NCBI GenBank assembly: GCA_024404245.1
Contig: JAKSQH010000001.1
Location: 35,556-99,555 of the forward strand
DNA length: 64,000 nucleotides
Source of the DNA: Clostridia bacterium
Lineage (GTDB): Bacteria > Bacillota > Clostridia > Christensenellales > Aristaeellaceae
Reading direction: 5' to 3'
Shown here: positions 1 through 64,000 of the stretch, in pieces
How the letters are laid out: every line of letters begins with the position of its first letter
Numbering within the stretch: position 1 is the first letter of the stretch
Position numbers and translations under genes: made by a program
Notes under the pieces: generated by a model
Databases searched by the model: none
What the model was told of the DNA's origin: nothing
The model's input: the letters and a program-made list of their open reading frames with translations, nothing else

Positions 1-772
1 AGCGCATCCGGCCGCGCCGGCACCGGCTTCGGCCGTTCTCAGCGGCATTATTACCAAGATGGGTGTGCTGGGCACAATCCGCGTGGTCTTTGAATGCTTC
101 GGAGCGGATTTCATCCGCGGCACATGGGTCCAGACGGTCTGGTCCGTGTTGACGCTCATCACGGTATTCATGGGCAGCATGCTCGCGCTGAAAGAAAACG
201 GTCTGAAGAAACGTCTGGCATACTCCTCCGTCAGCCAGGTCAGCTATGTCCTGTTCGGTCTGTCCACACTCACGGCAACAGGGCTGACAGGGTCCATGCT
301 TCATATCACCTTCCATGCCGCGATAAAATGCACGCTGTTCATGTTCGCCGGCGCTGTTATCTGCAAAACCGGTCTTACAAAAGTCGATGAACTGAAAGGC
401 ATCGGAAAGCGTCTGCCCGCGGTACTCGGTCTGTTCACCGTTGTATCGCTCGGCCTGATCGGCATCCCGCCGACGGGCGGATTTGTCAGCAAGTGGTATC
501 TGGCGCAGGGCGCGCTTGAAACGGAAGGCATTTTCCGTATTGTCGGTCCCGCTGTTCTGCTGATCAGCGCGATCCTCACGGCGGCATATCTTCTCACAAT
601 CACAATCCGCGGTTTCTGGCCCGGCAGGGATACGGATCTGAGCGGGCTGACAAAGGCTCCCGTTACATGGAGAATGCTGATTCCCATGGGCGTGCTCGCC
701 GCCGTTACGGTATTCTGCGGTATGTTCCCGGACCGCCTGATCTCCTTCTTCTCCGAACTGCCCTTCTGCTGA
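1..772 (+). CDS. Proton-conducting membrane subunit (MrpD/NuoL/HyfB family), 5'-truncated by window edge
   Basis: Frame open from base 2 (AHPAAPAPASAVLSGIITKMG). Family motifs LKKRLAYSSVSQ, HAAIK and GIPPTGGFVSKW; very hydrophobic. Confidence 0.9.
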   Translation, partial: AHPAAPAPASAVLSGIITKMGVLGTIRVVFECFGADFIRGTWVQTVWSVLTLITVFMGSMLALKENGLKKRLAYSSVSQVSYVLFGLSTLTATGLTGSMLHITFHAAIKCTLFMFAGAVICKTGLTKVDELKGIGKRLPAVLGLFTVVSLGLIGIPPTGGFVSKWYLAQGALETEGIFRIVGPAVLLISAILTAAYLLTITIRGFWPGRDTDLSGLTKAPVTWRMLIPMGVLAAVTVFCGMFPDRLISFFSELPFC

Positions 773-791
773 AGCCGAAAGGAGCCGGAAA

Positions 792-2252
792 ATGCTTAAA
801 CTGATGCTCGCGCCGCTGATCGCGCTTCTCGGCGGCGGTCTGGTTTTCCTTACATACAGGGGATCGAAAAAGCTGACATTCATACTGTCGGAAATCATCA
901 TCCTGCTGACGGCAGGCGCCGGAGTGTATCTCATATTCAGCGGGGATATTCCGGGCACGGAGCTGCTCCGGATCACCGGCAGTTTCACGCTTTCCTTCCG
1001 TCTGGATCCGACAAACCGTGTGTTTCTCGGGCTGATCTGTTTCCTGTGGCCGTTCGCCGGGCTGTATGCCGCGGAGTATATGGATGAAGACAGGCACTGC
1101 GCGCGGTTTATGGGGTTCTATACCGTGACATTCGGAATCACCGTACTGCTGTGCCTTAGCGCGAACCTTTTCACACTGTATTGTTTCTATGAGATGCTCA
1201 CGCTGATCACGCTGCCGCTTGTCACGCATTATGAGGATCCGGATTCTCTCCGCGCGGGGCTCACCTATCTGAAGTACACCGTAGGCGGGGCGGCGCTCGG
1301 CCTCATGGGGCTGATTGTTCTGGCCTTCTTCGGCGGTACGGGTGAATTTGCCGCCGGCGGATGCCTGAACGCGGAAATGGCTGCCGGTCATGAAACGCTG
1401 CTCAGAGGGACGTTCGTCGCGGCTTTCATCGGTTTCTCCGCCAAGGCCGCTGTCTTCCCGCTGAGCCGCTGGCTTCCCGAAGCCTCCGTCGCGCCGACGC
1501 CGGTCACCGCGCTGCTGCACGCGGTAGCAGTGGTCAACGCGGGCGCGTTCGCGGCGATCCGGCTGATATACCATGCTTTCGGCACGGAACTGATCGCCGG
1601 CACCTGGGCACAGACAGCGGTCCTTCTGCTGAGCGCCTTTACACTCCTCTACGGCGCTGTCAAAGCAATCCGTGAGCAGCATCTGAAACGAAGGCTGGCA
1701 TGGAGTACAGTATCCAACCTGAGCTATATGCTGTTTTCCGCCTGCGTGATGACACAGGCCGGCATGACCGGGGCACTCAATCATATGGTATCCCACGGGC
1801 TGATGAAAATAACGCTGTTCTTCTGCGCCGGTATCTGGCTGGTCCGCGGCGGCAGAGCCGAACTGAAGGACCTGAACGGTATCGGCAGACGGATGCCATT
1901 TACAGCCGCCGTATTTATGCTGGCAGCTGTCGCGCTTACAGGCATTCCTCCGTTGCCGGGCTTCCTGTCCAAGTGGCGGATGCTGACCGCGGCAGTGGAT
2001 CTGGGCTCAGCCGGAGCCATTGCCGGCACAGCGGCAATGGTCACCGCGGCGGTTATGTGCTGCGCGTATGCCATTGTTCCAGCCGTCAATATGTTCTTCC
2101 TCAGTGAATCAACTGTATCCAGAGCGAAGCCGGCATCGGATCCCGGTTGGAGAATGAAGCTGACGCTCGCGGTTCTGGCCGCTGCGCTTATCTTCCTTTC
2201 CTTCGATTCCGGATGGCTCACTGAAATTCTTAACGCGGCGTCAATCGTGTAA
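792..2252 (+). CDS. Proton-conducting membrane subunit (MrpD/NuoL/HyfB family)
   Basis: FYEMLT, KAAVFPLSRWLPEA-APTPVTALLH, LKRRLAWST, GIPPLPGFLSKW; AAGGAG RBS upstream. Confidence 0.9.
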   Translation: MLKLMLAPLIALLGGGLVFLTYRGSKKLTFILSEIIILLTAGAGVYLIFSGDIPGTELLRITGSFTLSFRLDPTNRVFLGLICFLWPFAGLYAAEYMDEDRHCARFMGFYTVTFGITVLLCLSANLFTLYCFYEMLTLITLPLVTHYEDPDSLRAGLTYLKYTVGGAALGLMGLIVLAFFGGTGEFAAGGCLNAEMAAGHETLLRGTFVAAFIGFSAKAAVFPLSRWLPEASVAPTPVTALLHAVAVVNAGAFAAIRLIYHAFGTELIAGTWAQTAVLLLSAFTLLYGAVKAIREQHLKRRLAWSTVSNLSYMLFSACVMTQAGMTGALNHMVSHGLMKITLFFCAGIWLVRGGRAELKDLNGIGRRMPFTAAVFMLAAVALTGIPPLPGFLSKWRMLTAAVDLGSAGAIAGTAAMVTAAVMCCAYAIVPAVNMFFLSESTVSRAKPASDPGWRMKLTLAVLAAALIFLSFDSGWLTEILNAASIV

Positions 2253-2322
2253 CGGTTCCCGTCCGGTAAACAGAATCCCATTAATACAGACATCGGGTCT
2301 TTACGGACTCAAAGGAGGGCAT

Positions 2323-4347
2323 ATGACCTTCTCCTTCCCGCTTTGCGGCTTCCCGCTGACCTTCCGGGCGGACGGATTCCGGATCCTTTACTCCGTCATT
2401 GCCCTGTTCATGTGGGGAATGTCCGCGCTGTTCTCTCCCAGATATTTCAGAGGGCACGGGCACACCGGCAGGTATGCATGCTTTACGGCGGTCACCTTTC
2501 TGGCCACTGTCGGCGTATTTCTGTCCGATGATCTCTTCTGCACCTTTATCTTTTTTGAAATCATGTCCCTGTCAAGCTATCCGTGGGTCGTGCAGGAAGA
2601 AACACGGGAAGCGCTGCGTGCCGGGCAGACCTATCTCGCCGTCGCGATTCTCGGCGGTATGGTCACCCTGATGGGCATGTTCCTGATGTGGCGTATGACC
2701 GGAACGCTTTCGTTCGGCGGCCTGCGCAATTATGCCGCCGAAGCGGGCAACCCCGCCGCGCTGTATCTGCCGGGAGCACTGATCTTTTTCGGTTTCGCGG
2801 CAAAAGCGGGTGTCTTCCCACTTCACATCTGGCTGCCGAAAGCGCATCCCGTGGCACCGGCTCCCGCCAGCGCGCTGCTCTCCGGCATTCTGACAAAAGG
2901 CGGCGTATTCGGTATTCTCGTCGTCAGCTGCAATCTGTTCGCGGGCGATCCCGGCTGGGGGAATTTCCTGCTTCTGCTGGCGATGATCACCATGGTGCTA
3001 GGCGCGGCGATGGCGGTTTTCTCCGTGGATCTGAAGCGGACACTCGCCTGTTCCTCCATGAGCCAGATCGGTTTTATTCTGACGGGCGTCGCGATGACCG
3101 TACTGCTGGGTGAGGAAAGCGGCACGGCAATCCGCGGTACCGTACTGCATATGGTGAACCACAGCCTGCTGAAGCTGGACCTGTTCCTGTGCGCCGGCGC
3201 CGTATATATGAACACGCACAGTCTGGATCTGAATACAATAAGAGGTTTCGGCCGCGGCAAACCGTTTCTGCATTTCTGTTTCGCGATGGGATATCTGGGT
3301 ATTATCGGCATGCCGCTTTTCAACGGTTTCCTGTCCAAGAGCCTGCTGCACGAAGCGATTCTCGAGCAGTATGCCGAAAACGGCGCGTGGGTATACAAAG
3401 CGGCGGAGATCCTGTTCCTGTTCTCCGGCGGACTCACAGCCGCCTATATGACCAAACTGTATATCTGTATCTTCCATCAGAAAAACAAAGACGCGAAACT
3501 GCAGCAAAAATACAACGGTATGACACGTTATCTTTCCCCTGCCTCCGCCGTCGCGCTGGGGCTGAGTGCTTCTGTACTGCCTGTTCTCGGCATGCTGCCC
3601 GACCTTACCGCCGGCCGTCTGGCTGACAAGGCAGCGCCGTTCCTCGGCGGAGTATCATCCCAACCTGTCATTCACTGGTTCAGCGGAGAGAATATCAAAG
3701 GCGCGCTGATTTCACTCGCGATCGGCGCGGCGGGATATTGCCTGATCCGAAAATTCCTGATGAAGGAAGATCGCTACGTAAACCGCTGGCCCGCGTGGCT
3801 GGATCTGGAAGACCGTGTCTACCGTCCGCTGGCGGAGCGCGTACTGCCTGCCGTCGGTCTGCTGATCGGCCGCGCCGCGGACAGACTGATCGACAATCCG
3901 TTCTGTATGAAATTACTGCCGGCCGGCATAACAGCGATCACCAGAGGATTGGAGCACGCCGTTGAAAACCGCCTCTGCACAAAAACGGTTCCGGCTTGTG
4001 TCACGGGCATCACACGCGCACTGGATAAGGCGTCGGATACCGCGATGGTTGCCCTGCGCCGTACACTTTTTCGCAGAGAAAAGAAAGCGGATCGCGCCCT
4101 GTCGGCAAGCGATCATATCCGTCTGATGGCAGGCAACGCGATGAACCGGTCCGACGCGGCAATGGACGCCCTGTTCCATGAAAAAGAATACAAAGGGCGG
4201 CGAAAAGACCACGTAGCCCGTCTTTTCGCCCTGAAAGAAGAAACATACAAGGCAAACCGGTATATTTCCAGAAGCGTCAGCTACGGTCTGCTCCTGCTGG
4301 CACTCGGTCTGTGCGCGGCACTGATCTGGCTGATTGTGAACCGTTAA
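2323..4347 (+). CDS. Proton-conducting membrane subunit (HyfB/MrpA/NuoL-like) with long C-terminal extension
   Basis: FFEIMS, KAGVFPLHIWLPKAHPVAPAPASALLSG, LKRTLACSS, GMPLFNGFLSK; AAGGAGG RBS. Confidence 0.9.
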   Translation: MTFSFPLCGFPLTFRADGFRILYSVIALFMWGMSALFSPRYFRGHGHTGRYACFTAVTFLATVGVFLSDDLFCTFIFFEIMSLSSYPWVVQEETREALRAGQTYLAVAILGGMVTLMGMFLMWRMTGTLSFGGLRNYAAEAGNPAALYLPGALIFFGFAAKAGVFPLHIWLPKAHPVAPAPASALLSGILTKGGVFGILVVSCNLFAGDPGWGNFLLLLAMITMVLGAAMAVFSVDLKRTLACSSMSQIGFILTGVAMTVLLGEESGTAIRGTVLHMVNHSLLKLDLFLCAGAVYMNTHSLDLNTIRGFGRGKPFLHFCFAMGYLGIIGMPLFNGFLSKSLLHEAILEQYAENGAWVYKAAEILFLFSGGLTAAYMTKLYICIFHQKNKDAKLQQKYNGMTRYLSPASAVALGLSASVLPVLGMLPDLTAGRLADKAAPFLGGVSSQPVIHWFSGENIKGALISLAIGAAGYCLIRKFLMKEDRYVNRWPAWLDLEDRVYRPLAERVLPAVGLLIGRAADRLIDNPFCMKLLPAGITAITRGLEHAVENRLCTKTVPACVTGITRALDKASDTAMVALRRTLFRREKKADRALSASDHIRLMAGNAMNRSDAAMDALFHEKEYKGRRKDHVARLFALKEETYKANRYISRSVSYGLLLLALGLCAALIWLIVNR

Positions 4348-4386
4348 CGGTCACAGCGCGCCAAACAGCCGTTTGCAGGCATAAAT

Positions 4387-4441
4387 AAAAAGGTTGTCAT
4401 TGCACACAGGCACTTTACCGTGTTCACTGACAACCTTTTTT
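4387..4441. terminator. Bidirectional intrinsic terminator
   Basis: AAAAAGGTTGTCA...TGACAACCTTTTT inverted repeat with A/T tails between convergent genes. Confidence 0.75.
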
Positions 4442-4463
4442 GTTCCGGAGCAAACACAGTTTC

Positions 4464-5378
4464 TCAGAACAGCGTCTCCGGATATACCCCTTCATCGTGC
4501 ATCTTTTTCAGTTCAGCCTGAACATAAGGCTTATCTTCCTTATAAGTCACTCCGAACCATACCGCGTCCGTACTGAGCACATCCACCGGCATTTTTTCCT
4601 CATGCATCAGCTGATCCACAAGCGTCGGCAGTACATACTCCGCTTTCAGCTCACCCTCAGGCAGCCCCTTCAGGAACGCGGCGAAATTTTCTTCGGCTTT
4701 CTTGAAGATCCACGGTGTAAAGCCGAAAAAATTCATGCTTACAAGGCCGTCCGGGTTCAGCGGAACACCCGCCGGATCAGTCGCCGTATCCCGGATTGTT
4801 CCATCCGGGAACAGTGTGATTTTATACGTTTCCTTAATGGAGGACAGGCGGCCGGATTCATCAACATCACATACCCCGCGTGTTACATGGCCGTGTTCGC
4901 TGACCGTGTTTTTCAGATAATAGCCCACCATGCAGGAATGACGGCTGTCTCTCAGCTTTTCAAGATGGTCCGCCATGGTTGCAAACGCGGATACACCGTA
5001 GTAATCGTCCGCGTTGACCACGGCAAAAGGCTCATGAATAATATTGCGGGCCGCGAGAATCGCCTGCACGGTACCCAGCGGTTTCGTCCGTTCAGCCGGA
5101 ACACTGCATCTCGCCGGAACATCGTTCATGTCCTGAAACACGTATTCCACACGGATCTTCTTTGAAATCATGTCCCCGAATTTTTCCCTGAACATCGTCT
5201 CAAAGTCGCGTTTGATCACAAACACAACCTTGTCGAATCCCGCTTTCATCGCGTCAAAAACGGAATACATCATCAGTATTTCATTATGCGGTCCCATGCC
5301 GTCAATTTGCTTGTTTCCGCCGTATCGGGAACCCATACCGGCAGCCATAACAAGAAGTGTCTTTTGCATCGCGGTCAA
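4464..5378 (-). CDS. Sugar-phosphate nucleotidyltransferase family protein
   Basis: N-terminal MAAGMGSRYGGNKQ signature; PLGT, VVNADDYYG, WFGVTY. Confidence 0.85.
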   Translation of the reverse strand: MTAMQKTLLVMAAGMGSRYGGNKQIDGMGPHNEILMMYSVFDAMKAGFDKVVFVIKRDFETMFREKFGDMISKKIRVEYVFQDMNDVPARCSVPAERTKPLGTVQAILAARNIIHEPFAVVNADDYYGVSAFATMADHLEKLRDSRHSCMVGYYLKNTVSEHGHVTRGVCDVDESGRLSSIKETYKITLFPDGTIRDTATDPAGVPLNPDGLVSMNFFGFTPWIFKKAEENFAAFLKGLPEGELKAEYVLPTLVDQLMHEEKMPVDVLSTDAVWFGVTYKEDKPYVQAELKKMHDEGVYPETLF

Positions 5379-5401
5379 TCTCCGTTTCCAGGCAGTATCG
5401 A

Positions 5402-6454
5402 TTATTTTATATGCGCCGTAATCGTCATATCCGCGGTTACACCTTCAAGCGTGAATACGTTCGCCGCGGTGTCCGCTGAAACTGTGATTCCGTTGATCAC
5501 CCAATAATCCACTTCACCGGCAGCGGTAACAGTAAAGGACGCGGGCGCCGTAAGCGTAAGCACAGCCGAAGGTTCATCCGCGGAGCCGGCGGCACTCAGC
5601 AGAGCACCTTCCGCGCTGATCGTGACCGTTCCGTCGGAAACAGGCGCGGGTGTTGCCTGCGGTGCTTTGGTTTTCTTGGGTTTCGGCGTCGGTGTGGGTG
5701 TCGGTGCGGGCGTCTGTACACCGGCCGGCAGTTCCATACCTTCAATCATGATAATCAACGGATCGGTTTTCGCCGTGAACGAACCGTTGGTCAATTTGCA
5801 GTAAACGGACCATCCGTTCATTTCCTTCGGAATATCTGTCAATGTGAGCTTTGCTTTGGCGGCGCCGGAAATCGTCAACTTTTTGAAGGTTTTCATCACC
5901 GTCTTCGCGTTATACTCTCTTTTGCTTTTCGGATGAACAAATATCCATTTATATACCTTTGCGTTCTGCGCCTTCACTGTCAGGCTGCATGAACCGCCGT
6001 CCGGCACAACTGGTGACGCAGACAATTTGGTAATTGTCGGTGTAACCGGTTCCGGGGTCGGCGTCGGAATTTCCATACCCTTAATGAAAATCCGCGCCAT
6101 ATCGGATTTCACGGTAAACCCGTCTCCGCCGAGCTTGCAGTAATAGGACCATCCGTTCATGGATTCCGGAACATTCTTCAGCGTAAAGGATTGTTTGTTG
6201 GGGCCGGTGGTCTTGAGTCCCTTGATTGACCTGGCGATTTTTTTACCGGTGATCTCCTTACCGGTTTTCGGATTGACAAAAACCCAGGTCAGTGACTTGT
6301 AATTCCTGGCCTGTACTGTCAGTACACAGCTCTTCCCCGCAACCACAGTAATATCTTCCGGCTGTTGGGAAAAGGAGGGTTTCGCGGCCAGCGCGGTGCC
6401 TCCGCAGCCGACAACAAGCACAAGAATCAGCAACAGGGTTATCATTTTTCTCAT
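5402..6454 (-). CDS. Secreted protein with two Ig-like domains and Pro/Thr linkers
   Basis: Start moved to MRKMITLL (GGAGG RBS). Signal peptide ending ALA; two repeats CxLTVxA...W.FV.PK...MNGWS.YCKL. Confidence 0.75.
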   Translation of the reverse strand: MRKMITLLLILVLVVGCGGTALAAKPSFSQQPEDITVVAGKSCVLTVQARNYKSLTWVFVNPKTGKEITGKKIARSIKGLKTTGPNKQSFTLKNVPESMNGWSYYCKLGGDGFTVKSDMARIFIKGMEIPTPTPEPVTPTITKLSASPVVPDGGSCSLTVKAQNAKVYKWIFVHPKSKREYNAKTVMKTFKKLTISGAAKAKLTLTDIPKEMNGWSVYCKLTNGSFTAKTDPLIIMIEGMELPAGVQTPAPTPTPTPKPKKTKAPQATPAPVSDGTVTISAEGALLSAAGSADEPSAVLTLTAPASFTVTAAGEVDYWVINGITVSADTAANVFTLEGVTADMTITAHIK

Positions 6455-6535
6455 TCCGTATGCCTCCTCTCTGTATCGCTTTTCATTACATTCGGACTCT
6501 GCAGGCTGTATCAAATCATCCGTGATCATTACCTA

Positions 6536-7591
6536 TTACTTCTTATTCTTGTCACGCAGTTTTTTTACCTGCTTCTGGATTTTGTTATACACACCGTTCC
6601 ATTCCGCATACGCGGAATCCTCCCTGTGATCCGGGAAATCATAATTTTCGTGAAGCCATTTGGCAAAGAGGTCCGTAAACTTCACGGCACCGTTATAATT
6701 AACATGACCCTGATTATAAAAATCCTTTTTCCGGTTAAAGTACTGTGCAATAATCTCATCCGTATTCAAATTGAGATACGGTATATCTTCGTCCTCAAGA
6801 AGACAGAAGATTGTATCTGTTACTGAGGACTTTGCCTCATCCACGTAATGCGGATTGTCCACAAACAGAATATTCAGGTTTTTTTCTCTGGCAAAAGTAA
6901 TCAATTCAAGGAGATACCCTTCATTTGCCTCATTCAGCGCGTTCATTTCCTCGGCGTATACGGATGCTTTCAGAGTCTCGGCTCCTGTCGCGGTCGTTGT
7001 GGAAAGGTGATAACCGAGATATTTGGACACGGGCTGATTGACAATTGAAAAATCATCCTCATCCCATTCCCCGTGATCGGAAATGAAGGTAAAAAGCAAC
7101 CCGGGCTGAATGAACCCGTACGTATCAGGTTCAAGTCCGTGCAGATGCTTTGCCGTTCTGAAAATCATTTCGAACCTTCCCGGGCTGAAGAAATCCAGCG
7201 TATCGATAACCTTTCTGGCATTTGCCATACTGGTCGTAGCGGACGGCGATGTAATAAAAGGACGGACATCGAAAATAAAAAGCTTCGGCTGTTGATAACG
7301 GAGTACTTCCTTTACCAAGGGCAGATAAGCATATGCCGGCATACTGTCACTTGAAACATCGTATACAGCCATACCGTAGTCATCATAAGCCTTTGCCGTA
7401 ATAAAGTAGCGGTCCACGGCGCTTGTTCCGATATAAACGGCATCGATCATACCGGGGCTAAAGGTTTTAAACAGGTTATACCGCTGGGCAATTAATGTAT
7501 CTTCGGTTTCGAAAACATCACTCAGCGCGACGAAAACCAGTATCAGAACCAGGGAGAAAGAGATAATACGTATTATCTGTTTCCAGTTCAT
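6536..7591 (-). CDS. Membrane-anchored SGNH-like acyltransferase partner (DltD/AlgJ/PatB-like)
   Basis: Start MNWKQ; N-terminal TM helix; YIGTS (GxS block) and DFYNQGHVN (His block); directly downstream of an MBOAT. Confidence 0.7.
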   Translation of the reverse strand: MNWKQIIRIISFSLVLILVFVALSDVFETEDTLIAQRYNLFKTFSPGMIDAVYIGTSAVDRYFITAKAYDDYGMAVYDVSSDSMPAYAYLPLVKEVLRYQQPKLFIFDVRPFITSPSATTSMANARKVIDTLDFFSPGRFEMIFRTAKHLHGLEPDTYGFIQPGLLFTFISDHGEWDEDDFSIVNQPVSKYLGYHLSTTTATGAETLKASVYAEEMNALNEANEGYLLELITFAREKNLNILFVDNPHYVDEAKSSVTDTIFCLLEDEDIPYLNLNTDEIIAQYFNRKKDFYNQGHVNYNGAVKFTDLFAKWLHENYDFPDHREDSAYAEWNGVYNKIQKQVKKLRDKNKK

Positions 7592-7631
7592 TACCGCAAC
7601 AATCCTTTCTGCTCGAATTCCATACAGACCA

Positions 7632-9239
7632 TCAGAATTCCTGATAGATGAACGCGGACGCGTCATATCCGGCACCGTAACATCCGAATATCACTATAAC
7701 CGAGATCACCGCGATATACAGCATCCAGCGAAACACCAACGGCTGTTCGCTGATACGGTCGCGAATCTGAACACCGCGTTCTTTCAGCAGGTCCACCACA
7801 AACAGAACCAGCAGCGCGGCCAGCAAAATGAGCATGCTTCTCGGGGAAATTCCGAGCTCAAACAGTTTACCGTTATTGATAACCAGCAGATTCAGATCAA
7901 CGTTTGTCAATATCTTTTTCAAGATCGCGAAAGCCGCGCCCAACCCGGGGGACTGCGTAATGACCTTCGCGACACAGGTCAGCAGGAACGTACGGATGAT
8001 TCTGAACAGTTTCCAGGAGAATGCCGTCTGATAGCGCGGAATCCTGGCGGTTAGCTTATCAAACAAAGGCGTCAGTGCTACGCCGCCGGCAATCACAATC
8101 GCGTTGTACAGTCCGTAAACAATCCACTGCCAGCTGGCGCCGTGCCAGATGCCCATCAGCATGAAAACAACAAAAGGAGCGGCAATCGAAGGAACCAGTT
8201 TGGTTGCCCCCGGACCGAATTTCGAACGGAAAAATTTCGATATGCGGTTGACCGGTTTGGACAGCATCACAGGGAAGAAAACATATTCCCGCATGAAGTC
8301 ACCCAGCGTGATGTGCCATCTGCGCCAGTAATCCGTCATGGATTCAGCGAAATACGGCTGTGTGAAGTTTTTGGGCATTTGAATGCCGAACATCTGCGCG
8401 GCACCGATCACAATATTGATGCCGCCTGCAAAGTCTCCGTAGATCTGAATCGCGTATGCCAGCACTCCGAGAAACAAAGCCGTTCCGGAATAGCCGGCAT
8501 AATCGGCGGAAAAGACTTTGGCAACCATCGGAGCAACTCTGTCCGAGATCACAAGCTTCATAAAGAAGCCCCACAGCATCAGCTGCGCGCCGTATTTCAG
8601 GTTTTTATATTCCAGCTTGTGCCCTTCCCGGAATTGCACACCGACCACGTCAAAGTGGTTGATCGGGCCCTGAACAATGGACGGGAAAAACGAAATAAAC
8701 AGCGCGAACCTGCCGAAATGGCGTTCCGCGTCATATTTCCCTTTGCCTACATCAATCAGATAGCCGATCGACATAAAGGTATAGAAGGAGATACCCAGCG
8801 GTACCAGAATCGAGAATGCCGGAAACTGAAAGGAAATATGAAGTGCGTTCAGCAGGCTGTTGGAAATCTGCGCCAGGAACGGAACATACTTCACAACAAT
8901 CAGAACCAGAAGATCAACCAGCAGGGCAATTGTCTGCACCAGATGGATCTTTGCGGACATCCGCTTCTTCAGTTCCTTCTTTTCCTCTTTGCTGAGCGGA
9001 TGCTCCGGATCCTGAAGCTTCACTTTGTTTTCGTCCCGGGTTTTCTGCATGATCAGACCGGCAGCATAGGTAACCGCGGTTGTAAATACAATGAACGCGA
9101 TCTGAGGGATTCCGTTCAGCAGATAAAAAGCATAGCTGGCCGCAAGCAGGACCGCCCACTGAAAGCGGCGCGGAATCAGATAGTACAGCAGCAGAACCGG
9201 TATCAGGAAACCCAGGAATTCCAAAGAAACATAAGCCAT
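7632..9239 (-). CDS. MBOAT family O-acyltransferase (AlgI/DltB-like)
   Basis: PLGISFYTF, FFPSIVQGPI, QIYGDFAG, NFTQPY, WRRWHITL and GIWHG (catalytic His); start MAYVS. Confidence 0.93.
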   Translation of the reverse strand: MAYVSLEFLGFLIPVLLLYYLIPRRFQWAVLLAASYAFYLLNGIPQIAFIVFTTAVTYAAGLIMQKTRDENKVKLQDPEHPLSKEEKKELKKRMSAKIHLVQTIALLVDLLVLIVVKYVPFLAQISNSLLNALHISFQFPAFSILVPLGISFYTFMSIGYLIDVGKGKYDAERHFGRFALFISFFPSIVQGPINHFDVVGVQFREGHKLEYKNLKYGAQLMLWGFFMKLVISDRVAPMVAKVFSADYAGYSGTALFLGVLAYAIQIYGDFAGGINIVIGAAQMFGIQMPKNFTQPYFAESMTDYWRRWHITLGDFMREYVFFPVMLSKPVNRISKFFRSKFGPGATKLVPSIAAPFVVFMLMGIWHGASWQWIVYGLYNAIVIAGGVALTPLFDKLTARIPRYQTAFSWKLFRIIRTFLLTCVAKVITQSPGLGAAFAILKKILTNVDLNLLVINNGKLFELGISPRSMLILLAALLVLFVVDLLKERGVQIRDRISEQPLVFRWMLYIAVISVIVIFGCYGAGYDASAFIYQEF

Positions 9240-9294
9240 ACGTTCACATCCTAACATACAGTCCGGCAAAAGCGTACCGGCATTCCGTCCTTAC

Positions 9295-9331
9295 AAAAAG
9301 AAAGCCGATGATAAATCCATCGGCCGGCTTT
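9295..9331 (-). terminator. Terminator-like hairpin between acp and MBOAT
   Basis: Minus strand GCCGATGgatttatCATCGGC followed by TTTCTTTTTG. Confidence 0.5.
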
Positions 9332-9344
9332 CAGGAACCAAGGA

Positions 9345-9578
9345 TCACGCGTCTTCCTGAAGTCTCTCCACGAGCGCGCAGATCGCGTCAACGCTGTTGA
9401 AGTTTTCAGGCAGCATATCATCGATCCCGATCTCCACATCAAACGTGTCCGCGAGCTCGCTGATCAGGCTGATCACATCAAAGGAATCAAGCAGTTTGTC
9501 ATCGATCAATTTTTCTTCAGCCGCGTAATTGATGCCGCCCTTGACCTGCTCAAGAATACCGATAATCTGTTCTTTCAT
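9345..9578 (-). CDS. Acyl/aminoacyl carrier protein (DltC-like)
   Basis: 77 aa acidic protein from MKEQII; LLDSFDVISL phosphopantetheine-Ser motif; PENFNSVDAI tail. Confidence 0.9.
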   Translation of the reverse strand: MKEQIIGILEQVKGGINYAAEEKLIDDKLLDSFDVISLISELADTFDVEIGIDDMLPENFNSVDAICALVERLQEDA

Positions 9579-9668
9579 AAATGGTTTCTCCCTTCTGGTT
9601 GTCTTCACGGCGGAAAGTGTCCCCGGTCTGTATCCGAACCGGATCATCAATGTTTCACATGATTAAAA

Positions 9669-9697
9669 AGTATATAATATCCTGTTCTCTTTGTCAA
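9669..9697 (-). promoter_or_regulatory. Sigma-A promoter for acp-MBOAT-SGNH
   Basis: TTGACA-17 nt-TATACT on minus strand. Confidence 0.7.
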
Positions 9698-9809
9698 ACA
9701 AAATCAATGTCTATAGCTTATAATATTTCATAATTTTGTAATATTTGCTGTTGCAATCCTTTCCCGGCAAAAATATAATATACTTGTTATTCTTCATAAT
9801 ATCCGAGTT

Positions 9810-10766
9810 ATGATTACGGAGGCCGTTTATTTGAACTCTGCAGACGAAACAGTGCTGAGAATTCTGGAGCATGGCAGCATCACGGGCGCGGCGAGGGCAA
9901 CCGGGCTGACACAGCCGGCACTGAGCAACAGCCTGATCCGGCTTGAACAGGAACTGGGCTTCAAGATCTTTAATCGGAAAACAAATCCTGTCAGCCTGAC
10001 GGTGAAAGGCCGCTTGTATGTCGACCTCATCCGCAGGCGCCAGAAGCTGACGGATCGTTTCGAGGAAAAGATCAAAGCCGTTGACAAAGGCGAAATGATC
10101 TCCCTGTCCATCGGGGCGACAGTTTCCTATGCCGACTCCATTGTCATGGAAGCGGTCGCGAAGCTGTCGGAAACTCATCCGGATTGTCTGTTAACGATCC
10201 GGGCCGCTACGATGGATAATCTGGTAAAGCTTTCGGGTGACGGAAAGCTGGACTGCTTCATCAGCACACATTCCGGTCTTCCGGAACAATTCCGGCAGGA
10301 ACTTTTGTTTCATGACAGATATATGCTTGTTGTGCCCTCCGGCTCACCGCTCGTGCAGAAGCTGTCAGACTCACGCGAACGCGGCAGCATGATTCCTGAT
10401 TACTCTTTGCTCAACGGTTCGCCGTTCATCTTACTCGACGAGGAACAGCCGTTACGTCAAAAAGTGAATGCTTTCTTCGGATACTACGGAATTCAGCCGT
10501 CAAAGGTGATCAACATTGATCACAATTCGGTTGCCGTCAGGCTCGCGAAAAGGAAATGCGGGATCTGCTTCCTGCCGCAAAGCTTCATCAGGTTCTCGGG
10601 TTTGTGTGTAGGATTCGACTATTACCCGCTTCCGGATATGCTGTTCAAGCGTGAGGTCCTGTTCACGGTCAATGACGATCTGGAATGCTCACCCCTGTGC
10701 GGCGAACTTAAAAGAACATTGCTTGAACTCGCGGGTGAATGGGAAAAGATAAAAAACGATAACTGA
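9810..10766 (+). CDS. LysR family transcriptional regulator
   Basis: GSITGAARATGLTQPALSNSLIRLEQELGFKIFNR HTH plus substrate-binding domain; divergent from the acp cassette. Confidence 0.92.
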   Translation: MITEAVYLNSADETVLRILEHGSITGAARATGLTQPALSNSLIRLEQELGFKIFNRKTNPVSLTVKGRLYVDLIRRRQKLTDRFEEKIKAVDKGEMISLSIGATVSYADSIVMEAVAKLSETHPDCLLTIRAATMDNLVKLSGDGKLDCFISTHSGLPEQFRQELLFHDRYMLVVPSGSPLVQKLSDSRERGSMIPDYSLLNGSPFILLDEEQPLRQKVNAFFGYYGIQPSKVINIDHNSVAVRLAKRKCGICFLPQSFIRFSGLCVGFDYYPLPDMLFKREVLFTVNDDLECSPLCGELKRTLLELAGEWEKIKNDN

Positions 10767-10787
10767 TCCGCTTGAACATCAGATCTG

Positions 10788-10833
10788 AAAAAGCATCCGG
10801 ACACACGTGTTTGATCGTGGTCCGGATGCTTTT
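10788..10833. terminator. Bidirectional intrinsic terminator
   Basis: AAAAGCATCCGGAC...GTCCGGATGCTTTT between convergent genes. Confidence 0.8.
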
Positions 10834-11758
10834 AATTCATGGCTGACAGATCAAGTGACGCGATATATCTTCTCAGCGCGTCACGCCAGTCCGGCAGCGG
10901 TTTGAAGCCGTTTTCAGCCAGTTTCCGCTTGCTCAGCCTGCTGTTGAAGGGACGTCTTGCTTTCGCCGCGCCGTATTCCGCGGTTGTAACCGGAATAATC
11001 TCATTGTCCGTACCGGCAATCCGGAAGATTTCCCGGGCAAAATCATACCAGCTGATAAACCCGCCCTCATTGGTCGCGTGATAAATCCCGTAACGGTCAG
11101 TCAGAATCATATCAACCAGCAGCCGGGCCAGGTCCGCCGTATAAGTCGGCGTACCGATCTGATCATCCACAACCCGCAGAACATGATGTGTCTTTCCGGC
11201 TTTCAGCATCGTTTTCACAAAATTATTGCCGTTCTGCCCAAACACCCACGCGATACGGACGATAAAGAACTCCCGCAAGCATTCGCGTACCGCTTTTTCC
11301 CCGGCCAGTTTCGTTTGTCCGTACACATTAAGCGGGCAGTATGCCTCATCATCCGGTTCACGCGGCTCAGTCCCCTGTCCGTCAAACACATAATCGGTGG
11401 AAATCAGCATCATCTTCACGCCGTTTTCCGCGCATGCCCCGGCAAGATATTTCGGTCCGAGCGCGTTTACGGCATATACCTTGTCCCTGTTTTCCGTCTC
11501 CTCCGCCGCGTCCACCGACGTCCAGGCAGCGCAGTGAATCACAGCGTCCGGTCCTGTCTCTCGGATCACACACTCCACAGATTCACGGTTCGTAATATCC
11601 AGCGGCACATACATCATGCCCGTCACAGGCGTTCCGTCGGACATACCCGCGTATGCACCCGTGATATCGCTGCCGATACCGTCAATCCCGCGGAGCGCCA
11701 GTTCATTCATCACATCATGTCCGAGCTGACCGTTCACGCCGGTCACAAGAATTTTCAT
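10832..11758 (-). CDS. rfbD: dTDP-4-dehydrorhamnose reductase
   Basis: GVNGQLG, HCAAWTSVD, ISTDYVFDG, YGQTK, DQIGTPT. Confidence 0.96.
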   Translation of the reverse strand: MKILVTGVNGQLGHDVMNELALRGIDGIGSDITGAYAGMSDGTPVTGMMYVPLDITNRESVECVIRETGPDAVIHCAAWTSVDAAEETENRDKVYAVNALGPKYLAGACAENGVKMMLISTDYVFDGQGTEPREPDDEAYCPLNVYGQTKLAGEKAVRECLREFFIVRIAWVFGQNGNNFVKTMLKAGKTHHVLRVVDDQIGTPTYTADLARLLVDMILTDRYGIYHATNEGGFISWYDFAREIFRIAGTDNEIIPVTTAEYGAAKARRPFNSRLSKRKLAENGFKPLPDWRDALRRYIASLDLSAMN

Positions 11759-11770
11759 CTCCGGTTCTCC

Positions 11771-12790
11771 TTATCTGCCCGAATACATACGGGCATAATA
11801 GTTGACATAGTCACCGGAGGTGCATTCATCCAGCCAGCCGGTATGTTCCGTGTACCAGCGGATTGTCATGCGAATGCCGTCCGCGAACATGACAGTCGGC
11901 TGCCATCCCAGTTCACGGTTCGCCTTTGACGGATCGATGGCGTAACGCCGGTCATGTCCCTTTCTGTCTCCGACATAGGTAATCAGGGATTCCGGCCTGC
12001 CGAGTTCCCGCAGTATCGTGCGCACAATTTCAATGTTGGTTTTTTCATTATGTCCGCCGAGATTGTATACCTCACCGGTTTTTCCTTTCTCCAGGATGGC
12101 CAGAATGCCCCTGCAATGGTCCTCCACATACAGCCAGTCACGTACGTTCAGACCGTTACCGTATACCGGCAGCGGCTTACCGTGCGTCGCGTTGTTGATC
12201 ATCAGCGGAATCAGTTTTTCGGGGAACTGATACGGTCCGTAGTTGTTCGAGCACCGTGAAACCGTCACCTGCAGGCCGAAAGTGCGGAAATACGCCAGTA
12301 CCAGCAGATCCGCGCCCGCCTTGGAAGCGGAATAGGGTGATGACGTATGAATGGGCGTATCCTCCCGGAACAGCAGATCCGGCCTGTCCAGCGGCAGGTC
12401 ACCGTATACTTCATCCGTGCCCACCTGATGAAAGCGTTCCACACCGTATTTCAGGCAGGCGTCCATCAGCACAGCCGTACCCAGCACATTCGTCTCAAGA
12501 AAGATGCCCGGGTTCTCAATGCTGCGGTCCACGTGAGTCTCCGCGGCAAAATTGACAACCGTATCCGGCTGTTCCTTGTCAAAGATCGCGTATATCCCGT
12601 CCCGGTTACGGATATCCTCTTTATAAAATGTGAATTTTTCACTTTTCGCGGCTTCGTTCAGCGTATGGATATTGGCCGCGTAGGTCAGCGCGTCAACGCA
12701 AACAATCTCCCATTCAGGCCGTTCTCTGAGCAGCAGATAGATAAAATTCGACCCGATAAAGCCGGCACCGCCGGTCACAAGTATCTTCAT
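11771..12790 (-). CDS. rfbB: dTDP-glucose 4,6-dehydratase
   Basis: GGAGFIG, AAETHVDRSI, TDEVYG, PYSASK, NNYGPYQFPEKLIP. Confidence 0.97.
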   Translation of the reverse strand: MKILVTGGAGFIGSNFIYLLLRERPEWEIVCVDALTYAANIHTLNEAAKSEKFTFYKEDIRNRDGIYAIFDKEQPDTVVNFAAETHVDRSIENPGIFLETNVLGTAVLMDACLKYGVERFHQVGTDEVYGDLPLDRPDLLFREDTPIHTSSPYSASKAGADLLVLAYFRTFGLQVTVSRCSNNYGPYQFPEKLIPLMINNATHGKPLPVYGNGLNVRDWLYVEDHCRGILAILEKGKTGEVYNLGGHNEKTNIEIVRTILRELGRPESLITYVGDRKGHDRRYAIDPSKANRELGWQPTVMFADGIRMTIRWYTEHTGWLDECTSGDYVNYYARMYSGR

Positions 12791-12806
12791 TCGGCACACC
12801 TCCGTA

Positions 12807-13364
12807 TCAGAACATGATCTTCTGTTCCCGCAGCGGAATCCGGTTTCTGTCCTGTTCCTTCAGCACTACTTCACCCACATCCGGCCATTCAATACCGACA
12901 TCCGGATCATTCCACGGAATTCCGCCCTCATCCTCAGGATGATACACATCGTCACACTTATAGGCAAACTCGGCATAATCGCTCACGACAACAAACCCGT
13001 GCGCGAATCCCCGCGGCACCAGCAGTTGACGCCTGTTTTTCTCCGACAGAAGCGCGCCAACCCATTTTCCGTACGTTTCAGAACCTTTCCGCAGATCCAC
13101 GGCAACGTCGAAAACCTCGCCCCGGATCGCCCTGACCAGCTTCGCCTGCGGATGATTTATCTGAAAATGCATTCCGCGAAGAACACCGTGCCGGCTGGAA
13201 CTCTGATTATCCTGGACGAATGTATAGTCCAGCCCCGCTTCGCGGAAGCTGCTTTCGCTGTATGTTTCCATGAAGTATCCGCGGTCATCTCCGTAGCTTT
13301 TTACATCAATGATGTATACCCCTTTGATTTCCGTTTCGGTAAAGGTAAAATTTCCCGCTGTCAT
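12807..13364 (-). CDS. rfbC: dTDP-4-dehydrorhamnose 3,5-epimerase
   Basis: DDRGYFME, FVQDNQS, GVLRGMHFQ, VPRGFAHGF. Confidence 0.97.
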   Translation of the reverse strand: MTAGNFTFTETEIKGVYIIDVKSYGDDRGYFMETYSESSFREAGLDYTFVQDNQSSSRHGVLRGMHFQINHPQAKLVRAIRGEVFDVAVDLRKGSETYGKWVGALLSEKNRRQLLVPRGFAHGFVVVSDYAEFAYKCDDVYHPEDEGGIPWNDPDVGIEWPDVGEVVLKEQDRNRIPLREQKIMF

Positions 13365-13368
13365 TTGT

Positions 13369-14256
13369 TCAGTACCTGACCTTTCCGTCCGCGATAGCCT
13401 TCAGATGCATACCGTACAGACTCTTTCCGTATCTGCCGGCGGCTTCCAGCAGTTCCCCGTCGCTGATCCATCCGTTGCTGTGCGCGATTTCTTCCGGCGC
13501 GGAAATCACGATACTCTGACGTTTCTGTATCATGCGCACAAAGTCGGACGCGTCCAGCAGCGTATCCATAGTGCCGGTATCCAGCCAGGCGTATCCGCGT
13601 CCGAGAAGCCGTACATCCAGCAGTCCGTCATGCAGATACATTTCATTGAGCGTTGTGATCTCCAGCTCATTGCGCGATGACGGTTTCACTTCACGCGCCC
13701 TTCCGCTTACGCCCGCCGGATAGAAATACAGTCCCGTTACGGCATAGTTGCTTTTCGGGCAGGCCGGTTTTTCCTCAATGGATACGGCCTTTCCGTTCTC
13801 ATCAAACGCCACAACGCCGAACCGCTCCGGATCATTCACATAATAACCGAATACGGTCGCCCTGCCGCGCGTTTCAGCGTCCGCCGCCGCCTGACGCAAT
13901 GTCTCTCCGAAGCCGTTCCCGTAAAAAATATTATCTCCCAGCACCATGGCGCACGCGTCATTCCCGATGAACGTCTCCCCGATCAGGAATGCCTGCGCGA
14001 GCCCGTCCGGTGACGGCTGTACCGCGTAACTCAGCCTGATTCCGAACTGACTGCCGTCACCGAGCAGATCTTCAAAACGCGGTGTATCCTCCGGAGTGGA
14101 AATCACAAGAACATCCCTGATGCCAGCCAGCATCAGCGTGCTGAGCGGATAATAGATCATCGGCTTATCATACACGGGCAGCAACTGTTTGGAAGTGACC
14201 ATCGTCAGCGGATAAAGCCGTGTACCGGCGCCGCCGGCAAGAATAATACCTTTCAT
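13369..14256 (-). CDS. rfbA: Glucose-1-phosphate thymidylyltransferase
   Basis: [39 protein letters not shown]. Confidence 0.98.
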
Positions 14257-14280
14257 GGGAATTTCCTCCTTTTCCGCCGT

Positions 14281-16287
14281 TTATTCTTCCGGAATCAGAT
14301 TAATAATCTCCTTGATGGACATACACATATCATCGCATTCTTTGGCGCGGTGATTCGTAAGAATGGCGCGTGCCGCGTTCTGCATAGCCGGAAAACCCGT
14401 ACGCGTAAGCTGGTTGGCATAAATGATCACATTTGCCCCGCGGGCTTTGAATTCATCCTCGTATACGGTGTTAAAGCTGGTCGGCACAAGCACGATCGGG
14501 GTCGCCGCGTCTTCAGCGCGGAACTTCTCAATAAACGCAAAAATCTCAGCGGGGTCCTTCTTCCGGCTGTGGATCATGATCGCGTCCGCTCCGGCAGCCG
14601 TATAGGCGAACGCCCGTTTCAGCGCGTCATCCATCCCTTTCTCAAGAATCAGGCTTTCGATCCGCGCGCAGATCATGAAATCCGCCGTTTTCTGCGCCCG
14701 TTTCCCGGCCGTGATCTTCGCGCAGAAGTTTTCGATCGAATCCTGTGTCTGCTGAACCTCATTCCCGAACAGGCTGTTTTTCTTAAGCCCGGTCTTGTCT
14801 TCGATAATCACCATGGATACGCCCATGCGTTCAAGTGATCGCACCGTATACACAAAATGCTCCGTCAGTCCGCCGGTATCCCCGTCAAAAATAATGGGTT
14901 TTGTGGTTACTTCCATAATATCGTCAATGGTACGGAAGCGGCTCGTCATATCCACCAGTTCAATGTCCGGCTTTCCCTTCGCGGTGGAATCGCACAGCGA
15001 GGAAATCCACATCGCGTCAAACTGATAGGTTTTCCCGTCCTGCAGTACGGTGGTTTTCTCCGCGATCAGCCCGGTAATGCCGCTGTGCGCCTCAATGGCG
15101 GTAACACAGCCTTTCATGCCGATCAGCTTCCGCAGGCGCCCGCGCCGGCAGTCCGGCATCGCGAGCTGCGCGCGCGCGTGTTTCTCAAGCTCCTCATACC
15201 GTTCATCCCTGGCATAGGGATATTCCACCAGTTGCCCGCCGTACTCCGCGAGCACCGCGATCACTTCGTCGCGGACCGGCTTCTGCAGGCCGGTGCGCCA
15301 GTCATCCCCGTGAACCACGTAGTCCGGCTTCAGTTCACGCAGGATACCGGCATAGCTCAGTGTTTTCTGTTCCACAACACGATGAACGCCTGCGATATTC
15401 TCAAACAGCGTTCTGCGTTCCTCAAAAGGAATCATCGGGAACCGCTTATATGAGGCGACAGCTTCGTCGGACAGCACACCAACGGTCAGCCTGCCCAGTT
15501 TCTCCGCTTTGCGGATAATGGCTATATGTCCGCTGTGCACCATATCGGTGGAGAAGCAGATATAAACACTCCTGTTCTCAATTTCAGCCAGGCGGGCCTT
15601 CACAACGGCCAGGTCCTCCGGCGTGTCAATCTCCGTACACAGTCTGTCCGCGACGTCAAACGCTTCGATCGCGCATTTGTCCGTCACGGTATTCAGCGCG
15701 TTTTCGGCATAGACTTTTGTATTGCCGTTTCTGCAGAATTCGGCAATGGCGTCCGCCCATACCCGCCAGTCCTTTTTATTGAGCTTGTACAGCGCCTGCG
15801 CTTCCATCGCGGAATCAAAGTATTCAATCCCTACAGCCTTCACAAGCCCGTCTTTCACTACCGCCTTGAAATCCTTATCCGGCAGCGCGGCGGTTGAGGA
15901 AACCTTCATGCAGCTTCCCTCATTTTTCAGCATGTCCTCAAGCACCGAATACTCAAACACAAGGTCTCCGTGCATCAGCAGAATATCATCGTCCAGATAC
16001 GGCATAGCGCAGTTGATGGAGTAAATATAGTTGGTCTCCGCGTACATGGAGTTCTTAACGAAAGTAATACGGATCGGCAGTTCAAGCGAGGCGCAGTATT
16101 CGGTAAGCACATCGTCAAAATAGCCGGTCGTGATAACCGCTTCTTTGATGCCCGCTTCACACAGCAATGTCAGCTGCCGGCTGAGAATGGTTTCGCGGGC
16201 GGAGATTCCGGTCATGCACTTCGGATGCTCACCGGTCAGCACACCCATCCTGTGTCCGAGACCCGAATTCAGAATTAACGCTTTCAT
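14281..16287 (-). CDS. pepM: Phosphoenolpyruvate mutase fused to LicC/PntC-like NTP-transferase and HxGH cytidylyltransferase domains
   Basis: C-terminal EDKTGLKKNS matches the diagnostic PepM EDKx5NS motif, with DGDTG and ARIESLI. N-terminal LILNSGLGHRMG...PKC; middle DMVHSGH...HGDDW. Confidence 0.93.
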   Translation of the reverse strand: MKALILNSGLGHRMGVLTGEHPKCMTGISARETILSRQLTLLCEAGIKEAVITTGYFDDVLTEYCASLELPIRITFVKNSMYAETNYIYSINCAMPYLDDDILLMHGDLVFEYSVLEDMLKNEGSCMKVSSTAALPDKDFKAVVKDGLVKAVGIEYFDSAMEAQALYKLNKKDWRVWADAIAEFCRNGNTKVYAENALNTVTDKCAIEAFDVADRLCTEIDTPEDLAVVKARLAEIENRSVYICFSTDMVHSGHIAIIRKAEKLGRLTVGVLSDEAVASYKRFPMIPFEERRTLFENIAGVHRVVEQKTLSYAGILRELKPDYVVHGDDWRTGLQKPVRDEVIAVLAEYGGQLVEYPYARDERYEELEKHARAQLAMPDCRRGRLRKLIGMKGCVTAIEAHSGITGLIAEKTTVLQDGKTYQFDAMWISSLCDSTAKGKPDIELVDMTSRFRTIDDIMEVTTKPIIFDGDTGGLTEHFVYTVRSLERMGVSMVIIEDKTGLKKNSLFGNEVQQTQDSIENFCAKITAGKRAQKTADFMICARIESLILEKGMDDALKRAFAYTAAGADAIMIHSRKKDPAEIFAFIEKFRAEDAATPIVLVPTSFNTVYEDEFKARGANVIIYANQLTRTGFPAMQNAARAILTNHRAKECDDMCMSIKEIINLIPEE

Positions 16288-16319
16288 GGAAAAGACAGCT
16301 CCTTCCCGGTTCTATGATA

Positions 16320-17843
16320 TCAGTAAGTCCGTCCGCGGCAGGGATCGTAACGGATCCCGCCGTGCTTTACGGCAAACAGCGCTTTATCGGCCGCGTCCCT
16401 GTTTCTTCCGCTCAGAAGCATCCGGTTACGGCGGCACACGGCTTCGGCATACGGGGTATATATGTGCCGCAGCCCCTGCTCTTTCAGGCGCAGGCACAGA
16501 TCAACGGCACCCAGCCCCGTTCCGAAACGTTCATCAAAAGGAATGAACCGGTCCCTGCGGATCATCAACGCGCAAGGGCTGACCGCGCTCACATTGCGCG
16601 TCATGTTCATAATTTCGTGGTATCCGCCCGCGCCGGCACGCAGTCCCTCATATTCGCATTCCGCGACGCACTCCGTTCCGATAACGAACCCGCCGTGCAC
16701 AATTCTGCCGTGCTTATCCGTCAACACGGGCGTTACAGCGCCGATACCCTCCCGGGCGGCATGTGACAGCAGCTCGTTCATGAATGTTTCCCTGTGCCGG
16801 ATATCCAGACGCCTGTCCGCGAAAAAAAGGTATTCCGCGTTGCTTTCCTTAGCTTTCCGGTTCAGGTCCGCGTAAACATCCGGTGAATCCGGATCAAAGC
16901 GGATCACATCCGTCAGCGTGTTCTCCGGCACTTTATACCGGACGCGGATCAGATTTCCGGCAGGAGTTACGGCGCATATATTTCCCAGCCGTTCCTCATG
17001 TTCCTTCACGGCACGGCAGCCGGCATCGCGGCACTGTTCAAGCTTTCGGTGGCTGGCTGAGGACCGTACCTCACGCCAGCTGTACAGTGTATACGGCAGA
17101 TGGACAATCCTGTCCGTCTTTTCCGTCAGCCGCAGAATCAGATCATGATCCTGCGATCCGTCAAACCCGCTTCGCAGCCCGCCGATGTCCAGCAAGAGCC
17201 GCGTACGCACAGTCAGCAGATGGCAGATATAATTGCAGGCGTTCAGGTTATCCGGGCAGAAATCCGGCTTGTGATACGGATCCAGATAATGTCTTCCGTC
17301 CTCGGTAATCCTGTCCTCGTCGGAATACAGCACATCCGGATGTTCCCGGGCGATTGCTTCCGCTACGCGCCAAAGCGCGTCAGGCGTCAGCAGGTCATCA
17401 TGGTCGCACAGTGCCGTATAAACGCCGGAAGCAAGCGCCAGCGCGTGATTGGTGTTACCGGAGATGCCGTCATTCACTTCCGCGTGAATCACCTTCAGCC
17501 GCGCGTCCTTCGCGGCGTATTCATCAAGGATTCTCACCGTTGCCTGTTTTGTGCTTCCGCCGTCATACAGGACCGCTTCCATACAGGTATAGGTCTGCGC
17601 CAGCAATGAATCCAGCAACGCGCGCAGCATTCCCGGGTCAGTATTGTAAACCGGAATCACAACGGAAATCAGTCCCGCCTCCGGCTGCGAGACTTTCTGC
17701 GCGGTCAGCTCCGCACTGTTAGGCATTTCCGGGCGGCGTTTTCTGTCATATATGCCGAAAATACGATCGCCGGCCTTCCGGCAACCGCGCCGGAATGTCC
17801 ACGCGGCACCGTGTTCCCGCGCGTATTCCAGAATCTTCCGCAT
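16320..17843 (-). CDS. Glycosyltransferase family 2 (tandem GT-A, rhamnan/O-antigen type)
   Basis: ISVVIPVYN, DGGS, CDHDD, YSDED, SQDHDL; second shortened GT-like domain; GGAGG RBS before MRKIL. Confidence 0.88.
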   Translation of the reverse strand: MRKILEYAREHGAAWTFRRGCRKAGDRIFGIYDRKRRPEMPNSAELTAQKVSQPEAGLISVVIPVYNTDPGMLRALLDSLLAQTYTCMEAVLYDGGSTKQATVRILDEYAAKDARLKVIHAEVNDGISGNTNHALALASGVYTALCDHDDLLTPDALWRVAEAIAREHPDVLYSDEDRITEDGRHYLDPYHKPDFCPDNLNACNYICHLLTVRTRLLLDIGGLRSGFDGSQDHDLILRLTEKTDRIVHLPYTLYSWREVRSSASHRKLEQCRDAGCRAVKEHEERLGNICAVTPAGNLIRVRYKVPENTLTDVIRFDPDSPDVYADLNRKAKESNAEYLFFADRRLDIRHRETFMNELLSHAAREGIGAVTPVLTDKHGRIVHGGFVIGTECVAECEYEGLRAGAGGYHEIMNMTRNVSAVSPCALMIRRDRFIPFDERFGTGLGAVDLCLRLKEQGLRHIYTPYAEAVCRRNRMLLSGRNRDAADKALFAVKHGGIRYDPCRGRTY

Positions 17844-17996
17844 TGTCAGTATCCTCCGAAATTCTCTTCGAACCGCGTAATACCTCATTTCTTATCATAC
17901 CATTCACAGCGTGCGATTACAAGCATCATCCGTTGCGTCACCCGGATTGCTGCTTTTCGCACGCCAAAGCATGTCATTCCGTCATAGGATCCGTCC

Positions 17997-18027
17997 AAAA
18001 ACCGGGCAGACAATCATGTCCGCCCGG
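17997..18027 (-). terminator. Intrinsic terminator
   Basis: Minus strand CCGGGCGGACATgatTGTCTGCCCGG-TTTTT. Confidence 0.75.
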
Positions 18028-18091
18028 ATATAGCGTATTCCGAAGATATGTTTGCAAGAAAACAAAGCCTCATACGGTAAAGACATCCGTA

Positions 18092-18424
18092 TCAGTTCAT
18101 CGGCAGATAACCGTCCGGTGTCGAAAAACTTTTCAGCCCGATACCGCCCAGAGTACCGTCAGCGAATTCGAAAGTGATCATCTTCGCGTGCGCGTCATAA
18201 TACACACCCCGGATCAAACCTGCCGCCGCAAGTTCGTCCGTCAGCTCCAGAGCCATCTTTACACGTGTATCATATGCCGCGGAGCAAAATGTCTGATCAT
18301 TGATCAGAACACTGATCCGTGCAGTCGCCGCTTCCCGCGCGTTATCCCCTGTTTGAGAAATAGTCAGCACCCCCGTCAGCGCTACCGTAAGCGCCGCAAT
18401 CATCACGCATAAAATCCTGTTCAT
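18092..18424 (-). CDS. Small exported or membrane-anchored protein, paralogous to an internal domain of the 21385-24000 protein
   Basis: N-terminal hydrophobic segment; C-terminal GLIRGVYYDAHAKMITFEFADGTLGGIGL aligns with GKIKKGSIHYDAENETITFTYPENILGGVCL. Confidence 0.65.
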   Translation of the reverse strand: MNRILCVMIAALTVALTGVLTISQTGDNAREAATARISVLINDQTFCSAAYDTRVKMALELTDELAAAGLIRGVYYDAHAKMITFEFADGTLGGIGLKSFSTPDGYLPMN

Positions 18425-18498
18425 TTGCAATCACCGCGCGTTCAGCCGCGCATCTGTCTGTACAGGTATATCGCGGCATATATATGCTTCCTGAAAGC

Positions 18499-18537
18499 AA
18501 AACCGGCTTCCGATGTTCTGTCCGTTTCGGAAGCCGG
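18499..18537 (-). terminator. Intrinsic terminator after Ig-repeat gene
   Basis: CCGGCTTCCGA...TCGGAAGCCGG 11-bp stem followed by TTTT on minus strand. Confidence 0.6.
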
Positions 18538-18640
18538 CTGTATCTGATACCGGCAGTTCACATGCACTGTACACCGGATTATGAATCACCGGTGACCGCG
18601 CTTGCCGTTCATGCTCCGGCAAACCTTCATAGCGATCCGC

Positions 18641-21244
18641 TTATGGCTTTATGATACTCAGTGTCACCGTGTTGCTCTTCACGCTGTTGCCGTATTTATC
18701 CTTGACCACGCAGTAGATCTGCCGTCCGTTCTTGTCAGCCGTCATTGTAAGGTTATATGTCGCGGCAGTCGTTGTTCCTTTTGTAAACGAAGTTGAGCCT
18801 CTGTCCTTATAGTACCATGCGTAGGTCAGTCCGTCACCCATCGCGACAATTGTTGTAGTGGCTTTTGCTCCTGTTGTGGCAACTCTCACGTTCGACGGCT
18901 GTACGAGGATTGTCGCCGGCGTCGCGATGCTCAGTACCACTTTTTTGCTCTTCACGGTATTGCCGTATTTATCCGTCACCGCGCAATAAACCAGGCGGCC
19001 GTTCATTGCAGCCTTCATAGTCACACTGTACGACGCGGTTGTCACGGTTGATTTGGTGAACGAAGTGGCGCTCCTGTCCTTATAGTACCACACATACTTC
19101 AACCCGTCACCGGACGCGACAACCTTCACCGTCACTTTGGCCCCTGCCTGGGCGGCTTTCGCATTCTTCGGCTGTGTCGTAATCTTTACGGGTACCGCAA
19201 TGCTCAGAGTCACCGTGTTGCTCTTTACGGAATTGCCGTACTTGTCCTTCACAATACAGTAGACCTGACGGCCGTTCCTCGCGTCAGTTATCTTCAGGCT
19301 GTAGGTCGCGGTTGTGATTGTACCTTTAGTGAAAGATGACGAGCCTTTATCTTTATAATACCAGGCGTATTTCAGTCCGTCACCTGTGGCCACAATCTTT
19401 GTGGTCGCGGTATCTCCGGCCTTCGCCACCTTCACATTCTTGGGTTGCGTGGTAATCTTCAACGGTGCCGTGATGCTCAGCGTCACCGTATTGCTTTTTA
19501 CGGAATTTCCGTACTTGTCTTTTACAACACAGTAGACCTGACGTCCGTTTCTCGCATCCGTCATAGTAATACTGTAAGTCGCAGCTGTAATGGTGCCCTT
19601 GGTGAATGATGATGATCCTTTGTCCTTGTAATACCAGGCATAGGTCAGCCCGTCACCGGACGCGACAATCTTTGTCGTTACCGTAGCCCCGCTCGCGGCT
19701 GACGCGTTCTTAGGCTGGGTTGTAATCTTCGCGCGGATACCGAGCGTCACCGTATTGCTTTTCACGGTATTGCCGTACTTATCTTTCACCTTGCAGTAAA
19801 CCTGACGGCCGTTTCGTGCCTCTGTCATCGTAATACTGTAAGTCGCGGTTGTAATCGTGCCCTTGGTGAATGATGATGATCCTTTGTCCTTGTAATACCA
19901 GGCATAGGTCAGCCCGTCACCGGACGCGACAACCTTTGTTGTCACGGTACCGCCTGCTTTGGCAGCGTTCGCATTCTTCGGCTGTGTTGTGATCTGCGGA
20001 CCAATGCTCAGCGTAACCGTGTTGCTCTTCGCGGTATTGCCGTACTTGTCCTTCACAATGCAATAAACCTGGCGACCGTTTCTCGCGGCCGTCATTTTGA
20101 GCGTGTAGGTTGCCGTGGTGATAGTGCCTTTTGTGAATGACGTTGATCCCTTGTCCTTGTAGTACCAGGCATAGGTCAACCCGTCACCGGACGCGACGAC
20201 TTTTGTTGTCGCGTTAGCTCCCTCACTGGCCGCCTTCGCGTTCTTCGGCTGTGTAGTGATTTTGACCGGCACAGCAATACTCAGCGTGACTGTATTGCTC
20301 TTTGCCTTGTTCCCGTATTTGTCTTTCACCAGGCAATAAACCTGCCGGCCGTTTCTTTCAGCGGTAATTGTAAGGCTGTAGGTCGCCGTTGTGATGGTTC
20401 CCTTGGTAAAAGAAGAGGAGCCCTTGTCCTTGTAGTACCACGCGTATGTCAGCCCGTCCCCGGACGCGACAACCTTCGTTGTTGCTTTATTCCCGGCTTT
20501 CGCCACCTTTACGTTTTTCGGCTGCGTTGTGATCTTCACCGGTGCGGCTATACTCAGCGTTACTGTATTGGTCTTCGCGGTATGGCCGTTCTGATCCTTG
20601 ATCTGGCAATAGACTTGCCGGCCGTTTCTCGCGTCGGTCATCTTGAGGTTGTAGGTCGCGGTCGTAACGGTTCCCTTTGTAAATGAGGTGGAGCCTTTGT
20701 CTTTATAATACCACGCGTATGTAAGACCGTTGCCTACAGCTGTAACCTTAGTGGTTGCGGTATCACCGACTTTGCCCACTTTCACACTCTTCGGCTGCGC
20801 GGTAATATTAATCGCGATGCTCAGCGTTACGGTATTGCTCTTTTCGGTATTCCCATATTTATCCTTTACGATACAGTAAACCTTGCGGCCGGCTCTCGCA
20901 GCCGTCATTTTGAGACTGTATGTCGCGGTTGTGATCGTTCCTTTTTTGAACGAGGAAGATCCTGTGTCTTTGTAGTACCATGCGTACGTAAGGCCGTCAC
21001 CTACCGCGACAACTTTGGTCGTCGCGGTTTTCCCGGTCTGAACAACCTTCACGTTCTTCGGTTGCGTGGTAATTTTTACAGTTACCTGACCGCCCGCCAC
21101 GGTACCCGCGGAAGGATCCATATTCAGCTCCGCCGTCGGCTCAGTCATACCGTAAACGGTTCCGCTGCTGTTCTCCGCGGTGCCGAAGGACAGCATAACG
21201 GTCAACTGGATGATAATCAGCAAACACGAAAGTATCTTTTTCAT
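18641..21244 (-). CDS. Secreted protein of nine tandem Ig-like repeats (about 88-91 aa each)
   Basis: Signal peptide MKKILSCLL; nine copies of ITTQPK...GDGLTYAWYYKD...NGRQVYC.VKDKYGN..KSNTVTLSI; GGAGG RBS. Confidence 0.9.
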   Translation of the reverse strand: MKKILSCLLIIIQLTVMLSFGTAENSSGTVYGMTEPTAELNMDPSAGTVAGGQVTVKITTQPKNVKVVQTGKTATTKVVAVGDGLTYAWYYKDTGSSSFKKGTITTATYSLKMTAARAGRKVYCIVKDKYGNTEKSNTVTLSIAINITAQPKSVKVGKVGDTATTKVTAVGNGLTYAWYYKDKGSTSFTKGTVTTATYNLKMTDARNGRQVYCQIKDQNGHTAKTNTVTLSIAAPVKITTQPKNVKVAKAGNKATTKVVASGDGLTYAWYYKDKGSSSFTKGTITTATYSLTITAERNGRQVYCLVKDKYGNKAKSNTVTLSIAVPVKITTQPKNAKAASEGANATTKVVASGDGLTYAWYYKDKGSTSFTKGTITTATYTLKMTAARNGRQVYCIVKDKYGNTAKSNTVTLSIGPQITTQPKNANAAKAGGTVTTKVVASGDGLTYAWYYKDKGSSSFTKGTITTATYSITMTEARNGRQVYCKVKDKYGNTVKSNTVTLGIRAKITTQPKNASAASGATVTTKIVASGDGLTYAWYYKDKGSSSFTKGTITAATYSITMTDARNGRQVYCVVKDKYGNSVKSNTVTLSITAPLKITTQPKNVKVAKAGDTATTKIVATGDGLKYAWYYKDKGSSSFTKGTITTATYSLKITDARNGRQVYCIVKDKYGNSVKSNTVTLSIAVPVKITTQPKNAKAAQAGAKVTVKVVASGDGLKYVWYYKDRSATSFTKSTVTTASYSVTMKAAMNGRLVYCAVTDKYGNTVKSKKVVLSIATPATILVQPSNVRVATTGAKATTTIVAMGDGLTYAWYYKDRGSTSFTKGTTTAATYNLTMTADKNGRQIYCVVKDKYGNSVKSNTVTLSIIKP
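18650..21080. repeat. Intragenic tandem repeat array (about 264-273 bp period, 9 units)
   Basis: Unit recurrence is visible in the DNA; 19593-19668 is identical to 19857-19932 (offset 264). Confidence 0.9.
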
Positions 21245-21384
21245 GTACAGGTCCTCCGTCTGTAAGGGATTGATCGTATATCTGAATTCTGTTTCCGGTT
21301 TAGTATACATCGCCGGCGTCACTGTTGATTCCGGTCCTCGCGATGACCACCGTCATCACCGGAGTGATCCGGGCGGAAAAGACA

Positions 21385-24000
21385 TCACTTGATTTTCACA
21401 TTGTCAATCAGGCACGCGGAATCGTAGTAACTGTCACCCACGTCATACACAATAAACTGAAGGTTGATCGTTTTGGTGCGCATGGGGTTCAAATTAATAG
21501 ATACATGCTGCCATCCCGTATGATAAACCGTACTGTCACCGCCGGTGAAATTCACACCGCTGACAGATTTCCAGGTTGAGGTGTTAACGGAGGCATATTG
21601 CTTTTCCACCCTGACAGTATCGCCCGTGGAAATCCGCACAACGAAGGAATCGTTGAACTGGTTGCCTACATACTCCATCGGCTCCTCGGAAACGAAATCG
21701 TAGTCAAATTCCAGCGTGGACGCGCCGGACGGAATGTATATGACCTGATTGATCATACTTCCTTCCTTGCCGTTTCCGAATTTCGCGTTCTGCTGCGCGC
21801 CGATGCCGGTTGTCAGCAATGCCATACGCGTGCTGCCGGAGGTCGCCGGGCTGATCGCGCCAAGTTTCTGCACAGTACGCACATCGCCCAAGGCCGTCCA
21901 TGTGCCGGGCTTGGTCGTGGAGGAATTATACGTTTCGAATCCGCCGTTCTTCAGCTGCGGGTTCACCAGCTTCGAACTGTCCGCGCCGCGCCTTACCGGA
22001 TACGCGATATCGACCAGCGCGTCATATGGGTCACCTAGCATATACCTCACATAGTATTCCCATGTATACCCCTCCACCATTAGGAACCATGCTGCGTGAT
22101 TCGCTCCAAGCTTGTTGATCGCGTTGTCATAAGCCACCTTGGATGTTTTCCCCGCGATCAGGTTATCCACATATTCCTTCATCAGCAGTCTGCTGTATTC
22201 AGCCAGTACGGAATTATGAAAACCGATATATGCTTTCGCGCCGCAATTGATGAACGCGTTGGCCATCCGATAGTCATAGCTACCCGATGAAGAACCTTTT
22301 CCGTAACCTAAAGCCTCACAGCACTCAGAATATATAAACGTGGAATCAAAGCTGTCGGTTACAAAGTTGTCCGTGAAGAATTTGCTGACGATATTATAAG
22401 AAAAACCGGTCATACCGCCCCAATGCTGTACTGTTACCTGCTGATCCTTCAGTTCAAGCTGATATTCCACATTTTTCGCTGATGTAACCAATTCTGCCAG
22501 ACAAATTACAGCCTCGGTCCGGCCGATATCTTCCCAGTAATCGTATGATCCGTGCGACGCAATACATACCACATTATATTTACCGATTGAATGGAAATCC
22601 GCCACAGTCGGGGTTGGATCATATTTAAGTGTAGTCTTCAGTCCCTTGGCATCCCATTCTTTTTTTGCATTAACATAGAATGCAGTCCGATTTTCTTTAC
22701 CCTTTGTTGTGGTCTCAAAAGCCGGGAACGCGTTCAGGATCAGAGCCGTTCCGATCTCACTCGTGTTGACGGCGTTCCTCGCGGGCGCATTGTCATTCGC
22801 ACCCGAAACGTTTTTCATATAAAGAGCCTGAGGCATTTCATCGTCAAAGTCCCGCAAGCATACGCCACCCAGAATGTTCTCCGGGTACGTGAAAGTGATC
22901 GTTTCGTTTTCAGCGTCATAGTGTATGGATCCTTTTTTAATTTTGCCGGATTCCGCAAAGTCATTGAGCATCTTCAGAATCCGGTCCGCCTCCGTTCCGC
23001 CGTTCGTTGCCGCGGAACCCGGGTTTTTCATCACCGCTGTTACGGCATTGCCGACACTGTCCATTGCGCTCAGCGTATTATCGGATATAGGCGTATAATA
23101 TTTTACCTTTACGGTATTTGAGTTTTTATTGTCATACTGGGCCCGGAAGGAAATCTCCGTGTCCTCATTCAGCGGAATATCAACCGCAGCGGTATAGATG
23201 CAGTCACCCGCGATATCATCCGTTCCTTTACCGTCATCCCGCATTTCAACCCGGTTGACCAGATTGCCTTCCTCACCGTACCGGAGTGTGATGGAACCCA
23301 CGGTTGACTTTGTTTCCAGATACATGACAGTCGGTTCATCACCGATCAGCCTGACATTCTCTTCTGTCCGCAGCTCGAAATCATTATACACACTGCCAGG
23401 CACAGAATATTCCACATCCGCCTGAATCTCATGCTTCGTACCGGCAATGGTGACCTGCTGTTTGATATTGATCGTATCGGGTCCGTTACCGTCCGCCAGT
23501 GCCCGGCCGATCGGACCGGAAACCGCCGCGGAGCCAAGCAGCGCCACACACAGCATCAGGGAAAGGAAGAATCTCCCTGCCTTTTTATGGCGGATCAGAT
23601 ATACGGCGGCAGCACCGGAAACGGCGAACATGATCAGCAGAAGCAGCGGATGTTCGCTATCACCCGTAGGCGGGTTATTGGAGGGTATAAAGGTAATGGT
23701 GAAAGAAGCCTTCTGCCCGGCCGGCAGAACGGAAACATTCTTCGTCAGGCTGACCCCGTTCTCCGTAACGTAACCTGACGGAACCTGATATTTCAGTACC
23801 AGATCACGCGCTTCGTCCGGGTTGTTATTCAGCACCGTCAGCATCGCCTTGATCGGATCGGCGGCCTTATACGCGTTCTCATCCGTCACCAGGGTGACTT
23901 CAAGGCCGTTTTCCGTAACCGTCGCGGCGGACGCGCAAACAGTTGCCAGACTGATGATCAAAGCAAGCACCAGAGCAAAAAAACGTATCCTGTTTCTCAT
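21385..24000 (-). CDS. Multidomain surface protein: Ig-like domain, internal PPTG sorting signal, DDG..DD.AGD calcium-type domain, caspase/CHAT-like domain, C-terminal choice-of-anchor-L-like domain
   Basis: Start MRNRIRFF signal peptide; NPPTGD plus two hydrophobic segments; MRDDGKGTDDIAGDCIYTA; CIASHG / IYSECC / AFINCGAKAYIGF; FVSEE...FNDSF...DVGDSYYDSA. Confidence 0.75.
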   Translation of the reverse strand: MRNRIRFFALVLALIISLATVCASAATVTENGLEVTLVTDENAYKAADPIKAMLTVLNNNPDEARDLVLKYQVPSGYVTENGVSLTKNVSVLPAGQKASFTITFIPSNNPPTGDSEHPLLLLIMFAVSGAAAVYLIRHKKAGRFFLSLMLCVALLGSAAVSGPIGRALADGNGPDTINIKQQVTIAGTKHEIQADVEYSVPGSVYNDFELRTEENVRLIGDEPTVMYLETKSTVGSITLRYGEEGNLVNRVEMRDDGKGTDDIAGDCIYTAAVDIPLNEDTEISFRAQYDNKNSNTVKVKYYTPISDNTLSAMDSVGNAVTAVMKNPGSAATNGGTEADRILKMLNDFAESGKIKKGSIHYDAENETITFTYPENILGGVCLRDFDDEMPQALYMKNVSGANDNAPARNAVNTSEIGTALILNAFPAFETTTKGKENRTAFYVNAKKEWDAKGLKTTLKYDPTPTVADFHSIGKYNVVCIASHGSYDYWEDIGRTEAVICLAELVTSAKNVEYQLELKDQQVTVQHWGGMTGFSYNIVSKFFTDNFVTDSFDSTFIYSECCEALGYGKGSSSGSYDYRMANAFINCGAKAYIGFHNSVLAEYSRLLMKEYVDNLIAGKTSKVAYDNAINKLGANHAAWFLMVEGYTWEYYVRYMLGDPYDALVDIAYPVRRGADSSKLVNPQLKNGGFETYNSSTTKPGTWTALGDVRTVQKLGAISPATSGSTRMALLTTGIGAQQNAKFGNGKEGSMINQVIYIPSGASTLEFDYDFVSEEPMEYVGNQFNDSFVVRISTGDTVRVEKQYASVNTSTWKSVSGVNFTGGDSTVYHTGWQHVSINLNPMRTKTINLQFIVYDVGDSYYDSACLIDNVKIK

Positions 24001-24031
24001 ACCGATACCACCCCAAATAATGTATATTTGA

Positions 24032-24059
24032 AGTATATCACACCCACCGGGGATGTCAA
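24032..24059 (-). promoter_or_regulatory. Sigma-A promoter for surface-protein genes
   Basis: TTGACA-16 nt-TATACT with TG extension on minus strand. Confidence 0.65.
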
Positions 24060-24062
24060 GTT

Positions 24063-24094
24063 GCACGCGGAATATTCGGATATATTCCGCGTGC
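24063..24094. promoter_or_regulatory. Perfect 13-bp inverted repeat between divergent promoters (candidate operator)
   Basis: GCACGCGGAATAT-tcggat-ATATTCCGCGTGC. Confidence 0.5.
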
Positions 24095-24103
24095 GGCGTT
24101 CCA

Positions 24104-24132
24104 TTGACACGGAAAGATGAAAACATTAAAAT
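24104..24132 (+). promoter_or_regulatory. Sigma-A promoter for wzy-like and GT4-LicD genes
   Basis: TTGACA-17 nt-TAAAAT. Confidence 0.75.
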
Positions 24133-24163
24133 ATAGGCATTGATTTCAAAGGAGGAACAGGTA

Positions 24164-25309
24164 TTGAAATTCATCCGGAAAGGTGCGGAAACAGTATCCC
24201 GGTTCTGCGTTTATCTGTTCCCGGTCGCGATCGTCGCTTGCCTCTTCAGAACGTATTTTTCACTGCTGAGCCTGCACAGTCTGGAGCTCGAATCATTAAG
24301 ATGGTCTCTGGATTCGCTTCTCATGCACATATGCTTCGTTCCGCTGACAGTATCCGTCATTGCCTCCTGGGCGCTTGAACCGAAGCGCCTGCTTTATCAG
24401 CTGCCGGTTCTGGTCTTTCTGCTGTACGTGCGGGATTATTTCTATCTGATGGATGACAGGATGTTTGATCTGTTTCTGATCGCGTTCGCGTCTGTCAATG
24501 CCGGCCGGAAGAGCATAATCCGCACAGCCGCGATCACATGGGCGATGCTCGCGTTGCTCACAGTTATCCTGTACATCACCGGTCAGATCGGCAACGTGGT
24601 CCGCGTTTTCAAATACGGCACCGGCAATTCCTACGGTTTCAGCCATCCCAACACCACAGGCGCGGCGGCACTGGCGCTCGTTCTTGTCCTGTGGGCCGCG
24701 TTCTTCCGCGGTAAGCACGTAATCACCTTCATTGTATCCTGGTCTGCCGCAGCGGCAACCTATCTTCTTTTTGCAAGCCGCACGCCGGCGGTCATGCTGC
24801 TTCTGTTTCCCGTTGCCGATCTGCTGCTCGAAGCGCTGTCCCGCAGAAGTGAAAAGCTGCTGCCCCGCACAATGGCAGTTCTCCCCGTATGCTACTGTCT
24901 GGTTTCGGTTCTTCTGGTCATCATCGCGCTTGAGAATCCGAAGCTTCTTTCCGGCAATATCATGTCCCGCTTCACATATGCGGCGAAAGCCATCAAAAAA
25001 TGCGGTGTTACTTTTTTCGGCAACCCGTCCGTTTTCTACGAATGCGAAGGGGTTGTGCTGGATAACCAGTACCTCAACTGGATTATTTACAGGGGTATCA
25101 TTCCGGCCGTTCTCGGGCTGATACTCGAGGTCTGCATGATGTACCGTTTCGCGAAAAACAAGGACCATACCGGTCTGGTCTGGTCATTCATTCTGATCAC
25201 CGCGGGGCTGATGGAAAACGTATATACCTGGCCGCTGTTCTTCCCCGCGCCGATGATCCTGTTCGCCGCCGTATCCGGAACAGAAAAAAAAGAACGGCTC
25301 CCGTTGTGA
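24164..25309 (+). CDS. Wzy-like polysaccharide polymerase / O-antigen ligase family membrane protein
   Basis: About 10-11 TM segments; SYGFSHPNT, ASRT, LDNQYL..I..GI, GLMEN motifs; TTG start after AAGGAGG. Confidence 0.75.
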   Translation: MKFIRKGAETVSRFCVYLFPVAIVACLFRTYFSLLSLHSLELESLRWSLDSLLMHICFVPLTVSVIASWALEPKRLLYQLPVLVFLLYVRDYFYLMDDRMFDLFLIAFASVNAGRKSIIRTAAITWAMLALLTVILYITGQIGNVVRVFKYGTGNSYGFSHPNTTGAAALALVLVLWAAFFRGKHVITFIVSWSAAAATYLLFASRTPAVMLLLFPVADLLLEALSRRSEKLLPRTMAVLPVCYCLVSVLLVIIALENPKLLSGNIMSRFTYAAKAIKKCGVTFFGNPSVFYECEGVVLDNQYLNWIIYRGIIPAVLGLILEVCMMYRFAKNKDHTGLVWSFILITAGLMENVYTWPLFFPAPMILFAAVSGTEKKERLPL

Positions 25310-27201
25310 TTCCGCTCCGCGCGCCCGCCCCGGATGAAGAACGGGTTGCCTTCGTAATCGGCGGCACAACAATCAGCGGCGGCATGAAAGTTGTGTGCGA
25401 ATACGCGAACGCGCTCCGCGAAGCGGGCGCGTATGTTGTGATGCTCTGCACAGGTCCGTTATCCGGGCAGATGGAATGGTTTCCGGGCCAGAAAGTACCG
25501 GTGATTCCGTTCCGTGAGGCCGCTCGTGACTGGGATACCGTAATCACAACATTCTGGCAGACCAATGAGTTCGCGTCCGGATTGTCAGCGAAACGGCGTG
25601 TCTATCTTGTGCAGTCCGACGAGCGCTGTTTCTATCCGCGCAATCCGTATCTGCGTCTGCGTGTCGCGAAAACGTACCGGCAAAAGAACGTGGAGTATCT
25701 CTGTGTTGCGGCGTGGATGAAAAAATGGCTGAAAGAGGAATTCAATCAGAACGCGGAGCTCATTGTCAACGGGATCGATGTGAACGCCTTCGCGTCCGCG
25801 GTCCCGCTCGCGGCGAAAAGCGATCGTCTGCGCGTACTGATTGAAGGCGACGCGAACAGTTCCGTCAAGAACATCGCTTCCGCGCTGGAGATCGTGCGCG
25901 GCACGGATATGGAAATCTGGCGTGTCACACCCGCGGCGGATTCCGCCGCGGAAGAAGCCGACAGGGTTTTCAGTGCCGTTCCCGCCTCTGATATGCCCGG
26001 CATTTACAGGTCCTGTGATATTCTGCTGAAAACAAGCCGCTTTGAAAGTTTCTGTCTGCCGGCACTGGAGATGATGGCCGCCGGCGGTGTTGTGCTCGCG
26101 GCACGGACACCCGGCACGGAGGAACTGATCCGTCACGGCGAAAACGGGTTCCTGTTTGAGCAAAACGATACGGCTGCGGCAGAAAAGTATCTTGACATGC
26201 TGCGTGATCCGGAAATCCGCGAGCGGATCGGCAGACAGGCCGCGGCGTACGCGGCCGGCTGTTCACGTGATGAATCAATCCGGCACGCGTGCTCTTTTTT
26301 GCTGCCCGGGCAGAAATACAAACAGTTTTTTAAAGAAAATACGGAAGCAGGCATCACGGATGAGGAAACACTCCGGCAGGTTTTCCTGAACATGCCGGAA
26401 GCGGAAGGGACCGCCAGAAGAATCCAACTGTGCAACAATGATCTGTTGCGGCGGATCAAGCGCGTCTGCGACGCGAACGGCATTCCCTTTTTTCTGCTGT
26501 GGGGCACATTGCTCGGCAGCGTCCGTCACCGCGGATTTATCCCATGGGATGATGATATTGACATCGGCATGATGCGGCAGGATCTGCTGAAGCTGAAAGA
26601 CATCATCCGGGACGATCCTGTACTCAGGCTTGACATGGCCTACAACTGGGGTCTCGGCGGCATCTGCTGGAAGATCCGCTACCGTCTGTGCGATTCCTTC
26701 TGGGTGGATATCTTCCTGTATGAAACGTTTGAAGACGATCCGTCCGAAGACCGCGCGGCGATGATCCGTGAAGCCTCCGCCCGTTATCAGCACCGGCGTC
26801 TGCATGCCGTGCGGCGGTATTATCATACCCGTAAGCCCTGTCTCGCCACGGTATCCGACCCACGTGTGGACAGGCTCTGCGAGAGCGCGCGGACCCTGCT
26901 CGAAAAGGAACTGCCGTTTCTCGGCCGGGGCGATATGCTGATTCTGAGCCCGGACGCGAACCCGCAGCTCGCGAAGCCTCCCGTTCCTTACAGCACCTTC
27001 TTTCCGCTGCAAAAAAACAGTTCCCCGTTTGAAGGAGAACTGTATGACACAATCCGTGAACCGGATCTCTGGCTGAAATCGCTTTACGGTGATTACATGA
27101 CGCTCCCCGCGGACATCACGCCTAAGCATGAAGCGGAATCAATGTCACGCGCGGAAGAGGACCTGAAAAAACTGGCCGATGCCGGTCTTATGACTTTCTG
27201 A
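25306..27201 (+). CDS. Fusion of GT4-type (GT-B) glycosyltransferase and LicD phosphotransferase
   Basis: N-terminal SGGMKV...ESFCLPALEMMAAG (Ex7E). C-terminal GTLLGSVRHRGFIPWDDDIDIGM, VDIF, YGDYMTLP. Confidence 0.88.
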   Translation: MIPLRAPAPDEERVAFVIGGTTISGGMKVVCEYANALREAGAYVVMLCTGPLSGQMEWFPGQKVPVIPFREAARDWDTVITTFWQTNEFASGLSAKRRVYLVQSDERCFYPRNPYLRLRVAKTYRQKNVEYLCVAAWMKKWLKEEFNQNAELIVNGIDVNAFASAVPLAAKSDRLRVLIEGDANSSVKNIASALEIVRGTDMEIWRVTPAADSAAEEADRVFSAVPASDMPGIYRSCDILLKTSRFESFCLPALEMMAAGGVVLAARTPGTEELIRHGENGFLFEQNDTAAAEKYLDMLRDPEIRERIGRQAAAYAAGCSRDESIRHACSFLLPGQKYKQFFKENTEAGITDEETLRQVFLNMPEAEGTARRIQLCNNDLLRRIKRVCDANGIPFFLLWGTLLGSVRHRGFIPWDDDIDIGMMRQDLLKLKDIIRDDPVLRLDMAYNWGLGGICWKIRYRLCDSFWVDIFLYETFEDDPSEDRAAMIREASARYQHRRLHAVRRYYHTRKPCLATVSDPRVDRLCESARTLLEKELPFLGRGDMLILSPDANPQLAKPPVPYSTFFPLQKNSSPFEGELYDTIREPDLWLKSLYGDYMTLPADITPKHEAESMSRAEEDLKKLADAGLMTF

Positions 27202-28648
27202 CCGTGCTGATGATCCCGGCGATCCGTTTACGGAAGACAACGGCGAGCGCAACCATAACAAGCAGGATTCCGTAGCGTACCGCCGGCATCCCGTACAGGA
27301 ACCCGCCGGTCAGGCTGATCACCGTCATACCGACGCTCATGTACAGAATCTGCTTCATATTGTAGATATCCCTGCCCACCGCGCGGCGCATCACGGCACA
27401 GTCAATCACCGCCTGAACGATGTAGCTGATCAGGGTAGTATATCCCGCTGCGGCGTATCCGTATTTCCGGATAAACACGTAATTCAGCACCAGATTCAGC
27501 ACGGTTGCCGTTACGGAACCCGCCATGACACCGGCGGGTTTTTTATAATAATACAGAATATTCGCGTAGATATAGTACTGCACCTGGAAAAACAGACCGC
27601 CGATAATCGGAGGAATCACGCTTACCGCTTCCATGTAATGCTCATTGGAAACGATGCGGACGACCTCCGGCGCGAACATGATCAGCGCTGTGCAGCATAT
27701 GCCGAACAAAAGCAGAATCGGCCTTGTGAACCTGTCGATCGCCGAAAAATCTTCCGTTTTGCATTTTTCATAGGTATACGGCAGCAGGGACGAGTTGACC
27801 GCGGTCCACACCACCAGCACAACCGCGGCCGTGGTATGCGCCACGCTGTAATATGCCACCGCGGCATCGCCGACCAGATGCTCAATCATCAGCTTGTCCG
27901 AGCCTGACAGCAGATAGGTGGACAGGTAATGCGGAATCAGCGGCAGGTTGAACAGAACTGCCGCTTTCCAGTATTCTGTTTTCACCCGGAAACGGTTGCG
28001 GATGCCCAGATAAAGATGAAAACCGGCATAGATCGCGATCATTGTCAGCTCCATCCCGAAAAGGCGTGGATAGAGCCGTTCACCTTCAGGCGCCGCGCAT
28101 ACCGCGATAATTGAAACCGCTGGCGCCGCGATCGCGAGCAACAGTGAAAAAAAGATCACTGCTTTGTATCTGTACTCGTACCGCTGCCATGTCTGCCACA
28201 GGTTGAACGCCGGCTGCACCAGAAACAGGCCGCACATCAGCAGCACCAGCCGCAGGTCCATCTTCAGCAGATCTTTCAGCACCGGATACAGAAGCAGCAG
28301 AACCGCGGAAAAAGCAAGCGTAATCAGGTTGGACAGAATCAGCATTGAGTAGGTATATCCGTTCCGGTCATCCGGGTGCTCAACCATTCCGTTGTTGAAC
28401 ACACCGTAGGACAGGCAGAACATGGCGATGATTCCCAGCACCTGCACCCATGTCAGAAAGGCGGAAGCCTGTCCGAACTCTTCCGGAGAAAGCATGTTCG
28501 TAAAAACGGGCGTGGTGATATATCCCATGCCCAGCGAAACCACACCGGCAAAGAAATAGGCCGCCGATGCTTTCACACCCGCGGACAGTCCCCGCCATTT
28601 CTCCAGCAGCTTCAAGGCGAATCCCCTTTCTCCGGCCTTACCGGGCAC
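27188..28648 (-). CDS. wzx: Wzx-type polysaccharide flippase
   Basis: 12-14 TM MOP-family pattern; ITTPVFT..LSPEEFG, SDKLMI, YYSVA, YGYAAAGYTT. Confidence 0.85.
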   Translation of the reverse strand: MPGKAGERGFALKLLEKWRGLSAGVKASAAYFFAGVVSLGMGYITTPVFTNMLSPEEFGQASAFLTWVQVLGIIAMFCLSYGVFNNGMVEHPDDRNGYTYSMLILSNLITLAFSAVLLLLYPVLKDLLKMDLRLVLLMCGLFLVQPAFNLWQTWQRYEYRYKAVIFFSLLLAIAAPAVSIIAVCAAPEGERLYPRLFGMELTMIAIYAGFHLYLGIRNRFRVKTEYWKAAVLFNLPLIPHYLSTYLLSGSDKLMIEHLVGDAAVAYYSVAHTTAAVVLVVWTAVNSSLLPYTYEKCKTEDFSAIDRFTRPILLLFGICCTALIMFAPEVVRIVSNEHYMEAVSVIPPIIGGLFFQVQYYIYANILYYYKKPAGVMAGSVTATVLNLVLNYVFIRKYGYAAAGYTTLISYIVQAVIDCAVMRRAVGRDIYNMKQILYMSVGMTVISLTGGFLYGMPAVRYGILLVMVALAVVFRKRIAGIISTVRKS

Positions 28649-29396
28649 AGAATTTGCGTTTCAGGAAGCACCATATCTTCACGGGCCAGTTCTGCTTTTC
28701 GGTAAACACCACCCGGCATTCCGAAAACGCGATTTTTTCAGCTTCCAGCCACACATCCGTCAACCGTTCGGCCACATAGCCGAAAACACGCCTGTCCTTC
28801 GGGCTGTATCCGGAAATATCCAGCCGTTTTTCCAGTTCAAAAAGTACCGGAAACAGAAATTCATTATATCTGCAAAAATACGCCTTCGTCATCAGGAACA
28901 TGTTGAACCGATGTCCGCTGCGACGGTCCATTACCCGGTCAAACGCGGCTGTATACCGTTCACCGTACATCCCGTCAAGGATCTCCCTTGTCAGGATCAG
29001 ATCCTCTTCATGATGCGCGTGCACATATTGTGAGCGGTTGGTTTCCACCCAGTAATGCCGTTTCTTCGGCAGAATAACGGAGGATTTCGCCAGAAGCGTT
29101 TCCAGCGCTTTTCCGTTCAGAATCCGCTCATTTTTCGGCTTTATGAGTGTACGCGACGCGAAATAGCGTCTGTAATGGCACAGCCCGTACGCGTCCGCTT
29201 CGCGGTTTTTCCACAGCCAGTACTGCACGGTCAGTTCACAGAAGCCCGGGTTTTTTTCAGAAATACTGTCGCCCTCATTGTCTGCCGTGATTCCGAAGCT
29301 TTCTTTCCCTTCAGCGCCTGCCTGCACCGGCAGATATACCGGATCCGAAGGGAATGTATACGGTTTATGTGACGCCACAGCCACAATCAGGTTCAT
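28638..29396 (-). CDS. DUF4422-family glycosyltransferase (putative galactofuranosyltransferase)
   Basis: VASHK, DSISEKNPGFCELT, GLCHYRRYF, NMF, RVFGYVAERL; adjacent to glf. Confidence 0.85.
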   Translation of the reverse strand: MNLIVAVASHKPYTFPSDPVYLPVQAGAEGKESFGITADNEGDSISEKNPGFCELTVQYWLWKNREADAYGLCHYRRYFASRTLIKPKNERILNGKALETLLAKSSVILPKKRHYWVETNRSQYVHAHHEEDLILTREILDGMYGERYTAAFDRVMDRRSGHRFNMFLMTKAYFCRYNEFLFPVLFELEKRLDISGYSPKDRRVFGYVAERLTDVWLEAEKIAFSECRVVFTEKQNWPVKIWCFLKRKFCAR

Positions 29397-29409
29397 CTTC
29401 ATCCCTCCG

Positions 29410-30522
29410 TCAAAGCGTCTCTGCCGCATTCAGCGCCTCCGCGACAACCCGGTCCATATCCAGATACCGGTATGTTCCGAGACGGCCCCCGAACAAAACC
29501 TTCTCTTCCTTTTCCGCCAGTTCACGGTACCGGTTGTATAATGCCCCGTTTTCCTCATTGTTCACAGGATAGTACGGTTCATCACCCGGTTTCCATTCAT
29601 AACTGTACTCGCGGCTGATCACAGTGCCGTGTACGGGGTTTCCCGCGGCATCCAGGCCGAAGTTGAACCATTTGTGTTCAATAATCCGGGTCCACGGCGT
29701 TTCACGGTCCGTATAGTTCACAACGGCATTCCCCTGATAGTCATCCGTGTCCGGGTATTCCCGCTCAAAGCGTACCGTACGGTACTGCAGCGGCCCGTAC
29801 CGGTAACCGTAAAACGCGTCAACCGGTCCCGTATAGATCACACGTTCTGTCATGGCGTCATACAGCTCACGGTCCCGCAGATAATCCGTTCCGGTTCTGA
29901 CTTCCGCGCCCGCCAGCATCCGCTCTGTCATCGCGGTATAACCGTCCTTCGGAATACCCTGATAAGCGGCATCGAAATAATTGCTGTCCCTGTTGAAGCG
30001 CACCGGCAGCCTGCGAATAATAAACGCCGGCAGATCCCTGCATTCCCGCCCCCACTGCTTTTCCGTATATCCTTTGACCAGTTTTTCATAGATATCCGTT
30101 CCGACCAGTGAAATCGCCTGTTCTTCAAGGTTCCGCGGTTCACCGCCAAGGTAATCCGCCCGTTGCTTCTCTATGATTGCTTTAGCCTCATCCGGCGTTG
30201 ATACATTCCACAGTTCGGAGAAGGTGCGCATCGTGAACGGAAGCGAGTAAATCTCACCGTGATAGTTGGCTTTCGGTGAATTGACAAAGCTGTTGAATTC
30301 CGCGAAACGGTTCACATAATCCCAGACACGCGCGTCATTTGTATGAAAGATATGCGCTCCGTACACATGAACCTGTATTCCGTGATCGTTTTCAGTGTAA
30401 ATGTTGCCGCCGACATGACCGCGTTTTTCCAGCACAAGCACACGCATCCCGCGCTCAAGCAACTGCTGCGCGACAACCGCTCCGTACAGACCGGCTCCGA
30501 CAATCACGGCATCATATGTCAT
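29410..30522 (-). CDS. glf: UDP-galactopyranose mutase
   Basis: VGAGLYG, YGAHIFHT, GYTEKQWG, EPYYP, GRLGTYRYLDM. Confidence 0.97.
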   Translation of the reverse strand: MTYDAVIVGAGLYGAVVAQQLLERGMRVLVLEKRGHVGGNIYTENDHGIQVHVYGAHIFHTNDARVWDYVNRFAEFNSFVNSPKANYHGEIYSLPFTMRTFSELWNVSTPDEAKAIIEKQRADYLGGEPRNLEEQAISLVGTDIYEKLVKGYTEKQWGRECRDLPAFIIRRLPVRFNRDSNYFDAAYQGIPKDGYTAMTERMLAGAEVRTGTDYLRDRELYDAMTERVIYTGPVDAFYGYRYGPLQYRTVRFEREYPDTDDYQGNAVVNYTDRETPWTRIIEHKWFNFGLDAAGNPVHGTVISREYSYEWKPGDEPYYPVNNEENGALYNRYRELAEKEEKVLFGGRLGTYRYLDMDRVVAEALNAAETL

Positions 30523-31939
30523 CGTCCGTCCTGCCTTTCGCGTGTTTACCGTCCCGGATCACGACCTCGGAATTGATCATTCCGCCGAACACGGTGGACC
30601 ACATGATTTTCAGATCCAGCTCCGGCGACCAGTCGTCTATGTATTCAAGATCCAGCTTCACACGCTCCGCGATGCTTGTATCGCCGCGATAGCCGTTCAC
30701 CTGGGCAAGCCCGGTGATGCCCGGCCGTACCTGCTGGCGTACCAGATAACGCGGAATTTCATTTTTGAAGTGGTCAATATGATACGGAATTTCAGGCCGG
30801 GGACCGACAACACTCATATCGCCGCGAAGCACATTGAAAAACTGCGGCAGCTCATCCAGGCTGAATTTGCGGATAAAGCTTCCGAACTTTGTTTTCCGCG
30901 GGTCTCCGTCCGTGCTCCAGCCGGTTGATTCCGAGTCCGTTACCCGCATACTGCGGAATTTGTACATATTGAACAGTTTTTTGTTGCGGCCCATCCGTTC
31001 CTGTTTGAAAATGACAGGGCCCGGACTGGAAATTTTGACTCCCGCCGCGATCAGCAGCATCAACGGACTGAGTACAACCAGCGCGAATACCGAAATCAGG
31101 ATATCCGTAAGGCGTTTCAGAAACGCGTTTGCCGGGTTATCCAGCGGTGTGGCTCTCAGGTCCACCAGACGCGTGTTGCCGATCACACCGATTGTCGGAT
31201 GTTTCGGATAATAATCATTAAAGAAAGGAATCATCTCCACATAGGTTCCTTCCTTGTCCGCCGCGTCCAGAATCATCGGCAGGAACTTCGTTTCATGCGG
31301 TTCCAGCGCTACCACAATACCGTCATACAGCCCGCTTTCAAGAATTTCCGCCAGCTGCTCGTAACTGCCTAGGCATTCTCCCAGTTCCGGGCGGACAGAA
31401 GCGCTCACATAGCCGTCCACACGGATACCGCAGAAGGTATTCTCCTCCACATCCTTCAGGTATCCCGCCGCGTAGGATCCGTTGCCTACAACAATAAAAT
31501 GCTTGAGATTCCTGCCGTTCGACCGGAGAGCATGCAAAAACGCGTGCAGAACAATGTGTTTCAGGCTGATCAGCGCGGAACACAACAGCCAGCCGATCGC
31601 AATCGCCAGACGGGACATATCAATCTGGCGGAACACGAACATTGCCGCCATCAGGATCAAAGCGCAGATGCCGCACGCCATAAAAATACGCACAGTATTG
31701 CTTCCCGCCATTTTGAGCCTCTGCGGCGCGTAAAGCCGGAAAAGGAACAGAACACCCGTATTCACCGCGGCAAAAAGCGCGGCATAGGCGGTCATCTCAC
31801 CGGTTGTCAGATCCAGATTCAATATGCCGTCCAGAACAACATAACGGATATTCCACGCGATAACACCCGAGATCCATAGAATGATAAAGTCGGAGATCAC
31901 ATTGATCACATTCAGGATCGTCTGGTTCTTTTTGATCAC
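30512..31939 (-). CDS. Undecaprenyl-phosphate sugar-1-phosphate transferase (WcaJ/CpsE type)
   Basis: Four N-terminal TM helices, CoA-binding-like middle, C-terminal KFRSM, SLDELPQFFNVLRGDMSVVGPRP, PGITGLAQV. Confidence 0.93.
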   Translation of the reverse strand: MIKKNQTILNVINVISDFIILWISGVIAWNIRYVVLDGILNLDLTTGEMTAYAALFAAVNTGVLFLFRLYAPQRLKMAGSNTVRIFMACGICALILMAAMFVFRQIDMSRLAIAIGWLLCSALISLKHIVLHAFLHALRSNGRNLKHFIVVGNGSYAAGYLKDVEENTFCGIRVDGYVSASVRPELGECLGSYEQLAEILESGLYDGIVVALEPHETKFLPMILDAADKEGTYVEMIPFFNDYYPKHPTIGVIGNTRLVDLRATPLDNPANAFLKRLTDILISVFALVVLSPLMLLIAAGVKISSPGPVIFKQERMGRNKKLFNMYKFRSMRVTDSESTGWSTDGDPRKTKFGSFIRKFSLDELPQFFNVLRGDMSVVGPRPEIPYHIDHFKNEIPRYLVRQQVRPGITGLAQVNGYRGDTSIAERVKLDLEYIDDWSPELDLKIMWSTVFGGMINSEVVIRDGKHAKGRTDDDI

Positions 31940-31988
31940 AGTATCCCCTCCCGTTCCGGATGTTTGTCAATTGAAGCACTGCCGGTAA

Positions 31989-32930
31989 TCACTTTTTTTC
32001 TTTCAGAAGCTCGGGCTTTTTCTGCCGTACAATACGCAGTGCGGCTTTCAGCGCGACTTCCTCATCGTCGCTTTCAAGCAACGCTTTCAGCTTTTTGACC
32101 TCGGCTTCCTGTTTCTTTGCTTTCTCCCGTTCGACTCTTAGCGCGTGTTCTTCCGCAAGCGCCGTAATTTCTTCCGCGTTTTCCGGAAGTCTCTTTGTCT
32201 GCAGGAACTCCTCATACGCGTCACAGAGTTCCTGGACATTATCCCCGAAAGCGATCTGCCTGCCGTGATCCAGCCACAGAATCTTATTGCACATTTCCCG
32301 CACCTGGCTGATGGAATGTGATACCAGAATGCCGGTCACACCGTGCGACAGAATCTCCTTCATCTTGTCACCGCTCTTTTTGCGGAACGCGCCGTCACCG
32401 ACAGACAGCACCTCGTCCAGAATCATGATATCCGGATCGACAAGGCACGCGATTGAAAACGCGAGTCGGCTTTTCATACCGGAGGACAGCTGCTTGAACG
32501 GCCGGTTCTGAAAATCCTCCAGTTCCGCGAAAGCGATTATCTTGCCGTACATTTCATCCATAAACGCGCGTGTATATCCCAGAAACGCGCCGCGCAGGTA
32601 TGTGTTTTCCTTTACCGTCAGGTCTCCGTCAAAGCCGGATGCCAGCTCAAGCAATGCCGCGATTGTCCCCTTAACTTTGATTTTTCCCTTAGTGGGGACC
32701 ATAATACCCGCGATTGCTTTCAGCAACGTACTTTTCCCGGCGCCGTTGCCACCGATAATGCCCAGCATATCTCCCTGATCAAGCGAAAATGTGATATCCC
32801 TGTCCGCCCAGAAATTAACCACATGATAATTCCCTTTCAGTTTGCGGACAACATATTCCTTCAGCCCGATATCCTTGAAATCCCCTGTGATATACCGTAT
32901 GGAAACACCTTTTGCGTCAATAACTTTCAT
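31989..32930 (-). CDS. wzt: Polysaccharide/teichoic acid ABC exporter ATPase (Wzt/TagH)
   Basis: GGNGAGKST, LSSGMKSRLAF, ILDEVLSVGD, VSH. Confidence 0.92.
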   Translation of the reverse strand: MKVIDAKGVSIRYITGDFKDIGLKEYVVRKLKGNYHVVNFWADRDITFSLDQGDMLGIIGGNGAGKSTLLKAIAGIMVPTKGKIKVKGTIAALLELASGFDGDLTVKENTYLRGAFLGYTRAFMDEMYGKIIAFAELEDFQNRPFKQLSSGMKSRLAFSIACLVDPDIMILDEVLSVGDGAFRKKSGDKMKEILSHGVTGILVSHSISQVREMCNKILWLDHGRQIAFGDNVQELCDAYEEFLQTKRLPENAEEITALAEEHALRVEREKAKKQEAEVKKLKALLESDDEEVALKAALRIVRQKKPELLKEKK

Positions 32931-32944
32931 TATCCCGGACCTCG

Positions 32945-33724
32945 TTACACATAGTACAGGAATCTGTGGTTCTGTTTTTTATAAATCAGCGCGCCGATAC
33001 CGAGCGCGATCAGCGCGTACAGCAGCAGCAGACCGTGATACATCAGACTCGGCACCGTACCGTTGATCACAATCACACGTACATATTTGATATTCACATA
33101 CACCGGATTAAGCAGGAACAGCCGTTGCACCTGTTCCGGATAAGCCGAAACATCATAGAAAATCGCCGACATATACAACAGCAACCGCACAAAGATATCA
33201 TACAGATATTTCGTATCCTGAAAAAACACATGCATCGCCGACAGAATCATCCCAAAGCCGATATTGAACACCGTCAGCGTACAGATCGGATAGAATATCA
33301 TCAGGCAGCTCGGTTTGAAAGTAACCCCGTCAATCGCCGCGAAAACAAAGAAAACAACCATTGACAGGAGGAAATTGAAGACCGAGGATACATTCTTGCT
33401 GAGCAAAAACAGATATTTCGGTACATTAATCTTTGTGAAAATCGCCGAATTCCCGCGAAGCGCGGTCATTCCGCCGCTCGTGGACTCCTTGAAAAAATTG
33501 AACATCAGGTTTCCCGCGAACAGGTAGGTTGTGTAAAACGGCATATCTCTGCCGAAGAACCGGGTAAAAATCAGCCTCATTACCAGCAGAATCAGTAAGG
33601 GAGAAAGAATGCTCCACCCCATGCCGAGTACAGTCCGCTTGTATTTCTGTTTAAAATCGCGTTTTACCAGTTCCTCGAACAGGAAACGGTTTGCCTTCAG
33701 TTTCCTGATTTTTTTCTTAAGCAT
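32945..33724 (-). CDS. wzm: Polysaccharide ABC exporter permease (Wzm/TagG)
   Basis: RDFKQKYKRTVLG..WSILSPL, LLNPV; six TM helices. Confidence 0.92.
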   Translation of the reverse strand: MLKKKIRKLKANRFLFEELVKRDFKQKYKRTVLGMGWSILSPLLILLVMRLIFTRFFGRDMPFYTTYLFAGNLMFNFFKESTSGGMTALRGNSAIFTKINVPKYLFLLSKNVSSVFNFLLSMVVFFVFAAIDGVTFKPSCLMIFYPICTLTVFNIGFGMILSAMHVFFQDTKYLYDIFVRLLLYMSAIFYDVSAYPEQVQRLFLLNPVYVNIKYVRVIVINGTVPSLMYHGLLLLYALIALGIGALIYKKQNHRFLYYV

Positions 33725-33793
33725 CAGCTTTTCTCCATCCGGGTTCCGCACGGTGTACCGTCCGGTATGCATCGTGCCGCCCGCGCGTATTTT

Positions 33794-35023
33794 TTATACA
33801 ACAGCCCACACCGCGCAGGGAACGGCTGTTGTGTTTTCTCCAAAGTAATCCCGCAGGAAATCCGGATTGTCAACCGGAATCACGAGCGCCAGATCGTCAG
33901 TCATAACGCTCAGTGTTCCTTCTTCAATAATGATCTCCGCCGTCATCACCGGTGCAACTTCCGGAATCGCCACAAACTCCGTAACATGAATCACATCCGG
34001 GTCCGTCATCAGATATTTCTTTGCTCCGGGCAACTGACCCACCCCGCCGACACCTTCGGAAAAGGTAATTGCCATATAATCCGCCGTGATCATTCTAGCG
34101 CTGAACGGACGTGCCGTCTCTGTACCGGCGGTTTCAATCACAAACGCGGTCGATTTGCCTTCCGGAAGCAGATATATCTCAATACCGTTCGGAAGCTTTG
34201 GTACGGGCGTTGATGCCGGCCTCGCGGGTGCTGCCGTTATTCCGGGCGTACCCGTCGTTTCCGGAGCAGCCGGTGTTTCCGTTGTTTCCGGAATAACCGG
34301 ATTCTCCGTTTGTTCAGGAGCTTTCGGGTTCTCTGTCGTGTCAGACGGCACGGGAGAATCCTCCGGTGCCTTCGTCGGCTCCTGTGTCGGTGTTTTTGTC
34401 GGCACAGGCGCCGGAGCTTTCGTCGGTACAGGCGTCGGAGCCTTCGTCGGTACATTGGTCGGCCTTGCTGTCGGTGCTGGTGTCATTATCTCCGTTGGTG
34501 CCGGGGTTTTTTTCTGTTTCGCGGTCTGCGTCGGCGTGGCTGTTTTCTTCTTTTTCGGTTTTTTCGTCGGTGCGGGAGTTGTTTCATCATCCGGTCCGGC
34601 GGTCTTTACCGTGGGTGTATCCGTCCCGACCGGTTCCGCGGTCGGCAGCGGTTCCGATGTCGGTACTGCTGTCGGCGCGGGAGTAAGTGTCGGTATCACT
34701 TCCTGCGCCAGAATCACCGCACCGCATACATCGCAGCGGATGCCTTCTGTCAATCCGGTTTCTGTTTCTGTCGCCGGTACCATCGGTATTTTCACAGGAT
34801 TATGCCCGTAAGGCAGAAGCTCCGTCCTCGGTGTCAGCATGATGCCGCAGATCCGGCAGTAAGTACCGCCGACATATCCATATTCTGTGCAGGTAGGAAA
34901 TTCCACCGGATAATCAGCGGGTTCATGTTCAGTACAAATGCTTTCCGTAAGCGCCGGACCGCCGGCCGTCAGCAGCACAAGACACAAGAAAAGTGCTGTC
35001 AGATATCGCTTCATTTGTCTCAT
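33794..35023 (-). CDS. Secreted Pro/Thr-rich protein with N-terminal Cys/His repeats
   Basis: Signal peptide; H...PTC...G...CxxCG repeats; long PT/PTKAP linker; small C-terminal domain. Confidence 0.75.
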   Translation of the reverse strand: MRQMKRYLTALFLCLVLLTAGGPALTESICTEHEPADYPVEFPTCTEYGYVGGTYCRICGIMLTPRTELLPYGHNPVKIPMVPATETETGLTEGIRCDVCGAVILAQEVIPTLTPAPTAVPTSEPLPTAEPVGTDTPTVKTAGPDDETTPAPTKKPKKKKTATPTQTAKQKKTPAPTEIMTPAPTARPTNVPTKAPTPVPTKAPAPVPTKTPTQEPTKAPEDSPVPSDTTENPKAPEQTENPVIPETTETPAAPETTGTPGITAAPARPASTPVPKLPNGIEIYLLPEGKSTAFVIETAGTETARPFSARMITADYMAITFSEGVGGVGQLPGAKKYLMTDPDVIHVTEFVAIPEVAPVMTAEIIIEEGTLSVMTDDLALVIPVDNPDFLRDYFGENTTAVPCAVWAVV

Positions 35024-35063
35024 GCTCCTTTCCCGTACCGCTATATATTATCACGGAACAGGT

Positions 35064-35098
35064 AAAAAAGACAAGACGCCGCGCCGCGGCGTCCTGCC
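35064..35098 (-). terminator. Intrinsic terminator of rny
   Basis: Minus strand GGCAGGACGCCGC...GCGGCGTCTTGTC-TTTTTT. Confidence 0.8.
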
Positions 35099-35112
35099 TT
35101 CATCCGGTTCGC

Positions 35113-36675
35113 TTATTTCGCGAACTCGGTGCTCCGGGTCTCGCGGATCACGTTCACGCGGATCTGGCCCGGGTACTCCATCTGTTCTTCAATACGTTTG
35201 GCGATTTCCTTCGCAAGCACTTTGGTACCCTCGTCCGTAACATCTTCGGGTTTCACCATGATGCGAACCTCGCGGCCGCTCTGAATAGCATAGCACTTTT
35301 CAACGCCGTCGAAGCTGTTCGCGATTTCCTCAAGCTTTTCAAGGCGCTTGATATAGTTTTCCAGACTCTCGCGACGCGCGCCGGGACGGGCGGCGGAAAT
35401 CGCGTCCGCGGCCTGCACCAGCACGGCTTCAACCGTCTGGGGTTCCACATCGTTATGATGCGCCAGAATGCAGTGTACAACATCGTTGTTCTCGTGATAC
35501 TTGCGGGCCAGTTCTCCGCCCAGCGATACATGCGTACCCTCGGCTTCATGGTCTACGGCCTTACCGATATCATGCAGCAGGCCGGCACGCTTCGCGAGCT
35601 GGACATCCGCGCCCAGTTCCGCGGCCATAAGACCCGCCAGATGGCTGACCTCGATGGAATGCTTGAGTACATTCTGGCCGTAGCTGGTGCGGTATTTCAG
35701 GCGGCCCAGCAACTTGACCAGTTCGTGGTGAATACCGTGCTGATTGGTTTCAAACACAGCGTTTTCGCCGGCTTCACGGATCTGGTTCTCAACTTCCTTT
35801 TTGGCCTTCTCAACGGTTTCCTCAATACGTGCGGGATGAATGCGACCGTCCATAATCAGCTTTTCCACGGCTACACGGGCAATTTCGCGGCGTACGGGGT
35901 CAAACGCGGAAACAATCACCGCTTCAGGTGTGTCATCAATGATCAGATCCACGCCCGTTGCTGTTTCAAGCGCACGGATATTGCGGCCTTCACGGCCGAT
36001 AATACGGCCTTTCATATCATCATTGGGCAGCGAGATCACGCTCACGGTGGACTCTGCCACATGATCGGCAGCGCACTTCTGAATCGCCAGGGCGATAATG
36101 TTGCGCGCTTTCTTCTCGCCGTCCTCCTTGGCTTGCTGTTCGATATCGCGGACCATCGCAGCGGCATCATGGAAAGCTTCTTTCTGAACGCGTTCAACGA
36201 TAATCTGCTTCGCCTCATCGGCCGTCAGGCCGGCAATGCGTTCCAGTTCGGTATGCTGCTTGTCACGGTATTGCTCAGCTTCTTCACGAAGCTTCTGCAG
36301 TTCCTCGTTCTTCTTATTCAGCCCTTCTTCGCGGGCTTCCAGATTATCCGCTTTCTTTTCCAGCGTTTCCTCGCGCTGGCTCAGACGGCGTTCTGTACGC
36401 TGCACTTCATTCCGGCGCTCACGCAGTTCACGGTCGTTTTCGGCTTTCTCACGGTCATTTTCCGCCTTGGCCTTCAGAATCTCTTCCTTGGCTTCCAGCA
36501 CCTTTTCCTTTTTGTAATCCTCAGCCTTTTTCACGGCATCGTCATACAGGCGTTTCGCGGTTTCCTCAGTACGGTCAATCTTCTTTTCCATGTAACCCTT
36601 GCGATATGTATAGCCGATCAGCGCGCCGATCACGGCAGTCGCCACGGCAATCGCAATACAGACAATCGGACTCAT
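35113..36675 (-). CDS. rny: Ribonuclease Y
   Basis: N-terminal TM, coiled coil, KH ([13 protein letters not shown]), HD (LLHDIGK), ARPGAR. Confidence 0.98.
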
Positions 36676-36689
36676 GTTTTCCCTCCCTT

Positions 36690-36938
36690 TCAGTCAGTTT
36701 CTGTTTCATCTTCGGTGGCCCGGTACAACAAAGCCGCGCGAAACACAGTGTTCCGCACGGCTGTACGCTGCTTCAGACAGGCTTGTCCCGGTCAAACCAA
36801 TATCAATATTAAAAAACGTACCGTCCATAGACCCGATATGCTAAATGATATTGAAAAGGAAGCATCGCTTCCAATGGCAAATAAACAGGAGAACCTCTAT
36901 CAAAAACAGCTCGCAGGCATAATATGCCACAGCCGGAC
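36690..36938 (-). promoter_or_regulatory. Long (about 260 nt) rny 5' leader with terminator-like hairpin
   Basis: Lies between the predicted promoter and the RBS; hairpin AGCCGTGCGGAACAC...GTGTTTCGCGCGGCT-TTGTTGT at about 36725-36762. Confidence 0.55.
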
Positions 36939-36943
36939 ATAAT

Positions 36944-36972
36944 ATTTTAACGTTAATGCTTTCCCCTGTCAA
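36944..36972 (-). promoter_or_regulatory. Sigma-A promoter of rny
   Basis: TTGACA-17 nt-TAAAAT on minus strand. Confidence 0.75.
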
Positions 36973-37111
36973 GACCGGATTCATCTCTGTCCGGACATCA
37001 ATTTACTGTCCGGAGGCTGAACACCGCACGGATATCTCAATTCACATACTGATAAACCGGAAAATATAAGGCAGTTTTCTATTCCTTCCTGACCGTTCGA
37101 AAGCATTCAAA

Positions 37112-37140
37112 TTGACAGCAGTGCCGGCAAAGGATATAAT
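37112..37140 (+). promoter_or_regulatory. Consensus sigma-A promoter of the licD operon
   Basis: Perfect TTGACA-17 nt-TATAAT. Confidence 0.85.
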
Positions 37141-37190
37141 AAATTGTTTACTTATACAGATTTGCGGAAACTGCACGGCATGGAGGCAAA

Positions 37191-38105
37191 ATGTTAAGAA
37201 CATTCAACGCGATGAAGCGGCAGGTTCCCGCCGGAGCGCAGGAGCTCGATGACCGGCAGATAGCCTCTCTGCGGCAATGCCTCGTCGGAATGCTGAAAGA
37301 CATCGCCAGTTTTTGCAGCAGTCACGGTATCTCCTTCGCGCTGTGCGGCGGATCGGCTTTGGGCGCGGTCCGGGAGCACGGAATGATCCCTTGGGATGAC
37401 GATATTGATATCTGTATGCCCAGAGCCGATTATGAACGGTTTGCGCAACTGTTTACAGACGAATGCGGGGAAAAATACGTTCTGCAGCAACCGGGAATAA
37501 CAGCCGGATATCCGTTATCCCTGGCGAAGATCAGAAAGCGCGGAACCGTATATAAAACGCGTGATGATTTTTGCTGCGAGGAATGCGGCGTACCGGTGGA
37601 TCTGTTCATTGTGGAAAACACTTACAACGATCCTGTGCGAAGAACCCTTCACGGCATACTGAGTCTGGCCGCCGGGCTGGCACTCTCATGCAGGAAGTTT
37701 TGCAGGGACCGTTCCCGGTTGCTCAGTTCGGTACCGGATCATAACGCTCTGCGTCTGAAGATTCTTCTGAAGATCGCCGTGGGTGTGCTCCTTGCCCCCT
37801 TAGGAAATACTGACAGTTGGGCCCGCCGTACTGACAGAATCCATTCCATGTGTCATGACCCGACGACACGGTATATTACCACTCCGTCAGGCCGGTATTG
37901 TTTTTTCCGGGAAATGTGGCTTCGGGAGGAATACTGCTCATACCGGAATGAAATTTTCGAAGGAATGGAACTGCCTGTTCCGTTGATGATAGAAAAATAC
38001 TTTGAACGCGGTTACGGAGACTGGCAGACCACCCCGGACACATTTAAGAAAGAAAAACATTATGCCTATCAGTTTATGATGCAGGAGGACTTGCCGAATG
38101 ATTGA
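37191..38105 (+). CDS. LicD family phosphotransferase
   Basis: GGSALGAVREHGMIPWDDDIDICMPRADY, VDLF, YGDWQT. Confidence 0.92.
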   Translation: MLRTFNAMKRQVPAGAQELDDRQIASLRQCLVGMLKDIASFCSSHGISFALCGGSALGAVREHGMIPWDDDIDICMPRADYERFAQLFTDECGEKYVLQQPGITAGYPLSLAKIRKRGTVYKTRDDFCCEECGVPVDLFIVENTYNDPVRRTLHGILSLAAGLALSCRKFCRDRSRLLSSVPDHNALRLKILLKIAVGVLLAPLGNTDSWARRTDRIHSMCHDPTTRYITTPSGRYCFFREMWLREEYCSYRNEIFEGMELPVPLMIEKYFERGYGDWQTTPDTFKKEKHYAYQFMMQEDLPND

Positions 38106-39636
38106 TCTGATCAAATCTTCCATTGTTGAGGCCGGAAAAGCCGTCTGTAAGATCAGCGCCGCAAATACAACGCGCGCCATTCTTACGCAAAAAGACCCGG
38201 ATACGGGAGCGATCGTTTTCCCGTTGCCGAATGTCGCGGCAAACAATCAGACAGCGGATACACTTTTCGCTGTCCTGCCGAAAAACCTCAATGAAACACT
38301 CTCGAAATTCACGCTGCCCGATTTCAGGCTGCACGCGGCGCTCCACAAGGCAATACCGCAATTTGACGCAATCGTTACGTGTCATGTGCCGGCGGCCGTT
38401 AATTTTGTAGCTACCGGAAAGGAGATCCCCGTATATACGCGTTATCACGCGGAAAACTTTCCGGGGCCGGTCCGGTGTACAAAGCCGCTTGCACTGAAAG
38501 ACGGCTCCGGTTATGAAAAAGCACTGACAGACGCGGTCCTTGAAGCCGTTTCAAAATGTGACACCGGTAATCCCGGTGCTTTGCTGATCAGGAATTTCGG
38601 CGTTTGCGTCTGGGATACGGATGCAACCGCTGCAGTCGCCAAGATAAAGCAGCTGAACGCAATTGCCGGGCAGGCATGGCAGATGGAGCTTGATACACAG
38701 GGTGGCATACAGCCGATGGACCCCGCGGAATATGCAGCGCTGTACAATGCCAGAGCAACAAGAAACAACTTTATTGAAAAGGTTGACGGAAAAGTACCCG
38801 GAACAAAGGTCACCGCGGCCGAAGAAAAGTACATCAATCTTGCCCTGCTGGACTACTTCGATAAAGTCTGCCGTGAGAATGACATCAAGTACTCACTGAC
38901 AGGCGGTACCCTTCTCGGCGCGGTCAGGCACAAAGGTCTGATTCCGTGGGATGACGATGTCGATGTATTTCTGTCCCGACCCGAGTTTGAAAAGCTCCGT
39001 GACGCTTTCCCGGACGGCGGGCGTTATGTTTATGTCGACCGTGTCAAAGAGCCCGGCTACCCGTATGTGTTCGGCCGGCTGATTGATACGGATACCATCA
39101 TTACCAAATCACCGAACACCCTGAGCTTCGGGAAAGGGCTTTTTGTGGATGTCTGTGTGGTGGACGGTCTTCCGAAGAGCAAGCTGGCACGTGATATACA
39201 CATGCTCCGTATGCGGATTCTCTTCCGTTGCAGAAGAGCCACAATTCATTCAAACAAGAGCAAGTCTTACGCCAATAAGGGGCCGCTTGTACTGTTCGCC
39301 AAGAAAGTCATCAACAAGCTGACAACCGCCGAATACTGGAATAAAAAGATTGAAAAGCTGATGCAGAAGTATCCGTGGGATTCCTCTGAATATGTCGGCA
39401 ACTTCACTTCCGCCTACGGGAAGCGTGAAATGCTTCACAGAAGCGGTTTTGATACCTATACCACGCTGGAATTCGAAGGAAAGGAATACATGGTTTTCGG
39501 CGGATATGAAGAGTATCTGACAAACATTTACAGGGATTATATGGAACTCCCGCCCGTCAGGAAACGCGTCGGGCATCATCCGAATACTGCCTATTGGGTA
39601 GACCGCACACAGCAGAAGGAGGAAACAAAGCAATGA
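38098..39636 (+). CDS. Fusion of a degenerate AraD-like class II aldolase/epimerase domain and a LicD domain
   Basis: N-terminal about 220 aa aligns with AraD (H..LH..IP...AIVTCH, YHAENFPGPVRCTK, PGALLIRNFG..VW). C-terminal GGTLLGAVRHKGLIPWDDDVDV. Confidence 0.82.
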   Translation: MIDLIKSSIVEAGKAVCKISAANTTRAILTQKDPDTGAIVFPLPNVAANNQTADTLFAVLPKNLNETLSKFTLPDFRLHAALHKAIPQFDAIVTCHVPAAVNFVATGKEIPVYTRYHAENFPGPVRCTKPLALKDGSGYEKALTDAVLEAVSKCDTGNPGALLIRNFGVCVWDTDATAAVAKIKQLNAIAGQAWQMELDTQGGIQPMDPAEYAALYNARATRNNFIEKVDGKVPGTKVTAAEEKYINLALLDYFDKVCRENDIKYSLTGGTLLGAVRHKGLIPWDDDVDVFLSRPEFEKLRDAFPDGGRYVYVDRVKEPGYPYVFGRLIDTDTIITKSPNTLSFGKGLFVDVCVVDGLPKSKLARDIHMLRMRILFRCRRATIHSNKSKSYANKGPLVLFAKKVINKLTTAEYWNKKIEKLMQKYPWDSSEYVGNFTSAYGKREMLHRSGFDTYTTLEFEGKEYMVFGGYEEYLTNIYRDYMELPPVRKRVGHHPNTAYWVDRTQQKEETKQ

Positions 39637-40343
39637 ATATCGCACTGATCATCGCGGGCGGCATCGGCGCAAGAATGCACCAGAGCATCCCGAAGCAGTT
39701 TATCAATGTTGAGGATAAGCCGGTAATTGTCTACACCATGCAGGCATTCCAGCATCACCCGGACATTGACGAAATCTATGTGGTGTGCGTTGACGGATGG
39801 CATGATATTCTTCGTGCGTACGCCAAGCAGTTTGAAATCACCAAGCTGAAGGAAATTGTACCGGGCGGTGAAAACGGACAGGGGTCAATCCGTAACGGCG
39901 TATTCGCCATTGAGAGGGATCACGATCGTGATGACCTCGTACTGATTCATGACGCGATCAGACCGATGCTGTCCACGGAAATCATTTCCGACTGTATTGT
40001 AACCGCTCATACATTCGGAAACGCGATCGCGTCCATACCGTGTAACGAAGCGATGCTGATGACAGAAGACGGCAAGACCTCAACCTGCAGCATCGATCGC
40101 GCGACACTGAAGCGTACACAAACCCCGCAGACATTCAGGCTCGGTCAGCTGGCGGATGTTCACAGGGAAGCACTCAATAAAGGCATCACCAACGCGGTTG
40201 CTTCAGCTTCCATGTTTGCCGACATGGGCTATAAACTTTACTTTTCACAGGGATCCGAAAAGAACCTGAAGCTGACAACACCCGATGATCTTGATATATT
40301 CCGTGCTCTGCTGGATTCCAGCAGACCGTCATGGCTGAAGTAA
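39633..40343 (+). CDS. IspD/TarI/AbpA-family cytidylyltransferase
   Basis: IIAGGIGARM...PKQF, IHDAIRP, QTPQ, NLKLTTPDDL; ATGA-coupled to the upstream gene. Confidence 0.92.
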   Translation: MNIALIIAGGIGARMHQSIPKQFINVEDKPVIVYTMQAFQHHPDIDEIYVVCVDGWHDILRAYAKQFEITKLKEIVPGGENGQGSIRNGVFAIERDHDRDDLVLIHDAIRPMLSTEIISDCIVTAHTFGNAIASIPCNEAMLMTEDGKTSTCSIDRATLKRTQTPQTFRLGQLADVHREALNKGITNAVASASMFADMGYKLYFSQGSEKNLKLTTPDDLDIFRALLDSSRPSWLK

Positions 40344-40344
40344 A

Positions 40345-41190
40345 ATGAAAAACTATCTGACAGGTGTTTATGAAAAAGCATTCCCGGAAGAAATTTCAAT
40401 CACCGAAATGCTGACTGAGGCAAGGAATGCCGGGTTTGATTTTTTCGAAATCAATATTGACCGGACAGAGCAAAGAATCAGTCGGGTATATGATCCGCAC
40501 TTTAATGAAACGGTTAAGCATGCCGTTTCGGAAAGCGGACTGCCTGTTCGTTCGCTCGGTCTGAGTGCGCTTGGCACTTACACACTCGGTCACCCGGATA
40601 ACAGCATATCTTCCAGGGGCATGGACATTTTCAGGCATACGGTTGAGTTTGCCGAAGATCTCGGCATCAGGCTGATCCAGATTCCGGGGGCTGATATGCC
40701 GAAATTCGATCCGCGCTCGGAAGCAACACATGAACGGTTTATGGACAATCTCCAAAGTGCCGTATCCTTCGCGTCATCCCGCGGTGTCATGATTGCGCTT
40801 GAAAACATGGAAAACGATTATATGGATACAGCGGAAAAGAGCCGTAAAACAACGGATCTGATCAATTCACCGTATCTTCAGCTGTATCTGGATTCGGGCA
40901 ACATCACAAACGCGCACGCGAATAATATGCCCGCGATTCTGAAGGATCTGGATTTCGCCGCCAACCGTCTGGCTGCCTTCCACTTCAAGGAAGTTACTCC
41001 CGTCCGGTACGGCGGGCTGTTCTACGGTGACGGGTGGGTGAACTTTGAACCGATCGCGAAGAAAGCATACGCGCTCGGAGCACGAAGGTTTACGATGGAA
41101 TACTGGTACACGGGAAATACCGGCTGGCGCGATGATCTGAAAAAGGCCAGGCAGTATTGTGACAAATGGCTGGCCGAAAGTGAGGCGTAA
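40345..41190 (+). CDS. L-ribulose-5-phosphate 3-epimerase-like protein (UlaE/SgbU family)
   Basis: GVYEKA, GFDFFE.NID, GIRLIQ; metal and catalytic positions LENME, LDSGN, FHFKE, MEYW. Confidence 0.82.
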   Translation: MKNYLTGVYEKAFPEEISITEMLTEARNAGFDFFEINIDRTEQRISRVYDPHFNETVKHAVSESGLPVRSLGLSALGTYTLGHPDNSISSRGMDIFRHTVEFAEDLGIRLIQIPGADMPKFDPRSEATHERFMDNLQSAVSFASSRGVMIALENMENDYMDTAEKSRKTTDLINSPYLQLYLDSGNITNAHANNMPAILKDLDFAANRLAAFHFKEVTPVRYGGLFYGDGWVNFEPIAKKAYALGARRFTMEYWYTGNTGWRDDLKKARQYCDKWLAESEA

Positions 41191-41193
41191 ATC

Positions 41194-42252
41194 ATGTCCG
41201 CATTTGACTTTTCCAATGAGATTGAACTGGGCGCGCGTTACCGTCTGGACTGGACAAGGCTTGACGGCAAAACCGTTCTGATCACCGGTGCGACCGGTCT
41301 GGTCGGAAAATACATGATCCGGATTCTGCTGAAGCGCAATGAACTCTTCAACGCCGGCATCAGGATTCTTGCTGTCGGCAGGGATCCGGAAAAATTCCGC
41401 CGCCGTTTCGCGGATGTTACCGGTCTGGAGGCGGTTCGTTTTCTCAAGCAGGATGTTCAGATTCCTTTCACGCTTGATGAGCAGCCTGATTACGTGGTTC
41501 ATATGGCCAGCAATACACACCCCCGTCTTTACGCGAGCGATCCGATCGGTACGGAAATGTCGAATATTCTGGGTACATATCATTTGCTGAACATGATCTC
41601 GGATCTGCCCGGATGCCGTTTCGTTTTTGTTTCCTCCGGTGATGTATACGGAGACAACAGAAGCGGTAAACCCTTCATTGAAGAAACCGACTGCGGATAT
41701 ATCGACTGCAACACATTGCGGGCAGGCTATATCGAAGGCAAGCGTGCGAGTGAAGCACTGTGTAACGCTTATCGCGAAGCAAAAGGCGTGGATTTTGTTA
41801 CAGCGCGTCTTTGCCGGATCTACGGTCCGACTATGCAGACAACAGACAGTAAAGCAATCTCACAGTTTATCATGAAAGCCGTCGCCGCCGAGGATATCGT
41901 ACTCAAGAGCAGCGGACAGCAAACCTTCTCCTATCTTTACATCTTCGACGCGGTTACCGCGCTTCTGACGGTAATGGCCTCGGGTGTGTCCGGGAACGCG
42001 TATAATGTTGCCGACAACAATCAGGCGTTATCCCTGAAGGATCTTGCCGGTCTTCTGGCCGGAATCGGCGGAAAATCGGTTGTCTTTGATCTTCCGGACC
42101 GGCTGGAGTCAAAGGGCGCGTCAACCTTCCAGAACGTATGCCTTGACGCCGCGAAGCTTTACAGCCTTGGTTGGAAATCGGAAGTTCCTTGTAAAGACGG
42201 TCTTCGCTGGACTGTCAGTCAGATCCGGCAATCACAGTACAACCGGGAGTAA
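41194..42252 (+). CDS. Extended SDR (NAD-dependent epimerase/reductase, AbpB-like)
   Basis: ITGATGLVG, HMASNTHP, SSGDVYG, YIEGK (YxxxK), RIYGP. Confidence 0.88.
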   Translation: MSAFDFSNEIELGARYRLDWTRLDGKTVLITGATGLVGKYMIRILLKRNELFNAGIRILAVGRDPEKFRRRFADVTGLEAVRFLKQDVQIPFTLDEQPDYVVHMASNTHPRLYASDPIGTEMSNILGTYHLLNMISDLPGCRFVFVSSGDVYGDNRSGKPFIEETDCGYIDCNTLRAGYIEGKRASEALCNAYREAKGVDFVTARLCRIYGPTMQTTDSKAISQFIMKAVAAEDIVLKSSGQQTFSYLYIFDAVTALLTVMASGVSGNAYNVADNNQALSLKDLAGLLAGIGGKSVVFDLPDRLESKGASTFQNVCLDAAKLYSLGWKSEVPCKDGLRWTVSQIRQSQYNRE

Positions 42253-42257
42253 TTGCT

Positions 42258-43382
42258 ATGAACAACTTTGAAAAACCAAAAGAGACCGTTGCCGGTCTCA
42301 GTAACAGAAGAAACGGGAAAATTGATCTGCTGCGTTTTGTGTTTTCCGTATGTATCGCACTGATGCACTTTGGTACAAGTGTCGGTGACGCGCGTTTATT
42401 CCCGAAAGCGGGTTTATGTGTCGAGTTCTTTTTTCTGGTATCCGGTTATCTGATGGCAAAACACGTTGCAAAAATCATGGATCAACCGTGCGAAAGACTG
42501 GGTTCGGAATCATTCTCATATGTCCGGAAAAAATTTTTCTCAATATGCCCGCAGATCATCATCGCTTTTGTGATCGGGTTTACGGTACGGCATCTGATAT
42601 CAGCTGTTTCACCCGCAACATTCGAAAAACATATTCTGGCAGGCTTCGTTGAATTTCTGAACCTCAAGATGTTCGGATTTGATTTATGGTCCGCTAACGG
42701 TCCCACATGGTATATCTCAGCCATGCTCATAATCATGTTGCTGATCTACCCGTTGCTGAGGAAACGGTTTGATCTGTTCTGTTATGTCATCGCGCCCCTC
42801 ACCGGATTCTTCCTTCTGGGTTTTTTTGAAATGACAGGTACGGATTTGCGTACACCCATGGAAGCCGTAGGAAATACCGTGCTGAAAGGAACACTGCGCG
42901 GACTGATGGAGATCTGCTTCGGCATTATGCTGTATCCGTTGGTTACGGCACTGTCAAAGATCCGGTTCCGTGTCGGTGTCAGATGTATTTTCTCCGTTAT
43001 TGAGTTTCTGTGCTACGCGTTTTATTTCAGATGTCTGCAGGGAACGTTCGATACAGGAAAGACAGATACATACTGTGTGATTATCCTGATAACAGCGGTT
43101 CTTCTTTCGTTTTCACAAACCGGCGTTTTCAGCGTTCTGTTCAACAACAGGCTGTTCAGCTGGCTCGGAAAATTCAGTCTGTCCGTGTATCTCGGGCATC
43201 GTTGCTGGAGCCTGTATATCGCGGCAAAAATGAAAAACGCCGGCTATACCGTCCAGTTGCTGTGGTTCATCATTCTGGCATCTGTTACCGCGTTATTCAT
43301 TCATTTTGTTTCTCAATATCTGAGAAAAAACAAACAAAAGATTTTCAGCACCCTGTCCGGATGGTGCGTCAGGGATGCCTGA
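42258..43382 (+). CDS. Acyltransferase-3 (OafA-like) membrane O-acyltransferase
   Basis: IDLLRF...H, VEFFFLVSGY, TWYIS, LGKFSLSVYLGH. Confidence 0.88.
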   Translation: MNNFEKPKETVAGLSNRRNGKIDLLRFVFSVCIALMHFGTSVGDARLFPKAGLCVEFFFLVSGYLMAKHVAKIMDQPCERLGSESFSYVRKKFFSICPQIIIAFVIGFTVRHLISAVSPATFEKHILAGFVEFLNLKMFGFDLWSANGPTWYISAMLIIMLLIYPLLRKRFDLFCYVIAPLTGFFLLGFFEMTGTDLRTPMEAVGNTVLKGTLRGLMEICFGIMLYPLVTALSKIRFRVGVRCIFSVIEFLCYAFYFRCLQGTFDTGKTDTYCVIILITAVLLSFSQTGVFSVLFNNRLFSWLGKFSLSVYLGHRCWSLYIAAKMKNAGYTVQLLWFIILASVTALFIHFVSQYLRKNKQKIFSTLSGWCVRDA

Positions 43383-43475
43383 CCGTACAGGAAAATCAAG
43401 CTTATTCATGCCGTTCCGTCGCGTTGCACGGAACGGTCTTTTTCTGTCTTCATCTGTGCAGCCGCTCCGGTGATT

Positions 43476-44474
43476 TCAGTTATCCGTGACACGGTTGACC
43501 CTTCCCCATCCGGAAGCGCTCAGTTCCGCCCGGCGTTCGAAATCGCCCGGAGCCTCCGCGCAGGTTGTCTTTGGAAAATACGCCTGGGTGAAACAATGGT
43601 CATTATGATTGCGGAAAAAGAGGCCCAGAGAATCGTCCTCATAAATGTGAAGAATCACACTGCGGCAAAAAGAACCGCGGATATCCTCGAAAGATGAAAC
43701 ATCCACCTGAGGAATATCCTGCCAGTCCACCCACTGAATCTGGGAAAACACCCGGTTCCCGCCCCACACGTAATCTCCGATATGGGAGTGTCCGTAAAGG
43801 TGCAGCCGCACATTCAGCGGCAGGGGTTGCAGCTTGCTCAGAAGATAGGTGTCCCGGTTTCCGCCGGGGAAAGCGCAGTGAGCCGCTGTGATGATATTCG
43901 GTTTTCCGCACTGCTCCATATTCCGCCGTACGGAAGCGAAATATCCGTCCGTGTAGGGATACCTTTCTCCTCCGAAACGCATGCCGTTGTGTGTGGAACA
44001 CCAGCTGTTGTCCCGGGCTATATGATCACAGAAAAAATAGACGGCGTAATTGCCCACATCAACACGGAACCAGGTATCCTCACAGTTTTCCGTTGTATGC
44101 CAGCCGGAATGGGATCGTACCATATCATAAAAAGGCATACAAAAACCGGTCTGACCGTTCCGGAAACAATATTCCGCGTAATCGTAATCATGGTTGCCGG
44201 TAGCATAGCAAAGGGGGATATTCAGGGAGGAAAAGGCTCTTTCCTGCAAATCCGTCATTCGGATCAGCTCCGGCAGATTGCTTGATTCGGTGGAATCACC
44301 GAGATACCAGATCATCTGTGCCGGATTCTTCAGCAGCGCGTAATCCTCCATGCAGATATTCAGGCACTTTTCGGCGTTGGAATACAGCCGTTGCTGCAAA
44401 TCGGAAAACACCCAGATGACATGCCTGGCTTTTTTTGCACAGAGTGAATACAGTTCATCCGCGATTTGTGGCAT
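43476..44474 (-). CDS. Calcineurin-like metallophosphoesterase
   Basis: SDLQ, LGD, GNHD, AH, GHSH motifs in the expected order. Confidence 0.82.
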   Translation of the reverse strand: MPQIADELYSLCAKKARHVIWVFSDLQQRLYSNAEKCLNICMEDYALLKNPAQMIWYLGDSTESSNLPELIRMTDLQERAFSSLNIPLCYATGNHDYDYAEYCFRNGQTGFCMPFYDMVRSHSGWHTTENCEDTWFRVDVGNYAVYFFCDHIARDNSWCSTHNGMRFGGERYPYTDGYFASVRRNMEQCGKPNIITAAHCAFPGGNRDTYLLSKLQPLPLNVRLHLYGHSHIGDYVWGGNRVFSQIQWVDWQDIPQVDVSSFEDIRGSFCRSVILHIYEDDSLGLFFRNHNDHCFTQAYFPKTTCAEAPGDFERRAELSASGWGRVNRVTDN

Positions 44475-44517
44475 ATCCGGATTCCTTCATTTCATCATAA
44501 TGTAACAGCGTAAAGAT

Positions 44518-45597
44518 TCAGCAGGGGATCACAGTCAGGTCCCGGCTTACTTCATTCAGCACCCGACAGCCGTCCTCCGTAATCAGCACAAGGTCCTCCA
44601 CCCGAACGCCGATATTCTCATCCTTCAGATAAATGCCGGGTTCAACGGAGAAGCACTGACCGGGTCTGATCACATCGGTATTCATAGATGAAACATCACC
44701 CCACTCATGATCCTCCATGCCGATGGAATGGCCGGTACGGTGGGTGAAATAAGCACCGAAGCCCTTGCTTTCAATGTAATCCCGGGCAGCCCGGTCCACA
44801 TCGCACATGCGGTTGCCGGGGCGGGCGGCCGCCACGCCCCGCCGGTTGGCTTCCTTCACAATTTCGTAGATTTCCCTCTGTCTGGGGCTCGCTTCCCCAA
44901 GAAACACGGTACGGGTCATATCGGAGGCATAACCGTCCTTCATACAGCCGATATCAATCACCAGACAATCCCCGGGCCTGCCGGCGGTATCATCCGGGCC
45001 GTGATGCGGGTCCGCCGCGTTTCCGGCAAAGGAACAAATGGGATCGAAAGAAACACCGTCGGCACCGGCCTCTTTATACAGGCGGCGCACGGTGGCCGCC
45101 AGTTCCGTTTCGGTCTGCCCGGCCCTGATCATGGGAATAAAGGCGGTCATCACACGGTCATTCAGTTGAGAGGACGCGATCATCTTCCGCTGCTCATCCG
45201 GGTCCTTGATCTGCCGGACACGGTCTATTACCGCGGAAGAGTTGCGATACTTCATGTCCGGCTTCAGTTCCTGCAGACGCAACAGGAAGCGGGCCGGCCA
45301 GTTTTTATCCACCGCGAGCACACCGCACTGCCCGAGATATCCGGAAAGCAGCGCCACCGCGTCATCCGTATCGTTATAATACACCGTTTTCACATCCGGC
45401 TGTTGCCCGGAAAACAGGGCATTGAGCATCAGCAGAGCATCCCCGTCCTGCCGGATCAGCAGGGCGATCAGCCTCTCGCCGCTTTCCGGTGAGGAACCGC
45501 AGATGTACCTTATCACCGCGGAATCCGAAACCAGCAGGCAGTCCGCGCCGTTTTCCTTCATCATTTCCGTAATTTTTCTGATCCGTTCTGAATTCAT
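44518..45597 (-). CDS. Xaa-Pro peptidase (M24B family)
   Basis: DPHH, IDIG, YASDMTRT, HRTGHSIG, SVEPGIY, GVRVED. Confidence 0.93.
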   Translation of the reverse strand: MNSERIRKITEMMKENGADCLLVSDSAVIRYICGSSPESGERLIALLIRQDGDALLMLNALFSGQQPDVKTVYYNDTDDAVALLSGYLGQCGVLAVDKNWPARFLLRLQELKPDMKYRNSSAVIDRVRQIKDPDEQRKMIASSQLNDRVMTAFIPMIRAGQTETELAATVRRLYKEAGADGVSFDPICSFAGNAADPHHGPDDTAGRPGDCLVIDIGCMKDGYASDMTRTVFLGEASPRQREIYEIVKEANRRGVAAARPGNRMCDVDRAARDYIESKGFGAYFTHRTGHSIGMEDHEWGDVSSMNTDVIRPGQCFSVEPGIYLKDENIGVRVEDLVLITEDGCRVLNEVSRDLTVIPC

Positions 45598-45742
45598 ATT
45601 TTCTTCTTTCCGTGCCGGCGCAGCCGGCACTGATCATATTTTCCGAATACATATATCATACCACGGAATACCCCGCATATACAAATACGACCTGCCGGAG
45701 ATATATATCCGCTCCCGCATGCCGCGCGCGGCACGGAAACGC

Positions 45743-45771
45743 TTGCACGCGTTTGGTTTCTGTGATATGAT
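45743..45771 (+). promoter_or_regulatory. Sigma-A promoter of asnS
   Basis: TTGCAC-17 nt-TATGAT with TG extension. Confidence 0.6.
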
Positions 45772-45807
45772 AACCCGTAATTCCACTGAAACGGAGGGGA
45801 TATCACT

Positions 45808-47190
45808 ATGGAAGTGATCACGACCAGAACCTTGAAGGAAAACCTGACCGCGCTGCAGGGAACCGAAGTCACGCTGCAGGGCTGGATCCGCAACCACCGG
45901 AAGCAGAAGAACATGGGCTTCATCGACTTCTTCGACGGTATGTGCTTCCGAAATCCCCAGGTCGTGTATGACAACACCATCCCCGATTTTGAAAATATAC
46001 AGGCACTGCGTGTCGGTTCCGCCATTACGGTAACCGGCAAGGTCGTGCCCAGCTACAAAGATCCGGAAACACCCGAAATTCAGGCCACGGCAATCACACT
46101 GGAAGGTGACTGCCCCGAGGATTATCCGCTGCAGCCCAAGCGTCACTCTATCGAATATCTGCGCGAAATCGCGTATCTGCGTCCCCGTACACGTCTGTTC
46201 CAGGCCGTGTTCCGTGTCCGCAGTGTGGCCGCCATGGCAATCCATACGTATTTCCAGGATCGCGGATACCTGTACGTGCATACTCCGCTGATTACCGCCA
46301 ATGACGCCGAAGGCGCCGGCAACACCTTTACCGTCACCACCCTGCCCGCGGACAAGCGCGCGCAGGATCCGTCACAGGACTTCTTCGGCAAACCCGCCTC
46401 TCTGGCCGTAACCGGTCAGCTGGAGGGTGAAACCTTTGCCATGGCCTTCGGTAAGATCTACACCTTCGGGCCCACATTCCGCGCTGAAAACAGCAATACC
46501 AAAACGCACGCGGCCGAATTCTGGATGATCGAGCCTGAAATCGCTTTCTGCGACCTGCAGCAGCTGATGGATATCGAAGAGGATTTCCTGAAATACATTG
46601 TCAGCACCGTGCTGGAAAAATGCGCCGATGAGCTGAAGTTCCTCGACGGGTTTACCGGCGGCGGTCTGATTGAAAAGCTGACCGGTCTTGCCAACAGCAA
46701 GTGCGCCCGTGTCACGCATGAAGAAGCCATCACCATCCTGCGCAAAGCGATGGAAAACGGCACTGAATTCCAGTTTGAGCCGAAATACGGCGAGGATACC
46801 GCGAAGGAGCACGAGAAGTACCTGACCGAGGAGTACTTCCATTCTCCGGTGTTCGTATATGACTGGCCCAAGGATATCAAAGCCTTCTATATGTATCAGA
46901 ACGATGACGGGAAAACCGTTTCCGCGGTAGACCTGCTGGTGCCCGGCGCCGGTGAGCTGATGGGCGGCAGCCAGCGTGAAACGCGCTACGACCTGCTTAC
47001 CGCCAGGATGGACGAGCTGCATATCTCCAAAGAGGATATGTACTGGTACGTGAACCTGCGCCGTTTCGGCGGCTGCACGCATTCCGGCTTCGGGATGGGC
47101 TTCGAGCGCCTGCTGATCTACCTTACCGGCGTGGATAACATCCGCGATGTCATTCCCTACTTCCGCACGCCCATGAACTGCGATTTCTGA
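45808..47190 (+). CDS. asnS: Asparagine--tRNA ligase
   Basis: OB fold, TPLITANDAEGAG, FGPTFRAENS, EFWMIEPE, GGSQRE, GFGMGFERL. Confidence 0.97.
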   Translation: MEVITTRTLKENLTALQGTEVTLQGWIRNHRKQKNMGFIDFFDGMCFRNPQVVYDNTIPDFENIQALRVGSAITVTGKVVPSYKDPETPEIQATAITLEGDCPEDYPLQPKRHSIEYLREIAYLRPRTRLFQAVFRVRSVAAMAIHTYFQDRGYLYVHTPLITANDAEGAGNTFTVTTLPADKRAQDPSQDFFGKPASLAVTGQLEGETFAMAFGKIYTFGPTFRAENSNTKTHAAEFWMIEPEIAFCDLQQLMDIEEDFLKYIVSTVLEKCADELKFLDGFTGGGLIEKLTGLANSKCARVTHEEAITILRKAMENGTEFQFEPKYGEDTAKEHEKYLTEEYFHSPVFVYDWPKDIKAFYMYQNDDGKTVSAVDLLVPGAGELMGGSQRETRYDLLTARMDELHISKEDMYWYVNLRRFGGCTHSGFGMGFERLLIYLTGVDNIRDVIPYFRTPMNCDF

Positions 47191-47206
47191 TTCTCCCGTT
47201 CTCATC

Positions 47207-47237
47207 GCGCCTGCCTGTACGGCAGGCGCTTTTGTTT
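47207..47237 (+). terminator. Intrinsic terminator of asnS
   Basis: GCGCCTGCC-tgtac-GGCAGGCGC-TTTTGTTT. Confidence 0.85.
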
Positions 47238-47338
47238 GCCTTGATGCATCATTTATGGTATATTGTACGTTGTATAGGTGTGTTCACTTTTCCGGCGATG
47301 CCGGATCGTTCTCACGAACCGAAAGGAGTCGATCTTTC

Positions 47339-48502
47339 ATGTTCAAGCGTTTTCTGGCCCTGATGATTACGGCGGCTCTGCTGCTTGCCGCGTTGCCTGT
47401 TCTGGCGGATAAGCCTGCGGCTCTCACTTATGACGAAATTACCGGCCTGTTTGATTCCCTGCTGGAACGGGCCGCCGCCTCGCAGATGCTGCACGAAGCT
47501 GAAGAAACCGAAGAAGGCTACGCGCTGGTATACGATTTTGCCACGATCTATGCCGATAAACCCGAACTGACGGACGGTACAAAGGTCAATTCCATTTTAT
47601 TCACCGCGGAAAATGAGGAATTGATCCGCGGCACATCGCCCTACAGCACCTTGAATGAAGTGCTTTCGGCATATCCCTGCAGGGATGAATCGCTGCCGGG
47701 CAGTTACACGGGTTCTGTGCTTTATCTTGAAGGCTCGCCCAATGAAGGCATCCGGTTCGGCTATGTATACCGGGACGGGCAGCAGGCGGAAACAATCTGC
47801 TATGAGGTATACGCGATTTCCGGTGCCGGCTATGATGACTGCGGCATTATGTATACCGTCAGCGAGGATATGATCGGCGCGATCCGCGTCTTCAATCTCA
47901 CCTCCGGCCTTTCCTACGAGGAAGTACGTTCATTGTTTTCCGATATGAATGAGGATTATGCCGACACAACCTACCGCATGGCCAAAGTCAGCTATAACGG
48001 CAGTGAACTGGAAAAGATGAACGTGAACGACCTGTCTTTCGCGGGATTCAACTACCTTTCTGCCGCCGAGAATGATCTGCCCGAAATGCTGGAGGATATG
48101 TGGATTTCAAACGGCGACGAAACCTGGCTTCACAGAATTGACGGAGATGGCTGGTACGCGATTTTCCATGCGGACAAAGACCGTAAGAACGGTGAACTGG
48201 TCATGTTCAGCATTACAGGTGACACGTTTGAAGGACCTCGCTATGTGCGTATCGGCGACAGTTACGCTTCCGACTACAACCGTTTCCGCAACGGAGACGG
48301 CGAATTTGACGCGGACAGCATGACCGAAGTTCTTTACGAAGATGAAAACGGAAGCGGTTTCTCCGTCTTCCATGATAACGGTTCAGCCGAACTGCGCTAT
48401 GATGTGGTAACCGGAGACGGCCGCAAAGTGCAGATGCTGCTGAACTACAGCGGTGAAACCATGCTTCTGAGCGAGATTACGGTCCATACGCTCAGCGAAT
48501 AA
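47339..48502 (+). CDS. Secreted acidic hypothetical protein
   Basis: Signal peptide MFKRFLAL...VLA; AAGGAG RBS; very Asp/Glu-rich. Confidence 0.75.
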   Translation: MFKRFLALMITAALLLAALPVLADKPAALTYDEITGLFDSLLERAAASQMLHEAEETEEGYALVYDFATIYADKPELTDGTKVNSILFTAENEELIRGTSPYSTLNEVLSAYPCRDESLPGSYTGSVLYLEGSPNEGIRFGYVYRDGQQAETICYEVYAISGAGYDDCGIMYTVSEDMIGAIRVFNLTSGLSYEEVRSLFSDMNEDYADTTYRMAKVSYNGSELEKMNVNDLSFAGFNYLSAAENDLPEMLEDMWISNGDETWLHRIDGDGWYAIFHADKDRKNGELVMFSITGDTFEGPRYVRIGDSYASDYNRFRNGDGEFDADSMTEVLYEDENGSGFSVFHDNGSAELRYDVVTGDGRKVQMLLNYSGETMLLSEITVHTLSE

Positions 48503-48534
48503 CCGGATTATTCCCCGAAAGGAGTGATCACATC

Positions 48535-51417
48535 TTGAAGATTGATCTGACCTGTCCTGTCGAAGTCTGGCGGTGTGACAAGCCCACGGAGGAATATGCC
48601 GCGGCGGACATCACACTGTACAATCTGAGTGACCGGTCCGTAAATTCCGCGGAAGTCACACTCATAAGGACCGGAAATGACGGCCGTGAACTGGACCGCG
48701 TTGTTCATCGCGGTCACAGTCTGCGCGGACGAGTCGGCAGTTCCTTTACGATGTCCGTGCCATGCGAATATATCGACGGCATTTATCATACCGAAGTCAT
48801 CATCGAAAAAGTCTGGTTTGATGACAATGATGTCTGGCGCCGCGGAAACAACCGCCCTGTCGAATATGTATCAAACGCGTTGCCGAACTGCCGCGCGCTT
48901 GAAAAGCTTCATTATATCGCAGGCAATAACGCCGTCGGCTTTCCCGCGGAAGATAACGGTCTCTGGCTTTGCGTATGTGGCCGGCCCAATCCTGATTCCT
49001 CGCCGGTCTGTGTTCGCTGTCACCGCGGAAAAGCTGAAATTTTCACCCGTTTCAACCGTGAGGCAGTGGAAAAGCTGTACGCCCAGAAGGAGCACCGGCT
49101 TGACCTGCACACGCGCGCGGTAAGGGAAGATAACGCGCGCATACAGCAAATCCGCGAGCAGGAATATAATATCATGAAAACCCGGCACCGCCGCACCCGT
49201 ACGCTGTTCGCGCTGCTGCTGGCCGGCATTCTGCTCACAGGCGCCTTTATGTTCTTCGGTCAGCCGGCACTGCGCTACCTGAGTGCCGTGCGCGCCATAT
49301 CCGCCGGCTGCTGGGACGCGGCCGTGGAAGAACTTGAAGCCGTCGATCCCTTCCTGCGTTCCGGTGAACTGCTTGCTGACTGCCGTTATGAGCAGGCCAG
49401 GCAGAACCTCAATTCAGATGATCCTCTGGTTCTGTCCGCCGCGGCTGATATATTCCGTGCCCGGACAGACAAAGCGGACGCGGCCGGACTCGAACAGGAG
49501 GCGGACTACCGCCGGGCCTGCCTGTTGCTTCAGCAGGGTAATGCCGATGGAGCGGCCGCGATCTTCAGTCGGCTCGGCAACTATAAAGACAGCTCCGATA
49601 AGCTGAATGACTGCGCGTTTTTCACGGCGGAGCAGCTGATGAACAGCCATGCGTACGCTGAGGCAGAAAGCATTTACCGTTCTCTCGGCACGTATCCGGG
49701 TGCCGCTGATAACGCGGACAGCTGTGTATACGAGCAGGCGCTGATCCTCATTGAAGACGCCGGCTATGACAGTGCCGCGGAAATGCTGCGCACAATACCG
49801 GACTTCGGAGACAGCGCTGTACAGTTGCAAAGGTGCAGCTATCTGAAGGCGCTGCAGCTGGAGGAAGCGGGTGACCTGATCGCCGCGGGTGACGCTTACA
49901 GGCTCGCCGGGGATTATGAGGATGCCGCGCTGCGTACCTGCGAATGTCTGATGGCCCCCGCCGATGAGGCTTTCCTTGCCGGTGATCTTGAAACGGCGAT
50001 GGAGCTTTACGCGAAAATTCCGGATTATCCGGAGGCCGCGGGGCAATATCGTCTGTGTGCGTACACACTCGCGTCAGACGCGCTGAAAAACCAGGAATAC
50101 GCGCGCGCGTCCGAGCTGTTTTCCCTCCTGCCGGATGATTATTCCGACACAGCGGACAAGAAGCTGCAAACGGTCTACAAACCGGCAGCCGCCGCGCTGA
50201 AGAAAAAGGACTGGGAAACGGCTGTATCCCTGTTTGAAACCATCCCCGGGTACAAGGATTCGGATGCCCTGCTGGCGAAAGCCCGTTACGGTCTTGCCGG
50301 CAGTCTGGTCAGCCGGGGCGGGTATGCGGAAGCCGCCACGCTGTACGAACTGCTCGGTGATTACTCGGACAGCGAAAAAAAGCTTCTTGACGCGAAATAC
50401 CGGCAGGCATGTCTCCTGCTGGACGCCGGCGAGGCTGAGGAAGCGATCCTCGCGTTTGAGGCACTGAGTGATCATCCTGAAAGTGCCGGAAAGCTGAAAG
50501 CCGCGCGTTACCTGCTCGGCACACAGCTGCTGGAACAGGGAAAAGCAAACGAAGCCCGTGTGATATTCGAATCACTCGGTAACTACGGCGAAGCGGCGGA
50601 ACAGGTCAGAGCCTGCGACTACGCGCTGGCCGACGCGTTGGAACAGGACGGAAAAACAATCGAAGCGGCCGAGCTTTTTGATACTGTTCGCGGTTACTCA
50701 GACGCGGCCGACCGTTCAGGCAGGCTGTACTGTCAGCTGGCCGGGGAGGCCGAAAAAGGCGGACGGACACTGGCCGCTGCCGGTTACTACGAAAAAGCCG
50801 GATCTTTTGGCGGTGCCGCGGATAAGGCAAAAGCAATCTGGCATGACTACTATGATACCGTATATACCGCTGTGAAACAGTCCATGTCAAAGGGTGACTA
50901 CGCCGCGGCCGCCGCGCTGATGGACAACCTCGTCATGACCGATCTTCCCGCGGCCTACGCGGATCTGCCGGATCTGTACAAAAAAGCCAACTATGAAGCC
51001 GGCAAATCGCTTTATAACGCGAAAAAGCCTTATGAGGCTCTGCCCTATTTCCGCGCGGTGCCCGGTTACAAAAGTACGGATGAATTCCTGCGCCGGCCCG
51101 CGTATCTGCTGCTCGGCACATGGACAGACAGTGAAAGCACAGCGCTTTATATCTTCCGGGAAGACGGAGTCTGTTATCTGAACGGCAGAACACTGTATTT
51201 CAATTTCGTCAATGACAAGGTGATGACTTCCGACACAAAGGGCAGTGCGTATACAACCTCCCTCAATGTCTGGAATGTAACGGAAAAAACCATGTCCCTG
51301 TCCTTCACGGATGAAAACGGCAAATCCGTTACCCGGCATCTCGTCCGTTCCGAAAGCAGTGATATTCCTGCAGAACCGGAGAACGACACCTTTGCCGTTC
51401 AGGATGACGAGGTCTGA
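48535..51417 (+). CDS. Single-pass membrane protein with Cys-rich ribbon and a long TPR-like (LGxYxDS) repeat array
   Basis: WLCVCGRPN...CVRC, basic stretch then TM, then about 15 helical repeats A...F..LG.Y.DS; TTG start after AAGGAG. Confidence 0.8.
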   Translation: MKIDLTCPVEVWRCDKPTEEYAAADITLYNLSDRSVNSAEVTLIRTGNDGRELDRVVHRGHSLRGRVGSSFTMSVPCEYIDGIYHTEVIIEKVWFDDNDVWRRGNNRPVEYVSNALPNCRALEKLHYIAGNNAVGFPAEDNGLWLCVCGRPNPDSSPVCVRCHRGKAEIFTRFNREAVEKLYAQKEHRLDLHTRAVREDNARIQQIREQEYNIMKTRHRRTRTLFALLLAGILLTGAFMFFGQPALRYLSAVRAISAGCWDAAVEELEAVDPFLRSGELLADCRYEQARQNLNSDDPLVLSAAADIFRARTDKADAAGLEQEADYRRACLLLQQGNADGAAAIFSRLGNYKDSSDKLNDCAFFTAEQLMNSHAYAEAESIYRSLGTYPGAADNADSCVYEQALILIEDAGYDSAAEMLRTIPDFGDSAVQLQRCSYLKALQLEEAGDLIAAGDAYRLAGDYEDAALRTCECLMAPADEAFLAGDLETAMELYAKIPDYPEAAGQYRLCAYTLASDALKNQEYARASELFSLLPDDYSDTADKKLQTVYKPAAAALKKKDWETAVSLFETIPGYKDSDALLAKARYGLAGSLVSRGGYAEAATLYELLGDYSDSEKKLLDAKYRQACLLLDAGEAEEAILAFEALSDHPESAGKLKAARYLLGTQLLEQGKANEARVIFESLGNYGEAAEQVRACDYALADALEQDGKTIEAAELFDTVRGYSDAADRSGRLYCQLAGEAEKGGRTLAAAGYYEKAGSFGGAADKAKAIWHDYYDTVYTAVKQSMSKGDYAAAAALMDNLVMTDLPAAYADLPDLYKKANYEAGKSLYNAKKPYEALPYFRAVPGYKSTDEFLRRPAYLLLGTWTDSESTALYIFREDGVCYLNGRTLYFNFVNDKVMTSDTKGSAYTTSLNVWNVTEKTMSLSFTDENGKSVTRHLVRSESSDIPAEPENDTFAVQDDEV

Positions 51418-51418
51418 C

Positions 51419-52612
51419 ATGAAAAAAAGCACAGACCGGATCCCTGAGCTTGATGGCATCCGGGTTATCATGATCTTCATTGTCAGCTGGTATCATCTCT
51501 GGCAGCAAAGCTGGCTGACACCGTATATCGGCAGCTATTCACTTGATTACCTGCTCCGCAGCGGCTATATCTGGGTGGACGGTACCGTCCTGCTCAGCGC
51601 GTTTCTGCTGTTTCTGCCCTACGCGCGTGTTATGCTGCACGGGGGCACGGTACCGGACACGCGGGATTTCTACCGCCGCCGCGCGTGCCGGATTCTGCCG
51701 AGCTGGTATTTCATCATCCTGCTGTTCTTCTTTGCCATGTGTCTGCCGTGGCATCTGTATACTTCACCGCAGTTCATGGTAAAAGATCTGGCAACCCATT
51801 TTACCTTCACCTTCAATTTCTGGGCGGACACATATATTTCCACTCCCCTCGGCGCGGCGCCGTGGACACTGGCTGTTGAAGTACAAGCCTACATTCTGTT
51901 CCCGTGGATCGCGAAGTCGGTTATGAAACATCCGGTCCGTACACTCGGTACGATGCTGATCCTGTGTCTCGGGTTCCGTGCCTGGTGTATCTGGAGCCTC
52001 ACGGATTATTCAATGGTTGTCAATCAACTGATTGATTTCCTGGATGTCTATGTGCTCGGTATTCTGTTGTCCATGCTGTATGTCAGAATGGAAAAAGCGA
52101 AGCTGAACGGTCCTTCCGGCACGCTGAAGCGTATTCTGGCCACAGTGATCTTCCTGTCGGCAGTATTCTGTCTGCTCCGGCTTCTGCGCGTACAGGCCGC
52201 TTCAAACGGATATACGGCAATCCAGCGCCATCAGATGGAATACAGGCCGCTGTTCACGGTATGCTTCGGCGCAATGGTAATCTCCTGCCCGTTTGCCCTG
52301 CTTCCGCTGCGGTTTCTGCTGGGCAATCCGGTCATGCGGTTCCTGAGTGCAATCAGCATGAACTATTATCTTGTTCATCAGACACTGTTTGTACAGCTGC
52401 GTCGGATGCGAATCCCGTTCAGTGAGTCCGATACGCCGAATATAACAGGCGACAGGGTCTGGCAGGCGGAATATACATGGCTGTGTTTCGGTCTGTCATT
52501 GATACTGGCGGTGCTGATCACTTACTTGATTGAAAAACCCGTTTCCCGCCTGCTCCGGAAGCAGGTCGGGCGCAAGCAGGCAATTCCGCCTGCCCGTATT
52601 CCCCATGTTTGA
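51419..52612 (+). CDS. Acyltransferase-3 (OafA-like) membrane protein
   Basis: RIPELDGIR...H, FYRRRACRILP, WTLAVEVQAY, ISMNYYLVH, YLIEKP. Confidence 0.9.
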   Translation: MKKSTDRIPELDGIRVIMIFIVSWYHLWQQSWLTPYIGSYSLDYLLRSGYIWVDGTVLLSAFLLFLPYARVMLHGGTVPDTRDFYRRRACRILPSWYFIILLFFFAMCLPWHLYTSPQFMVKDLATHFTFTFNFWADTYISTPLGAAPWTLAVEVQAYILFPWIAKSVMKHPVRTLGTMLILCLGFRAWCIWSLTDYSMVVNQLIDFLDVYVLGILLSMLYVRMEKAKLNGPSGTLKRILATVIFLSAVFCLLRLLRVQAASNGYTAIQRHQMEYRPLFTVCFGAMVISCPFALLPLRFLLGNPVMRFLSAISMNYYLVHQTLFVQLRRMRIPFSESDTPNITGDRVWQAEYTWLCFGLSLILAVLITYLIEKPVSRLLRKQVGRKQAIPPARIPHV

Positions 52613-52623
52613 CTCCGGGGTAC

Positions 52624-52666
52624 AAAAAAACGGATCACCCGTATCCGGGACAGGGTGATCCGTTTT
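52624..52666. terminator. Bidirectional intrinsic terminator
   Basis: AAAACGGATCACCC...GGGTGATCCGTTTT. Confidence 0.85.
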
Positions 52667-52678
52667 CTATGCTTCCGT

Positions 52679-53578
52679 TTATTTCTTCATGCTTCCGCGC
52701 AGGGTCGCGTTCGGCATCTGCGCCTGCTTCATAAAGGCACTGGGGCTGATGCCGACGATATGTTTGAACTGCTTTGAAAAATGATACGGATCCTGCATGC
52801 CCACGGCGCAACCGACTTCACGTACAGAGCAGTTCTGCTCGCGCAGCAGCTCCTTCGCGCGTTCCATCTTGCAGTGCAGCACGTAGCTCAGCGGCGGCAT
52901 ACCGACCTCAGCCACAAAGCGCTTGCGGAAGGTTTCCATCGGCATACGCGAAATGGCGGCCATATCGGCAAGGGACAGGTTCTCCCTGTACTGGCTGGCA
53001 CGCAGCGTATCAACAACCTTCGCGATCTCATGGCTCAGCATCGCGTCCATGGCTACAGGCTGACCCCAATGGGACGCGATCATGCCGTACATCAGATGCT
53101 GCAGCTGATAAGTCGCGTCGCTGGTACCGCTGTGCCTTACAATAACCTGCACAATCTGCTCAGCCAGATAAATCTGGCTCGGTAGCGCGCCCTGACGCAG
53201 GGGCATATGCAGCAGCGCGCCCATCTTGCGCACCACCATGGGACTCAGCGGACCTTCCAGCGCGATCCAGAGGCAGCGCGCGTGTTCTTCTGTCGTCAGC
53301 GTGCAGGCGGCATCCCCGGCCGGCAGAAAACAGGTACTGCCGGCTTCCAGTGTCAGATCGTTTCCGTCCCAGGTCACAAGTACTTTCCCTTTTTCAACCG
53401 CGAGCCAGACCCATTCGTTATGGGGGTTCAGCGCGTACGTGCCGGATTCCAGCACAAAGCTGCCCGCGGAATGAATCCACGCGCCGCTTGCCTGCGTCAG
53501 ACTGCCGGGCTTATGAACGCCCTCAACCGCCAATGATGAAAGCTCTTCCGGAACATCCGCGAGCAGATAAGATTCCAT
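52679..53578 (-). CDS. AraC family transcriptional regulator
   Basis: N-terminal cupin-like domain; C-terminal double HTH (EVGCAVGMQDPYHFSKQFKHIVGISPS). Confidence 0.92.
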   Translation of the reverse strand: MESYLLADVPEELSSLAVEGVHKPGSLTQASGAWIHSAGSFVLESGTYALNPHNEWVWLAVEKGKVLVTWDGNDLTLEAGSTCFLPAGDAACTLTTEEHARCLWIALEGPLSPMVVRKMGALLHMPLRQGALPSQIYLAEQIVQVIVRHSGTSDATYQLQHLMYGMIASHWGQPVAMDAMLSHEIAKVVDTLRASQYRENLSLADMAAISRMPMETFRKRFVAEVGMPPLSYVLHCKMERAKELLREQNCSVREVGCAVGMQDPYHFSKQFKHIVGISPSAFMKQAQMPNATLRGSMKK

Positions 53579-53610
53579 TTGCGTATCCTCCGATCATCAA
53601 TAACCAGATA

Positions 53611-53658
53611 TGACAAAATCCGATATTCAGTATATTACTGACATGTCGGATTTGTCAA
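53611..53658 (-). promoter_or_regulatory. araC-family promoter embedded in an imperfect inverted repeat
   Basis: TTGACA-18 nt-TATACT (minus) within TGACAAAATCCGA...TCGGATTTGTCA. Confidence 0.55.
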
Positions 53659-53722
53659 TCATTATCGTCTGTTTTTATATAATGATCGTTCACTTGCATC
53701 CTGATGATGTGAATTTTACGTA

Positions 53723-54430
53723 TCAGTCCGTTTTCACATTCAGAATCGCGTATACATAAATCGGGCCTGTACCGCCGACGCGGATCGACTGTCCAGGGGC
53801 CCCGGTCATACCTTTATACTGATCACTTCCGAAGAAGCAGCACTCCGTCACGTCACGCGTCACATACACAGTACCGCCGCGTACCGATCCCGCGATATCC
53901 AGATCAGCGGTTACCGTAAGCCTGCCGTCCTCAAGACGCAGCGTCACATATCCGGCACGGCGGTCGTCCGCCGTTACCAGAGGTACAATCTGCCGGTCGC
54001 GCCCTGTACCCGCTTCATCCAGAACACACACTTCAGAGCCGTCCGGCAGAATCGTTCCCGCGGTACGGGCTTCCGTCGGTACCCCGGAGACGGGCAACCG
54101 GCAAACGGTAAAGCTCAGCGTTTCGCCGTCAACCTCAGCGGTCACGGTATACTCGGCCGCGTCTCCTTCCGCGTTCAAAAATATCCTGTCCGACCTGAAC
54201 TTACCGCTGCAAGGACCGTAATTTTTCATAAATACCAGTCCGTCCGGACCTGTTACGGATAATGAGACGCGTTCCGCCTCCAGAAAGTCGCATGCAACAC
54301 GCAGATAATCCCGCTCTGTTGTCATCCGGCCCCGTGAATACAGGTCAGCGCTGAATTCATCCTCCGCCGCGCGGCCGCACACCGGCAGCATCAGCAGGAG
54401 TACCGTCATTATCAAAACAGCTCGTTTCAT
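53723..54430 (-). CDS. Secreted hypothetical protein
   Basis: Signal peptide MKRAVLIM...GRA; GGAGGG RBS; beta-rich composition. Confidence 0.7.
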   Translation of the reverse strand: MKRAVLIMTVLLLMLPVCGRAAEDEFSADLYSRGRMTTERDYLRVACDFLEAERVSLSVTGPDGLVFMKNYGPCSGKFRSDRIFLNAEGDAAEYTVTAEVDGETLSFTVCRLPVSGVPTEARTAGTILPDGSEVCVLDEAGTGRDRQIVPLVTADDRRAGYVTLRLEDGRLTVTADLDIAGSVRGGTVYVTRDVTECCFFGSDQYKGMTGAPGQSIRVGGTGPIYVYAILNVKTD

Positions 54431-54500
54431 TTTCCATCCCTCCGCAGAATAAACGAACCGGGCGGAAGAAATATTCCGCCCGATCCGGGTACTGGAAAAA

Positions 54501-57110
54501 TTATTTGTGTCCGTTCGGAGCGTTCAGCCACGCGTATTCTATAGCAGCCTGATGGTTACTGTCAATAACCTTCGTTCCGGACGTCCTACTGTTGGTGAAG
54601 TGGATACACAGCTGTCCTTCAAAGGCGTTGTCCTTGATCGTGTCGCCATCTTCATTATGCGGTTCACCGTACAGCGAGCAGGCGAAGGTCCTTGTGCCGA
54701 TGGTCACCAGACTCGGCCGGCGCTGCCACAGGTCCTTCTTGGCGATTTCAGCCGCGTCTTTCACGCCGTACATCCTGCACAGGCGGGCGGTATCCGCTTT
54801 GGTCAGCGGCTCGGCGTCCAGGTGGTAGTAGCCGCTCCAGCGGTGTGCCCACCATACAATACCGGTCTTCACGTCATATACCTTATAGTTGGCGCCCTTG
54901 GCCCACAGGGTGCTGATGCCGCCGGTCCACCAGTCAATCTTTTCGGCGGGATACAGCGTCATGGTCAGGTCATCGTAATCGCCTTCTCCGGGCGGCACGG
55001 TACCGAACAGCGCGTGCTGTGTCGAGGAACCGGCGATTCCGTCCACAGTCAGCCCTTTCGCCAGCTGGAACTCAATTACGGCCTTCTCCACCGCGCTGGT
55101 ATACGAGCTGGTGATTTCTCCTGTATAGTAGCCCTGATTCTTAAGTTCAGTTACAAGATTCTTCACTGAATCGCCGGTGCTGCCGAGCTTCAGAGTTACA
55201 TATACGGCTTCCTGTTTGCCGGACTTGGTCGGCACGGGGGTAATAACGGGATCACCCTTCGCGTCACACACAGATACATAATTACCGTGCACCCAGCCAA
55301 GTCCCAGCCGGCTGTGCATCACGTAATACCATGTCACGCCGTTTTTCACAACAGGATCGCTGAGATAGGGCATCACCGTGCCGCGGTCCTCGATCCGGCC
55401 GAGAATCGCGCCCGCTACCTTTTTGCGCAGATTCACGTCGGTCGCGGTTGTCTTCACATAGCCCTTGGGCGTTAACCCGGTTGATGTCGGCGCGGATGTC
55501 GGATCATCCTTGCCTTCGTACTTTTTCGCTTCTTCCGCCGTCAACACGCGGACAACTGTATCCACCACCCAGCAGGAGGTGTTACGGTAGGTCACATTAT
55601 ACCACATGTGATTGCCCACCTTGCGCGCGAGGGTGTACTTCATCACGGTGTTTTTCGTAACGCCGCTGAAGCGGACATCCGCGTCGGAGGAGGCGGCCTT
55701 ACGCAGCCTTACACCGCCCATCGTGGTCGTTACATAGCTAGATGTCAGCGGGGCGTCCGTCGGTGTGGGGATGGGGCCATATGTGGGTGTCGGTGTTTCA
55801 TAGCTGCCTGTCGGTGTGGGAGTGGGCGTCGGCTTATAAGGGTCGATTACTTCCAGCACGTCGTTACGCAGATAGCCTTTTTCGCCGTTGTACTCCACGG
55901 GATACCAGGTATAATGGTTCTTCCTGTAATTGGGATCCTGTACAGGCTTTGAATAGTAGGGCAACGTTACATAGATCGGGATCTGCAGGATTCTGTCGGC
56001 ATTCGAGGCCGCTTTCTTGCGCAGATTGCATCCGGTCATAACCGTTCTTACATAGCCAACGGGCGTACTGGTCGGTATGGGCGTGGGTGTAGGCGTTGCT
56101 GTCACAACGGGAGTTATCTCACCGGTCTCTGTGGCCGTAGGGGCGGATGTGGGAGGAACGGTCGGATCGGGAGTAGTGATATATTGCACACAGTCCGCGC
56201 GCACATAGTACTTTCTGCCGCCCTTCATCACGGGATACCAGCTGTATTTGCCTTTTTTCACAGGATTTCCGCACGCGGGCAGAATGCCGTACTGATCCTC
56301 CCAGTCAAAATCGCTGTTATAAGCGCCGTCGGGCGCGATACGCAGATGGCAGGAGGACAGCAGCAACCGCACATATCCGAAATCAGACGGCTCAACCGTG
56401 GCGGGCGGGGGCGTTGTCACATCGGAAGGCACCGGAGTCGTGGGCTGCGCGGTCACGCCGGATCCGTAGGAGATCACACGGATAAACGGGCTCTGGATAT
56501 AGCCGATATACCCGTTGTACTGAACCTTGTACCAGTGATTATCATCGATTGCCGTGGGAATCGTCAGCAGTTCAACAACCGTATTGCGTTCGAGAGACTC
56601 AAGCCTGGGTTCTTTTGTGCTCGGTCCCTTACGCAGGTTCGTTCCGCCGGAAGTGATAGCACCCGTCGCTCCGTAGCCGGCAACATAGTTATCGCCTGTA
56701 GCGGGCGTCACGGTGCTGCCCGGCAGAACATACCGGCTTCCGCCCGCGGTATAGGCGGCTTCCTCCTCTTTGGTCAGGGGACGGAAGAAATCACTGTGCA
56801 CCCATCCGATATATGTATTGTGGTTCTCGGAATTAGGGTTCAGGGTTTCCACCTTGATCCACTTGAACGCATGGTCCCCGTCTTTGTCAGCTTTCTCCTC
56901 ACCCATCAGTCTCGCGACGAAATCGGCAGGGATAAGGAACCAGTAATCCGAATTTTCACTGGCTTTTTTGCGTACGCGAACGGACGCGGTGGCCTTGCCG
57001 TATGCGGTACTGTCCTCCGCGGCCGCGTTCAGCACGCCGGCGGGAATCAGTGAAAGCAGCATGGCCAGGGCCAGTGTCAGGGATACCAGCCTGTTCAGGA
57101 TATGCTTCAT
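54501..57110 (-). CDS. Cell-wall protein: six SH3b domains, peptidoglycan-binding domain and His/Cys-containing C-terminal domain
   Basis: Repeated N/xLRxxxS...WYxV...GY/W units; LKLGSTGDSV...FQLAKGLTVDGIAG; C-terminal HLDAEPLT, GEPH, GQLCIHF. Confidence 0.85.
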   Translation of the reverse strand: MKHILNRLVSLTLALAMLLSLIPAGVLNAAAEDSTAYGKATASVRVRKKASENSDYWFLIPADFVARLMGEEKADKDGDHAFKWIKVETLNPNSENHNTYIGWVHSDFFRPLTKEEEAAYTAGGSRYVLPGSTVTPATGDNYVAGYGATGAITSGGTNLRKGPSTKEPRLESLERNTVVELLTIPTAIDDNHWYKVQYNGYIGYIQSPFIRVISYGSGVTAQPTTPVPSDVTTPPPATVEPSDFGYVRLLLSSCHLRIAPDGAYNSDFDWEDQYGILPACGNPVKKGKYSWYPVMKGGRKYYVRADCVQYITTPDPTVPPTSAPTATETGEITPVVTATPTPTPIPTSTPVGYVRTVMTGCNLRKKAASNADRILQIPIYVTLPYYSKPVQDPNYRKNHYTWYPVEYNGEKGYLRNDVLEVIDPYKPTPTPTPTGSYETPTPTYGPIPTPTDAPLTSSYVTTTMGGVRLRKAASSDADVRFSGVTKNTVMKYTLARKVGNHMWYNVTYRNTSCWVVDTVVRVLTAEEAKKYEGKDDPTSAPTSTGLTPKGYVKTTATDVNLRKKVAGAILGRIEDRGTVMPYLSDPVVKNGVTWYYVMHSRLGLGWVHGNYVSVCDAKGDPVITPVPTKSGKQEAVYVTLKLGSTGDSVKNLVTELKNQGYYTGEITSSYTSAVEKAVIEFQLAKGLTVDGIAGSSTQHALFGTVPPGEGDYDDLTMTLYPAEKIDWWTGGISTLWAKGANYKVYDVKTGIVWWAHRWSGYYHLDAEPLTKADTARLCRMYGVKDAAEIAKKDLWQRRPSLVTIGTRTFACSLYGEPHNEDGDTIKDNAFEGQLCIHFTNSRTSGTKVIDSNHQAAIEYAWLNAPNGHK

Positions 57111-57169
57111 GACGGGTCACTCCTACACATTTGATTCATGTATCATATGATACATAAAGATACAGTGTC

Positions 57170-57198
57170 ATTCTATTACAGAATTGTTACGATGTCAA
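57170..57198 (-). promoter_or_regulatory. Sigma-A promoter of the SH3 wall-protein gene
   Basis: TTGACA-17 nt-TAGAAT on minus strand. Confidence 0.7.
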
Positions 57199-57354
57199 CA
57201 TAAATTATATCACTTTTTTATTTCAATCTGTCTGTTTTTTGTCATTTATTCAAAAAGGAACGCGTCATGCTTGCATCCGGCCCCGCTTTTCGGTAGAATG
57301 ACGCCGTACCTTTACCGGACCTTATATGATCCGCGGATGACGGAGGCTTATATA

Positions 57355-58506
57355 ATGAAGATTTCCAAAAAAGACGCGTTACTCTGGTTCCGTTTCTTCG
57401 CGCAGCTGGATGAGGATCAGCCGCTGGGCTGCCGTCAGCAGGAACTGGCACTGGCCGTGTTTTCCCAGATAGAGGATGCTGTGGATGCCCGCCGCGAGGC
57501 GCTGATAAATGCCATTCCGGAGCTGAAAGCCATGCCCGGAAACTGCCGTGAGGATTTTGCGGACGCGTCCACACTGTATGTGGGGCCGGCCGACCGTTTT
57601 CCGAAGGGATGCCTGAGCTGTCTTTTCGGCACAGGGCTGTCCGCCGTACGCAAAACAAACAAGTGCAACGCGTGTTGCCCGTTCTGCTATGATTACGGCG
57701 TACTGGACGCGATCCCGCCCGTCGGAGAGGGACTGTGGGAGATCGGCGGTACCAAATACGCGGAACGCGATCTACCGTTGCTTTTCCGGGTACAAAAAAA
57801 GCCGACCGGCATCGCCTATGTATATCTTGAGCCTTTCATGGAAATCGAGGTCTACTATCCCTTGATCCGCCGTTTCCGTGAAGCCGGCATCCATCAGCAT
57901 ATGTATACAAACGGACTGAACGCGACGGAAGAAAATCTGAAGGCGCTGGGCGAAGCCGGGCTGGATGAACTCCGCTTCAACCTCGGCGCGTCAAACTGCG
58001 CTGACAAAGTTATCGCAAGCATGCGTACCGCGAAAAAGTACATCTCTCAGGTCGGTATCGAAACACCGATGACCCGTGAGTTCTACGCTCAGTTCGCGCG
58101 GAAGAAACAGGCCATTCTTGATACCGGTATTGACTTCATCAACTGTGCCGAACTGCACCTGAACGAAAATAACCTGTGCAACTATGCCGGCGAAAATATG
58201 TACTTCACACGCATGGGCTATCTATCCCCCGTTTTCTCCCGTGATCTGACACTCACACTGATGAGGCAGGCCGGTGAGGAGCGGTGGCCTGTTGTTGTGC
58301 ATGACTGTTCAAACCGTACAAAATTCGCGCGGGACCTGAACCTGCGAGCAAAAGAAGGCGGCTGGTTCGGGCAAAGCAGCTACGGCCGCGAGCTGGAATC
58401 CGTACCGTATGAAATTTTCCTGCCCGTACTGGAGGATCCGGACTTCACCTTTGTCGAAGAGGAACCGCTTCCGAAGGGATACCGTCCGGGCGATATCGTA
58501 CTTTGA
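57355..58506 (+). CDS. Radical SAM protein of unknown function
   Basis: CNACCPFC (CxxxCxxC), extra CLSC, HMYTNG, GLDELRF; GGAGG RBS before MKISKK. Confidence 0.88.
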   Translation: MKISKKDALLWFRFFAQLDEDQPLGCRQQELALAVFSQIEDAVDARREALINAIPELKAMPGNCREDFADASTLYVGPADRFPKGCLSCLFGTGLSAVRKTNKCNACCPFCYDYGVLDAIPPVGEGLWEIGGTKYAERDLPLLFRVQKKPTGIAYVYLEPFMEIEVYYPLIRRFREAGIHQHMYTNGLNATEENLKALGEAGLDELRFNLGASNCADKVIASMRTAKKYISQVGIETPMTREFYAQFARKKQAILDTGIDFINCAELHLNENNLCNYAGENMYFTRMGYLSPVFSRDLTLTLMRQAGEERWPVVVHDCSNRTKFARDLNLRAKEGGWFGQSSYGRELESVPYEIFLPVLEDPDFTFVEEEPLPKGYRPGDIVL

Positions 58507-58520
58507 ACACAGTATACGGC

Positions 58521-58551
58521 AAAGGGAGAGAACGCGCGTTCCCTCCCTTTT
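58521..58551. terminator. Bidirectional intrinsic terminator
   Basis: AAAGGGAG...CTCCCTTTT between convergent genes. Confidence 0.7.
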
Positions 58552-58564
58552 GTTATGCGTATTA

Positions 58565-59671
58565 TTAATCTTTCATCTTCGCGAAAATCATCCGCCCGGC
58601 GCTGGTCTGCAGCACGCTGGTCACGGTAATCTCAATATCTTCACCGAGGTGCTTCCGGCCGCCTTCAATCACAATCATCGTACCGTCCTCGGTATAAGCC
58701 ACGCCCTGACCGGCGCCGCGACCCTCCTTCACAACGGACACCCTCATATCCTGTCCCTGCAGCACCGCTGAGCGCATGGCGTTCGCCAGATCGTTGATGT
58801 TCATCACGTTCACGGAATTCACAGCCGCGCTGCGTGCCAGATTATAGTCGCATGTCACCACAGCCCGTCCGGTATCCCGCGCCAGCCGCAGCAGCTTTAC
58901 ATCCACGTCCGTCACTTCCGGATAATTGGTATCCTCAATCACAAGCCGGTTCTGTAATGCTTCTCGCAGCGCGCCCAGCATCTCCGTTCCGCGGCGTCCG
59001 CGCTCCCGCTTCACGGGATCGGATGAATCCGCCACCGTACGCAGCTCATCGGACACAAACCGCGGCACCGTCAGCGTGCCTTCGATAAACCCGGCTTTCA
59101 CAATTGCCAGCACACGTCCGTCGATGATTGCCGAAGTATCCAGCAGTTTACCGGGAGCGGCAGCGCGCGCGGCTGATTTTCCGGATTTGCGGTTTTTCAC
59201 ACCGGAAAGACCGGTCATCATACTGACAACATCACGTGAACGCTTCCTGCCGATCCGGAAACCGATCGTACCGAGAACCAGATAAAGCAACGCGGAAAGC
59301 GCTGTGGTAAACATACCGGTACCCATAAACTGCAGCATTCCGCTCAGCAGTGCAGCCACAATCAGACCCAGAATCAGACCTATGACGGATGGCATCACCT
59401 GGTTGATCGGCATTTTATCAAACCGTTTCTCAATTTCGTTCTGCCGTCCGTTCCACCAGGCCATAACCCGGTCGGAAAAAGCCAGCGCGACAGCGCCGCC
59501 GATTACCGCCAGACCCGCGTCAAACGCGGACACCATCCAGTCCTTCATTTCCACATTCGGGAAAATCGAACTGAAGATCCGCCTGACCACAACCGCCAGC
59601 GCCACACCCGCACCGGCGCCGAGCGCGATCAGCAGGAGCCGGAAAAGCCTCGTCATCCGCTTTGTTTTCAT
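58565..59671 (-). CDS. Membrane PIN/TRAM domain protein (YacL-like)
   Basis: Four TM helices, LLDTSAIIDGR, RGRRG, TCDYNL, QGVAY.EDGTMIV, LQTSAGRMIFA. Confidence 0.93.
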   Translation of the reverse strand: MKTKRMTRLFRLLLIALGAGAGVALAVVVRRIFSSIFPNVEMKDWMVSAFDAGLAVIGGAVALAFSDRVMAWWNGRQNEIEKRFDKMPINQVMPSVIGLILGLIVAALLSGMLQFMGTGMFTTALSALLYLVLGTIGFRIGRKRSRDVVSMMTGLSGVKNRKSGKSAARAAAPGKLLDTSAIIDGRVLAIVKAGFIEGTLTVPRFVSDELRTVADSSDPVKRERGRRGTEMLGALREALQNRLVIEDTNYPEVTDVDVKLLRLARDTGRAVVTCDYNLARSAAVNSVNVMNINDLANAMRSAVLQGQDMRVSVVKEGRGAGQGVAYTEDGTMIVIEGGRKHLGEDIEITVTSVLQTSAGRMIFAKMKD

Positions 59672-59699
59672 ACCAACCCTCATCCTTCCGGTTCTGTTT

Positions 59700-61073
59700 T
59701 CAGAACAGCACACTCAGCGCCTGCATAACCGTATCAACTCCGATGATTCTGACATCTCCGGTCTTCGCGATCCTGCGGGCGTTTTCCTTGGGCACGATCA
59801 CCGTAGTAAAGCCCAGCCTCGCGCATTCCGCGATCCGGCGGTCGCACTGCGGAACAGGCCGCACCTCACCCGCGAGTCCGACCTCGCCCATGACCGCGAT
59901 ATCCGTACCTACGTTCACATCCTTCAGCGAGCTTGCCGCCGCCACACACAGCGCCAGATCCGCCGCCGGCTCGCTCAGTTCCAGCCCGCCGGCAACATTG
60001 ATATACACATCCTGGTCATATACACGCAACCCGGCACGCTTTTCCAGCACCGCCAGCAACAGTGCCACGCGCCCGCCGTCCGCTCCGTTCACCGTACGCC
60101 GCGGTGTACCGTAATATGTATGCGCCGTCAGAGCCTGCACATCGCACAGCAGCGGGCGCGAACCCTCCATCCCGCAGAACACCGCCGACCCGCTCGCGCC
60201 TTTCGCGCGGTGGCTCAGAAGTTCCTCACTCGGATTTTCCACCACCTGCATACCCTGCGTCGTCATTCTGAACACGCCCAGTTCGTTCACCGATCCGAAA
60301 CGGTTCTTCACAGCGCGCAACAGCCGGTAATCCTGCTGACGGTCACCCTCGAAATACAGCACCACATCCACCATGTGTTCCAGCATCCGCGGCCCCGCGA
60401 TGGAGCCTTCCTTGGTCACGTGGCCGACAAGAAAAGTCGCGATGCCGTTTTCCTTGCAGATACGCATAATCAGGCTCGTGCACTCGCGCACCTGGCTCAC
60501 GCTGCCCGGAGCGGATGCCATTTCCGGCCGGTACATCGTCTGCACCGAGTCAATCACCACCGCGTCCGGCCTCAGTTCCAGAATCCGTGTTTCCACCGCG
60601 TCAAGCGCGGTTTCCGCCAGTACATACAGCCCGGGAGCCGCAATTCCCAGCCGGTTCGCCCGCAGCTTGATCTGTCTCGCGGATTCCTCGCCTGAAACAT
60701 ACAGCACGCGTTTTCCGTTGTTACACAGATTGGCGCATACCTGCAGCAACAGGGTGGATTTCCCGATGCCCGGATCACCGCCGATCAGCATCAAGCCGCC
60801 CTCTACGATGCCGCCGCCCAATACACGGTCCAGCTCGCTGATGCCGGTAGGTGTGCGGATTGTCACATCCTCCGGCACATCGTTCAGCAGCATCGGCGAA
60901 GCGCCGCTGCCGGGCCGCTGCCGCGCGTTGATTTTCCCGCCGCTTTTTTCCGTTTCGCCGGTTACCGTTTCCTCCATTGTGTTCCACGCGCCGCAGGAAG
61001 GACAGCGCCCGACCCAACGCGGCGCCTCAAAGCCGCACGTTGTGCACGCGTAGCATACCTTTGTCTTAGCCAT
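59700..61073 (-). CDS. radA: DNA repair protein RadA/Sms
   Basis: C4 zinc finger, GDPGIGKST, KNRFG, Lon-like C-terminus. Confidence 0.98.
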   Translation of the reverse strand: MAKTKVCYACTTCGFEAPRWVGRCPSCGAWNTMEETVTGETEKSGGKINARQRPGSGASPMLLNDVPEDVTIRTPTGISELDRVLGGGIVEGGLMLIGGDPGIGKSTLLLQVCANLCNNGKRVLYVSGEESARQIKLRANRLGIAAPGLYVLAETALDAVETRILELRPDAVVIDSVQTMYRPEMASAPGSVSQVRECTSLIMRICKENGIATFLVGHVTKEGSIAGPRMLEHMVDVVLYFEGDRQQDYRLLRAVKNRFGSVNELGVFRMTTQGMQVVENPSEELLSHRAKGASGSAVFCGMEGSRPLLCDVQALTAHTYYGTPRRTVNGADGGRVALLLAVLEKRAGLRVYDQDVYINVAGGLELSEPAADLALCVAAASSLKDVNVGTDIAVMGEVGLAGEVRPVPQCDRRIAECARLGFTTVIVPKENARRIAKTGDVRIIGVDTVMQALSVLF

Positions 61074-62008
61074 TATGCGTCTTCTCCGTCAAAGCCCAGT
61101 ACATCCGCCGCGACATACAGCGGGCGCTGTCTTGTTTCGTCATAAATGCGCGCGATATATTCGCCGGTCAGGCCGAGGCACACATGCAGCGTTCCAGCGG
61201 TCAGCAGCAGAACCGGCACCAGCCACCACAGTCCCGCGGCCGTCCCGCAGCAGGCTATAATCACGAAAACCAGAGCCAGAATCACAGCCGCGGCCAGATA
61301 TACAACCCCAAGCGCGGTTGCCAGCTTCAGCGGTTTGAATGAAAAGGAGAAGATCCCGTCCGCCGCCAGTTTCAGCATCTTTTTCAGCGGGTAGTGCGTC
61401 TCGCCGGCAAAGCGCTTATCCCGGTCGTACTCCACCGCTTCCTGCCGGAAGCCGGCCCACGCGAACATACCGCGCAAAAACCTCGCGTGTTCGGGCATGG
61501 AGCGGATCACATCCGCCACTTTTCTGTCCACCATACGGAAATCGCCTGTATCGCGCGGAATCATTCCGCCGGTCAGCTGATTGATCACCTTGTAGTAAAT
61601 CTCCGCGGTCAGCTTCTTGAAGGCGGTCTCACCGTCACGTTTGCGGCGCTTACCGTAAATCACCTGCGCGCCTGCCTTCCAGCGTTCCGCCATCACGGGA
61701 ATCAGTTCCGGCGGGTCCTGCAGATCGGCATCGATAATCGTAACCGAATCTCCGGTCGCGTAATCCAGCCCGGCGGAAACAGCAATCTGGTGTCCGCTGT
61801 TATGCGCGAACATAACCGCGCGCACATGCGCCGGGTCCCCGGCATACAATTCCCGCAGGATCTCCGGCGTTCTGTCCTTTGATCCGTCATTCACATATAT
61901 CAGCTCATAATCGCCGTCCATACCGGACATAACGGCAGTCAGGCGTTTATGCGTTTCCGCCAGAACAGCTTCTTCATTGTAGCATGGAATGATTACCGAA
62001 TACGTCAC
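61073..62008 (-). CDS. GtrB/CsbB-like polyprenol-phosphate glycosyltransferase (GT2)
   Basis: IIPCYNEE, VNDGSKD, DADLQDPPE, GDFR, two C-terminal TM helices, GEYIARIY. Confidence 0.92.
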   Translation of the reverse strand: MTYSVIIPCYNEEAVLAETHKRLTAVMSGMDGDYELIYVNDGSKDRTPEILRELYAGDPAHVRAVMFAHNSGHQIAVSAGLDYATGDSVTIIDADLQDPPELIPVMAERWKAGAQVIYGKRRKRDGETAFKKLTAEIYYKVINQLTGGMIPRDTGDFRMVDRKVADVIRSMPEHARFLRGMFAWAGFRQEAVEYDRDKRFAGETHYPLKKMLKLAADGIFSFSFKPLKLATALGVVYLAAAVILALVFVIIACCGTAAGLWWLVPVLLLTAGTLHVCLGLTGEYIARIYDETRQRPLYVAADVLGFDGEDA

Positions 62009-62095
62009 CGTTTGCCGCCTCCGTTCATCATTATGAGGCTATTATATCCATAATTGCCGTCCGAGCGCAACTGTTTCTTAATTGTTACAAATTTA

Positions 62096-62124
62096 TTGAC
62101 TTTTTTGTACATTTCGTATATCAT
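62096..62124 (+). promoter_or_regulatory. Sigma-A promoter of the second SH3 gene
   Basis: TTGACT-17 nt-TATCAT. Confidence 0.55.
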
Positions 62125-62172
62125 TTTCACGGGATAAAATCAAAATACAGACTCCCGGAGGCACTATCCATC

Positions 62173-63336
62173 ATGCGTAAACGTATTCTGGCACTCATCA
62201 TGGCCGTTTTTCTCGCGGCAGGCTTCTCAATAACGGCGTCCGCGATCACTGACCTCAGGTTTTCCGAAACCTGTAAAAGCAAGACCTCGCGTTCCGTAAC
62301 GCTTTATGTATGGGACAAGGAAACACAAACACTGAACCCGACGATCACACTGAATGCCGGTACATACCTCCGCAAACTCGGCGATGATGACGTTACCGCC
62401 GCCAAGAGCGGCATGGCGCATATTCTCTGTTCCCCTTTCGATATTGACGATGACCTTCGCTACGGCTATATCGAATCCTCCGCGATCCGCTCCGCGACAA
62501 GAACAGTCACACTGGAAAGCGGCAAACAGGTATCCGTTCCTGAAGCGCTCACAAAAAGCAAAGAGCGGCTGGATTATTACCTTGAACTGGAATATCACGA
62601 AAAGTCCGCTTCTGATAAGGTAACCGATGAAGACGGTAAAGAGTCCGTAATCGGTGAGGATGACGAAAGCGATAATCCTTCCGGATCCGATCAGCAGGAG
62701 GACGGAGACGCCAGATGGGCCGCGGGTGTGGCAAAGGCGCAGAAGGCTAACGGTTACTCAACCCCTACCGTCTGGACTGATGAAAACGGCGATGAGCACC
62801 CCGTGGATGTCATCGGTCTGGGTATCGCCGTTTCACAGATTCGGGTAGACGGTGAAAAAAAGATTGTTCCCACTTCTGAACTCAGCTGGGAAACAACCGC
62901 ACCGGATGATAAGGTTCTTGCCGTTGTCAAAAATAACAAAGGCGGCTACGCAAAACTGCGCGCCAAAAAGAACAGCAAATCCCTGATCATGGACCGCTGC
63001 GTTTCAACTTCCGTCATGCGCGTTATCGCGACCGGAAAAACCTGGACCAAGGTGGATTACAACGGCCTGCGCGGATTTGTGTACACCTCATCGCTGACCT
63101 TTTTTGACAACGGTCCGAAGGAATACAAAAGCGGCAAAATCAGCTTCCGCGGCCGTACATCCGGATCCAAAAACACGATCAATGTCCGGGCGGGCGCGAA
63201 AAACACATCCCGCATTCTCAAGGATTACCCCGTCGGCACACCGGTCGCGATCTTTGAAACAAGCGGCAAATGGAGCTGTATCGATATTGACAGCTACCAC
63301 TGCTGGGTGCTGACCGAATATCTGACAGAAGACTGA
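62173..63336 (+). CDS. Secreted protein with C-terminal SH3b domains
   Basis: Signal peptide; AKLRAK...WTKVDYNGLRGFV and INVRAG...WSCI...CWV. Confidence 0.8.
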   Translation: MRKRILALIMAVFLAAGFSITASAITDLRFSETCKSKTSRSVTLYVWDKETQTLNPTITLNAGTYLRKLGDDDVTAAKSGMAHILCSPFDIDDDLRYGYIESSAIRSATRTVTLESGKQVSVPEALTKSKERLDYYLELEYHEKSASDKVTDEDGKESVIGEDDESDNPSGSDQQEDGDARWAAGVAKAQKANGYSTPTVWTDENGDEHPVDVIGLGIAVSQIRVDGEKKIVPTSELSWETTAPDDKVLAVVKNNKGGYAKLRAKKNSKSLIMDRCVSTSVMRVIATGKTWTKVDYNGLRGFVYTSSLTFFDNGPKEYKSGKISFRGRTSGSKNTINVRAGAKNTSRILKDYPVGTPVAIFETSGKWSCIDIDSYHCWVLTEYLTED

Positions 63337-63546
63337 ACCTCATACAAAACCTTAACAGAGGACTAACAGCTTTATACGCATGCAAACAGGGAGCGCTTCA
63401 AAACGGTCTGTAAAAATCGTCCGAAGCCTCCCTTTTCACTTTGCCGAATACAGGCAACAAATTAAATACAAGGCTCGTCGCATATTGCAAAAGGATTACG
63501 CGAATTCAGCCTTTTTTCCTTTGTCAGTTTTTTACAACATTTATGC

Positions 63547-63576
63547 TTGACAATAACACAAATTGAATGCTATATT
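63547..63576 (+). promoter_or_regulatory. Sigma-A promoter
   Basis: TTGACA-18 nt-TATATT with TG extension. Confidence 0.55.
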
Positions 63577-63628
63577 ACAAAATGTTTATATCCGTACAAG
63601 GGTAAATATGCTGTTGGAGGCACAGAAA

Positions 63629-64000
63629 ATGGTGACATTGGAAGAACAGATCCTGCGTCACAGTACGGAAACACCGGAAAAAGCGGCTGTGATTACGCTG
63701 TCCGGAACCGTTACTTATAAAGCCCTATGGGATATGGGTTGCAGTGCAGCGGGATATCTCAGGAAAAGTATGACTGACAGTACTTCGATGATCGTGGTCC
63801 GGGCAGAACATACCGCGCAGTATATTGCTCTCGCGATAGGCTGTCATCTGTCGGGCTGCGTATTTGTACCGGTGGAAAATGAACTGACAGACAGTAAACT
63901 TTTGTCAATCTGTGAACAGGTTAATGCCGGACTGGTGATCGGATATGAAGCGCCGGGATTCAACTGCGTGTCCATGGACGCGTTCTGGACCGCAGCGAAA
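63629..64000 (+). CDS. AMP-binding (adenylate-forming) enzyme, 3'-truncated by window edge
   Basis: Not in the ORF track. Manual translation MVTLEEQILRHSTETPEKAAV...VTYKAL...GCVFVPV fits the ANL-family N-terminus; GGAGG RBS; frame open to the window end. Confidence 0.75.
   Translation, partial: MVTLEEQILRHSTETPEKAAVITLSGTVTYKALWDMGCSAAGYLRKSMTDSTSMIVVRAEHTAQYIALAIGCHLSGCVFVPVENELTDSKLLSICEQVNAGLVIGYEAPGFNCVSMDAFWTAAK

Follow-up and report, generated by a model that had tools for sequence, protein, structure and literature searches.

A conserved cytidylyltransferase-epimerase-reductase cassette in a LicD surface-glycan operon, a possible source of an L-series CDP-pentitol

AbpA/AbpB, Mnp1/Mnp2 and HS5.18/HS5.17 follow an activate-then-reduce logic, in which a ketose phosphate is joined to CTP and the resulting CDP-ketose is reduced; LicD and TagF transferases take CDP-alcohol donors, and what AraD and UlaE catalyse is likewise established. 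AbpA/AbpB of Streptococcus pneumoniae reportedly make CDP-D-arabinitol from D-xylulose-5-phosphate and Mnp1/Mnp2 CDP-D-mannitol (PMC10118250, 10.64898/2026.05.22.727167, PMC10918830). Our search of the literature, most subscription journals being beyond its reach, turned up neither a pathway to an L-series CDP-pentitol nor a glycan locus containing ulaE, and the supplementary homologue lists of PMC10918830 could include members of the cassette described below.

The locus lies in a 64,000-nucleotide stretch from a Clostridia bacterium (the window), where six open reading frames on the plus strand form one operon. In gene order their families are LicD, Aldolase_II plus LicD, IspD, AP_endonuc_2, extended SDR and Acyl_transf_3, and the features are as follows.

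37112..37140, plus strand: sigma-70-type promoter with perfect consensus TTGACA-17-TATAAT (consensus scan; the same 5' of licD in L001/L002)
37191..38105, plus strand: LicD-family phosphotransferase 1, 304 aa (PF04991, E 5e-33)
38098..38760, plus strand: degenerate AraD-like domain (class II aldolase fold), N-terminal part of a 512-aa fusion (2/13 motif residues)
38761..39636, plus strand: LicD domain of the 512-aa fusion (PF04991, E 8e-46)
39633..40343, plus strand: IspD/TarI-fold cytidylyltransferase, 236 aa from ATG (PF01128)
40345..41190, plus strand: UlaE-like TIM-barrel 3-epimerase of a cassette-specific clade (NCBIfam NF009689, structure comparison)
41194..42252, plus strand: extended SDR of a cassette-specific clade, with Asp150 (PF01370, tree, residue alignment)
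42258..43382, plus strand: acyltransferase-3 (PF01757)
43410..43437, plus strand: terminator-like hairpin followed by a T run (sequence)
27188..33772, minus strand: glycan assembly genes, namely ABC-2 permease, ABC ATPase, priming sugar transferase, Glf, DUF4422 and flippase (neighbourhood)

The original prediction of one perfect promoter driving six tightly coupled genes was borne out, the frames lying where it had placed them with junctions of -8, -4 (ATGA), +1, +3 and +5 nt. The window has no other perfect consensus (0.01 expected by chance on average), and the 1.98-Mb assembly has 27 in all. A single 30-kb contig of a public run covers the operon stretch end to end. One RNA run gave contigs over 7 of 30 bins, which is no evidence on expression. 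The families first assigned to licD, the cytidylyltransferase, the ulaE-like gene, the SDR and the acyltransferase-3 also stand, but the araD-like gene is a degenerate homologue. The operon was also said to contain no transporter, which is true, although the opposite strand carries a polysaccharide ABC exporter, together with the priming transferase, Glf and flippase, at 3-10 kb upstream. In two relatives (L001 and L003) these glycan-assembly families directly flank the cassette, and they likely serve the same surface glycan as the operon.

The prediction also depended on ulaE being conserved beside a cytidylyltransferase and an SDR in related loci. This is what we observed: the order transferase-ulaE-SDR is contiguous in 24/24 fetched loci of the cassette clade (18 distinct), beside CDP-alcohol transferases, with a LicD or TagF-type transferase adjacent in 15 of the 18 distinct loci and contigs below 4 kb accounting for the other three. 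When only the SDR was used to find loci, 49 of the 50 obtained lacked ulaE within 1.5 kb and had Glu150; the single one with ulaE carries Asp150, as cassette SDRs do. UlaE and SDR are fused in frame in two contigs that are 99.5% identical and count as one event (L017/L018). The UlaE-like gene is under purifying selection (dN/dS 0.13), and in L023 it is frameshifted at a 12-G run, further glycan genes of that locus also having G/C runs. Matching "longest contig" values, found for 31/68 clade ulaE genes versus 1/52 others, point only indirectly to linkage; the pairwise distances of the three cassette proteins correlate weakly (Spearman 0.26-0.44), and we do not take this as evidence of co-evolution. 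Cassette ulaE was found neither in viral contigs (0 of 56 candidates) nor in the 36 congeners searched nor, above about 34% identity, among the 15 of 35 plasmid matches listed. Judged by its genes, the operon holds a conserved cytidylyltransferase-epimerase-reductase cassette that would add a remodelled epimerase to the known CDP-sugar-alcohol logic, and a dedicated epimerase step in CDP-alditol synthesis is very likely. The hosts are gut-type bacteria of several Bacillota families, and the cassette also occurs in a Bacteroidales-type context, so that the glycan may be something other than the wall polymer first supposed. Nor is O-acylation a core feature: the acyltransferase is present in 6/18 distinct relative loci and its homopolymer runs show one-base indels in three public runs, which leaves it as an accessory O-acylation candidate.

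Both LicD proteins score above the PF04991 cut-off and have the WDDD motif. Phosphotransferase 1 is 59% identical to its L001/L002 counterparts and 24% to the second LicD, and the LicD domain of the fusion, which is 85% identical to that of L001 and 56-60% to those of L003/L004/L011, is likely the alditol-phosphate transferase for the cassette product. The AraD-like domain fused to it retains 2/13 motif residues, versus 13/13 in intact AraDs, and scores 51 bits against an NCBIfam cut-off of 257, which places it outside AraD/UlaF. We take the motif to include Zn ligands His95/His97/His171, a phosphate site of Asn28/Lys42/Ser44/Ser74/Ser75, and Asp120 and Tyr229; the domain has lost the phosphate-site residues as well as His95 and His171. 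With so little of the motif left the domain is very probably catalytically dead, which rules it out as the 4-epimerase originally envisaged, and the reaction would need an intact araD of the host genome, outside the window (contig C25, 21651-22352). A single-sequence AlphaFold model of the domain, with a pLDDT of 33.6, is too poor to use, and a search for its homologues among long proteins returned just one 99% copy, the search being insensitive, since diverged relatives present in the loci were missed. Dead AraD domains have repeatedly been kept, under purifying selection.

Intact AraD is complete (13/13) in the host gene and in the cassette genes of L005 and L006, and NF006047 scores of 375 (host) and 368 (L005) against 257 assign them to AraD/UlaF. 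Within the cassette an intact araD occurs in four distinct loci, Erysipelotrichaceae included, and degenerate copies in five plus the window; six well-flanked loci have no araD-like gene near the cassette, the host genome having been checked for one of these (G910). AraD was found in 8/8 cassette-bearing genomes versus 52/151 and 53/151 in two background samples, the eight hosts standing for about five lineages and the MAGs being incomplete; in the window's own family araD is common (4/5). Two genomes (G704 and G1105) yielded no AraD besides the cassette copy, and searches there for araA, a fucose-isomerase or a second ulaE found none. The intact cassette copies have the SDR gene between them and ulaE and form their own clade, in a tree that carries long-branch warnings and neither supports nor rejects descent of the intact and dead cassette AraDs from one ancestor (p-AU 0.41). 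In Erysipelotrichaceae araD adjoins catabolic ulaE in 23/29 loci; since such pairs are normal there, ulaE may simply have carried araD along.

The UlaE-like proteins of the cassette form a separate clade (100/99). Ours passes NF009689 (L-ribulose-5-P 3-epimerase, 209.5 vs 200) and falls below the NF009688 and TIGR00542 cut-offs. The closest structure is UlaE itself (3cqi; Z 37.8, rmsd 2.0 over 275 residues, TM 0.90), followed by D-psicose/D-tagatose 3-epimerases at Z about 30. Metal ligands E153, D183, H213 and E252, which presumably match the metal-binding and catalytic Glu155, Asp185, His211 and Glu251 of E. coli UlaE, are kept in 67/67 clade members, as are Tyr9-Glu10-Lys11 and Ser74 in the clade. 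The altered residues sit in the loops after beta-strands 2, 3, 4 and 7. Arg77, which is R in 52/52 nearest outsiders and 77/84 family representatives, has become G/S/A in 67/67 members; Arg223 (R in 68/84 representatives) is G in 67/67; Tyr116 is kept in 2/67 versus 76/84; His76 is lost; and Arg40 and Lys120 are newly invariant. Compared with E. coli UlaE, the His-Arg-Arg helix after beta-3 and Tyr120 are replaced, so that the protein falls outside the family pattern of conserved substrate-loop residues (His-Arg of the short helix, Tyr116, Arg223). We take Arg77 and its neighbours in the substrate loop to form UlaE's phosphate site, a subject on which, as on Art22, the literature search gave nothing usable. 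Since two family-conserved arginines are lost throughout the clade, the substrate likely differs from that of catabolic UlaE; Arg40/Lys120 could also rebuild a plain phosphate site. The original idea of a plain UlaE run backwards does not fit substrate loops rebuilt across the clade.

Cassette SDRs form one long-stemmed clade (100/100; 18 of 57 rows in the tree). Of the YxxxK motif, Tyr179 is present in 114/115 cassette-type SDRs and Lys183 in 115/115, as are the CDP-binding Arg176 and Arg63, an NADP-binding Arg after beta-2; in these residues they agree with the reductases of the ketose-phosphate-first CDP-alditol pathways. A sequence comparison with the PDB puts UDP-glucuronate decarboxylases first (E 4e-34), ahead of HS5.17 (2e-28), a function we reject because Gly-Arg and Ser-Gly-Asp replace the NAD-selecting Asp after beta-2 and Thr-Ser-Glu; the enzyme is likely an NADPH-dependent CDP-ketose reductase. 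The hydroxyl-bearing centre beside the phosphate-bearing carbon is the one that AraD inverts. Glu140 of Campylobacter jejuni HS5.17 binds that hydroxyl (PMC10918830). The aligned position 150 departs from this pattern, being Asp in 115/115 cassette-type SDRs versus Glu in 49/49 ulaE-less loci, which suggests a change at the residue reading the D/L-defining hydroxyl, an argument limited by an alignment of about 30% identity to a hexitol enzyme several of whose other contacts differ. The transferase, in turn, is below the IspD/TarI cut-offs (TIGR00453, 172.4/181.3; NF001183, 144.6/166), has the IspD "DT" and "DD" stretches replaced and is likely a ketose-phosphate:CTP transferase of the AbpA/Mnp1/HS5.18 kind; a housekeeping IspD was rejected on those scores and because congeners carry a separate, IspD-containing frame of about 390 aa. 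Cassette transferases have no clade stem comparable to that of the SDR (monophyly p-AU 0.40, not rejected), and those of L030 and L045, paired with Glu150 SDRs and no epimerase, nest among them, a pairing that fits a D-ketose substrate as well.

The pathway that we favour would begin with intact AraD, encoded elsewhere in the genome, supplying L-ribulose-5-phosphate. The cytidylyltransferase would join this with CTP to give CDP-L-ribulose, which the remodelled UlaE-like enzyme would turn into CDP-L-xylulose by inversion at C3. NADPH-dependent reduction of C2 by the SDR would then yield either 1-linked CDP-L-arabinitol or CDP-xylitol, and LicD would transfer the pentitol phosphate from the CDP donor to a surface glycan. 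We infer from the genes the L-series, whether activation or epimerisation comes first, the face from which C2 is reduced, and the acceptor. Of these, the L-series donor, as originally predicted, is the best-supported reading and somewhat probable, in view of the intact cassette araD copies, AraD in every host checked and its sole occurrence there in two genomes; the few lineages, the family-wide araD, the incomplete MAGs and the L030/L045 transferases weigh against it. Action on the CDP-ketose is favoured by the arginine losses, the gain of Arg40/Lys120, the gene order, the UlaE::SDR fusion and the lack of a transferase stem, and the two together, an L-series CDP-pentitol with epimerisation on the CDP-ketose, come a little short of an even chance. 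A Hafnia alvei O-antigen reportedly contains L-arabinitol phosphate.

Rebuilt loops signal a changed substrate, which would also be expected if the transferase activated a central D-ketose phosphate (D-fructose-6-phosphate, like Mnp1/HS5.18, or D-xylulose-5-phosphate, like AbpA), the UlaE-like enzyme inverted C3 (at the D-psicose/D-ribulose level) and the SDR gave CDP-allitol, CDP-D-altritol or a D-pentitol, araD having merely come along with ulaE. Such a route would need an epimerase, since D-psicose-6-phosphate is not a central metabolite, and it would accommodate the L030/L045 transferases without epimerases, the usual araD-ulaE pairing, the dead or absent cassette araD of most loci and the psicose/tagatose epimerases as next fold neighbours. 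We regard it as rather unlikely, given that intact cassette araD is parted from ulaE by the SDR, forms its own clade and is the sole AraD found in two genomes where searches revealed no catabolic feed, that UlaE is clearly the closest structure and that Asp150 marks the D/L-defining position. If instead the UlaE-like enzyme turned free L-ribulose-5-phosphate, made by host AraD, into L-xylulose-5-phosphate before activation and reduction, the order originally proposed, the final donor would be the same and all the AraD evidence would apply; the subfamily cut-off passed and the retained metal ligands, Tyr9-Glu10-Lys11 and Ser74 agree with this. A canonical reaction would leave unexplained both the clade-wide loss of Arg77, His76, Tyr116 and Arg223 and the gain of invariant Arg40 and Lys120, and both the long clade-specific stem and the fusion involve the SDR, not the transferase, making this order unlikely.

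Departing further from the favoured L-series pathway, the TIM-barrel enzyme may perform another metal-enediolate reaction on a CDP-ketose (e.g. a keto shift), or the SDR may be a dehydratase or decarboxylase, the donor then being no plain alditol. The lost Arg223, a fold family that includes isomerases and a keto-glucoside epimerase, and the SDR's top PDB matches speak for this, but the Gly-Arg after beta-2 is as in NADP-binding HS5.17, where the decarboxylase has Asp, and an SDR with an N-terminal extension occurs together with LicD/TagF transferases and an IspD-fold transferase; we consider it improbable. The idea that ulaE and the araD-like gene are relics of catabolism and contribute nothing to the glycan agrees with the degenerate AraD-like domain, but ulaE sits between transferase and SDR in every locus under purifying selection, tracks one SDR clade, to a member of which it was once fused, and in L023 is frameshifted at a 12-G run in a locus where further glycan genes have G/C runs. 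In this biosynthetic context, and as the operon has neither a kinase nor a permease nor ulaD, we reject the catabolic reading as hardly credible.

Should the favoured L-series pathway hold in full, the UlaE-like protein would be the first metal-dependent epimerase with a TIM-barrel fold to act on an open-chain ketose bound to a nucleotide (CDP-L-ribulose to CDP-L-xylulose) and the cassette the first L-series CDP-pentitol pathway (L-arabinitol-1-phosphate or mirror-image xylitol phosphate), forming a switchable surface-glycan module across gut Bacillota and Bacteroidales, with the dead AraD domain selected as a LicD scaffold; as a whole this combination is tentative and on the doubtful side. 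A donor with new stereochemistry is predicted, and three small soluble enzymes would open an enzymatic route to rare CDP-pentitols. SDR Asp150, epimerase Arg40/Lys120 and the loss of Arg77/Arg223 provide markers that keep such loci from being annotated as ascorbate or arabinose catabolism.

Among known systems, E. coli UlaE (L-xylulose-5-P 3-epimerase, PDB 3cqh-3cqk), which acts with UlaF/AraD, resembles the cassette enzyme in structure, metal ligands and NCBIfam subfamily, whereas the cassette has a biosynthetic context, a separate clade, replaced substrate-loop residues and a dead fused AraD-like domain. TarI/TarJ (CDP-ribitol) and IspD (CDP-methylerythritol) share the transferase fold, but the cassette transferase is below their cut-offs and its partner is an extended SDR. 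AbpA/AbpB and Mnp1/Mnp2, likened here by their published descriptions, also activate and then reduce, in capsule loci with LicD-type transferases; they are two-gene pathways on central D-ketose phosphates, whereas the cassette has three genes. HS5.18/HS5.17 of C. jejuni HS:5 (CDP-6-D-glucitol; PDB 8v4g/8v4h) likewise pairs a PF01128 transferase with a PF01370 extended SDR bearing an N-terminal extension, a pairing that, within a glycan locus, PMC10918830 uses as its criterion for ketose-phosphate-first CDP-alditol synthesis and that our locus contains. HS5.17 residues Thr98, Arg164, Tyr167, Lys171 and Arg56 correspond to Thr108, Arg176, Tyr179, Lys183 and Arg63 of the cassette SDR, whereas identity is about 30% and Met139-Glu140, Gln196 and Arg233 become Gly-Asp, Arg and Phe. 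The HS:5 pathway has no epimerase, whereas in the cassette an epimerase gene lies between those for transferase and SDR; every CDP-alditol pathway that we found in the literature begins with a D-ketose phosphate and has a pair of enzymes, to which the cassette adds a third, co-specialised one.

The six open reading frames of the original prediction, their perfect promoter and their tight junctions were all confirmed in the window. The gene families are, in order, LicD, Aldolase_II+LicD, IspD, AP_endonuc_2, extended SDR and Acyl_transf_3, and a terminator-like hairpin is present. A long glycan region, with an ABC exporter, a priming transferase, Glf, DUF4422, a flippase, rml genes and a PEP mutase, ends in this operon. 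Individual features are:

14281-16287, minus strand: nucleotidyltransferase-cytidylyltransferase-PEP mutase fusion passing TIGR02320, within the glycan region
25306-27201, plus strand: 631-aa fusion of a GT4-type glycosyltransferase with a third LicD-like domain, facing minus-strand glycan genes
37112-37140: perfect promoter (0.01 expected per window by chance, on average)
43476-44474, minus strand: calcineurin-like metallophosphoesterase, convergent with the operon terminator

The PEP mutase fusion may serve phosphonate decoration and supply an alternative donor for one LicD protein. The acyltransferase gene carries a different one-base indel in each of three public runs (42428, 42527 and 42821; depths 3, 2 and 14, respectively), all at short homopolymer runs; some strains may have O-acylation turned off, and the low-depth indels are possibly errors.

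Scans with the ulaE-like protein returned 26 loci (7 from genomes, 19 from metagenomes), 23 of them at 46-66% identity and three (L007, L025, L026) distant and without partner genes. One further clade locus, L083, was reached via the SDR, giving 24, or 18 distinct loci once near-copies were merged. Co-location of ulaE with a cytidylyltransferase and an SDR was borne out, since transferase, ulaE-like gene and SDR are contiguous and in this order (the cassette) in 24/24 clade loci. The hosts that could be named belong to Lachnospiraceae, Oscillospiraceae, Erysipelotrichaceae and unclassified Clostridia; the Glf adjoining L014 falls into a 90% cluster with Bacteroidales proteins. None of the 36 congeners searched yielded the ulaE clade, as expected of a variable surface-glycan module. 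LicD, a family that uses CDP-alcohol donors, occurs in 13 of the 18 distinct loci, TagF-type transferases in 6 and either in 15, the other three being contigs <4 kb. TagF-type transferases are likewise described as using CDP-alcohol donors in PMC7729866. Acyltransferase-3 is present in 6/18, and two to four paralogues of it are arrayed behind the cassette at L008:9527-14332 and L003:9384-11740.

The closest structure to the UlaE-like model (pLDDT 96) is E. coli UlaE (TM 0.90; Z 37.8, rmsd 2.0, 275 aligned), the next fold families following at Z ~30. The 67 clade proteins form a single branch and retain Glu153, Asp183, His213, Glu252, Tyr9-Glu10-Lys11 and Ser74. Arg77, found in 52/52 nearest outsiders and 77/84 family representatives, is Gly, Ser or Ala in all 67, Arg223 is Gly in 67/67, and Arg40 and Lys120 are invariant gains. 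These changes sit in loops after strands 2, 3, 4 and 7; in UlaE, the first loop and the short helix bearing the equivalent of Arg77 make up the phosphate site. The UlaE-like dN/dS is 0.13 (one pair). A single event produced an in-frame 630-aa UlaE-like::SDR fusion (L017:2281-3819; L018:699-2591), followed in L018 by araD. In L023, G/C runs of 12, 8 and 12 lie in the ulaE-like, acyltransferase and licD genes (5592, 8398, 10270), and the first, a 12-G run, frameshifts ulaE, a pattern suggestive of phase-variable surface-glycan genes; L024 also has three G runs.

As a control, the SDR alone was searched against ~1,600 genomes and plasmids, leaving out the window and three seed genomes. Of 50 loci, 49 had no ulaE within 1.5 kb, all 49 with Glu at SDR position 150 and 38 with a transferase within 1.5 kb; the sole locus with Asp150 also has ulaE. 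Cassette SDRs form one long-stemmed clade (support 100/100), and Asp150 occurs in 119/120 best database matches. Cassette transferases are less distinct: two ulaE-less transferases nest among them, although monophyly of the cassette transferases is not rejected (p-AU 0.40). These counts describe rather than test, as kin are non-independent. Three ulaE-less SDR loci (L065, L070, L073), with two IspD-like genes or reversed gene order, may be further CDP-alditol variants in Lachnospiraceae.

The fused AraD-like domain had been proposed as one of the operon's pentulose epimerases, a role it has very probably lost: it keeps 2/13 catalytic or binding motif residues. Seven other degenerate copies that were aligned (1-4/13) are very probably dead as well. 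A non-catalytic role, e.g. in LicD oligomerisation, is plausible, since degenerate copies remain in frame with dN/dS of 0.15 (fused) and 0.25 (solo) between L003 and L004. Tandem units, one free and one LicD-fused (L003:3695-5961, L004:689-2931, L008), are both under purifying selection and possibly form a hetero-oligomeric scaffold.

The window's genome has an intact araD elsewhere:

C25:21651-22352 (= L027:9652-10356): solitary intact araD, between a thymidine-kinase-like gene and tuf

Its upstream neighbour recurs in genome G701; araA was not found in this assembly (65% complete). Among the 18 distinct loci, araD is intact in four (L005 and L006 by motif, L015 at 97% identity and L018 at 86%), degenerate in five and not seen in six well-flanked and three short ones. 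AraD was found in 8/8 searchable cassette-bearing genomes (two by score only), the background being 52/151 in the window's order and 53/151 in Erysipelotrichaceae. In G704 and G1105, both incomplete assemblies, the cassette araD is the only AraD found, and no araA, fucose isomerase or second ulaE was found.

We tentatively favour a route in which host AraD would convert D-xylulose-5-P to L-ribulose-5-P, the transferase would activate this with CTP, C3 epimerisation would give CDP-L-xylulose, the SDR would reduce it with NADPH and LicD would transfer the resulting CDP-alditol. Since xylulose reduction yields xylitol or arabinitol (PMC8707391), the donor would be 1-linked CDP-L-arabinitol or CDP-xylitol, depending on the face that is reduced; another donor option for the LicD proteins comes from the phosphonate pathway of the glycan region. 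A D-series route, e.g. CDP-D-fructose to CDP-D-psicose to allitol or altritol, is rather unlikely. It gains from the fact that araD adjoins catabolic ulaE in 23/29 other Erysipelotrichaceae loci, so that araD was possibly co-recruited without function; this adjacency, and the presence of araD in 4/5 of the window's own family, weaken the AraD evidence for the L-series.

Epimerisation before CTP activation we consider unlikely, as the capping Arg to Gly change, the gene order, the UlaE::SDR fusion and a specialisation seen in the SDR and not in the transferase suggest that the epimerase acts on a CDP-linked substrate. An unchanged UlaE reaction would require no such loop rebuilding; other chemistry by the cassette enzymes seems quite improbable, and a cassette ulaE or araD without any role in donor synthesis is scarcely credible.

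In a pentulose 5-phosphate the hydroxyl beside the phosphate carbon is that of C4, the D/L-defining centre inverted by AraD. The cassette SDR can be aligned to the C. jejuni HS:5 reductase HS5.17, keeping its catalytic Tyr/Lys, CDP-binding Arg and NADP-side Arg. According to PMC10918830, HS5.17 reduces CDP-6-D-fructose, the product of an IspD-fold partner whose substrate is a ketose phosphate, not an alditol phosphate; Glu140 of HS5.17 binds the hydroxyl on the carbon adjacent to the phosphate-bearing one. Glu140 aligns with position 150, Asp clade-wide, and further contacts also differ; as this residue would read the C4 hydroxyl, the change fits an L-configured substrate. A literature search of partial scope found only D-series two-enzyme CDP-alditol pathways. 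The cassette is well supported as a three-enzyme module with a predicted product. Both series are compatible with the transferase fold, since TarI is reported to accept both D- and L-arabinitol phosphates (10.64898/2026.05.22.727167), and the proposed 1-linked CDP-L-arabinitol would be the mirror image of the product described for pneumococcal AbpAB in 10.64898/2026.05.22.727167 and PMC10118250.
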